Below are positions 1-38,593 of a stretch of DNA of 38,593 nt, piece after piece (position 1 is the first letter of the stretch; every line of letters begins with the position of its first letter). The position numbers were made by a program, and so were the translations under genes. Under the pieces are notes generated by a model that made no database searches, was not told where the DNA came from, and saw only the letters and a list, made by a program, of their open reading frames with translations. Where the stretch lies: positions 1-38,593 of the forward strand of contig SKXC01000080.1 of the NCBI GenBank assembly GCA_007128625.1, given 5' to 3'. Source of the DNA: Syntrophomonadaceae bacterium (GTDB lineage Bacteria > Bacillota > Dethiobacteria > DTU022).

Positions 1-47
1 AAAAAATATCCTATTGCCTGCATTTACCGGTTTTGCAATAGGATATT
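1..47 (-). terminator. Intrinsic terminator downstream of the 82..969 minus-strand gene
   Basis: 13-bp inverted repeat AATATCCTATTGC (5-17) / GCAATAGGATATT (35-47). On the minus strand the hairpin runs into a U-tract (plus-strand A1-A6), which is cut by the window edge. Confidence 0.55.
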
Positions 48-81
48 ACAGATGTCTTTTAATTGCAATCTTTAGTAAACT

Positions 82-969
82 TTAAAGGTTTATTTCGATA
101 TCACTTTCTTCCTGGAGCTCTTGTATATGAGCCATAAGAATTCTTTGTTCTTTTTCTTGTTTTTTCTGGACTGCCTTATCCTGACGAAGCTCTTCTTCCA
201 ACTGTGGTTTAATTTCTTCAAAATTATCTTCGTCTAAAAGATATCCGTATTTATCTTCTATTTGTTCTAAATACATTTTAACCTGTTCAGTCGGCACGTC
301 CGGATCATCTTCTTCCAACAATTCTTTTAATTGCGCATACTCTTCACGCATCTGTTGATAACGATTTTCTACTTCCTCTTCACTCAATTCAATATTATCT
401 TGATCAATCCGTTCTTCGGGGTTATCAGCCAGGTATGATTCCAGGTAATATTCCAGGTAATTTTGTATGCTTAATTCCCTGCTAATATCTTCAATTAAAT
501 CATCCCGGGTAATGCCGGCATTTTCCATTGCCTCTTCCAATTGTGCTTCTCCCCCGAATTGGGCGGCATATTCCTGGTAACGTCCTTCAACTTCTTCATC
601 ACTGACTTCTATTCCCTCTTCTTCAGCTTTTTGTTCCAGGAGAATGGGGATGATAAAATAGGTTTCAAGCACCTGTTCTTCCAGTTCTGGCAGCATCTCT
701 GACATCTCATCACTGTCAAGGTCTATCCCCTGCTGCATATACTGCATTTTTTCCTGTTCTAAAGCCTGGTTAAACTCTTCTTCAGTGATTACTTCACCAT
801 TAACTGTGGCTATGATATCTTCATCTTCAAAAATTTCAGTCAAGCCATCGAACAGTCCCAGGAAAGCGCCTAAGCCCAACCCTGCGACAATAACTATGGC
901 AATTGCCATATAGACTGTTTTGCGAGTTATCCTGGCTCCCGCACCGTTTTCTTTTTTTTCGTGATCCAT
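82..969 (-). CDS. Membrane-anchored, extremely acidic protein; SurA-N-terminal-domain / PPIase-less PrsA-like chaperone (function uncertain)
   Basis: 295-aa ORF with an ATG preceded by GGAGG (complement of CCTCC at 976-980). One N-terminal TM helix (VYMAIAIVIVAGLGLGAFLGLF) is followed by a long Glu/Asp-rich helical domain. The family call rests on overall resemblance only. Confidence 0.55.
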   Translation of the reverse strand: MDHEKKENGAGARITRKTVYMAIAIVIVAGLGLGAFLGLFDGLTEIFEDEDIIATVNGEVITEEEFNQALEQEKMQYMQQGIDLDSDEMSEMLPELEEQVLETYFIIPILLEQKAEEEGIEVSDEEVEGRYQEYAAQFGGEAQLEEAMENAGITRDDLIEDISRELSIQNYLEYYLESYLADNPEERIDQDNIELSEEEVENRYQQMREEYAQLKELLEEDDPDVPTEQVKMYLEQIEDKYGYLLDEDNFEEIKPQLEEELRQDKAVQKKQEKEQRILMAHIQELQEESDIEINL

Positions 970-1216
970 ACTTACCTCCTACTGCAAAAAAATTCAGTTT
1001 AGCGTATAATCAGCAAACTGGTTTTCATGATAACAGATAGGATATTTGTTTACAAGGGGGGCGGATAGTGTAAACTTTAGTTATGTTTCGCGGCAGGTTG
1101 ATTTGTGGCACCTGAAAAGATATTTTTATTATATAATGACAGGAGATAGTGGATTTTATGATCAAGAGGCGGGAAATTTTTGTAGGGTGAAAATTAATCT
1201 ACTGGAGGGTGTTTAG

Positions 1217-2071
1217 ATGCCATTAGTCCCATTAGCAAATCTTTTAAAAAAAGCCGACCAGGGCGGCTATGCTCTTGGAGCATTTAATTGCAACAACATG
1301 GAGATAGTTCAAAGTATAGTTACCGCTGCAGAGTTAGAAAACTCACCGGTTATTATCCAGGCCAGCCAGGGAGCAATCAAATATGCCGGGTTGAATTACA
1401 TTATTGCCCTTGCCCGCCAGGCTGCGGAGGGCACGGCCATTCCGGTTGTTTTGCACCTTGACCATGGAACCAGCTTTGATCAGGTAATGCAGTGCATACG
1501 TTTCGGTTTTACTTCGGTTATGTATGACGGTTCCCAATTACCCCTAAAAGAGAATATAGCCCAGACACGAAGGGTGGTGGAGGTAGCCAGGGTTTTCGGG
1601 GTATCGGTAGAAGCAGAGCTTGGGCGTATCGGGGGGACAGAAGATGATATCAGTGTTAGTGAAGCAGATGCTTTTTTTACCGATCCAACTGAAGCTGAAC
1701 AGTTTGTGGCTGAAACTGATGTAGATGCGCTGGCAGTGGCAGTTGGCACCGCCCATGGTCAGTATAAAGGGGAACCAAAGCTTGATTTTGATCGTCTGGC
1801 TGAAATAAACCGGCGTATTTCCTGTCCCATGGTTTTACATGGTTCTTCAGGGGTTCCTGATCAGAGCATTAAGAGGGCCATTGAACTCGGGGTGCGTAAA
1901 ATAAATATCGATACCAATATCCGGGAAGCTTTTGTCGGAGCGATGCGCAGGGTGTTGGCCGGCAATCCCTCTGAAATTGATCCCCGAAAAGTCCTTGGCC
2001 CGGCCCGCGAAGCGGCAGCAGATGTGATTGGTAACAAAATCAGGCTTTTTGGCTCTGCCGGCAAAGTATAA
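1217..2071 (+). CDS. fba: Class II fructose-1,6-bisphosphate aldolase
   Basis: 284 aa with an N-terminus typical of class II aldolases (MPLVPLANLLKKADQGGYALGAFNCNNME). Contains the metal-binding VVLHLDHG and VLHGSSG motifs. GGAGGG RBS lies 7 nt upstream. Confidence 0.9.
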   Translation: MPLVPLANLLKKADQGGYALGAFNCNNMEIVQSIVTAAELENSPVIIQASQGAIKYAGLNYIIALARQAAEGTAIPVVLHLDHGTSFDQVMQCIRFGFTSVMYDGSQLPLKENIAQTRRVVEVARVFGVSVEAELGRIGGTEDDISVSEADAFFTDPTEAEQFVAETDVDALAVAVGTAHGQYKGEPKLDFDRLAEINRRISCPMVLHGSSGVPDQSIKRAIELGVRKINIDTNIREAFVGAMRRVLAGNPSEIDPRKVLGPAREAAADVIGNKIRLFGSAGKV

Positions 2072-2164
2072 TAAATTTTTTGCACCGCTCGAGAAGGATT
2101 TTTTTATTAAACGTCGAAGTAAGGAATCTGGTAGTAAATGTGAGGAAGAAAAGTGAATAATGTA

Positions 2165-2364
2165 CGGATGAACCCGGTGGGAGAGTTCCGATTTTCGGAC
2201 GCCGAAGGTGCAACCTTTCGCTAGGCAGGCGGAAGGGAAACTCTCAGGCTTAAGTACCATTGGGGGACGCATCTCTGGAGAGCACCCGCCAGTACGGGAC
2301 ACCGACGGGGAAAGCCCTTTAATTACTAATTAAAGTAGCAATCTCTCAGGTTATAAGGACAGAG
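2165..2364 (+). promoter_or_regulatory. Tandem glycine riboswitch (two aptamers) controlling the gcv operon
   Basis: Aptamer 1 (about 2165-2262): GGTGGGAGAG..TTCCG/CGGAC hairpin..GCCGAAGGTGCAA..AACTCTCAGGC. Aptamer 2 (about 2271-2364): CTCTGGAGAG..CACCCG/CGGGAC..ACCGACGGGGAAA..ATCTCTCAGG..AAGGACAGAG. Both match the conserved glycine-aptamer core and sit directly upstream of gcvT. Confidence 0.9.
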
Positions 2365-2399
2365 CAAAAGCCAGCGGGCTTTTTCTGTCCTTTGTTTTT
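2357..2399 (+). terminator. Intrinsic terminator acting as expression platform of the glycine riboswitch
   Basis: GGACAGA(GC)AAAAGCC-AGCG-GGCTTTTTCTGTCC gives 7+7 bp with a 2-nt bulge, followed by TTTGTTTTT. The 5' arm (GGACAGAG) is the 3' strand of aptamer-2 P1, so glycine binding should prevent terminator formation (ON switch). Confidence 0.8.
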
Positions 2400-2445
2400 A
2401 TTGTTAAAGATCAAATTTTTAAAAGAAAGGAGGATGGTAAGACTG

Positions 2446-3549
2446 ATGAGTGAACCAAAGAAAACACCTTTTTATGAAAAACATGCTGCACTTGGTGGTA
2501 AGATTGTTGATTATAGCGGGTGGTTTTTACCGGTTCAATTTCCGCAGGGTCTGGTTGAAGAGGTTCATGATACCCGAAAACGGGCGACCATCTTTGATGT
2601 TTCGCACATGGGGGAAGTTGCTGTTGAAGGTAAAGATGCCGAAGCTTATCTGCAAAAGATATTGGTCAATGATATTTCCCGGCTTAAAGACAATGCGATC
2701 ATGTACAGTCCGGTTTGTTATCCGGATGGGGGAGTGGTTGATGACATCCTTATTTATCGCCTTAGCAGCGAAAATTTTTTCCTGGTGGTTAATGCAGCCA
2801 ACACCGACAAAGATTTTGACTGGTTTCAGGAGAATTCTTTTGGTGATGTCAGGCTGCAAAACCTCTCATCTGAATATGCCCAGATTGCCCTTCAGGGGCC
2901 AAATAGTGAAGCAATTTTGCAGGATTTGACTGAAATAAAACTGGCTGATATGAAATTTTATCACTTCTTGAGTGACGTGTCTGTTGCCGGTATAAACTCA
3001 ATTGTGTCGCGAACTGGCTATACCGGTGAGGACGGATTTGAGGTTTACTGTAAAAATGATGGAGCTTCAGCTTTATGGGAGGCGGTATGGGAAGCCGGAC
3101 AGAAAATGAACCTGCGTCCGGCAGGACTGGGAGCCAGGGACGTTTTACGCCTGGAAGCCTCTCTTCCCCTTTATGGCCATGAGTTAAGCAAAGAACTTAC
3201 CCCCCTGCAGGCCGGTTTAAACCGTTTTGTTGCTCTTGACAAGGCTGTAGCATTTAACGGCCAGGAAGCCCTGAAGAAGCAGAAACAGGAAGGGTTTAGC
3301 CGGAAACTGTTTGGTCTGGAGATGCTTGAGCGTGGTGTGCCACGGGAGAATTATCCGGTAAAAGTTGACGAGCAGGAAATTGGTTGGATAAGCAGCGGGA
3401 CTTACTCCCCGACGCTGGATAAGTTCATTGCCATGGCTTTTCTCGATCCCGAAACAGTAAAGCAAACGCAAGAAGTAAGTGTGCTGATCCGAAAACGTTC
3501 ATACCGGGCAAGGATCATAAAATTGCCATTTTACAGGAGGGAACAATAA
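2446..3549 (+). CDS. gcvT: Glycine cleavage system T protein (aminomethyltransferase)
   Basis: The track ORF starts at TTG 2392, inside the terminator T-tract. ATG 2446 follows AAAGGAGG. MSEPKKTPFYEKHAALGGKIVDYSGWFLPVQF is a typical GcvT N-terminus, and the length of 367 aa fits. Confidence 0.93.
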   Translation: MSEPKKTPFYEKHAALGGKIVDYSGWFLPVQFPQGLVEEVHDTRKRATIFDVSHMGEVAVEGKDAEAYLQKILVNDISRLKDNAIMYSPVCYPDGGVVDDILIYRLSSENFFLVVNAANTDKDFDWFQENSFGDVRLQNLSSEYAQIALQGPNSEAILQDLTEIKLADMKFYHFLSDVSVAGINSIVSRTGYTGEDGFEVYCKNDGASALWEAVWEAGQKMNLRPAGLGARDVLRLEASLPLYGHELSKELTPLQAGLNRFVALDKAVAFNGQEALKKQKQEGFSRKLFGLEMLERGVPRENYPVKVDEQEIGWISSGTYSPTLDKFIAMAFLDPETVKQTQEVSVLIRKRSYRARIIKLPFYRREQ

Positions 3550-3950
3550 TGGAATATAAGGTTGTTGATGGTGTTAAGTATACCCAACAGCATGAATGGG
3601 CTCGGCCGGAGGGCAATATTGCTGTTGTGGGCCTGTCTGATTATGCCCAGAACAAACTGGGAGAAATTGTTTTTGTTGAGTTACCCGATATCGGGGCGGC
3701 AGTTGAAGCAGGCAAGAGTGCTGCAGTTATTGAATCGGTTAAAGCAGTGGCCGATCTTTATGCCCCTGTGGATGGAACGGTAACCGAAGTTAACGAAACA
3801 CTGCTTGATCAACCCGAGCTAATCAACCAGGATCCTTACGGCGAAGGCTGGGTTTTTAAAGTGGAGATAAAGGATGAAAGTCAGTTGGCTTCACTAATGG
3901 ATAAGCCTGCTTATGAGGAGTTTATTATTAAAGAAGAAAAGGAGGAATAA
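3549..3950 (+). CDS. gcvH: Glycine cleavage system H protein (lipoyl carrier)
   Basis: 133 aa with the lipoyl-lysine motif AVIESVKAVADLYAP. The start overlaps the gcvT stop (TAATG). RBS is GGAGGG. Confidence 0.95.
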   Translation: MEYKVVDGVKYTQQHEWARPEGNIAVVGLSDYAQNKLGEIVFVELPDIGAAVEAGKSAAVIESVKAVADLYAPVDGTVTEVNETLLDQPELINQDPYGEGWVFKVEIKDESQLASLMDKPAYEEFIIKEEKEE

Positions 3951-3953
3951 AGC

Positions 3954-5303
3954 ATGGGAGGTAAACACTACCTGCCTCTTACCGATGAAGATCGGCAGGA
4001 GATGCTTTCTACGATCGGGGTTAAATCTATAGAAGATCTTTTCAGCGACATCCCGGCTGAAGTACGCCTGCAACGAGAATTAGATTTACCGCCTGCTTTG
4101 TCAGAATTAGAGGCAGTCAAGCATTTAAATTCACTGGCAGCAAAAAACAAACATTTAAACAACTGTATATCGTTTATGGGGGCCGGAGTTTATGACCATT
4201 TTATTCCTTCAGTGATCAAACATATTACCGGCAGAAGCGAATTCTATACTTCTTACACTCCTTATCAGCCTGAAATTAGCCAGGGAGTTTTACAGGCAAT
4301 ATTTGAATATCAAACCATGATTTGCCAGCTAACCGGAATGGATGTAGCCAATGCCTCCATGTATGACGGAGGAACAGCTGTTGCCGAGGGAGCGATCATG
4401 GGTTGTGGGGCAACTCGACGCTCGAAAGCATTGGTTTCACAGGCAGTAAGTCCATTTTACCGGGCGGTGCTAAAGAATTATTTTAACAGCCGGGGTTTGC
4501 CCCTGGAAGAAATACCTCTTAAAGATGGGAAGACCGATTTTGCAAAACTGGAAGAAATGATTGATGATCAGGTTGCTTCTGTAGTATTGCAGCAGCCCAA
4601 CTTTTTTGGTCTGGTTGAAGATTTTGATGGGGTTGCCGATCTGGTTCATAATCACAAGGCAGCCTTGGTCGTTTCTGTTGATCCCCTTTCTCTGCCTTTG
4701 CTTCAGGCACCTGCCGATTACGGGGCCGATATAGTAGTTGGCGAGGGACAAAGCCTGGGTGTGCCCCCCTCTTTTGGCGGTCCTTTGCTTGGGATTATGG
4801 CGGCACGGCAAAGTTTTGTGCGTCAGATGCCCGGACGTATTGCCGGTGAAACAGTAGATAGCGAAGGAAACCGAGGTTTTGTTCTAACCCTGCAGACCAG
4901 GGAGCAGCATATCAGGCGTGAAAAAGCTTCCTCCAACATTTGCTCCAATGAAGCGCTGGTTGCCCTGGCCGCAGCGGTTTACATGGCAGCCATGGGCCCC
5001 CAGGGTATGCACGAGGTTGCCGAGCAGTGCCTGCAAAAAACGGCATATGCCCGTCAGAAAATAACTGCTCTAAGCGGTTTTGAAGCGGCATTCAGCGGCC
5101 ATAATTTTAAAGAGTTTGCCGTTAAAGTACCCGGCAAACCGGAAGATATAAACAAGAAACTGCTCCAGAAAGATATTCTAGGCGGAGTCGATATTTCTCC
5201 GTTTTATCCTGAGCTGGAGAATACGATGCTTTTTGCCGTAACCGAGAAACGAACCCGTGAAGAAATTGATACCCTGGTTCAGGAACTGGAGGGATGGAAA
5301 TGA
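3954..5303 (+). CDS. gcvPA: Glycine dehydrogenase (decarboxylating) subunit 1
   Basis: 449 aa with the typical N-terminus ([14 protein letters not shown]) and the [11 protein letters not shown] motif. RBS is AGGAGG. Confidence 0.95.
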
Positions 5304-6757
5304 GAAAAGCTAAAGCCCTGCTATTTGAAATGGGACGTTCAGGTCGACAGGGATATTCCCTGCCGTCCTGTGATGTGCCGGAGAAACCTGTGGATGAACT
5401 GCTACCAAAAAAAATGCTAAGAACTGAACCACTGGAAATCCCTGAACTTTCAGAGGTGGAAGTAATTCGCCATTACACGGAGCTTTCCACCCGCAACTTC
5501 GGGGTTGATACCGGGTTTTACCCACTTGGTTCGTGTACTATGAAATATAATCCTAAAGTAAACGAAGAGGTAGCTGCCCTGCCCGGTTTTGCCTGCATGC
5601 ACCCCTGCCAGCCCGAACATACTGTCCAGGGAGCCCTGGAGTTGTATTACAACATGGAACAGCATTTAAAAGAGTTAACCGGGATGGAAAGGTTTACCAT
5701 GCAGCCTTCTGCCGGGGCCCATGGCGAGTTGACCGGCTTAATGGTAATCCAGGCCTATCATCGCAACAGGGACGACCATAAACGCAACAAGGTGCTCATT
5801 CCTGTCACAGCTCATGGGACCAACCCGGCCACAGTAACCATGGCCGGTTACGAAGTAGTCCAGATTCCCAGCGATGACCGGGGTAATGTCGATCTGGCAG
5901 CTCTTAAAGAAGCAGTTGATGATACTACCTCAGCCCTGATGTTAACCAATCCGAGTACGCTGGGTCTTTTTGAAGAAGAAATAACCGAGATGGCCAGGGT
6001 GGTCCATGATGCCGGCGGTTTGCTTTACTATGATGGAGCTAACCTTAATGCAATAATGGGGTACGCGCGCCCCGGTGATATGGGTTTTGATGTTGTTCAC
6101 CTTAATATCCATAAAACTTTGTCTACACCACACGGCGGTGGTGGTCCGGGAAGTGGACCGGTCGGCGTTAAAGAAAGGCTGGTACCATACCTGCCGGTTC
6201 CCCTGGTTGGCAAAAAAGGTGATCACTTTTATTTTGACTACGATTTACCGGAAAGTATTGGCAAGGTTCATTCTTTTTACGGTAATTTTGGAGTAGTGAT
6301 CAAGGCTTACAATTATATGCGTATGATGGGAGCTGAAGGCCTTAAGCAGGCTTCCACAGATGCCGTGCTCAACTCCAATTATCTGGCCAGCTTGCTTAAG
6401 AAGACCTACTATATTCCTTATGATAGGATTCGCAAGCACGAATTTGTTGTTTCTGCCAAACCGGAGAAGAAAAAAGGCGCGGGAGCCGGTGATATTGCCA
6501 AGGCCTTACTTGACCGCGGCTTCCACCCGCCCACGGTTTACTTTCCCCTGATTGTAGATGAAGCTTTGATGACTGAGCCGAATGATACCGAGAGTAAAGA
6601 AACTTTGGATGCCTATGCGCAGGCCATGGAAGATATAGCTAAAGACATTGATCAAGATGCAGAAAAAGTGGCAGCCGGTCCTTATCACACTGTAGTCGGA
6701 CGTCTCGACGAGGTGCGTGCAGTTCGTAATCCGATATTACGGTGGGAAAAGAAGTAA
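5300..6757 (+). CDS. gcvPB: Glycine dehydrogenase (decarboxylating) subunit 2 (PLP subunit)
   Basis: The PLP-lysine region is [20 protein letters not shown]. The track start ATG 5294 abuts the RBS GGAGGG (5288-5293), whereas ATG 5300 has 6-nt spacing and forms an ATGA overlap with the gcvPA stop. Either start is possible. Confidence 0.92.
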
Positions 6758-6873
6758 CTGCCGGATTATAAAACAAAAACATGTCAACTGATCATTTAAA
6801 TGCAGTTTAGTTGTTTCAATCGGCATACTTGATCAAAGATCCGGCATAACAGGCATCTGTTTATGATCAGCAG

Positions 6874-6926
6874 CAGGGGCGGCAGGAAGATTCTACTTGT
6901 TTTTCTGCTTCCCCTGTTTAATATTT
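6874..6926 (+). terminator. Probable (leaky) intrinsic terminator after gcvPB
   Basis: Imperfect ~15-bp hairpin CAGGGGCGGCAGGAAG...TTTTCTGCTTCCCCTG with one mismatch and a few G-U pairs, followed by the T-rich TTTAATATTT. Confidence 0.45.
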
Positions 6927-7044
6927 CAGCTTATAATATTTTAAAGAAATTGGTGCATCCATTCAAGCCCAGTAGTAATTGCGCTGATTTAACTTGAGTT
7001 AATCATTTAACCGGCAGGCTTATAAAAACCTGGAGGGCAGCTGT

Positions 7045-7932
7045 ATGCAGCAAAAAAAATGGCAAGCGGGCAATCAATTGGAAAGAATATTGAATCAAGC
7101 CTGGCAGAAGCGGCAGGCTAACTTTCCTGACACCATTGAATTTGTTACTCCAGGCCGCACTTTACCGGTGAGTGTAACCGGAACTGCCTGTTCTTTAAAC
7201 TGTGCCCACTGTTCCGGGGTTTATCTGCGTAATATGGTTTCGTTAAATACAACCCTTGCCGGTCCGGCAGGAGAGGAGAGCAGTTACCTGGTTTCGGGTG
7301 GATCTGATAAGCACGGCAGGGTGCCTCTGCTGGATAACTGGACTAAATTAAAAAAACTGGCTGAACGGGGGCCTCTAAACCTTCATACCGGCCTGGTAAA
7401 TGAAGAAGAGGCCCGTCAGCTGGCTGATGTAGCTGCTGTAGTTTCCTTTGATTTTGTCGGGGACAATGATACCATTGCTGCAGTTTATGGTTTACCGGTT
7501 ACGGTTGAGGATTACCTGGATTCATATCGATTCCTGCAGAAGTATTCCAGGGTAATTCCCCATCTTTGTATTGGGCTTAATAAAGGGAGGATAAAAAGTG
7601 AATACGAGGCTCTTCAAATGCTCAGACAGGAAAAGGTGGAAGCGATCAGTATGATCATATTTCGGCCCACAGCGGAAACTGCATTTAGCGATTGCTTGCC
7701 ACCACCCCCGGAAGAGGTGGCTTATTTTATTGCTTCCGCTCGCCTCATGTTTCCACATACGCCTCTTTATCTCGGCTGCATGCGTCCCGGTGGGCGTTAC
7801 CGTGAACAGGTAGATGTTTATGCACTTAAAGCAGGAGTAAACAAGATTGTTATCCCTTCACCTGCAGCTCGCAGACAGGTGATCCGGCTTGGCCTAACAG
7901 TTAGCCTTTCCGAGGAGTGTTGTTCCCTATGA
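7045..7932 (+). CDS. Radical SAM protein, non-LipA; candidate LipS1/LipS2-type lipoyl synthase subunit
   Basis: 295 aa with a single CxxxCxxC motif (TACSLNCAHCSG) near the N-terminus and further conserved-looking Cys (LGCMRPGG, C-terminal EECCSL). RBS is GGAGGG. The stop overlaps the next start (ATGA). It lacks the LipA CX4CX5C and RSSY signatures. Confidence 0.6.
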   Translation: MQQKKWQAGNQLERILNQAWQKRQANFPDTIEFVTPGRTLPVSVTGTACSLNCAHCSGVYLRNMVSLNTTLAGPAGEESSYLVSGGSDKHGRVPLLDNWTKLKKLAERGPLNLHTGLVNEEEARQLADVAAVVSFDFVGDNDTIAAVYGLPVTVEDYLDSYRFLQKYSRVIPHLCIGLNKGRIKSEYEALQMLRQEKVEAISMIIFRPTAETAFSDCLPPPPEEVAYFIASARLMFPHTPLYLGCMRPGGRYREQVDVYALKAGVNKIVIPSPAARRQVIRLGLTVSLSEECCSL

Positions 7933-8885
7933 TTCGTGTCTCGGCCGGAACTGCCGCTTGTATGGGTTTAACTCCTAATAAAATGGATGCTTATCCGAAA
8001 ACAGCATACCTTCTTTCCGGAAACAGCTGCCTGATGAATTGTTCTTTTTGTCCCCAGGGAACAGGGAAAAACGAAGGACTCAACCGGTTGGGCCGGGTTA
8101 CCTGGCCTGAATTCCCCTGGGCAGATGTTAATGATAGTTTAATTAATGCCGAAAAAAAAGGCTTCAGGCGAATCTGTCTCCAATCAGTCAGACATCGGGA
8201 TGGAATTGAAACCCTGCTGGGATTAATTGACCGCTTAAAACAATGGTCAAAACTGCCAATTTCGCTTTCAGCCTGGATCCAGGATGAAAAAGAAGCGGTT
8301 TCGCTAATTGAGGCCGGTGTAGAAAGGATCGGTCTTTCACTTGATGTGGTCAATCCATCGGCTTACCAAGAATTAAAAGGTGGTTCTCTGGATGAACGTC
8401 TTGATTTGCTGCTTAACTGTGCCCAAAATCTGCCCGCACGAATAAGCACTCACATAATATGTGGTCTTGGTGAAAGCGAAGCGGAAGTTCTTTCGCTGAT
8501 CGATAAGCTGGTGGAAGCCAAAGTGACAGTAGCACTTTTTGCCTTTGTGCCCCTCAAAGGGACTCCGCTGGGAAAATGGATTTCACCGGCTGTAGATTCA
8601 TACCGCAGAATACAGGCCGGCTGTTTTTTACTGCGTTCGAACTCAGCGCGTTTATCATCTTTTGAATTTGAAAAGGGGCGCCTGGTGTCATTTGGAATCC
8701 CTGCTCAGCAGTTAAAATTACTTTTAGCTGACGGATCAGCTTTTCAGACCAGCGGCTGCCCGGATTGCAACCGTCCTTTTTACAATGAACGACCTGGTGG
8801 TATAATCTATAATTATCACAGGGGGCTTAATAAAGATGAAATTGAAAAAGTCTTAAAAGAACTACTCGATTCATTGAAAAAGTAG
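7929..8885 (+). CDS. Radical SAM protein, non-LipA; candidate LipS1/LipS2-type lipoyl synthase subunit (second member of the pair)
   Basis: CxxxCxxC motif (NSCLMNCSFCPQG) plus a C-terminal CPDC. The track start is GTG 7917, but ATG 7929 gives an ATGA overlap with the upstream stop and GAGGAG at 11 nt. Length is 318 aa. Confidence 0.6.
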   Translation: MIRVSAGTAACMGLTPNKMDAYPKTAYLLSGNSCLMNCSFCPQGTGKNEGLNRLGRVTWPEFPWADVNDSLINAEKKGFRRICLQSVRHRDGIETLLGLIDRLKQWSKLPISLSAWIQDEKEAVSLIEAGVERIGLSLDVVNPSAYQELKGGSLDERLDLLLNCAQNLPARISTHIICGLGESEAEVLSLIDKLVEAKVTVALFAFVPLKGTPLGKWISPAVDSYRRIQAGCFLLRSNSARLSSFEFEKGRLVSFGIPAQQLKLLLADGSAFQTSGCPDCNRPFYNERPGGIIYNYHRGLNKDEIEKVLKELLDSLKK

Positions 8886-8915
8886 ACTTTTCAATTGATG
8901 AAGGAGGACTCAGCT

Positions 8916-9680
8916 TTGCGTTATCAATGGCGCCTTATCCTGGACCCTCCATTGGCCGGACAAGAAAATATGGAAAAGGATATAGAACTAATGGAAGAAG
9001 TGGCCACGGGCAAATGCCCTCCCACACTTCGTCTCTATCGCTGGTCGCCTCCGGCTGTATCGCTGGGTTATTTCCAGGATGAAAATGAGGTGGTTGATAT
9101 GACTGCCTGTTTCGCAGCCGGGGTTGATGTTGTCCGCCGGCCAACGGGTGGGCGGGCAGTGCTTCATGACCAGGAACTGACCTACAGCATTATTGTGCCC
9201 GAAATACATCCCTTTATCGACAGGGGGGGCGTAATGGATGCCTACCGGGCTATAAGCCGCGGGATAGTTACAGCTTTTAATTTGCTAGGTATCCTGGCTG
9301 CAGTTACACCGGAAGAAAAGAACAGGGCCGGTTTGGCACCCGGTTCATGTTTTGACAGTTCTACAGCTTACGAAATCCATGTTGATGGAAAAAAAGTGGT
9401 CGGCAGTGCACAGCTGCGCAGAGATGGTATTGTTTTACAGCACGGTGCCATACTACTAAAATTACCGGCAGAACTATACCGGAAGGTCTTAAAAAGCGAT
9501 TACTGCCGGAGAGAACAGGTTAAAGAATTTGAGCTTGGTGAAAAAGCAGCCGGCCTGAATGACCTGGGTTATAATGTCAGTTACGATCGTCTGGCCCGGG
9601 CACTGGTCAAAGCATTTTCAATGATCATCCCGGCAGTATTTACCAGTTCACATGGACTAATTAACAATAAGGGGGATTAG
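8916..9680 (+). CDS. Lipoate-protein ligase / octanoyltransferase family protein (LplA N-domain / LipM-like, short form)
   Basis: Contains RRPTGGRAVLHD and the catalytic-lysine motif DGKKVVGSAQ, both typical of the LplA/LipB/LipM superfamily. At ~254 aa it lacks the LplA C-terminal accessory domain. The track start TTG 8895 precedes the RBS AAGGAGG (8901-8907), so TTG 8916 (8-nt spacing) is the likely start. Confidence 0.8.
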   Translation: MRYQWRLILDPPLAGQENMEKDIELMEEVATGKCPPTLRLYRWSPPAVSLGYFQDENEVVDMTACFAAGVDVVRRPTGGRAVLHDQELTYSIIVPEIHPFIDRGGVMDAYRAISRGIVTAFNLLGILAAVTPEEKNRAGLAPGSCFDSSTAYEIHVDGKKVVGSAQLRRDGIVLQHGAILLKLPAELYRKVLKSDYCRREQVKEFELGEKAAGLNDLGYNVSYDRLARALVKAFSMIIPAVFTSSHGLINNKGD

Positions 9681-9683
9681 CAG

Positions 9684-11090
9684 TTGAGCGAAAAATATCA
9701 GGTAACAATAATCGGAGGCGGCCCGGGTGGCTACCTGGCTGCACTAAGAGCCGCTTCATTGGGGTTAAAAACAGCAGTTGTTGAGAAGGAAAAGTTAGGT
9801 GGAGTATGTCTGAATCATGGTTGTATACCGACCAAAGTTTTAACCCATGGAGCCTCTTTATATCGCCGTTTCCATGCGGCCGGAGAATTTGGTTTTGATT
9901 TTCAAAGTATAGATTTTTCATTTGGCCGGCTCCAGGAGAAGAAAAAAGCGGTTGTTAAAGAATTGACTGATCATGTTGGTGTACTGCTTGAAAACAGCAG
10001 GGTCGAAGTATTTTTCGGCAAAGCCAAAGCAGTAAATCCTAACCTGGTCAGTATAGTTCTGGCCAGCGGTGAAGAAATAAAGATAGAAACAGAGAATATT
10101 ATTCTGGCTACTGGCAGTGAAGAAATATTTCCGCCCACACCCGGGCTGGATTTGCCCGGGGTGATTACTTCCTGGGAAGCTTTGGCCCTTGATGAACTGC
10201 CGGAAACCATGGCTGTTATCGGCGGAGGAGTGATCGCCCTGGAAATGGCCTCCATTTTCTCTACCCTGGGTACGAAAGTGACCATTGTTCACCGCAGTGA
10301 ACGACTGCTGCGCCGGATGGATCTGGAAATGGTTCGTCGTTTATCCACTTACCTGCGAAAAAGCGGCTTGCAGATTATGATGAATACTCCTGTTGAAAAG
10401 ATTGAAGAAAATGATGACGGTCTAAAACTTACTGTTGCTACTAAGAAAGGGCAGGAAGTTTTAGAGGCTGAAAAAGTTTTGCTTTCAGTAGGACGTAAGG
10501 CCACTTTTGGCGACCAGGATCTAAATGCGCTGGGAGTTGAATATGATAAAGAGGGAATCAAGGTTAACAGCAAGATGGAAACTACTGTTCCGGGCATTTA
10601 TGCTGCCGGTGATGTTACGGCTCCGGGTTATTTTTTGGCTCATGTTGCCTATCATCAGGGATTGATTGCTGTTGAAAACATAGCCGGTATCGATGCTCAT
10701 TTTGATGGATCAGTTGTTCCGGCCTGCCTGTTTACCGATCCCGAACTGGCCTGTGTCGGTTTAAGTGAAGAGGAGGCCAGGGAAAAAGGTTTTGAAAACC
10801 TGCAGATTGGCAAGTTCCCATTTTCTGCCTGTGGAAAAGCAGCAACCCAGGGTGAAGATGAAGGAGCAGTTAAAATTATTGCTGCCGGTAATGAACAAAA
10901 AGTTATTGGAGTCCATATCCTGGGTCCCCATGCTTCTGATCTAATCCAGGAAGGATCCCTGGCTGTGGCCAGGGGAGCTGTTGCTGCCGAACTGGCCGAA
11001 CTTATCCACCCCCACCCGACCTTATCTGAATCGGTATGGGAGGCGGCAATGTCTATCAATAAAGCCCCTCTTCACTTCGGGCGCCGATGA
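9684..11090 (+). CDS. lpdA: Dihydrolipoyl dehydrogenase (E3 / glycine cleavage L protein)
   Basis: 468 aa with an FAD GxGxxG motif (IIGGGPGGY), the redox disulfide GGVCLNHGCIPTK and the C-terminal HPHPTLSE dyad. TTG start with an AGGGGG RBS. Confidence 0.92.
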   Translation: MSEKYQVTIIGGGPGGYLAALRAASLGLKTAVVEKEKLGGVCLNHGCIPTKVLTHGASLYRRFHAAGEFGFDFQSIDFSFGRLQEKKKAVVKELTDHVGVLLENSRVEVFFGKAKAVNPNLVSIVLASGEEIKIETENIILATGSEEIFPPTPGLDLPGVITSWEALALDELPETMAVIGGGVIALEMASIFSTLGTKVTIVHRSERLLRRMDLEMVRRLSTYLRKSGLQIMMNTPVEKIEENDDGLKLTVATKKGQEVLEAEKVLLSVGRKATFGDQDLNALGVEYDKEGIKVNSKMETTVPGIYAAGDVTAPGYFLAHVAYHQGLIAVENIAGIDAHFDGSVVPACLFTDPELACVGLSEEEAREKGFENLQIGKFPFSACGKAATQGEDEGAVKIIAAGNEQKVIGVHILGPHASDLIQEGSLAVARGAVAAELAELIHPHPTLSESVWEAAMSINKAPLHFGRR

Positions 11091-12202
11091 AAAAAATAGG
11101 GCTTATCGTCAATCCCGTGGCCGGTATGGGTGGAAAGGTCGGCTTAAAAGGAACCGACGGGCAGGATATAGTCGAAAAAGCTCGGGCTATGGGGGCCCGT
11201 CCTGAGTCGGCACAAAAAGCGGCTGTTGCCCTGCAGGTTTTATCTGCAATTAAGGAGGAAATTGAATTAATTACCTGTCCGGGGGAGATGGGAGAGGATG
11301 TTGCCCGCCGTTGTGGCTTTGAACCGCAGTTAATATCGGGAATCAGTGGGCAGACCACTGCAGATGATACAGAAAAAGCAGCCCGGGATTTGGCCGGTCT
11401 GGAAGTGGATTTGCTTCTTTTTGTTGGTGGTGACGGAACGGCCAGGAATATCTACAACGTGCTTGGTGATAATTCTGCTTTACCGTCGATTGGTGTTCCG
11501 GCCGGGGTAAAAATACATTCAGCTGTTTACGCCACTAATCCCCGTAACGCCGGGGAGCTGGCTGTTCAGTTTCTTCAGGATGCCAGCCTTCCTTTGCGCA
11601 GGGCCGAGGTCATGGATATAGACGAAGAGGCCTTTCGGGAAGGCCGTCTTTCTGCTCGCCTATACGGTTATCTCCAGGTGCCCTGTGCCGGTGATTTGAT
11701 GCAGCATTTAAAAATTGGTGGAACAGGAACGGAAGCATCTGTCCTGGAAGCAATTGCCGACAGTATTGTTGAAAAAATGGAGCCGGATATAGTTTATATC
11801 ATCGGTCCCGGATCGACAATTGAACCTATTATGAATAAGCTTGGTTTAAAAAATACCCTGCTCGGGGTGGATGTGGTTTTGAACAGGAAACTTGTGGCTA
11901 ACGATACCAATGAAAAACAGCTGCTTGAGCTGATTGCCGGTAAACAGGCTAAAATTGTGGTTACCGTAATCGGGGGACAGGGTTATATTTTTGGCCGGGG
12001 CAATCAACAGATCAGTGCAGATGTAATCAGGCAGGTAGGAAGAGAAAATATTATAGTTGCAGCTACCAGGGAGAAAATCTTTTCCCTTGAATACGAACGA
12101 TTGTTTGTTGATACCGGGGATGAAGAAGTTAATAAGATGCTATCAGGTTATATGAAAATTGTAACCGGGTATAACGAGGAATTAATATACCGGGTTGGTT
12201 AA
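11087..12202 (+). CDS. ATP-NAD kinase family protein (AcoX-like; function unknown)
   Basis: 371 aa with MKKIGLIVNPVAGMGGKVGLKGTDG and FVGGDGTARN (the NAD-kinase/diacylglycerol-kinase fold GGDGT motif). ATGA overlap with the lpd stop. Confidence 0.7.
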   Translation: MKKIGLIVNPVAGMGGKVGLKGTDGQDIVEKARAMGARPESAQKAAVALQVLSAIKEEIELITCPGEMGEDVARRCGFEPQLISGISGQTTADDTEKAARDLAGLEVDLLLFVGGDGTARNIYNVLGDNSALPSIGVPAGVKIHSAVYATNPRNAGELAVQFLQDASLPLRRAEVMDIDEEAFREGRLSARLYGYLQVPCAGDLMQHLKIGGTGTEASVLEAIADSIVEKMEPDIVYIIGPGSTIEPIMNKLGLKNTLLGVDVVLNRKLVANDTNEKQLLELIAGKQAKIVVTVIGGQGYIFGRGNQQISADVIRQVGRENIIVAATREKIFSLEYERLFVDTGDEEVNKMLSGYMKIVTGYNEELIYRVG

Positions 12203-12241
12203 TGATCCTGTCTGTAGTTAAGAGCAATAAATGTTATAATT

Positions 12242-12293
12242 AAAGGCAGGAGACAGCCTGGTTTCTAACTAAGGCAACTGCCTTTTTATTTGT
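12242..12293 (+). terminator. Possible intrinsic terminator ending the lipS-lpl-lpd-acoX-like unit
   Basis: AAAGGCAG (12242-12249) pairs with CTGCCTTT (12278-12285). A local hairpin AAGGC-AACT-GCCTT is also possible. The stem is followed by TTTTTATTTG. Confidence 0.45.
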
Positions 12294-12394
12294 ATAATGT
12301 TTTAAATGAATCATGGCAGCTGCAGCAACGTGTACGGTTTATTATCTATTCAAGTTTCTGCGTAAATGTAAATCTTTCAAGACAGGAGATGTAA

Positions 12395-12946
12395 TTGTTG
12401 TCGCTAATTGAAGGTGAAAAAGAACATATACTTGCTTGTGTAAAGGAAGTCCTCGGTGAGAACACGAAAACCCGTGAGAATTTGATTCCCCTTTTACAAC
12501 AGGTCCAGCATAAACTGGGTTACCTGCCGTCCCTGGCCATGGAGAAAATTGCTGAAGGGGTAAATGTCCCTACGGTTGACATTTACGGTCTGGCTACGTT
12601 CTATAACCAGTTTAGGATGAATCCGCCGGGTAAACACCAGGTTAAAGTTTGTCTAGGGACTGCCTGTTATATGGTTGGTGGTGATATTACCCTGGAATCT
12701 TTTGAACGTCGAATGGAAATAAAGGAAGGGGAAACAAGTCCCGATCGATTATTTAGCCTGGAACGGGTAGCCTGTGTTGGCTGCTGCACCCTGGCGCCGG
12801 TAGTAGTAGTTGATGATAAAGTAGAAGGCAAGGTTACTCCGACCAGGGTTGATGGAATTATGCTCGCCTTAAATGAAGAAAACGGAAAAGCTGCCGCAGA
12901 ACAGAAACCAGATCAGTCAGAGGGTGACGATAATGGTCACAGCTAA
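12395..12946 (+). CDS. NuoE/HydC-like [2Fe-2S] thioredoxin-fold subunit
   Basis: 183 aa with the Cys pattern CLGTAC...CVGCC typical of NuoE/HydC. TTG start 6 nt after CAGGAG. Acidic C-terminal tail. Confidence 0.85.
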   Translation: MLSLIEGEKEHILACVKEVLGENTKTRENLIPLLQQVQHKLGYLPSLAMEKIAEGVNVPTVDIYGLATFYNQFRMNPPGKHQVKVCLGTACYMVGGDITLESFERRMEIKEGETSPDRLFSLERVACVGCCTLAPVVVVDDKVEGKVTPTRVDGIMLALNEENGKAAAEQKPDQSEGDDNGHS

Positions 12947-14846
12947 TAAACCACAGGATAACTATAAAAAAATGTTTGAGCAGGCCCGGGAACAGGTGCA
13001 GTCCAGGCAGGAGAAGTCCCGGGTATTAATTGGAACAGCCTCATGTGGGCTGGCTGCCGGTGCCGAGCAGGTCAAGGAAAGTTTTTGCCGCGAAATTGAG
13101 TCCAGGGGTCTGGATGTAGAGATAATAGAAGTAGGTTGTATCGGGCACTGCTATGCCGAGCCGCTGGCTATAATAGACAAACCCGGTTTTCCACCAGTCT
13201 GCTATGGATATCTTGACGAAGGCCTGGTTCACCGCTTAGTGGAGGACTTCATAGCCGGCGATGACCCTTCTTATGAATATGCCCTGGCCGCCCTTGAACG
13301 TAATGACGAATTTCCCACCTTTGAAGATTTTCCCCGTGGTGTTTACGAGAAAAAGGTAATCCTTGAGAACTGCGGTTTGACTGATTTCAGTAAAATTGAA
13401 AGCTATATCGCCCGCGAAGGATACAGTGCCCTGGCTAAAGCCCTTTCTGAGGAACCGAAGCAGGTTCTTGAAGAAGTGAAAGCAGCCCGTCTGAGGGGTC
13501 GTGGGGGAGCTGGTTTTCCGGCCGGCACCAAATGGGAAGCCTGCATGAACAGCAGTGATGATGAAAAGTACGTCATCTGCAACGCCGATGAAGGAGATCC
13601 CGGAGCTTTCATGGATCGCAGCATCCTGGAATCAGATCCTCACCTGGTCTTAGAAGGCATGATCTTGTGCGCTTACGCGGTGGGTGCCCGGCAGGGTTAT
13701 TTATACATCCGGGCTGAATATCCCCGGGCCGTAGAACATATCCAAAAAGCTATTGAAGAGGCCAGAAAGAAACAACTGCTTGGTTCTTCTATACTGGGCA
13801 CCGGTTTTTCATTTGACCTCCAAGTATTTCAGGGTTCTGGGGCATTTATCTGCGGAGAGGCAACAGCCCTGGTCAATTCCATGGAAGGTAAAATGGGTAT
13901 GCCTGAAAGCAGGCCTCCGCGACTTGTTGAGCATGGTTTTAGGGGTAAGCCAACTGTTCTTAATAATGTCAAAACCTTTGCTTATGTGCCCCTGATTGTA
14001 AACCGGGGTGCAAAATGGTTTAAAGGTATTGGCACTCCGGATAGTCCGGGAACTGCTGTTTTTTCGCTAGTTGGTAAAATTAACAATACCGGCCTGGTTG
14101 AAGTGCCTATGGGTACAACTTTACGTCAGTTGATTGAAGAGGTTGGTGACGGATTACCAGAGGGACGTGAATTTAAAGCTGTGCAGATTGGAGGCCCCTC
14201 CGGTGGCTGCCTGCCTGAATCAGCCCTTGATGTACCTATAGATTTTGATTCTCTTCATGAAGCGGGGGCGATTATGGGCTCAGGTGGACTGGTGGTAATG
14301 GACCAGGACGATTGTATGGTAGCAGTAGCCCGCTACTTCCTTGAATTTACTCAGCACGAATCCTGTGGAAAATGCACTTTTTGTCGCCTGGGGACCAAGC
14401 ACATGCTTGATATTCTTACCGGGATAACCAGGGGCCAGGGTGACGATCAAACCTTGCAGCTGTTAAAGGAGTTAAGTGAAGATGTCCGTGACGGTTCTTT
14501 ATGCAACCTGGGTTGTACTGCTCCCAACCCGGTATTAACCACTTTGAAATATTTTCACGATGAATATAAGGCTCATATAGAAGAAGGCCGTTGTCCGGCC
14601 CTGGTATGCCGTGACTTGATTCTATATTATATTGAACCGCCGAAATGCAGCAAGCTGTGCAATGTTTGTGTGGGCAGTTGTCCGACCGAGGCTATTTATA
14701 CCCGGGATGACGGGCTGAAAGCAATTGACCAGGACAAATGTGTGAAGTGTGATAATTGCCGCAAAGCCTGCCCGCCTGAATATAATGCGGTGATCAAACT
14801 GTCTCCCCCTGTTTTACCGGCAGAAAAGGAGCGTAAAGCAAAATGA
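12933..14846 (+). CDS. NuoF/HydB-like NADH-binding FMN/FeS flavoprotein with N-terminal [2Fe-2S] and C-terminal 2x[4Fe-4S] extensions
   Basis: Contains GRGGAGFPAGTKWE, ICNADEGDPGAF and ESCGKCTFCRLG, plus C-terminal CNVCVGSCP and CVKCDNCRKACP. The track start 12873 lies inside the upstream gene. ATG 12933 follows GAGGGTG and overlaps the NuoE-like stop by 14 nt. Confidence 0.88.
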   Translation: MVTANKPQDNYKKMFEQAREQVQSRQEKSRVLIGTASCGLAAGAEQVKESFCREIESRGLDVEIIEVGCIGHCYAEPLAIIDKPGFPPVCYGYLDEGLVHRLVEDFIAGDDPSYEYALAALERNDEFPTFEDFPRGVYEKKVILENCGLTDFSKIESYIAREGYSALAKALSEEPKQVLEEVKAARLRGRGGAGFPAGTKWEACMNSSDDEKYVICNADEGDPGAFMDRSILESDPHLVLEGMILCAYAVGARQGYLYIRAEYPRAVEHIQKAIEEARKKQLLGSSILGTGFSFDLQVFQGSGAFICGEATALVNSMEGKMGMPESRPPRLVEHGFRGKPTVLNNVKTFAYVPLIVNRGAKWFKGIGTPDSPGTAVFSLVGKINNTGLVEVPMGTTLRQLIEEVGDGLPEGREFKAVQIGGPSGGCLPESALDVPIDFDSLHEAGAIMGSGGLVVMDQDDCMVAVARYFLEFTQHESCGKCTFCRLGTKHMLDILTGITRGQGDDQTLQLLKELSEDVRDGSLCNLGCTAPNPVLTTLKYFHDEYKAHIEEGRCPALVCRDLILYYIEPPKCSKLCNVCVGSCPTEAIYTRDDGLKAIDQDKCVKCDNCRKACPPEYNAVIKLSPPVLPAEKERKAK

Positions 14847-15499
14847 GTGAGCATGTTAATATTACTATTGACGACCGTGAAATAAAAGTCCGTCCCGGTG
14901 AAAAATTACTCTGGGCAGCCCTGGAAAACGATATCTATATTCCTCACCTTTGCGCCATAAAAGAAGAAAGCAGACCGAATGCTTCCTGCCGCCTCTGTTT
15001 TGTTGAAATTGACGGAATTGATTATCCGGTTGCTGCCTGCACAAGGCAGGTCGAAGAGGGAATGGTAGTGAAAACACGGAGCACGAAGGTGGATCGCCTG
15101 GTTAAAACTGCTTTTGAATTGCTCCTTTCAGATCATAACTTGAAATGTAGTGAATGTCCGGCCAACCGTAATTGTGCTTTACAGAGAATAGCTAAAGAAA
15201 GGGGCCTCAAGCTTAAGCACAACCGGTTTAAACCGATTGGCAGGGAATTTGAACTTGATGACAGTCCGGCTGAATTTGCCTTTGATCGCAGCCGTTGTGT
15301 CCTTTGCGGGCAGTGTATCTGGGCTGATCGGGTCGGGGCGGAAGCATGGATATTTGGCTTTGCCAATCGCGGCATCGATCGGGTAGTGACTACTTTTAAC
15401 AATCTGCCCCTGGCTGAATTGAAATGTAATGAATGCACCCTGTGTGTGGATGCCTGTCCGGTTGGTGCTCTTTACTACAAGAGAGAACAAAAAGTTTGA
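14843..15499 (+). CDS. 2Fe-2S plus multi-[4Fe-4S] ferredoxin-like subunit (N-terminal part of NuoG/HydA/FdhA, no catalytic domain)
   Basis: 218 aa with 2Fe-2S Cys (HLCAI..CRLCFVE..ACTRQV), the His-ligated cluster motif HNLKCSECPANRNC, and CVLCGQC and CNECTLCVDACP. ATGA overlap with the NuoF-like stop. Confidence 0.8.
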   Translation: MSEHVNITIDDREIKVRPGEKLLWAALENDIYIPHLCAIKEESRPNASCRLCFVEIDGIDYPVAACTRQVEEGMVVKTRSTKVDRLVKTAFELLLSDHNLKCSECPANRNCALQRIAKERGLKLKHNRFKPIGREFELDDSPAEFAFDRSRCVLCGQCIWADRVGAEAWIFGFANRGIDRVVTTFNNLPLAELKCNECTLCVDACPVGALYYKREQKV

Positions 15500-15597
15500 A
15501 AGCAGGAGTTTTTTTACAATTACAACCATCTATGCTATACTAATTATAGAGTCTTCTACAGAGGTAGGAGACCAATATTTTATGGGAGCTGATTGTT

Positions 15598-17055
15598 ATG
15601 TCCGGATTGATTGGTGTATTTGGTGAAAAAGACGATACGACCGATATGGATCCGCTGATAGAAAAGGTTAAGTTTCGTGGAACCTGTTTAGAGAAGGAAT
15701 GTGAGGATGACTGTCAGAGCTTAGCTGTTTTAAGCAGCTCTTCTCATGACTTTGACAGTTTATCATCGGCTGCTCTTGATGGTTACCTGGTATTTTCTGA
15801 AGAAAAAGAAGGAAATACCCTGCAGGGCAGTGAAGCAGAAAATAAGTTCTGTGATCTGCTGAAAAAAGAAGGCCTTTCCTGTTTTGAAAACATTGAGGGA
15901 GAATTTGCTCTTGCCTATTTTGGAGAAGATGGCAGTTGCCTGGTAGCTAGAGATCCCTTTGGTGTTAAACCACTTTATTATACTATCAAAGAAAAAACTT
16001 TATATATTGCCCCGGAAATAAAAGCCCTGATTGATCTGGAAAGCCCTATCAAAGAAGCACCGCCCGGAAGCTATTATGAAAGAGGTAAAGGCTGGATCAG
16101 GTATTACAACCTGCCCAAGGTTTTTAAAAAGAGCCGGCTATCGCTGCAGCAAGCTGAAGATAAAATGCGTCATTTGCTCTGGCTTGCTGTTGAAGAACGT
16201 ATTACTGATGTGGAAAATCTCGGTGTCTATTTAAGCGGTGGTTTGGACAGTAGTGTTGTAGCTGCCCTGGCTTCAGAAATATCTTCGGAGCAAATAAGCA
16301 CTTACACCGTAGGAGTTAAAGGCAGCAAGGATATTGAATATGCCTCTATAGTTGCTGATCGTATCGGCTCAAAACCTCATGTTTATACTTACAACCTGGA
16401 TGAAATGCTCGATATTCTGCCTTTGGTAATATATCACCTGGAATCTTTTGACTGCGCTTATGTCCGCTCGTCAATTCCTAATTTTATTGCTGCCCGTCAG
16501 GCTGCAGCTGATGGACGCAGGGTGATGCTAACAGGAGAAGGCTCAGACGAGATATTTGCCGGCTATAGTTATCTTAAAACGCTCGATTCTGAAAAAGAGA
16601 TCTCTTTAGAAATTGAAAACTTTATTAAAAATCTCAGTCGTACAGGTTTGCAGCGGGTGGACAGGATGAATGCCGCCCACGGACTTGAGTGCCGGGTTCC
16701 TTTTTTGAAGCCTGCCTTGCTTGAACTTGTTCAACAGTTTCCTCTCGACTGGAAGCTCCATGATCGGCAGCATGAACCGGTCGACAAGTGGATTCTCAGA
16801 AGAGCTTTTGAAAAAGAGCTTGGAAGCAAGGTGGCCTGGCGCGAAAAAGAACAGTTTGATCAGGGTTCAGGTTCATCAGATATGCTAATTGCAATTGCTG
16901 AAGAAAAAATAAGTGATGATGAATTTGCTGAAGAGTCAGCAGAAGCCCCGGTACCGGTAAGAAATAAAGAAGAGCTATATTACTACCGCATTTTCAGGAG
17001 CTACTATCCGGAATCGGTTCTGCCCCTGGTTGGTCGGTGGACTAAAACCAGTTAA
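15598..17055 (+). CDS. Asparagine synthase (AsnB) family protein lacking the N-terminal Cys nucleophile
   Basis: 485 aa with the PP-loop YLSGGLDSSVVAALA. The N-terminus is MSGLIGVFG where AsnB has MCGI/MCSI. An in-frame TAG at 15565-15567 and the absence of other start codons fix ATG 15598 (RBS GGGAG, 9 nt upstream). Confidence 0.8.
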   Translation: MSGLIGVFGEKDDTTDMDPLIEKVKFRGTCLEKECEDDCQSLAVLSSSSHDFDSLSSAALDGYLVFSEEKEGNTLQGSEAENKFCDLLKKEGLSCFENIEGEFALAYFGEDGSCLVARDPFGVKPLYYTIKEKTLYIAPEIKALIDLESPIKEAPPGSYYERGKGWIRYYNLPKVFKKSRLSLQQAEDKMRHLLWLAVEERITDVENLGVYLSGGLDSSVVAALASEISSEQISTYTVGVKGSKDIEYASIVADRIGSKPHVYTYNLDEMLDILPLVIYHLESFDCAYVRSSIPNFIAARQAAADGRRVMLTGEGSDEIFAGYSYLKTLDSEKEISLEIENFIKNLSRTGLQRVDRMNAAHGLECRVPFLKPALLELVQQFPLDWKLHDRQHEPVDKWILRRAFEKELGSKVAWREKEQFDQGSGSSDMLIAIAEEKISDDEFAEESAEAPVPVRNKEELYYYRIFRSYYPESVLPLVGRWTKTS

Positions 17056-17252
17056 CATTGACAGTTTTTATACTATAGGGACTTCCCCGATATTTTTAAT
17101 TAACTTTGATTAGCGGGGATGTCTCCCTGTTTATAATGATTTCCTCTTAAACTGCTAATATGGATAGTCCTGTTATCTATCTAAAGAAGCAATCAATCAA
17201 TATTTGAAGACAAGGAATTTGTGTTGTACTTTTAACAAGAGGAGAACTGCTG

Positions 17253-17906
17253 ATGAGCTATAAAGCGATTATCTTTGATCTCGATGGAACCCTGCTGGAT
17301 ACCTTGCAGGATCTGGCCAATTCGGTTAACACTATCCTTAGTCAGAAAGGTTTCAAGGAGCATCCGGTTGATAATTTCAGGTTTTTCGTCGGAGAAGGGA
17401 TCGAAGTGCTTGTAAAAAAAGCTTTACCCGCAGACAAGGCTGAAGGCAAATATATAACAGGTATTGTAAATGAAGTAAAAGAAGAATATAGCAGACGGTG
17501 GTCTGAGCATACCAGGCCTTACCCGGGTGTGCCTGAAATGCTCGATTTTTTGCAAGAAAGAAATATCCCCAAGGCGATCTTTTCAAATAAACCTCATGAG
17601 TTTACTACCGCAACCGTAGAAGCGTTATTACCCGGTTGGGATTTTACTGATGTATGCGGGATAAAAACAGGTGTTTCTCCAAAGCCTGATCCACAGGGAG
17701 CCCTGTTTATTGCTGAAAAAATGCAGATTAAACCAGAAAAGATTATTTATTTAGGAGACACCAGGACTGATATGCAAACCGCTGTGGCCGGAAATTTTTT
17801 TCCGGTAGGCGCCCTGTGGGGTTTTCGCCCGGCAGAAGAACTGCTGGACAGTGGGGCCAGGATACTGGCAAAATCACCGCAGGATGTTATAGATCTTTTT
17901 CATTAA
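17253..17906 (+). CDS. HAD-IA family hydrolase, phosphoglycolate phosphatase (Gph)-like
   Basis: 217 aa with HAD motif I (IIFDLDGTLLDT), motif II (IFSNKP) and motif IV (YLGDTRTDMQTA). RBS is GAGGAG. Confidence 0.75.
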   Translation: MSYKAIIFDLDGTLLDTLQDLANSVNTILSQKGFKEHPVDNFRFFVGEGIEVLVKKALPADKAEGKYITGIVNEVKEEYSRRWSEHTRPYPGVPEMLDFLQERNIPKAIFSNKPHEFTTATVEALLPGWDFTDVCGIKTGVSPKPDPQGALFIAEKMQIKPEKIIYLGDTRTDMQTAVAGNFFPVGALWGFRPAEELLDSGARILAKSPQDVIDLFH

Positions 17907-18032
17907 CAGTGCTCATGGACATGGAGCTGCCTTTTCACGAGGCTCAATTTATTAATAGTCAGATCAGGTAATTAATTCAAACGGGAGGAAAGTATTGAAT
18001 TATTTTTTTCATGTTTCAAATTGGAGGGTGTC

Positions 18033-18752
18033 ATGGCTGTAAATGCAGCATATGTTGTAGATTTTGACGGCACAATTACATCCGGTGACCTTTCTTCTGA
18101 ATTGGCCTCTTATTTTGGCGGCAATATTTATCTGGAAATTGAAAATAAATACAGACGCAGGGAAATGTCTATACGTGATTGGCTGCACCAAATAGGGCAG
18201 CTTCTTCCCCCTGATTTGAATTTACTGCTGGAGAAATCGTTGGAATGGGTAGTTATTCGGCCCGGATTCCAAAGCTTTCTTGATCACGCCCAGAATCAAA
18301 ATAGCCCGGTTATAGTTGCCAGTGATGGTTTTGGGTTTTATATTGAACCGGTTTTAAAAAAATATGGATTTCTTGATCAAATCAACTGCATTTACCGCAA
18401 TGAAACTACCGTCAGTAAAAGTGGAAAGCTTGAGGTGACCTGCCCGCATAAACACAGGGTATGTACAGTTTGCGGTAATTGTAAAGCAGCCCATGTGATC
18501 GAAATAAAAAAAGGGGGCAAGCCGGTTATTTACATTGGGGATGGGAGCAATGATCGTTTTGGTGCTTCATGGAGTGATCATATTTGCGCCCGTGATAAAT
18601 TAGCCGAAAGATGCCGGGAATTTAATTTTGACTACTCGCCATGGTATGATTTTTACGATATTATTAAAATTGAGAAACCTGAATTAAAGGATTGCTCAGA
18701 AAGTTCTCTTTGCTGTCCACAGGGAAGCGGTATAAAAAGTTTAGCTTTGTGA
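18033..18752 (+). CDS. HAD-IB family phosphatase, MtnX-like
   Basis: Contains VVDFDGTIT, a Cys cluster (CPHKHRVCTVCGNCKAAH) and IYIGDGSND, with ...CARDKL...Y..FYDI as in B. subtilis MtnX. The track start TTG 18021 overlaps the RBS GGAGGG, so ATG 18033 was chosen. Confidence 0.65.
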   Translation: MAVNAAYVVDFDGTITSGDLSSELASYFGGNIYLEIENKYRRREMSIRDWLHQIGQLLPPDLNLLLEKSLEWVVIRPGFQSFLDHAQNQNSPVIVASDGFGFYIEPVLKKYGFLDQINCIYRNETTVSKSGKLEVTCPHKHRVCTVCGNCKAAHVIEIKKGGKPVIYIGDGSNDRFGASWSDHICARDKLAERCREFNFDYSPWYDFYDIIKIEKPELKDCSESSLCCPQGSGIKSLAL

Positions 18753-18779
18753 TAATATTATAAGGCAGGGGGTTGCTCG

Positions 18780-19529
18780 ATGGAGTATTTGGAAAAGATT
18801 GCTCGTCTGGCTGAACTGATTAAAGAAAATGAACGTTTTTATGTTCTGACCGGGGCCGGTATCAGTACCGCCAGTGGAGTCCCCGATTTTCGTTCACCGG
18901 GAACCGGTTTGTGGGAAAAAGTCGATCCAATTGCCACATCGTCAGTTGATGTTCTACATAATAACCCCCGTTTATTTTATGAAGCGGGCTTCAGTCGTTT
19001 CACCAGGTTATCTTCAGCTGAGCCAAACCAGGGCCATTACATGCTGGTACGGTTGGAAGAGCTTGGTTACCTGAAGGGCCTGGTAACCCAAAATGTCGAT
19101 GGACTGCATGTTAAAGCCGGTTCAAAGAATGTTTGGGAGGTGCACGGGCATCTGCGATCTGGTTACTGCCTTGGCTGTAAAATGAAATATCCTTTTGAGG
19201 AGCTGGTCCATCAGGTTGATTTAAAGCACATTCCCCCTGTTTGCCATAACTGTCACAGCACCCTCAGGCCGGATGTGGTTTTATTTGGAGATCCGATGCC
19301 GGATTTTTTTCTGGATCTCTACCAGGAGATTCAGCGGGATTGTGATTTTATGCTGGTTGTGGGCAGCAGCCTTGTCGTATATCCGGTTGCTGACCTGCCT
19401 CGCCTGGCAGGTAAAATGGCGATCATTAATAACCAGCCGACTGATTATGACCAGAGGTCGGAAGTGGCTATCAGTGAGGATATCAGCAAAGTTTTAAACG
19501 ATCTGGTCAAAGAGCTTGAGAGTAATTGA
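18780..19529 (+). CDS. NAD-dependent protein deacylase, Sir2 family (CobB/SrtN-like)
   Basis: 249 aa with GAGISTASGVPDFRS, QNVDGLH, the catalytic-His motif WEVHGHL and a Zn ribbon (CLGC...CHNC). Confidence 0.88.
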   Translation: MEYLEKIARLAELIKENERFYVLTGAGISTASGVPDFRSPGTGLWEKVDPIATSSVDVLHNNPRLFYEAGFSRFTRLSSAEPNQGHYMLVRLEELGYLKGLVTQNVDGLHVKAGSKNVWEVHGHLRSGYCLGCKMKYPFEELVHQVDLKHIPPVCHNCHSTLRPDVVLFGDPMPDFFLDLYQEIQRDCDFMLVVGSSLVVYPVADLPRLAGKMAIINNQPTDYDQRSEVAISEDISKVLNDLVKELESN

Positions 19530-19590
19530 GAGAGGTATTACTAATTAAGTAAGTCAATATTTACCAATATATCAACAGGGAGGATTTTCC

Positions 19591-20757
19591 ATGCATTTAA
19601 AAAAGCCTCAGGAAGTGTTATTGTTAGGGCCGGGCCCCAGCCCTGTACACCCACGAGTACTGGAAGCTATGGGTCAGCACACCCTTGGACACCTGGATCC
19701 CGATTTTTTTCAAATAATGGATCAAACTAATAATTTATTAAGGCTTGTATTTGAAACAAAAAACCGGATAACTTTTCCGGTTTCAGCTACAGGCAGTGCC
19801 GGAATGGAAGCGGCCCTGGTCAATATCCTGGAACCGGGAGATAAAGCTGTAATCGGGGTAAACGGAGTTTTTGGACAGCGTATGGTTGATGTGGCCTCAC
19901 GCTGCGGGGCTGAGGTTATCGAAGTAGATGCTGAATGGGGCCGGCCCATAGATCCGGAACTGCTTGAAAAAACCCTTTCTGCACAATCCAAAGTGAAGCT
20001 GGTCGGTGTTGTTCATGCCGAAACCTCCACCGGTGTGCAGCAGCCCCTGGAACCGGTGGTCGACGTAGTTCGTAAATTTGATGCCTTGCTTTTAGTCGAT
20101 GCGGTGACTTCACTGGGAGGACTGCCGGTTGCGGTTGATCGCCGCGATCTCGATATTGTCTACAGCGGGAATCAAAAATGCCTGGGTGCTCCTCCCGGAC
20201 TGGCTCCGATTACCTTCGGGGAAAGGGCACTTGAAAAATTTCAGGAAAGAAAGAGCAAGGTGCAGAGCTGGTACCTTGACCTTTCCTTCTTAACCCGTTA
20301 CTGGGGAGAAGAACGGTTTTACCACCACACGGCCCCTATAAATATGATTTATGCACTGTTTGAGGCCCTGTCAATGATTAAAGAAGAAGGTCTGGAAGAC
20401 AGGTTTGCCCGGCATAGCTTGCACAGTAAAGCCCTGATAGCGGGCTTAAAGGCACTTGGTGTAAACACGGTTGTTTCCGAACAGCACCGTCTGCCCAGTT
20501 TAAACGCAGTCTGGATTCCCGAAGGTATCGATGATGCGCAATTACGTTCCAGTTTGCGCCGGGATCATTTAATTGAAATCGGCGGCGGTTTAGGTCCCTT
20601 TAAGGGTAAAGTCTGGCGTATCGGCCTGATGGGTAATGGTTCAAGACGTGAAAATGTAGAACGCTTATTAAAAGCATTGAGCGAGATTTTGAACAACCTG
20701 GGACATAAATGTTCCGGCGAAGAAGCACTCTCGGAAGCAGGGAAAATATACCAGTAA
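19591..20757 (+). CDS. Class V aminotransferase: alanine-glyoxylate / serine-pyruvate aminotransferase family
   Basis: 388 aa with the PLP-lysine region YSGNQKCLGAPPG. Overall AGXT-like layout. RBS is GGGAGG. Confidence 0.85.
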   Translation: MHLKKPQEVLLLGPGPSPVHPRVLEAMGQHTLGHLDPDFFQIMDQTNNLLRLVFETKNRITFPVSATGSAGMEAALVNILEPGDKAVIGVNGVFGQRMVDVASRCGAEVIEVDAEWGRPIDPELLEKTLSAQSKVKLVGVVHAETSTGVQQPLEPVVDVVRKFDALLLVDAVTSLGGLPVAVDRRDLDIVYSGNQKCLGAPPGLAPITFGERALEKFQERKSKVQSWYLDLSFLTRYWGEERFYHHTAPINMIYALFEALSMIKEEGLEDRFARHSLHSKALIAGLKALGVNTVVSEQHRLPSLNAVWIPEGIDDAQLRSSLRRDHLIEIGGGLGPFKGKVWRIGLMGNGSRRENVERLLKALSEILNNLGHKCSGEEALSEAGKIYQ

Positions 20758-20854
20758 ACTTTTAAATTATTTTTCCTAATTTTAATTATATGATTTGATT
20801 AAACGGGTTTAACCAAACTGGTCTCATCCTTAATCAACCGCTATCAAATACTTG

Positions 20855-21169
20855 TTACTGTTTCCAGGAACAGTCTGAATCATATCCTTTCACAGCTGTT
20901 CTTTTAAAAAGGGTGCCTTTCAGGTATAAGGTAATGTGATCTGTTTTTTTCTCCAGAATTTTTGCGATATATACTCTTAAGCTATCTGTATTAAAAAGTA
21001 AATATTTGCCCTGATTGTCTTTTGGCTTTTTATAATCAATAACTGTCTCAATAAATGAGCATCCTCCACAGCAGCCGCCTCCGCGGCTGACTATTACATC
21101 TATAGTTATAGTATCCTTGTTTTTTGATATAAGCCATTTTTTCAGAACAGGTTCAACGGTTAAGTCCAA
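20855..21169 (-). CDS. Small Cys-motif protein (GGGCCGGCS); IscA/HesB-like layout, possibly the 'CC/Se motif' (seleno)protein family
   Basis: The track ORF starts at ATG 21190, but GAAGGAGG lies inside it 7 nt before TTG 21169, giving 104 aa (MDLTVEPVLKKWL...). ITIDVIVSRGGGCCGGCSF resembles the IscA GGGCSG strand. The family name is from memory only. Confidence 0.45.
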   Translation of the reverse strand: MDLTVEPVLKKWLISKNKDTITIDVIVSRGGGCCGGCSFIETVIDYKKPKDNQGKYLLFNTDSLRVYIAKILEKKTDHITLYLKGTLFKRTAVKGYDSDCSWKQ

Positions 21170-21269
21170 GCTTAAGCCTCCTTCCATCATAAATCAACTG
21201 ATATTATATATTAAGACTGATTCAATCCTTAAACCGGCATAAAAACTCTGGCAGCAGATACTGTTTATG

Positions 21270-21297
21270 AAAAGTGATCCTCCCCCTGTCAATAAAA
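21270..21297 (-). terminator. Hairpin terminator downstream of cstA
   Basis: Perfect 10-bp inverted repeat CTCCCCCTGT / ACAGGGGGAG with an 8-nt loop, starting 25 nt past the cstA stop. The U-tract on the minus strand is weak (CACTTTT). Confidence 0.55.
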
Positions 21298-21321
21298 CAG
21301 GGGGAGATTTTAACACTGTCA

Positions 21322-22971
21322 TCAAGCGGTTTCTTTGTACGGCACCTGTCCTTTTTCATTCCAGGTGGTAAGAGCAATTATTACGACACCAATACCACAT
21401 AGAAAAACTATACTGCCGATAATAACAAGAGCCCACAGTTCATTGGGAATGTAATTGGTAAAGATCTGGTGAACCATGGCCACCATTGAGGTTACAATCA
21501 TAATTACAAACGGTATCATATAGTAAATAGTTGGTCTCTGCATCATCTTCAAGAACACTGCTGCAGCCAGCAGGGCAATCCCGGCCAGAATCTGGTTGGC
21601 AGCGCCAAAAAGCGGCCACAGAACCATGCCGTATCCAGACAAAGCCAGGTAAATGATTACTGCCCAACCAGGAAGAAGAGAAACTGTCTTATCCCTGAGG
21701 AGTTGGGGCATGTTAAAGGTTACGGTACTTTCAGCAAAAGCGATCCGGGTAAAACGCATCGCCGAATCGAGGGTGGTCATAGCAAAGCTTTTGGCAACGA
21801 TGGCAAAGAACGTAGCCCCTATTATGGCAGGAATTCCCAGTGGAATCAGGAAAGTGCTTCCCCCGGTTGCAAAAATTGCCGGCCAGGCTGCCATACCCCA
21901 GGCAGCGTATGATTCAGTGTAACCTACTACTCCAAGTCCGACTACTGCAGTTAGCAGGGCGATTACAGCCAGGTAACCTTCGCCCAGCATAGAACCATAG
22001 CCAACAGGTTTAACGTCACGCTCGTTTTTCAGCTGTTTTGGTGTAGTTCCACTCCCGACAATAGAATGCCAGCCTGATATAGCACCACAGGCAATAGTTA
22101 TCATAACGAAAGGCCAAATTGGCGGTGCTCCTTCCGGAGCAAGACGAACGGCAGGAGCAGCCAGCTCGCCTGCACCAGTAGCAGCCAGCGCGACTACCCC
22201 GATTGTTGCAGCCAACAGGGCTATGATAAGCTGAATACCGTTAATAAAATCACGTGGTTGCACCAGCAGCCAAACCGGTAGCCTGGCCGCAATAATCATA
22301 TAGCCGAGCAGAATAAATACCCAGGTTCGATAAGATAGTTCCAGGGGATATCTGACCCCTAAAGCAATAAATGCGTACATAATGACAACGGCTATAAGTC
22401 CGGCCAGGTAAATATTAATTTTCCATTTCTTGCGGATTGCCAAACCGATTATAATAGCCAGGGGTATTTCAATCCACACCGAGTAAACTGCTGCCGGAAA
22501 AGCTGAAGCCAGGACAGCAATAACGTGGACAAAAACTGCAGAAACTAGCACAAGCAGGAAAAATACAACTACATACATCAGCTGCATGGCTCGTTTTCCC
22601 AGTATATCTTTAAGAAAATCAGCTATACCGCGTCCTTGATGCCTCATGGAGGCAGCAAGTGCTCCGAAGTCATGGACAGCCCCGATGAAGATTGTCCCAA
22701 AAACAATCCAGAGCAAAGCAGGCAGCCAACCCCAAATAGCAGCAACAATAGGCCCGACAATGGGTGCTGCACCGGCAATTGAAGTAAAATGATGTCCCAG
22801 TACTATTGGTTTATCGGTAGGAACAAATTCAAAATCATCCTGATATTTATAAGCAGGAGTTTCGCGGTTGGGGTCTAATTTCCATATTTTATCAGACAGG
22901 AAAGTTGCGTAAAAACGATAGGACAGGAAATATAGAACCAGGGCAACTATAACAAAAAGAAGAGCATGCAT
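21322..22971 (-). CDS. cstA: Carbon starvation protein A family transporter (peptide/pyruvate uptake)
   Basis: 549 aa and polytopic. The N-terminal region YRFYATFLSDKIW...VLGHHFTSIAGAAPIVGPI is diagnostic of CstA. Confidence 0.9.
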   Translation of the reverse strand: MHALLFVIVALVLYFLSYRFYATFLSDKIWKLDPNRETPAYKYQDDFEFVPTDKPIVLGHHFTSIAGAAPIVGPIVAAIWGWLPALLWIVFGTIFIGAVHDFGALAASMRHQGRGIADFLKDILGKRAMQLMYVVVFFLLVLVSAVFVHVIAVLASAFPAAVYSVWIEIPLAIIIGLAIRKKWKINIYLAGLIAVVIMYAFIALGVRYPLELSYRTWVFILLGYMIIAARLPVWLLVQPRDFINGIQLIIALLAATIGVVALAATGAGELAAPAVRLAPEGAPPIWPFVMITIACGAISGWHSIVGSGTTPKQLKNERDVKPVGYGSMLGEGYLAVIALLTAVVGLGVVGYTESYAAWGMAAWPAIFATGGSTFLIPLGIPAIIGATFFAIVAKSFAMTTLDSAMRFTRIAFAESTVTFNMPQLLRDKTVSLLPGWAVIIYLALSGYGMVLWPLFGAANQILAGIALLAAAVFLKMMQRPTIYYMIPFVIMIVTSMVAMVHQIFTNYIPNELWALVIIGSIVFLCGIGVVIIALTTWNEKGQVPYKETA

Positions 22972-23723
22972 CTATATCACCACCGTGTTTAGTATTAAAT
23001 ATAAATCAACTTGATTGCTTCTAAACCATTGAATTAGTTGCAGAATCTTTCATGTTAAAAGTGGAAAATATTCTTAGTTAATAATGCAGGCACTTCTGCT
23101 GCTGATAAAGTTTAAATATGTAATAAAAATCAAGTATGAATAATCAATAATTGTTAATGCTTTTCTCAGCTTGCTTGCTGATTAATACCTGTTTATTCAT
23201 TATTCTTCATAACACCCCCTTGTAAAAAGCTAACCCTTACTTATGTGGACAAATAGTTTCCCTAACTATACACCTCCTTTATGTTTTGCTATTATTTCTA
23301 TTCTACGTACTTTTTAAATTTCCTTCAGACAATTAAAAATATTGACATCAGGAGAATCCAGGTTGATCATAATAGCTGCTTTTTAATCTACCGGTTGATG
23401 AAAACCCAACCCGGGCATAAAACAAATCAGATTTTGGCAGGAATTCTGGGTAAACAGGTGAAACTTTATATTTAATTGATGCAGTTAACGGTAGGTTATC
23501 TCTTTTTAACCGGCTGTTTTGGCCTGGCTGCTATTGACAAAAATAATAACCGCTATAAAATGTGTGGTGGTCTTGGATATTGGCCTTTATGGAGCAAGAC
23601 CTGCTATATTTCTCTTGATGGGTCTTAAATGGTCATACAAGCAGTGTTTAAATACCCGATCTTATCTTTGATAAAAAAAATAAAGGGCATGGTTGTTATT
23701 TTGCCGGGATAAGAGGTGTCTGT

Positions 23724-24125
23724 GTGCCCCTGCAGTATATTACAAACCCTGAACTTAAAATTGAAGATGTCGCAGCATTAAGAAATGCAGTTGGTTGGGA
23801 AACCAGGGCAGAAAAACTAAAAAAAATTATTGGATTTACATATATGACAGTGGCTTGCTTTGATGGCGATCATCTGATAGGATTTGTAGATGTGATCAGT
23901 GATGGTGTTGACGATGCCTTGGTGCGGAATTTAATTGTTCATCCGTCCTATCAGAGAAGAGGTATTGCCCTGGTTCTGCTAAAAAGAGTAATTGAAAAAA
24001 TTAAAGCAGACCAGGTTAAAACTATAAATGTCTTGTTTGAACCTGAATTGATTGAGCTTTACCATAAGGCCGGGTTTTCGATTATTCAAGGTGGTATAAT
24101 TGACAATGAAGCAGAGGAGTTTTGA
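23724..24125 (+). CDS. GNAT family N-acetyltransferase
   Basis: 133 aa with the acetyl-CoA motif YQRRGIALVLL. GTG start with AAGAGG upstream. Confidence 0.75.
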   Translation: MPLQYITNPELKIEDVAALRNAVGWETRAEKLKKIIGFTYMTVACFDGDHLIGFVDVISDGVDDALVRNLIVHPSYQRRGIALVLLKRVIEKIKADQVKTINVLFEPELIELYHKAGFSIIQGGIIDNEAEEF

Positions 24126-24131
24126 CAGCAA

Positions 24132-24569
24132 ATGAAAGTCGCTTTTTTTTTGATTCCGAAGAATGAGGTTGTATTTTTGACCCCTGAAACATCAATGCGT
24201 CAGGCCCTGGAAAGAATGGAAAGGCACAGTTATTCAGCAGTGCCCCTGGTAGATGACCAGGGTTACTTTGCCGGTATAATTACCGAAGGTGATTTGCTCT
24301 GGAAGTTAAAAAATACCAAAGATCTTAATATTAATGGTATGGAAAAAATTATGCTTAAGGATATTGCATTCCAGTCTAAAAAAAAGCCGGTGCGCATTGA
24401 TTCCAGGATCGTTGACTTGTTAACTGCTGCCAGTGAACAGAACTTTGTTCCGGTTGTAGATGACCAGGGAGTTTTTATCGGGATAGTCAGACGCAGAGAA
24501 ATTATCGAATATTGCGCCGAGTTGATCAAGGAAAAAGAAGGAAGCAGTTTTCAAGCTGAGGGGAGATAA
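24132..24569 (+). CDS. CBS domain pair protein
   Basis: 145 aa with two CBS-like repeats (SAVPLVDDQGYFAGIITEGDLL and NFVPVVDDQGVFIGIVRRREI). Confidence 0.8.
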   Translation: MKVAFFLIPKNEVVFLTPETSMRQALERMERHSYSAVPLVDDQGYFAGIITEGDLLWKLKNTKDLNINGMEKIMLKDIAFQSKKKPVRIDSRIVDLLTAASEQNFVPVVDDQGVFIGIVRRREIIEYCAELIKEKEGSSFQAEGR

Positions 24570-24666
24570 GCCAAGTAACGACAATATCCGCTGGAATCAA
24601 ACGCATCTATCCTGCCGGTGAAGGCATAATATAATTGCCGTCATACGAAGAAAGAAGGCTCACAAG

Positions 24667-25335
24667 ATGCACCGAAAAAGAGCCGTTATTATTGCCAACG
24701 GTGATTTGGAAGCCCTGGATTTTTACCGCAACTTGCTTAAAGATGATGATTTGATTATTTGTGTCAACGGTGGCTCGGGGCATGCCCTGGTTCTGGGCTT
24801 AAAACCAGACCTGGTTATTGGTGATCTTGATTCTCTGAAGACCGATGATCGGCACAAAATAGAGCAGCTTAACCCTATTATAATCAAACATCCTTCCGTT
24901 AAGGACAAATCAGATCTGGAACTGGCCATTGACAGGGCTGTGGAAATGCAGCCCGACCAGATACTGATCATAGGCGCCCTGGGAGGGGCCAGGGTCGACC
25001 ATACATTTATTAATTTGCTGCTGCTTCAAATTCCTCTTCAACATAATATCCCTGCCCGAATTATTGATCAGAGCCAGGAAATTTTTTTGGTAAAAGACGA
25101 AGCTTTCATCGACGGAAATGTCGGTGATTACCTTTCGCTTTTTTCTTTAACAGCAGAAACAAGCGGTATTTTTACCGAGGGAGGACTAAAATATCCCCTG
25201 CAAGGAGAAAGCCTTTACTTTGCTTCCACACTTGGTTTAAGCAACGAACTGACAGACAACCAGGTAAAAATTATCATAAAATCAGGGCTTTTGCTGGTGA
25301 TCAAAACCCGTAGAATCGGGGAATTTGATGTTTAG
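24667..25335 (+). CDS. thiN: Thiamine diphosphokinase
   Basis: 222 aa with AVIIANGDL, VNGG and GDLDS, plus a C-terminal thiamine-binding beta domain layout. Confidence 0.8.
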   Translation: MHRKRAVIIANGDLEALDFYRNLLKDDDLIICVNGGSGHALVLGLKPDLVIGDLDSLKTDDRHKIEQLNPIIIKHPSVKDKSDLELAIDRAVEMQPDQILIIGALGGARVDHTFINLLLLQIPLQHNIPARIIDQSQEIFLVKDEAFIDGNVGDYLSLFSLTAETSGIFTEGGLKYPLQGESLYFASTLGLSNELTDNQVKIIIKSGLLLVIKTRRIGEFDV

Positions 25336-26085
25336 AGCATCAATTAGCAGCTGTTTATAAGAACTGAAAAGTGAAGTTGTCAACACAGTTTTTGAACGGG
25401 GCCTTTTCAGTTCGATTTTTTGCTCGATGGCAATTTTACCTGGACGTTCGGTGATCACATAAACTCGGTCGGAAAGATATATTGCTTCGTCAATACTGTG
25501 GGTAACAAATAGAACAGAGCGCTTGAAGCGTTCCCAGATTTCAAGCAGCCAGTCCTGCAGAATTTCCCGGGTCAGGGCGTCGAGAGCGCCAAATGGTTCA
25601 TCAAGCAGCATTAAATCGCTTTCAATCAGCATTGTACGCAGCAGGGCAGCCCTCTGACGCATCCCACCGGAGAGCTGGTGGGGATAATAATTAGCAAAAC
25701 CTTCCAGTCCAAATGCGGGCAGTAGTTCTTCCACCCGGGCAAAGGCTTTGTTTTTTGTCCACTTCCTGGCTAAAAGAGGCAAAGCGGCGTTTTGCTTCAG
25801 AGTTTTCCACGGGAAGAGCAAATCCTGCTGGGGCATATAGCCGACCATTTGGGGCTTACCGTTGACATGACGGTTGTCAATAAGAACCCGTCCCCGGTCC
25901 GGTTTAAGCAGCCCGGCAGCAATTTTTAGAATTGTGCTTTTACCCGAGCCGCTCGGACCGAGGACTGAAACAAATTCTCCGCTTTTTACATACAGCGAAA
26001 CATTATTAAGGACAGGAAGCAGTTCTTCCCCGGAGTAGTAGGTTGCATCAATATTTTCCAAATTTAGTTTGATGGTATTCTTCAT
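25282..26085 (-). CDS. ABC transporter ATP-binding protein (NitT/TauT family, ThiZ-like)
   Basis: Walker A (GPSGSGKST), signature (LSGGMRQR) and Walker B (LMLLDEPF). ATGA overlap with the upstream binding-protein gene. The 3' end overlaps thiN by 54 nt, convergently. Confidence 0.88.
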   Translation of the reverse strand: MKNTIKLNLENIDATYYSGEELLPVLNNVSLYVKSGEFVSVLGPSGSGKSTILKIAAGLLKPDRGRVLIDNRHVNGKPQMVGYMPQQDLLFPWKTLKQNAALPLLARKWTKNKAFARVEELLPAFGLEGFANYYPHQLSGGMRQRAALLRTMLIESDLMLLDEPFGALDALTREILQDWLLEIWERFKRSVLFVTHSIDEAIYLSDRVYVITERPGKIAIEQKIELKRPRSKTVLTTSLFSSYKQLLIDALNIKFPDSTGFDHQQKP

Positions 26086-27080
26086 TGTAAGAACTCGTTC
26101 GTGAAAGCTTCTTCCACATCCGGTCTTTCTTCAATTAATCCATATTGATAGAGCCACTGGCTGTAATTTTCCCATATTTCCTTTTCCTGCCAGCCCCATA
26201 TTTCAGCATCGGCCTGGTACTGATCGGCCAACCATTCCTGGCTGGCTATAACCAGTTCTTCATCCAGTTCAGGTGCATATTCAAGCAGAATCTGGGCTGC
26301 TTGATCAGGATCTTCGATGGCCAGTTTGTAACCCCTGGTTGTAGCCTGCATGAAGCGCCTGACTAAATCAGGGGCTTCAGCAATAAGATCTTCACCGGTA
26401 ATTAAGACCGGTGTGTAGTAATTTAAGGCCGGGTCTTCCTTCCTCAGTTCAATGAAATTTAATTCCATTCCCTTAAGTTCAGCTTCTATACCGGTCCATC
26501 CGTAATAAATCCAGGCGAAATCTGCTTTTCTTTCAATTACAATTAAGGAGTCAACTTCACCGGTGGTAATGATATCGACCTGTTCAAAATCAGCGTCGTA
26601 TTGTTCCATCAAGGCTTTAATTTGTGCCTCTTCTACCGGGGAACCCCATCCACCATAGCTTTTACCTTCAAAATCAGCCGGTGTTTCAATACCGCGCTCT
26701 TTTAAGGAGGCAAAGCCGGAAGTGTTATTTTGAATTACTGCAGCTATAGAAACGACAGGGATATTTTCTAATCGAGCATAGGTTACCTCTTCCTGGTAGC
26801 TTACCCCGAATTCTGCCTGACCGGCAGCGACCATGGGCACCACGTTACCCGGAGCCTGAATGATTTCCACCTTCATGCCTTCTTCTTCATAATATCCCAG
26901 CTCTTTGGCTGCATAAAGGCCGCTGTAATTGGTGTTTGGAGTCCAATCCAGCAAAATCGTAATTTCATCCGGCCCTGCAACTTCTTCGGTTGCGCATCCT
27001 GCCGGTAAAAAAAATATGGCAAGTAAGAGCAGACATAATAATGTGGGGATAGCTTTCTTTTTTTGAATGGTTATATGCAT
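26082..27080 (-). CDS. ABC substrate-binding lipoprotein, NMT1/THI5-like (ThiY-like pyrimidine-precursor binding protein)
   Basis: 332 aa with a signal peptide and lipobox (FLPAGC). Contains LDWTPNTNYSGLYAA, typical of the NMT1/THI5 fold. Sits in a TPP-riboswitch-controlled operon. Confidence 0.8.
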   Translation of the reverse strand: MHITIQKKKAIPTLLCLLLLAIFFLPAGCATEEVAGPDEITILLDWTPNTNYSGLYAAKELGYYEEEGMKVEIIQAPGNVVPMVAAGQAEFGVSYQEEVTYARLENIPVVSIAAVIQNNTSGFASLKERGIETPADFEGKSYGGWGSPVEEAQIKALMEQYDADFEQVDIITTGEVDSLIVIERKADFAWIYYGWTGIEAELKGMELNFIELRKEDPALNYYTPVLITGEDLIAEAPDLVRRFMQATTRGYKLAIEDPDQAAQILLEYAPELDEELVIASQEWLADQYQADAEIWGWQEKEIWENYSQWLYQYGLIEERPDVEEAFTNEFLQ

Positions 27081-27097
27081 AACACATCACCTTTCTT

Positions 27098-27889
27098 TTA
27101 TTTGTTATTTGCTTTATTAAGCCGGTTGTTTGATTCTCGTTGCCAGGGCATGGCCAGCCACCCGGATAGCTCTACCAATTTAAAAAGGGTTAAACTTAAG
27201 ATAACCACCACTATAATCGAAGCAAAAAGGTGGCTGGTGCGAAAAGAATGCATGGCCCTCAGCATGTAGATACCCAGTCCGGCCCTGGCTGCCAGCCATT
27301 CTCCAATAATTGCCCCTAGAACACTGTAGGTGGCAGCTATTTTTAAGCCGGAGAAAAAGAAGGGCATAGCGAAAGGCAGCTGCACCGAACTCATGATCAT
27401 CCAGCGGTTGGCCTGCATAGTTTGCATTAGATCAACAGCTTCCGGGTCAACCTGGCTAAACCCCTCAACCAGGTTTACAGCCAGCGGAAAGAAACAAACC
27501 AGGGCAACAATTAACACTTTGGGCAGTAACCCGGCTCCAAACCAGATCAGGATTAAAGGAGCCAGGGCAAATATCGGTATGGCCTGCGAAATAACCAGAA
27601 CTGGATAGAGAGCTTGTTTTAAAGGTTTCCAGCGATCCATGGCTATGGCCAGGATTAATGCAACCAGAATGGCCATGGCCAGACCGCCAATTACTGCAAT
27701 AAATGTTACCCTGGTATGCTCCAGAAGCAGTGAAAAATTATCCACCAGAGCCATTGCAATAGCTGAAGGCGCAGGCAGTATATAGGCGGCAACATCTGCC
27801 GCTCTGGCCGCTAATTCCCAGATTGCGATCAAGAAAATAAGGAATCCAACAGCCGGTAAATTATCCTTGATACTTGCCCACTTTTTCAT
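27098..27889 (-). CDS. ABC transporter permease (ThiX-like)
   Basis: 263 aa with about 6 TM segments and a BPD-type permease layout. Same operon. Confidence 0.85.
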   Translation of the reverse strand: MKKWASIKDNLPAVGFLIFLIAIWELAARAADVAAYILPAPSAIAMALVDNFSLLLEHTRVTFIAVIGGLAMAILVALILAIAMDRWKPLKQALYPVLVISQAIPIFALAPLILIWFGAGLLPKVLIVALVCFFPLAVNLVEGFSQVDPEAVDLMQTMQANRWMIMSSVQLPFAMPFFFSGLKIAATYSVLGAIIGEWLAARAGLGIYMLRAMHSFRTSHLFASIIVVVILSLTLFKLVELSGWLAMPWQRESNNRLNKANNK

Positions 27890-28151
27890 CCATGGTCACT
27901 CCTCTGGTGCTGTAATCAATCTTGACCACTGAAAGGACCCGGTCTGCACCGGCATCGGCGCAAACTTTTTGAGCCTTTTTAACTATTTCCAGGAGATCTT
28001 CCAGGTCGCCTTCCATGGTTGTTTCCATCGGGCCGACGATATAGTTGACCCCAGAGGAAGATATTAATTCAATTACTTTGTCCACTGTCGGATAAACTTC
28101 TTTTTCCGGGACTATAGGAATTATCTGCAGGCTTACATTGCAAACGGGCAT
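27861..28151 (-). CDS. MTH1187/YkoF-like thiamine-binding protein
   Basis: The track ORF extends to 28208 across the riboswitch terminator. ATG 28151 follows AGGAGGA and gives 96 aa (MPVCNVSLQIIPIV...GPMETTMEG), the typical DUF77/YkoF-type fold signature. Confidence 0.78.
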   Translation of the reverse strand: MPVCNVSLQIIPIVPEKEVYPTVDKVIELISSSGVNYIVGPMETTMEGDLEDLLEIVKKAQKVCADAGADRVLSVVKIDYSTRGVTMDEKVGKYQG

Positions 28152-28174
28152 ATAAGTCCTCCTTTCTAAACAAA

Positions 28175-28204
28175 TTAAAAAACTGACGCCAACATCGGCG
28201 ACAG
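28175..28204 (-). terminator. Intrinsic terminator acting as expression platform of the TPP riboswitch
   Basis: Minus strand CTGTCGCC-GATGTT-GGCGTCAG (8 bp, one mismatch) followed by TTTTTTAATTT. It lies between the aptamer and the RBS of the ykoF-like gene. Confidence 0.7.
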
Positions 28205-28213
28205 CCATAAAAC

Positions 28214-28316
28214 TGCCTGTAGTGATCTCCCTCCGCTGGCATTACCCAGATCAGGTTTAAGGGTCAGAGCAATTACTGCTCTTTCTCAGCCGGGTTACTT
28301 TGGCTCCCCTAATCCT
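28214..28316 (-). promoter_or_regulatory. TPP (thiamine pyrophosphate) riboswitch
   Basis: The minus strand reads TAGGGGAGCC..CCCGGCTGAGAAAG..GACCCTTAAACCTGATCTGGGTAATGCCAGCGGAGGGA. This contains the thi-box (CTGAGA, ACCTGATCTGGNTAATGCCAGCG). Confidence 0.92.
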
Positions 28317-28331
28317 TATTCGATTTATTAA

Positions 28332-28360
28332 ATCATATCATTAATAACAAAGAGCATCAA
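28332..28360 (-). promoter_or_regulatory. Sigma-A-type promoter for the TPP riboswitch operon
   Basis: Minus strand TTGATG-17 nt-TATGAT with an extended -10 (TGaTATGAT), about 15-20 nt upstream of the aptamer. Confidence 0.5.
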
Positions 28361-28429
28361 CCCCGTACCAGTAGATTTATTCTTCAATCCTTTGATATTC
28401 CGGTAACAGCTTTTTTAAAATCCTAAAAT

Positions 28430-28459
28430 TTGATTGTTGCCGGACTAAAATGATATGAT
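28430..28459 (+). promoter_or_regulatory. Sigma-A-type promoter for the DUF362-ltaE-M20 unit
   Basis: TTGATT-18 nt-TATGAT with an extended -10 (TGaTATGAT). It would leave a ~125-nt AT-rich leader. Confidence 0.45.
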
Positions 28460-28591
28460 TATATTAACCGGTTCGTTACTTATTATTTTATTCTCAAGGC
28501 AAATAAGTAAGTAATAATATGATTCAGGTTTAAAAAATATTACTGTTTAGTTTTTATCCTGAAGGGCCAGATAAGAAAGGAAAAAAATATA

Positions 28592-29917
28592 ATGGGGAAA
28601 AACCTGGTTTCGGTCGTACGTTACAGAATGCCTTATGAATCAGTAAAGAAAGCTGTTTTAGAGTGCGGTGGTTTTGATCGCTTGTCTCCGAAAGCCAGGG
28701 TTTTTATTAAACCAAATATTGTATTTTGGAATAAAAATTGTTCCTTTCCCAAGTGGGGTGTAATAACCACCTCACGGGTTATTGAGGATACAGTAATTTT
28801 GCTCAAAGAATATGGCATTGAAGATATTACTATTGGTGAGGGGATTGTTACCAGCCCGGATGACACGGAAACCCCTGATCATGCCTTTAAAAGCCTTGGT
28901 TATCAGGTGTTAAAAGAACGCTATGGTGTTAAGTATATTAATATCATGAAAAGGCCTTTTAGAAGAATTGATCTGGGAGATGGAATAAGTCTTAACTATA
29001 ATGAAGACATCCTGGAAAGTGATTTTTTGGTAGACATTCCGGCCATGAAGTCACACAACCAGACTGTGGTTAGCCTTGGAATAAAAAACCTTAAAGGGAC
29101 TATTGATATTTCCTCTCGCAAGAAATGCCACAGTGCCGATCCCAATAAAGACTTACATTACCACATTGCCCGGCTGCCTGATCCGATGCCGCCGATCCTG
29201 ACCATTATAGACGGTATTTACAGCCTTGAACGCGGCCCCGGTTTTGATGGACGGATGAGGCGCACCAACCTGCTGCTGGCCTCAGGCGACGTTTTGTCTG
29301 CAGACATGGTTGGCGCTAAAATACTGGGACATGATCCGGCAGAAGTTAACTACCTGGTCCAGGCAGCTAAAAGATCGGGGCGGCCTCTTGATCTTTCTGA
29401 TATCGAGATAGTCGGTGAAAGAATTGAAGACGTGGCTTCTTACCACGAACATGATTTTACTTATATTAGCGGAGACAGTGGTGAAATGCCCCGGGCCATG
29501 GCCAGGCAGGGCCTGGAGGGCCTTTTTTATCGTAAATTTGATGATACCATGTGTACTTACTGTTCCAGGTTAAACGGAGTGATCCTGACAGCGATTCGCC
29601 AGGCCTGGCAGGGAAAGCCGTGGAACAATATTGAAGTTCTCACCGGCAAGGCAATGGAGCCGTCTCCGGGTATGGGAGCTACCGTGTTAGTCGGACAATG
29701 TATGTTCACCAAAAACAAGGATCATCCCCATATACAGGAATTGTTTGCTGCCAAGGGCTGTCCGCCTGATTCCCGGGATATTGTCGATGCGCTTAACAAT
29801 GCCGGTATAGCAGTTGATTCAATACTTTTTGAACAGATCGACAAGCTGCCGGAACTATTTATGACTCGATATCAGGATAACCCTGATTTTGACGAGTCTT
29901 TTTTTCAAGTTACTTAA
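28592..29917 (+). CDS. DUF362 domain-containing protein with Cys-containing C-terminal extension
   Basis: 441 aa with the DUF362-like pattern (VSVVRY...VFIKPNIV...ITTSRVIEDTV...ITIGEG...MKSHNQTVVSLGIKNLKG). The C-terminal ~150 aa carry CTYC, GQCMF and KGCPP. Confidence 0.7.
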   Translation: MGKNLVSVVRYRMPYESVKKAVLECGGFDRLSPKARVFIKPNIVFWNKNCSFPKWGVITTSRVIEDTVILLKEYGIEDITIGEGIVTSPDDTETPDHAFKSLGYQVLKERYGVKYINIMKRPFRRIDLGDGISLNYNEDILESDFLVDIPAMKSHNQTVVSLGIKNLKGTIDISSRKKCHSADPNKDLHYHIARLPDPMPPILTIIDGIYSLERGPGFDGRMRRTNLLLASGDVLSADMVGAKILGHDPAEVNYLVQAAKRSGRPLDLSDIEIVGERIEDVASYHEHDFTYISGDSGEMPRAMARQGLEGLFYRKFDDTMCTYCSRLNGVILTAIRQAWQGKPWNNIEVLTGKAMEPSPGMGATVLVGQCMFTKNKDHPHIQELFAAKGCPPDSRDIVDALNNAGIAVDSILFEQIDKLPELFMTRYQDNPDFDESFFQVT

Positions 29918-29987
29918 AAGCGGCTTTTTTGCTCAATTTTAGCTGTTAAGGTTTATAATGAGATTAAAAGTCAGGAGGATATTATTA

Positions 29988-31010
29988 ATGATTGACTTAA
30001 GAAGTGATACAATTACTTTGCCCACCCCTGAAATGCGTAAAGCCATGTGTGAAGCTGTGGTCGGTGATGATGTCTATGGGGAGGATCCCACTGTAAACCG
30101 TCTCCAGGAAATGTCGGCTGAAATAATGGGTAAGGAAGCGGCTATGTACGTATCCAGTGGAACCATGGGCAACCAGATAGCCATACTTACCCACACCCGG
30201 CCCGGCAGTGAAGTGATAATGGACTTAGATTCACATATTTATAATTATGAAGCAGCTTCAGCCTCTGTTTTTGCCGGCATTCAACCAAGGCCCCTGAACG
30301 GTGTAAAGGGAGTATTACCGGCTGACCTGGTGGAAGGGGCAATTCGCCCCGATGATGTTCATCTTCCACCCACTTCACTAATATGTCTGGAAAATACCCA
30401 TAACCGCGCCGGAGGCAAAGTAGTCCCACTGGAAAACATGAAAAGCATCTATGCCCTGGCCTGCAAGCATAATTTACCGGTTCACCTTGACGGGGCGCGT
30501 ATTTTTAATGCCTCTATTGCTTCCGGGGTTTCGGTCAAAGAATATACTTCTTGTAGTACATCTGTCCAGTTTTGCTTTTCCAAAGGCCTGGGTGCACCGG
30601 TAGGCTCGATCATTGCAGGGCCCTTGGATTTTATAACTGAAGCAAAACGGTGGCGTAAGCGCCTTGGTGGAGGTATGCGCCAGGCTGGGATTATTGCAGC
30701 TGCCTGTATTGTTGCCCTGGAAACGATGATTGAAAGACTTGCAGATGATCATGCCAATACCCGTTTACTGGCTGATGGTTTAGCTGTATTGAAAGGAATC
30801 GACTTCAATCCTGCCGAAGTTGATACAAATATTTTACTGGTAAAACCAACCTCAATGTCCGCCCACCAGTTGTGCAGTGAACTCAAAAAAAGGGATATAC
30901 TGACCGGGGTTATGGGACCGGACAAGGTTCGACTGACTACCAGCAAGGAAGTCGATCGCAGTGATCTAGAAATAACGATTAAGGCGTTTAAAGAAATATT
31001 AACCGGTTAG
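29988..31010 (+). CDS. ltaE: Low-specificity L-threonine aldolase
   Basis: MIDLRSDTITLPTPEMRKAM is a hallmark N-terminus. The PLP-lysine motif is FSKGLGAPVGS. The track start 29958 precedes the RBS AGGAGG (29973-29978), so ATG 29988 was chosen, giving 340 aa. Confidence 0.88.
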   Translation: MIDLRSDTITLPTPEMRKAMCEAVVGDDVYGEDPTVNRLQEMSAEIMGKEAAMYVSSGTMGNQIAILTHTRPGSEVIMDLDSHIYNYEAASASVFAGIQPRPLNGVKGVLPADLVEGAIRPDDVHLPPTSLICLENTHNRAGGKVVPLENMKSIYALACKHNLPVHLDGARIFNASIASGVSVKEYTSCSTSVQFCFSKGLGAPVGSIIAGPLDFITEAKRWRKRLGGGMRQAGIIAAACIVALETMIERLADDHANTRLLADGLAVLKGIDFNPAEVDTNILLVKPTSMSAHQLCSELKKRDILTGVMGPDKVRLTTSKEVDRSDLEITIKAFKEILTG

Positions 31011-31060
31011 ACAAACAGTTTGCTGAAGGTTAATAATCTTAGTCGTGGATAAGGAGAAAA

Positions 31061-32239
31061 ATGGTGGATACAATTAAAGCTGCCCGAGAAGTACATAATC
31101 AAATAATAAAATGGCGGCGAGACCTGCACCAGGTTCCTGAAATAGGTTTTGATTTAAAACAGACCTCAAGCTATATCCGGCAGTGTTTGGATGAAATGAA
31201 AATACCCTGCCGAACGGCAGCTCAAACAGGGATTGTCGGTTTAATTGAAGGTGATAAACCCGGACCCACACTGGCTTTACGGGCCGATATGGATGCCCTG
31301 CCTATTACCGAAGAAACCGGGCTGCCCTTTGCTTCATCTAATGGTAACATGCATGCCTGCGGCCATGATGCTCACATGGCCATGCTGCTTGGAACAGCCA
31401 GAATTATTAAAGGCATACGCTCTGAGCTCAAGGGAAACATAAAGCTGCTTTTCCAGCCGGGCGAAGAAGGATACGGTGGAGCGGCGAAAATGATTGAAGA
31501 TGGATGCCTGGAAAATCCAGCGGTTGATGCCGCTGTCGGGCTGCATGTGGGACAGATATTTCCCGAGGTAAGTACGGGTCAGATCGGGATTTGTGAAGGC
31601 CCTATTCTTGCCGCGGCTACAAAATTTGAGGTTACTGTCAATGGAGAAAGCACACATGGTGCTTTACCTCACCTGGGGGTTGATGCTATTACTGTTGCCT
31701 CTGAAATTATTTTGGCTTTACAAAAAATAATTAGCCGTGAAATGGATCCTCTTAAACCCGCAGTTTTAACGGTCGGCAAAATAAATGGCGGTGAGTCTTT
31801 TAACATTGTTACTCCCAGGGTTGTATTCAAGGGTGACTTCAGGACCCTTTATGAGTCCGACCGCCAGTTTATAGCGGGGCGCCTGGATGAACTCTCCACG
31901 GCAATAGCCAAAGCTAACCGGGCCGGGGCGGAGGTAAATATTTTAGGTGGTTATCCTCCCACAGTGAACAATCCCGGCCTTGTTCACAGGTTGATTGAGG
32001 TTATATCAAAAGTAGTTGGTGCCAATAATGTGATTGAGATAAAAAAGCCTAATATGGGCACTGAAGATATGTCTTTATACCTGGAAAAAGTGCCCGGTGT
32101 TTTTTTTGTAATCGGCACGGGGAATCCGGAGAAAGGGATAACTTATCCTCACCATAACTCCAGATTTGATGTTGATGAAGATTGCCTCTGGATCGGTCCG
32201 GCGATTTTTACCTGCTTGGCCCTTGACTATCTAGGCTAA
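31061..32239 (+). CDS. M20D family amidohydrolase (N-acyl-L-amino acid amidohydrolase / hippurate hydrolase-like)
   Basis: 392 aa with WRRDLHQ.PE, ALRADMDALP, MHACGHDAH and FQPGEEG, motifs typical of the M20D/ILR1 family. Confidence 0.85.
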   Translation: MVDTIKAAREVHNQIIKWRRDLHQVPEIGFDLKQTSSYIRQCLDEMKIPCRTAAQTGIVGLIEGDKPGPTLALRADMDALPITEETGLPFASSNGNMHACGHDAHMAMLLGTARIIKGIRSELKGNIKLLFQPGEEGYGGAAKMIEDGCLENPAVDAAVGLHVGQIFPEVSTGQIGICEGPILAAATKFEVTVNGESTHGALPHLGVDAITVASEIILALQKIISREMDPLKPAVLTVGKINGGESFNIVTPRVVFKGDFRTLYESDRQFIAGRLDELSTAIAKANRAGAEVNILGGYPPTVNNPGLVHRLIEVISKVVGANNVIEIKKPNMGTEDMSLYLEKVPGVFFVIGTGNPEKGITYPHHNSRFDVDEDCLWIGPAIFTCLALDYLG

Positions 32240-32390
32240 CCGGATATATAGAGGTGGTCGTTGGATCATATCAAATAAGATAATGATTATTACCGGCCAA
32301 ACAAGCATTAAATCAGGATTAAACCATTTAAAGGCAGTTGTCTTAATGCAGTTTTTCAACTGACAGCTTTCCATTTTTTCAGTGGTTCAT

Positions 32391-32436
32391 AAAAAAAGAA
32401 GGACCGGTAATTATTTACCTTTGTCCTTCGCTTTTT
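32391..32436. terminator. Bidirectional intrinsic terminator between the M20 gene (+) and the FmdB-like gene (-)
   Basis: GAAGGAC (32398-32404) pairs with GTCCTTC (32423-32429), with an inner GGTAA/TTACC stem. It is flanked by A7 on the left (a U-tract for the minus strand) and GCTTTTT on the right. Confidence 0.6.
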
Positions 32437-32451
32437 AACAGTTCAGGAGCA

Positions 32452-32622
32452 TTAATGCAGGGGAAATGTGGCTGTAACGGTCATGTTCCCAAAATACTGG
32501 GCCATTTTTTTACTGCCGCAGTGATCACAGACAACATGCAGACCTTTTTCTTTTTCTTCAAAGGATTTTCGCATTTCAGTTATTTTTTTGCAATCCTGAC
32601 AAATATATTCATACACCGGCAT
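32452..32622 (-). CDS. FmdB-family zinc-ribbon protein
   Basis: MPVYEYICQDCKK...VCDHCGS is the CxxC...CxxC pattern with the MPxYEY start. The track start 32733 is too far upstream. ATG 32622 follows AGGAGGA, giving 56 aa. Confidence 0.7.
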   Translation of the reverse strand: MPVYEYICQDCKKITEMRKSFEEKEKGLHVVCDHCGSKKMAQYFGNMTVTATFPLH

Positions 32623-32704
32623 ATAAAAATTCCTCCTTTTATATAATACTGGTTGATTATTACACAAAGGCAATTGATCGGCATTGATTTGTATTTCTTT
32701 TTCT

Positions 32705-32733
32705 ATATTACGACAATATTTATACAATAGCAA
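32705..32733 (-). promoter_or_regulatory. Candidate sigma-A promoter for the FmdB-like gene
   Basis: Minus strand TTGCTA-17 nt-TAATAT. Confidence 0.4.
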
Positions 32734-32792
32734 CCGGTATTTATTTACATATTACACGGCTAGGCGTTTTTATTGCTAGATAAGAGGAAAAA

Positions 32793-33932
32793 TTAAATAT
32801 AAATTCGGGGCACTCTTTTATTAACAGCACAAAGAACTTCATAATTTATCGTTCCCAGGATAGCGGCAATTTCTTCAACAGGAATTATTTCATGATCCTG
32901 TTCACCAAACAGTACCACTTCATCACCGATTTTTACCCGGGGATCGGTGCTGACATCTACCATAAATTGATCCATACATATCCGCCCGATTACAGGGTGG
33001 CGTTTTCCCCTGATTAAAACTGCAGCTTTGCCGGATAGCAGTCTGCTATAGCCATCGCCGTAACCCAGGGGGATGGTTGCAACCAATGTGCTGCTTTCTG
33101 TTTTATAGGTGCAGCCATAACTGATGCAGGTTCCGGCCGGCACCTGCTTAACATAAGAGACTCTGCTTTTTAAACTCATCAGTGGTTTTAAAGGAATTAT
33201 TTCTTTGTTTACTTCATTGGATGGGTAGTGCCCATACATACTGATTCCCAACCTGACTAGATCAAACCAGGTTTCCTTAATTTCCAGGGCAGCAGCGCTG
33301 TTTGCAGCATGGACGACCGGTGGGCAGATTCCTTTGTTCTTTAAATCTTTAATTACCTGTAAAAAAATGTTAAGCTGTATATGGGCGTAGCTCTTATCTT
33401 TTTCATCAGCAGTGGCGAAGTGGGTATAAAAACCCTCTAAAACCAGGTTCGGTAATTTTTTTACAGATTGTATAAACTTATCTGCTGCAGAAGGAGGAAA
33501 CAATCCAACCCTTCCCATACCGGTATCAATTTTAATGTGTATGTTTTTCTTTTTATTTTTTTTTACGGCTTGATCAGAAAACAACTGGGCCATATCAATA
33601 GTAAATATAGTAGGAATTAAATCGTAATCAAAAAAAAGTTCGATCTGGTTGGCAAAAGGGGGATTTAGAACCAGCATTGGGGCATTCAATCCATGTTTAC
33701 GGAGCTTAATTCCTTCTTCTACAAAAGCTACCCCCAGCCAGCTTGCGCCGTGGTTCAATGCAGTTTTTGCTATTTCAATCGAACCATGACCGTAAGCATC
33801 AGCTTTTACAACCGCCATTATCCTGGTTTCATCAGCAATATGGTTCCGAAAGCATGACAGGTTATACTTAAGGTTATCAAGATTTACCTCTGCCCGGGTA
33901 GCCCGAAATAAATCTGTCAATGCGAACACCAC
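32793..33932 (-). CDS. alr: Alanine racemase
   Basis: PLP-lysine motif AVVKADAYGHG and the C-terminal YEVLC...RVPR. The start is either GTG 33932 or, more likely, TTG 33920 (6 nt after AGGTGGTG). Confidence 0.9.
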   Translation of the reverse strand: MVFALTDLFRATRAEVNLDNLKYNLSCFRNHIADETRIMAVVKADAYGHGSIEIAKTALNHGASWLGVAFVEEGIKLRKHGLNAPMLVLNPPFANQIELFFDYDLIPTIFTIDMAQLFSDQAVKKNKKKNIHIKIDTGMGRVGLFPPSAADKFIQSVKKLPNLVLEGFYTHFATADEKDKSYAHIQLNIFLQVIKDLKNKGICPPVVHAANSAAALEIKETWFDLVRLGISMYGHYPSNEVNKEIIPLKPLMSLKSRVSYVKQVPAGTCISYGCTYKTESSTLVATIPLGYGDGYSRLLSGKAAVLIRGKRHPVIGRICMDQFMVDVSTDPRVKIGDEVVLFGEQDHEIIPVEEIAAILGTINYEVLCAVNKRVPRIYI

Positions 33933-34010
33933 CTAAAATGTATTTATGCCCATTATCCCGGAGAAGACAGATCTTATCAAGCAATGGATCTGAAAATAAT
34001 CCTGAAATTG

Positions 34011-34061
34011 GCTAATATAAAACCCCGGCCCGTCCATGCATATAAGACAGGCCAGGGTTTT
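34011..34061 (-). terminator. Intrinsic terminator downstream of the alanine/glycine symporter gene
   Basis: Minus strand AAAACCCTGGCC...GGCCGGGGTTTT forms a 12-bp stem whose single non-Watson-Crick pair is a G-U only on the minus strand. It is followed by TTTTATATT. Confidence 0.65.
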
Positions 34062-34112
34062 ATTTTTTCCAGCTATACAGTGACCAGGGTCAAATGCTTA
34101 GTTTTTACTACC

Positions 34113-35489
34113 TTATTTACCAGATTTCAATTTACTTTTTAGATCGCCTACATAATCTTTCTTGTCTTTAGCAAGAACAGTAGCCAGGACAAGAAGAGCA
34201 ATCAGGTTTGGTGCGGCCATCAGTCCGTTCAAAGTATCGGCAATATCCCAGATCAAAACCAGTCCACCGATTGCCCCTACGAAGAGAAAGACCAGGAACA
34301 GCAGGCGATAAGGAATAATCACACCTTTACCAAAAATATACTCCCAGCTTTTTTCTCCATAAAAGTTCCAGGTTAGCATGGTTGTATAAGAAAACAAAAT
34401 CAGACCTACAAGTACGATTATACCGCCTGGACCCGGCAGGCCTGTGCTGAAGGCAGTAGAGGCGAGTTCGGCACCGGTAGTACCGGTCCATATTGCACCG
34501 GTAAGGATGATAACCAGGGAGGTCATGGTGCAGATTATGATGGTGTCGATAAAGGTTTCCCAGATGCCCCACATACCCTGCCGAACGGGGGTGTTTTTAG
34601 CCTGTGCGTGTACAATAGATGCTGCCCCCAGGCCGGCTTCGTTCGAGAAAATACCGCGGGCTATACCAAAGCGAACAGCAGCAGCGACTCCGGCTCCAGC
34701 AAAACCGCCTGTTGCAGCAATAGGATTGAAAGCATAGTAAAAAATTTGTCCAAATGCCCAGCCTATATGCTGTATGTTCATAAAAATAATAATCAATGAT
34801 CCAATGATGTAAACAATAGCCATAAACGGAACGATTCTTTCAGCGGTTTTTGCGATACGTTTAATCCCGCCCAGGGTGACCAGACCTGTTGCAATTACCA
34901 CCACAATACCTGAAACCCAGTTAGGGACACCGAAACCGGTTTCAAAGGCATGGGCAAAAGTATTGGCCTGGACCATGCAGCCGATTCCAAATGCGGCTAG
35001 TCCGGCCAGCAGGCCGTAAATAACTGCCAAAGGTTTCCACTTTGGACCCAGTCCTCTTTCGATGTAGTACATAACACCACCGGAAACCTCGCCGGTTTCC
35101 GGATCAATTTCCCGGTATTTTAGACCGAGGTTAGCTTCACCATACTTGGTGGCCATACCAACAAGAGCTGTAAGCCACATCCAAAAGACTGCTCCAGGTC
35201 CACCAAGAGCGATAGCAGTACTTACTCCGGCTATGTTCCCCACTCCGATTGTTGCTGCCATGGCTGAGGCTACAGCCTGAAACGAGGTAATGGACCCACC
35301 CTCGTCTTCTTTTGCTTTCGAAAAAAAGCGTCCAAATGTTTGTTTCCAGGCATGACCCAGGTGGGTGAACTGGAAGAAACCAAGACGGACAGTAAGGTAA
35401 AGACCTGTTCCAACCAAGAGGACCATAAACGGAGGGCCCCATACAATAGAATTAAGCCAATTATTGAAAGCTAGAAGAGCTTCTACCAC
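34113..35489 (-). CDS. Alanine/glycine:cation symporter (AGCS family)
   Basis: 458 aa and polytopic, with a typical AGCS N-terminus (LNSIVWGPPFMVLLVGTGLYLTVRLGFFQF). Contains SFQAVASAMAATIGVGNIAG and GIFSNEAGLG. GTG start 11 nt after AAGGAG. Confidence 0.9.
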   Translation of the reverse strand: MVEALLAFNNWLNSIVWGPPFMVLLVGTGLYLTVRLGFFQFTHLGHAWKQTFGRFFSKAKEDEGGSITSFQAVASAMAATIGVGNIAGVSTAIALGGPGAVFWMWLTALVGMATKYGEANLGLKYREIDPETGEVSGGVMYYIERGLGPKWKPLAVIYGLLAGLAAFGIGCMVQANTFAHAFETGFGVPNWVSGIVVVIATGLVTLGGIKRIAKTAERIVPFMAIVYIIGSLIIIFMNIQHIGWAFGQIFYYAFNPIAATGGFAGAGVAAAVRFGIARGIFSNEAGLGAASIVHAQAKNTPVRQGMWGIWETFIDTIIICTMTSLVIILTGAIWTGTTGAELASTAFSTGLPGPGGIIVLVGLILFSYTTMLTWNFYGEKSWEYIFGKGVIIPYRLLFLVFLFVGAIGGLVLIWDIADTLNGLMAAPNLIALLVLATVLAKDKKDYVGDLKSKLKSGK

Positions 35490-35613
35490 CGTACAACATC
35501 TCCTTAATAAATTATTTTATTGATGGAAAACCTGGCTGGTCTTGCTAAAAAGCTGTAAGTTTTCTATCACCTCCTGCCAGATGAACTGGCTCTTGCATGA
35601 TCTCTCTGCATAA

Positions 35614-35622
35614 ATTATAGCA
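35614..35622 (-). promoter_or_regulatory. Candidate extended -10 promoter element for the symporter gene
   Basis: The minus strand reads TGcTATAAT, but the -35 is poor (ACAATA). It would give a ~120-nt 5' UTR. Confidence 0.3.
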
Positions 35623-35773
35623 GCTCAGCTTCGATGTATTGTTTATTATGTTGTAATATTGAGCCGATATATTATTCGCTGTTTTGTATAAAAACCCTTT
35701 TTTTGATCAAAAAATATTTTTTTAAAAAAATAACTACACAATAGATTCAACCGGCTTAATAGTGTTTTTGCAA

Positions 35774-35817
35774 AAATAAATAAGCAGTCATTATTTATTT
35801 GGTGTCATTATTTATTT
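35774..35817 (+). repeat. Three copies of TTATTTATTT (one inverted, two direct) abutting the pntA promoter -35
   Basis: AAATAAATAA (35774-35783) is the reverse complement of TTATTTATTT. The 14-nt direct repeat GTCATTATTTATTT occurs at 35787-35800 and 35804-35817 (17-nt period). Confidence 0.7.
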
Positions 35818-35819
35818 AG

Positions 35820-35849
35820 TTGACTTACATGAAAGAATCTTGTTATAAT
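35820..35849 (+). promoter_or_regulatory. Near-consensus sigma-A promoter for the pntA leader
   Basis: TTGACT (35820-35825), 18-nt spacer, extended -10 TGtTATAAT (35841-35849). Confidence 0.6.
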
Positions 35850-35885
35850 CTAGGCATCTAAAAAGTTAATACCCATAAGGGGGAC

Positions 35886-35953
35886 GGGCCTCTGGCAGAA
35901 TCCTGCATAGTGCGGGATAGCGAAGGTAAAGGTCTCTTAGGCTTTAGAGGCCT
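35886..35953 (+). promoter_or_regulatory. Structured 5'-leader domain of unknown class upstream of pntA
   Basis: The closing stem GGGCCTCT / AGAGGCCT (8 bp, one G-U) encloses the hairpin ATCCTGC-ATAGT-GCGGGAT and the purine-rich AGCGAAGGTAAAGG. It lies between the promoter and the leader terminator. Confidence 0.4.
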
Positions 35954-35966
35954 ACTTTTAAGTTTA

Positions 35967-36027
35967 AAAGGCAGATGATCACCACAAGGAAAACCTGGTG
36001 ATCAAGATGCCTTTTTCTATTTGTTTT
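35967..36027 (+). terminator. Intrinsic terminator inside the pntA leader (attenuator)
   Basis: AAAGGCA-GAT-GATCACCA (35967-35984) pairs with TGGTGATC-AAGA-TGCCTTT (35996-36014). The stem is about 15 bp with a small internal loop and an 11-nt loop, followed by TTTTTCTATTTGTTTT. It ends ~90 nt before the pntA ATG. Confidence 0.75.
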
Positions 36028-36117
36028 AGAAATAACAATAGCTGGTCATAATCAAGCAAAAACAGATTGATACACCTGGATATCTTTAAGATTATAATAT
36101 AAAGGAGATGTGTTGTA

Positions 36118-37296
36118 ATGAAGTTTAGCGGCCTGACTGTTGTGGTTCCCCGGGAAATCATGACTGGTGAGAGAAGGGTGGCGGCAACACCTCAAACCGT
36201 CGAGCAGTGCGTAAAATCAGGAGCAAAGGTTTTAGTGGAAACCGGTGCCGGGGATAAAGCTTTTTTTCATGACGAAGATTATACCCGGGCTGGTGCGGAA
36301 ATATTATCTACTGCTGAAGAAATCTATCAAAACGCTGATATTGTGATTAAAGTTAAAGAACCTCAGTTTAATGAAGAATTGGGCAAGCATGAAATAGACC
36401 TTATGCCAGAAAACGGTATTCTTATCTCTTTTCTTCATCCGGCAAACCCGGCAAATCACAAGATGGTTAAAAAACTGGCCGATAAAGGAATAACCAGTTT
36501 TACACTGGACAGTATTCCCAGAATATCCCGGGCACAGAACCTGGATACTCTTACTTCCATGAGTACAGTAGCGGGCTATAAATCGGTTATTTCTGCTGCT
36601 TACAACCTGTCTCGTTTCGTTCCGATGATGCCAACTTCCGCAGGAGTATTACAACCTGCCCAATTTTTGGTAGTTGGTGTTGGTGTAGCCGGGCTGCAGG
36701 CGATTGCTACAGCCAAGCGCCTGGGTGCAAAGGTTAAAGCTTTGGATATCCGGCCCGAAGCCAATGAACAGGTGCGCAGCCTGGGAGCTGAATCAATACC
36801 TTTTGATCTTCCCGAAGGTCTTGGCGTTGGTGAGGGCGGTTATGCCAGGAGACTACCTGATGAGTGGTATGAGAAAGAAAGGGAAATTTTGGCTCCTCAT
36901 ATTAAAGAGAGCGACGCGGTTATCCTGGCAGCTTTAATTCCCGGAGAGGAAGCGCCTGTTCTGGTTACAAAGTCGATGGTTGAAGATATGAATAAGGGCT
37001 CTGTTATCGTCGACATTTCAATAGACCAGGGAGGCAACTGTGAATTAACCAGTAGGGGCGAAGAATTTGACTACGATGGTATTTTTATCAGCGGTCTGTT
37101 AAATATACCGGCATACCTGCCGGTTGATTCCTCAAGGATGTTTGCGCAAAACACTTTTAACTATCTTAGTTATTTAATAGAAGATGGTCAGCTAAAGTTT
37201 GATCTGGAAGATGAGGTCATCAGGGAATCCCTGGTTACTAAAGATAATAAAATAGTTCACGAAGGCACTTTAAAAGCTATTGAAGAACATAAATAA
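36118..37296 (+). CDS. pntA: NAD(P) transhydrogenase subunit alpha, part 1 (dI, NAD(H)-binding)
   Basis: 392 aa with an alanine-dehydrogenase/PNT N-domain, the Rossmann motif VVGVGVAGLQAIATAKRLGA and the RBS AAAGGAG. Confidence 0.92.
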   Translation: MKFSGLTVVVPREIMTGERRVAATPQTVEQCVKSGAKVLVETGAGDKAFFHDEDYTRAGAEILSTAEEIYQNADIVIKVKEPQFNEELGKHEIDLMPENGILISFLHPANPANHKMVKKLADKGITSFTLDSIPRISRAQNLDTLTSMSTVAGYKSVISAAYNLSRFVPMMPTSAGVLQPAQFLVVGVGVAGLQAIATAKRLGAKVKALDIRPEANEQVRSLGAESIPFDLPEGLGVGEGGYARRLPDEWYEKEREILAPHIKESDAVILAALIPGEEAPVLVTKSMVEDMNKGSVIVDISIDQGGNCELTSRGEEFDYDGIFISGLLNIPAYLPVDSSRMFAQNTFNYLSYLIEDGQLKFDLEDEVIRESLVTKDNKIVHEGTLKAIEEHK

Positions 37297-37323
37297 GTTT
37301 TTAAGGCAGGGAGGTTGTTTAGT

Positions 37324-37614
37324 TTGGCCCCCACAATAATAGTTTTCCTGGTAGTATGTGCTTTACTGGGGTATCGGGTAATATCGGCGGTGCCCTCATT
37401 ATTGCATACTCCGCTAATGTCGGGTATGAATGCATTATCAGGCATAACAGTTTTAGGGTCTATTGCCATTTATGCTGCTGCACCGCCTGGAGTGAGCAGC
37501 CTGGCCGCTGCAGCAATAATTTTAGCTATGATTAATGTGGTTGGTGGTTTCTGGGTTACTGAGCGAATGCTGAGAATGTTCAAACATGAGAAGAAACAAG
37601 AGGTTAAGGGGTGA
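37324..37614 (+). CDS. NAD(P) transhydrogenase subunit alpha, part 2 (membrane dII-alpha)
   Basis: About 96 aa with three TM helices and LHTPLMSGMNALSGI. The track start TTG 37315 abuts the RBS GGGAGG (37309-37314). TTG 37324 has 9-nt spacing. Confidence 0.85.
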   Translation: MAPTIIVFLVVCALLGYRVISAVPSLLHTPLMSGMNALSGITVLGSIAIYAAAPPGVSSLAAAAIILAMINVVGGFWVTERMLRMFKHEKKQEVKG

Positions 37615-38593
37615 CGGTCACTTTGTTAGAACTATTGATCCCTCTGTTAATCACCATCGGATTTTTAATAGGGATTCGTCTGATGCAGTCTCCCACCAGT
37701 GCCCTGTGGGGAAACCGGCTCGGTGCATTGTGTATGATTTTTGCTATTGGCTTTACTTTTTGGATCCTGGGCCTGGCAGATTCCTCTATATGGATTTACC
37801 TGGTAATCGGTAGTGTTTTGGGAATTATTTTAGGTCAACAGGTAAAAATGATCCAGATGCCCCAGACGGTAGCCTTATTTAACGGGCTTGGCGGTGGAGC
37901 TTCCGCCCTGGTGGCCGGCACAGCCATGGTTGTGGAATCAGGAGCTGTATTGTGGATATTCTGGCTAACTGCAGCGCTGGCCCTGGGGATTGGAACTCTT
38001 ACTTTTTGCGGAAGTATTGTTGCTGCTTTAAAGCTGCAGAACTGGATTTCTCAGAAGCCTGTTTTTTTTAAAGGGCATGACTTGATTTTACGCTTGTTAT
38101 TGCTGATGGGTGCAGCCCTGGTAATTGGGATGTATTTTTTACAGGCACCTGTATATCAATTTGTTATTCTGGGCGTTTTTGCTCTATATGGATTTTTGAT
38201 GGCTTTACGTATTGGTGGAGCAGATATGCCGGTTATTATATCTTTTCTCAACTCGCTTTCCGGTGTAGCTGCAGCAGTAAGCGGCCTTGCGGTAGGTAAT
38301 TTTCTTTTAGCCGGCGTCGGATCCCTGGTCGGTGTTGCCGGGATGATTCTTACCCAGTTGATGTGTCGGGCGATGAACAGGAATTTACCGGCAGTGTTAG
38401 GTGGTTTTAAAACCGGCGATTCACCCGAAAAGGAAAGAAAGGATCATGAAGCTCTTTCAGGATTATCCGCAACCCCGGAAGGAGAATCTATAAAAGAACC
38501 TGCTGCAGCTAAAGGAACAGAAACGGGGCAGGAAGCTAAAAGGTCCGGGATCAGTGCACCTGTTCTTTTGCGGGAGGCAGAAAAGGTTATAAT
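37611..38593 (+). CDS. pntB: NAD(P) transhydrogenase subunit beta (partial; runs off the window end)
   Basis: Not in the ORF track because it has no stop in the window. GTG 37611 overlaps the upstream stop (GTGA). My translation reads VTVTLLELLIPLLITIGFLIGIRLMQSP...MPQTVALFNGLGGGASALVAG...GADMPVIISFLNSLSGVAAA...MCRAMNRNL, which are PntB dII hallmarks. The frame stays open for 327 codons to 38593. Confidence 0.9.
   Translation, partial: MTVTLLELLIPLLITIGFLIGIRLMQSPTSALWGNRLGALCMIFAIGFTFWILGLADSSIWIYLVIGSVLGIILGQQVKMIQMPQTVALFNGLGGGASALVAGTAMVVESGAVLWIFWLTAALALGIGTLTFCGSIVAALKLQNWISQKPVFFKGHDLILRLLLLMGAALVIGMYFLQAPVYQFVILGVFALYGFLMALRIGGADMPVIISFLNSLSGVAAAVSGLAVGNFLLAGVGSLVGVAGMILTQLMCRAMNRNLPAVLGGFKTGDSPEKERKDHEALSGLSATPEGESIKEPAAAKGTETGQEAKRSGISAPVLLREAEKVI

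Follow-up and report, generated by a model that had tools for sequence, protein, structure and literature searches.

Gene content and order at the locus

The window analysed here is the whole 38,593-nucleotide stretch of contig SKXC01000080.1, assigned to a Syntrophomonadaceae bacterium, and it carries a glycine-cleavage operon in which three genes for candidate lipoyl-assembly enzymes, two of the radical-SAM type and one of the LplA/LipB superfamily, are set between gcvPB and lpd (Table 1). This layout had been described in a sequence-only reading of the same DNA and was borne out in its particulars. The block lies directly downstream of gcvT-H-PA-PB, each of the two adjacent radical-SAM ORFs carries a single CxxxCxxC motif (CSLNCAHC and CLMNCSFC), and the two are joined by the tetranucleotide ATGA at 7929-7932, whose ATG is the lipS2 start and whose TGA is the lipS1 stop. 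The superfamily gene follows 30 nt further on at TTG 8916, and lpd begins at TTG 9684, 3 bases past its stop codon.

Table 1. Coordinates of the features of the glycine-cleavage and lipoyl-assembly region
Feature	Coordinates	Strand	Basis or detail
Tandem glycine riboswitch, gcvT leader	2168..2364	+	aptamers 2168-2269, 2273-2364
Terminator-like stem AAAAGCC-AGCG-GGCTTTT with T-rich tail	2366..2392	+	terminator scan, sequence
gcvT (aminomethyltransferase)	2446..3549	+	ORF list, sequence, tblastn
gcvH (H protein, lipoyl carrier)	3549..3950	+	TIGR00527, PF01597
gcvPA	3954-5303	+	ORF list; PF02347 GDC-P on public gene calls
gcvPB	5294-6757	+	ORF list; PF02347 GDC-P on public gene calls
gcvPA and gcvPB, two-subunit glycine dehydrogenase (decarboxylating)	3954..6757	+	
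Terminator-like hairpin (6872-6918) with U-rich tail, gcvPB-lipS1 gap	6872..6927	+	
lipS1, radical-SAM, 295 aa	7045..7932	+	NF053742
lipS2, radical-SAM, 318 aa	7929..8885	+	NF053743
lipM-type gene, 254 aa	8916..9680	+	PF21948, similarity to B. subtilis LipM
lpd, dihydrolipoyl dehydrogenase (L protein)	9684..11090	+	TIGR01350

Some of these starts differ from those of the mechanically derived ORFs, which run longer for lipS2 (from GTG 7917) and for the lipM-type gene (from TTG 8895); public gene calls of 318 and 254 aa, orthologue alignments and Shine-Dalgarno sequences support ATG 7929 and TTG 8916 as the true starts. The mechanical gcvT ORF begins at TTG 2392, and its start is likely to be ATG 2446, downstream of AAGGAGG at 2427-2433. 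The identity of gcvT is based on the annotation made in the sequence-only reading, on the glycine riboswitch upstream and on its conserved position beside gcvH and gcvP, and the gene has full-length tblastn matches in at least 50 loci. The flanking partners are assigned by profile: GcvH scores 159.2 bits with TIGR00527 (cut-off 115.85) and also matches PF01597, and Lpd scores 499.2 bits with TIGR01350 (cut-off 408.8). The lipoyl-lysine of GcvH, K65, lies within ESVKAV, and the same ESVKA motif occurs in the peptide that Neti et al. (2022, PMC9585515) assayed.

The order gcvT-H-PA-PB-lipS1-lipS2-lipM(-lpd) is kept in most of 80 related loci, drawn mainly from Bacillota and also from Chloroflexota and Desulfovibrionaceae, the best match in the scan of genome contigs having 79% identity. 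Where enough flank was available, gcvPB lay immediately 5' of lipS1 (63/71 loci), and of 53 loci 51 had gcvH upstream at a distance of 5 kb or less. lipS2 adjoins lipS1 in 72/73 loci, a lipM-like gene comes next in 59/62 and lpd after it in 37/56. An NTGA overlap between lipS1 and lipS2 is present in all 65 loci in which it could be scored, and the ATGA overlap here indicates that lipS2 is translationally coupled to lipS1.

Regulatory elements and transcription of the lip genes

The two aptamers in the gcvT leader match the glycine riboswitch family (Rfam RF00504) with 67.0 and 41.2 bits against a gathering score of 32, and the stem at 2366..2392 is presumed to be the expression platform. By analogy with other gcvT riboswitches, the element would be an 'ON' switch. 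The hairpin in the gcvPB-lipS1 gap has a minimum free energy of -27.7 kcal/mol (z = -5.3), and its stem hardly varies across 16 sequences, with 96% of cells paired; no covariation is supported in it, the alignment holding one compensatory change that about half of the shuffles equal. Scanning for promoters yielded 26 sites where 24.2 were expected from shuffles, a count at chance level that gives no usable call.

With the hairpin after gcvPB, and with a TATAAT 3' of it in several loci, the lip genes may form a partly separate transcription unit. These same two features bear on a wider alternative, that of a working but redundant module: most lipoylation would fall to a canonical LipA (with LipB or Lpl) encoded elsewhere in the genome, and the lip genes would have a promoter of their own in place of control by the glycine riboswitch. 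LipA does occur in 42 of 106 LipS1/S2-positive Firmicutes (Tanabe et al., 2023, PMC10332631), and the stability and conservation of the hairpin also speak for it, but in one related locus (L002) the ribosome-binding site and ATG of lipS1 come straight after the hairpin, leaving no space for a promoter, gcvPB and lipS1 abut or overlap in more distant loci, and lipA was not found among the scanned window genes (all but fba, gcvT, gcvPA and gcvPB) and gap ORFs. Redundancy of this kind is considered unlikely, if still the most credible of the alternatives. From the anatomy of the locus, the lip genes would be expressed within the riboswitch-controlled gcv transcript, damped by partial termination at hairpin 6872-6918.

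The LipM-type gene

A single LplA/LipB catalytic domain makes up the product of the third gene, Pfam returning PF21948 (5e-36) and PF03099 only, and its relatives are likewise single-domain proteins of about 250 aa (219-284 aa among the 120 relatives listed). It carries RRPTGGRAVLHD and GKKVVGSAQ, and is publicly labelled 'lipoate--protein ligase family protein'. Identity to Bacillus subtilis LipM is 41% over 237 residues (E = 7e-51), the reference being taken from a search that returned 99-100% identical proteins named 'octanoyltransferase LipM [Bacillus subtilis]'. In the alignment, C145 and K160 of the third-gene product fall opposite C150 and K165 of that protein, and the motif G[SA]CFD..[ST].YE......[KR]K..GSAQ, which includes both the Cys and the Lys, recurs in 62 of 64 orthologues. 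C150 of LipM is said to have been recognised as the acyl-enzyme residue by Christensen and Cronan in 2010; the equivalent active-site cysteine of LipL, C150, is confirmed in the literature. The structure PDB 2P5I (B. halodurans BH3822), which we had presumed to be a LipM reference, was dropped because it scored only 23 bits with the family profile.

A scavenging 'ligase + LipS1/S2' route, in which the gene would instead encode the catalytic subunit (LplA-N) of a bipartite lipoate/octanoate:protein ligase with LplB encoded elsewhere, is improbable, although several comparisons lean toward it. By PDB sequence, profile and fold the closest solved structures are of the catalytic subunit (subunit 1) of Thermoplasma acidophilum LplA (TMq 0.75), but identity to it is 24-27% against the 41% to B. 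subtilis LipM, and the cysteine that aligns with LipM C150 falls in a gap of the T. acidophilum protein; Foldseek matches the predicted model to LplA, LipB and 2P5I alike. 'LplA_large' is the top NCBIfam match, yet with 86.3 bits versus a cut-off of 480, and LplAB (74.1 versus 550) and TIGR00545 (47 versus 280) fare no better. No LplB / Lip_prot_lig_C domain (PF10437) was detected among the window genes and gap ORFs scanned against Pfam, and no space for such a gene exists between lipM and lpd. An LplB encoded elsewhere is nevertheless conceivable, because LipM and LplA catalytic subunits are mixed within one clade, with repeated interconversion of LipM and archaeal LplAB (Tanabe et al., 2023), and because the sequence at hand extends over 38.6 kb. 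For LipM, that study asks for a score of 130 or higher with HAMAP MF_02118. Proteobacterial LplA-like enzymes, moreover, were called single-domain in 2018 and turned out to be true ligases.

As judged from its sequence, the 8916-9680 product is a LipM-type octanoyltransferase and not an sLpl(AB)-type ligase, which would make the route one of 'LipM + LipS1/S2'. The ligase-plus-LipS1/LipS2 route put forward in the sequence-only reading would have to be replaced on this account.

The radical-SAM pair and a proposed lipoyl-assembly pathway

The lipS1 product scores 264.8 bits with the NCBIfam LipS1 model NF053742 (equivalog cut-off 230; E = 9e-79), residues 33-293 aligning to positions 1-268 of the 268-position profile, and the lipS2 product scores 335.9 bits with the LipS2 model NF053743 (cut-off 270; E = 2e-100; positions 1-291 of 292). 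Both matches are far beyond chance. The cut-offs of BioB, PylB, HmdB, MoaA and LipA are failed by both proteins with far lower scores. Canonical LipA was rejected at 24.7 bits for its best model (cut-off 203), matched by LipS2 only, where LipA cut-offs range over 203-310, and the CX4CX5C and RSSY motifs of LipA are absent from both translations, as had been noticed earlier. Identity with BioB was also set aside, TIGR00433 giving 28.2 bits for LipS1 and 49.8 bits for LipS2 against a cut-off of 225, while the fold is still BioB-like: the predicted LipS1 structure (pLDDT 94) is nearest to BioB, followed by HydE and PylB, with no LipA structure among the 50 fold matches listed. Against PDB sequences LipS1 finds zero matches even at E = 1 and LipS2 finds weak BioB, PylB and LipA matches only.

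The radical-SAM cysteines are C49/C53/C56 in LipS1 and C34/C38/C41 in LipS2. Together with H173, C245, C292 and C293, those of LipS1 are each kept in 97% or more of 81 sequences, and seven cysteines of the protein are present in 81/81; in LipS2 the motif cysteines and C83, C277 and C280 show no variation across 73 sequences. H173, C245, C292 and C293 of LipS1 and C83, C277 and C280 of LipS2 are putative auxiliary-cluster ligands, and the cysteines of the EECCSL tail and of CPDC, singled out for this role in the sequence-only reading, are among them. Their counterparts in Thermococcus kodakarensis would be H159, C230, C276 and C277 in LipS1, as mapped by spacing (His to Cys 72 and Cys to CC 47, versus 71 and 46) rather than by direct alignment, and C85, C276 and C279 in LipS2. 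Mutation of auxiliary-cluster ligands in the T. kodakarensis proteins, among them C230, C276 and C277 of LipS1 and C276 and C279 of LipS2, abolishes activity (Neti et al., 2022).

That the pair might be biotin-synthase-like or other maturases acting on something other than octanoyl-GcvH is scarcely credible. In its favour, public annotation calls both simply 'radical SAM protein', the fold is BioB-like and for LipS1 Pfam offers nothing beyond a BATS match below threshold; against it, the LipS cut-offs are passed where BioB's is missed by a wide margin, the LipS-specific ligand pattern is kept, and gcvH/gcvP and the LipM-type gene are adjacent in most of the 80 loci. The proposal of a LipS1/LipS2-type synthase is thereby upheld. 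Firm clustering with another radical-SAM family such as HydE/HydG, BioB or a peptide maturase, or a canonical lipA in the genome together with a lack of conservation beside lipoyl-protein genes in relatives, had been named as speaking against it; neither was encountered, since the LipS models are passed and the pair adjoins gcvH/gcvP in nearly all related loci.

With four proteins of assigned family, conserved catalytic and ligand residues, a kept gene order and lipS1/lipS2 coupling, the segment 7045-9680 is very probably a self-contained de novo lipoyl-assembly module within the glycine-cleavage operon, in which LipM, LipS2 and LipS1 act on GcvH. The LipM-type enzyme would be octanoylated at C145 by octanoyl-ACP and hand the octanoyl group to Lys65 of GcvH. 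Of the two radical-SAM proteins LipS2 is predicted to come first, thiolating C8 of octanoyl-GcvH by means of a 5'-deoxyadenosyl radical derived from SAM and of sulfur taken from its auxiliary [4Fe-4S] cluster (C83, C277, C280), and LipS1, with the auxiliary cluster held by H173, C245, C292 and C293, would then thiolate C6 of 8-mercaptooctanoyl-GcvH to give lipoyl-GcvH, which Lpd would re-oxidise in glycine cleavage. The C8-then-C6 order, the sacrificial use of the auxiliary clusters, the octanoyl-ACP donor and the GcvH acceptor are inferred from published biochemistry of homologues, in which LipS2 acts at C8 before LipS1 at C6 (Neti et al., 2022); LipS1/S2 + LipM combinations have been read from genomes as the same route (Tanabe et al., 2023).

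The closest characterised proteins are T. kodakarensis LipS1 (TK2109) and LipS2 (TK2248), which belong to the same two NCBIfam families (Jin et al., 2020; Neti et al., 2022). They share with the present pair the CX3CX2C motif, the auxiliary pattern of His, Cys and a C-terminal CC in LipS1 and of Cys and CxxC in LipS2, and the lack of CX4CX5C and RSSY; the physiological or assay substrate, as proposed for the present pair too, is a glycine-cleavage H protein sequence, which the original T. kodakarensis assay supplied as a peptide (Neti et al., 2022). The archaeal pair has been assayed, its locus tags are far apart and its partner is an archaeal LplAB ligase, whereas the clade described here is known from its genes, which at this locus are adjacent, coupled and part of a bacterial gcv operon, with a LipM-type transferase as the partner. 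In sulfur oxidisers the sLpl(AB)-LipS1/S2 system likewise combines LipS1/S2, a GcvH-like carrier and an LplA-superfamily partner (Cao et al., 2018, PMC6067878; Tanabe et al., 2023), but there the carrier is LbpA of sHdr, the partner is an ATP-dependent ligase and LipT is often present, in contrast to the bona fide GcvH and LipM-like enzyme here; the scanned window genes yielded no sHdr, LbpA or LipT. The B. subtilis LipM-LipA route has in common the orthologous LipM with its aligned Cys/Lys dyad, the GcvH acceptor and de novo supply from fatty-acid synthesis, and differs in that LipA inserts the sulfur, whereas here LipS2 and LipS1 would do so from genes inside the gcv operon; LipL was not seen among the scanned window genes. 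The gcvT-H-PA-PB-lpd-lplA operon of Thermacetogenium phaeum (PMC12674515) likewise comes from an anaerobic Firmicute and includes lpd and an LplA-family gene, with no lipS1/lipS2 reported there.

Systems of this kind, with LipS1/S2 beside H-protein genes and LipS1/S2 with LipM and no ligase, are already described, and no new enzymology or type of system is implied. Calling the context little explored, as the sequence-only reading did, underrated earlier work, in which bacterial LipS1/S2 genes neighbour H-protein and ligase-family genes (Neti et al., 2022) and the class 'LipS1 & LipS2 + LipM, no Lpl' numbers 41 Firmicutes and 8 Chloroflexota (Tanabe et al., 2023, S4 Table). The present locus is most likely a member of that class, its relatives coming from the same phyla. 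Neither the gcvTHP-lipS1-lipS2-lipM-lpd operon nor its riboswitch and internal hairpin are described in the main text of that study.

A broader scenario is offered tentatively, as somewhat more doubtful than not: this soda-lake Bacillota lineage and its relatives would have no canonical LipA, LipB or Lpl, GcvH would be their sole lipoylated protein, and the operon would carry its own LipM-LipS2-LipS1 line, induced by glycine through the tandem riboswitch, with the hairpin after gcvPB serving as an attenuator that keeps the ratio of maturation enzymes to structural subunits low. Across a sizeable clade of anaerobic Bacillota, Chloroflexota and Desulfovibrionaceae, LipM and LipS1/S2 occur together as a rule, mostly beside glycine cleavage genes. 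The locus also suggests that in these organisms the glycine cleavage system is a module of major importance and self-sufficient. The action of LipS1/S2 on a LipM-octanoylated carrier has so far been inferred from genomes only, and because the combination is so widespread beside gcv genes, gcvH, lipS1, lipS2 and lipM provide a compact four-gene test bed for its reconstitution. Names can now be given to the genes that public records carry simply as 'radical SAM protein' and as 'lipoate--protein ligase family protein'. Natural fusion proteins of both orders, LipS1-LipS2 and LipS2-LipS1, also exist.

The lipS1-lipS2 pair

All elements of the block recognised in the sequence-only reading are confirmed: two radical-SAM ORFs are joined by an ATGA start/stop overlap with its ATG at 7929, an LplA/LipB-superfamily gene and lpd follow, and gcvT, gcvH, gcvPA and gcvPB are the genes directly upstream of the first ORF, lipS1. 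As had also been noted, the LipA motifs CX4CX5C and RSSY are found in neither radical-SAM protein. A mechanical ORF list offers earlier alternative starts for ORF2 (GTG 7917) and the third gene (TTG 8895); the starts listed in the table are preferred on the basis of public gene calls (318 and 254 aa), orthologue alignments, and Shine-Dalgarno sequences.

Coordinates of the lipoylation locus, its RNA elements and the thiamine cluster in the window
Feature	Position	Strand	Details
Tandem glycine riboswitch and terminator-like stem	2168-2392	+	two RF00504 aptamers, 67 and 41 bits; just upstream of gcvT
gcvH	3549-3950	+	
Terminator-like hairpin and U-rich tail	6872-6927 (hairpin 6872-6918)	+	between gcvPB and lipS1
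lipS1 (ORF1)	7045-7932	+	295 aa; carries CSLNCAHC
lipS2 (ORF2)	7929-8885	+	318 aa; carries CLMNCSFC; start ATG 7929
LplA/LipB-superfamily gene	8916-9680	+	254 aa; start TTG 8916
lpd	start 9684	+	
Thiamine pyrophosphokinase	24667-25335		
ABC transporter genes and NMT1/THI5-like binding protein	25282-27889		
Thiamine-binding protein	27861-28208		
TPP riboswitch	28211-28320	-	RF00059, 67 bits; upstream of thiamine-binding protein gene

The proposed identity of the pair as LipS1 and LipS2 is supported, with two corrections that concern a LipM-like enzyme and an already known association with GcvH. Equivalog HMMs for both proteins exist at NCBI, and each ORF matches its model over the full length, ORF1 with 264.8 bits on LipS1 (cut-off 230) and ORF2 with 335.9 bits on LipS2 (cut-off 270). 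By NCBIfam scores neither groups firmly with another radical-SAM family: BioB yields 28 and 50 bits for ORF1 and ORF2, respectively (cut-off 225), and PylB, HmdB, MoaA, and LipA each remain below 35 bits, far under their cut-offs. Pfam alone is uninformative: ORF2 receives a generic Radical_SAM match and ORF1 a BATS match that stays below threshold, which explains the public name "radical SAM protein" for both. The structures nearest to the AlphaFold model of ORF1 (pLDDT 94) are biotin synthases (TMq 0.68-0.70), followed by HydE and PylB, and no LipA structure is among the 50 listed matches. In sequence searches the PDB offered no relative of LipS1, and for LipS2 no more than weak matches to BioB, PylB, and LipA.

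In Thermococcus kodakarensis, LipS2 acts first, placing sulfur onto C8 of an octanoyl-lysyl peptide, and LipS1 second, onto C6 (Neti et al., 2022, PMC9585515). Both carry an auxiliary [4Fe-4S] cluster; C230, C276, C277, and H159 are required in LipS1, and C85, C276, and C279 in LipS2 (PMC9585515). C49/C53/C56, C245, C292, and C293 do not vary among 81 LipS1 sequences (that of the window and those of orthologues in related loci), at least 97% of which also retain H173; in 73 LipS2 sequences, C34/C38/C41, C83, C277, and C280 are invariant. These conserved residues share the spacing of the required archaeal ones, a correspondence established by spacing and full-length HMM match rather than by direct alignment with archaeal sequences. 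The "EECCSL tail" and "CPDC", earlier singled out as candidates for auxiliary clusters, thus do correspond to auxiliary-cluster motifs.

The third gene

The earlier reading, which placed the locus in a ligase-plus-LipS1/LipS2 route, gives way to one with a LipM-like attaching enzyme. The protein consists of the LplA/LipB catalytic domain only (PF21948, E = 5e-36), its close relatives are all single-domain proteins of approximately 250 aa, and its scores on the NCBIfam ligase models all stay far under the cut-offs (LplA_large, 86 against 480; LplAB, 74 against 550). Names given to relatives vary between "lipoate--protein ligase family protein" and "lipoyl(octanoyl) transferase". The comparison taken as decisive is that with Bacillus subtilis LipM, represented by a sequence 99-100% identical to database proteins named "octanoyltransferase LipM [Bacillus subtilis]": identity is 41% over 237 residues (E = 7e-51), and C145 and K160 align with LipM C150 and K165. 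Christensen and Cronan are said to have identified C150 in 2010 as the acyl-thioester residue of LipM, and an equivalent role of C150 in the LipM paralogue LipL is stated in the literature. Of 64 orthologues, 62 retain the motif around C145/K160, and Thermoplasma acidophilum LplA, when aligned, shows a gap in place of the cysteine-containing segment.

It is very unlikely that the gene instead encodes a ligase subunit whose partner lies elsewhere. Among solved structures, the bipartite T. acidophilum ligase comes nearest with its catalytic subunit by sequence, profile, and fold alike, a match that does not discriminate, since LipB and other single-domain proteins also match. LipM and LplA-N are phylogenetically intermixed (Tanabe et al., 2023, PMC10332631), and proteobacterial LplA-like enzymes called single-domain in 2018 proved to be ligases. 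No LplB-like ORF was found among the window genes and gap ORFs scanned against Pfam; on this result, the identity to LipM, the aligned Cys/Lys pair, and the ligase-model scores, the third gene is filed as a predicted LipM-type octanoyltransferase.

Gene order in relatives and known systems

With one genome scanned per species, 182 LipS1 relatives were found and the best 80 loci (L numbers) kept; as these are the closest relatives, the following counts hold for their clade and do not extend to LipS1 as a whole. In 63 of the 71 loci with enough flank gcvPB directly precedes lipS1, and in 51 of 53 gcvH is found no more than 5 kb upstream; lipS2 adjoins lipS1 in 72 of 73, followed in order by the lipM-like gene (59/62) and lpd (37/56). 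An NTGA overlap joins lipS1 and lipS2 in all 65 loci with both gene ends scorable (40 ATGA, 23 GTGA, and 2 TTGA). The clade includes soda-lake "Syntrophomonadaceae" and Bacillota MAGs, Dethiobacter, Desulforudis, Desulfofundulus, Desulfosporosinus, Chloroflexota, and Desulfovibrionaceae MAGs. Desulfofundulus loci L057 and L059 carry gcvH-lipS1-lipS2, have lpd on the upstream side, and show neither a lipM-like gene nor gcvT/P next to the trio. In Chloroflexota loci L073 and L075 lipS1-lipS2-lipM-like precedes gcvH-PA-PB, and gcvT is encoded on the other strand. In L004 (11866-14040), no stop codon separates the lipM-like gene from lpd in the shared frame; the resulting 724-aa ORF either represents a natural LipM-Lpd fusion or stems from an assembly error. 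Searched exhaustively, 1.84 billion representatives yielded 256 LipS1 clusters at E ≤ 1e-30, including single-chain proteins in both orders, LipS1-LipS2 (P0362, 649 aa) and LipS2-LipS1 (P0440, 683 aa), as well as P0376 and P0411; these natural fusions independently tie the two functions together.

The GcvH context, previously considered little explored, is in fact on record. An H-protein peptide served as substrate when the two-protein synthase of T. kodakarensis was discovered (Jin et al., 2020; Neti et al., 2022, PMC9585515), and bacterial LipS1/S2 are noted by Neti et al. to have H-protein and ligase-family genes as neighbours. The sLpl(AB)-LipS1/S2 route was proved in sulfur oxidisers by Tanabe et al. 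(2023, PMC10332631), whose S4 Table holds 106 Firmicutes genomes with LipS1 and LipS2, 41 of them with LipM and without Lpl and 42 also with LipA, and whose synteny tool includes a "LipSM" pattern. Thermacetogenium phaeum has a similar gcv-lpd-lplA operon that contains no lipS genes (PMC12674515). The searchable literature yielded no explicit account of the gcvT-H-PA-PB-lipS1-lipS2-lipM-lpd operon, of how widespread it is, of the riboswitch that precedes it, or of its internal hairpin.

Expression signals and neighbouring genes

The mechanical gcvT start, TTG 2392, lies inside the T-rich tail directly after the stem at 2366-2383, and ATG 2446, preceded by AAGGAGG, is the likelier start. The hairpin between gcvPB and lipS1 (MFE -27.7 kcal/mol, z = -5.3) was compared in 16 sequences (the window, L001, L002, L005-L007, L009, L012, L013, L017-L019, L021, L023, L027, and L028), where the stem GGGG[CU]GGCAGG / CCUG[CU]U[UAC]CCCC is nearly invariant while the loop and flanking spacer vary. 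No covariation was found in this set, so that support for the hairpin comes only from conservation of its sequence; a plain terminator would not usually be conserved to this degree, and the element might therefore bind a protein or be a site of processing. It is tentatively read as a leaky terminator or a 3′-end stabiliser, which would keep the maturation genes expressed at a lower level than gcvTHP. Because the lipS1 ribosome-binding site lies directly 3′ of the hairpin in L002 and gcvPB and lipS1 abut or overlap in more distant loci, the simplest reading is that the lip genes are reached by read-through from the gcv transcript. A second promoter after the hairpin may also drive them, as TATAAT occurs 3′ of it in several loci.

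The genes directly after lpd (11087-15499, + strand) encode an NAD-kinase-fold protein (PF01513 and PF20143, 371 aa; ATGA overlap with lpd at 11087-11090), then NuoE-like (2Fe-2S thioredoxin-like) and NuoF-like (657 aa) proteins, and last a 218-aa NuoG-N-terminal-like ferredoxin. Most close relatives (L001-L035 and others) keep the first three of these genes, those covered by the tblastn queries, downstream of gcv-lip-lpd; this conservation suggests that glycine cleavage is linked to an NADH/ferredoxin module of its own. A 565-nt gap upstream of a cstA-like gene contains a 111-aa ORF (20855-21190, - strand) that carries the motif GGGCCGGCS and matches nothing in Pfam, and a thiamine cluster extends over 24667-28320. 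Removal of lipoyl groups is a known activity of some sirtuins, and a Sir2-family protein (18780-19529, + strand; PF02146, E = 3e-48) is encoded a few kb downstream of the lipoylation genes.
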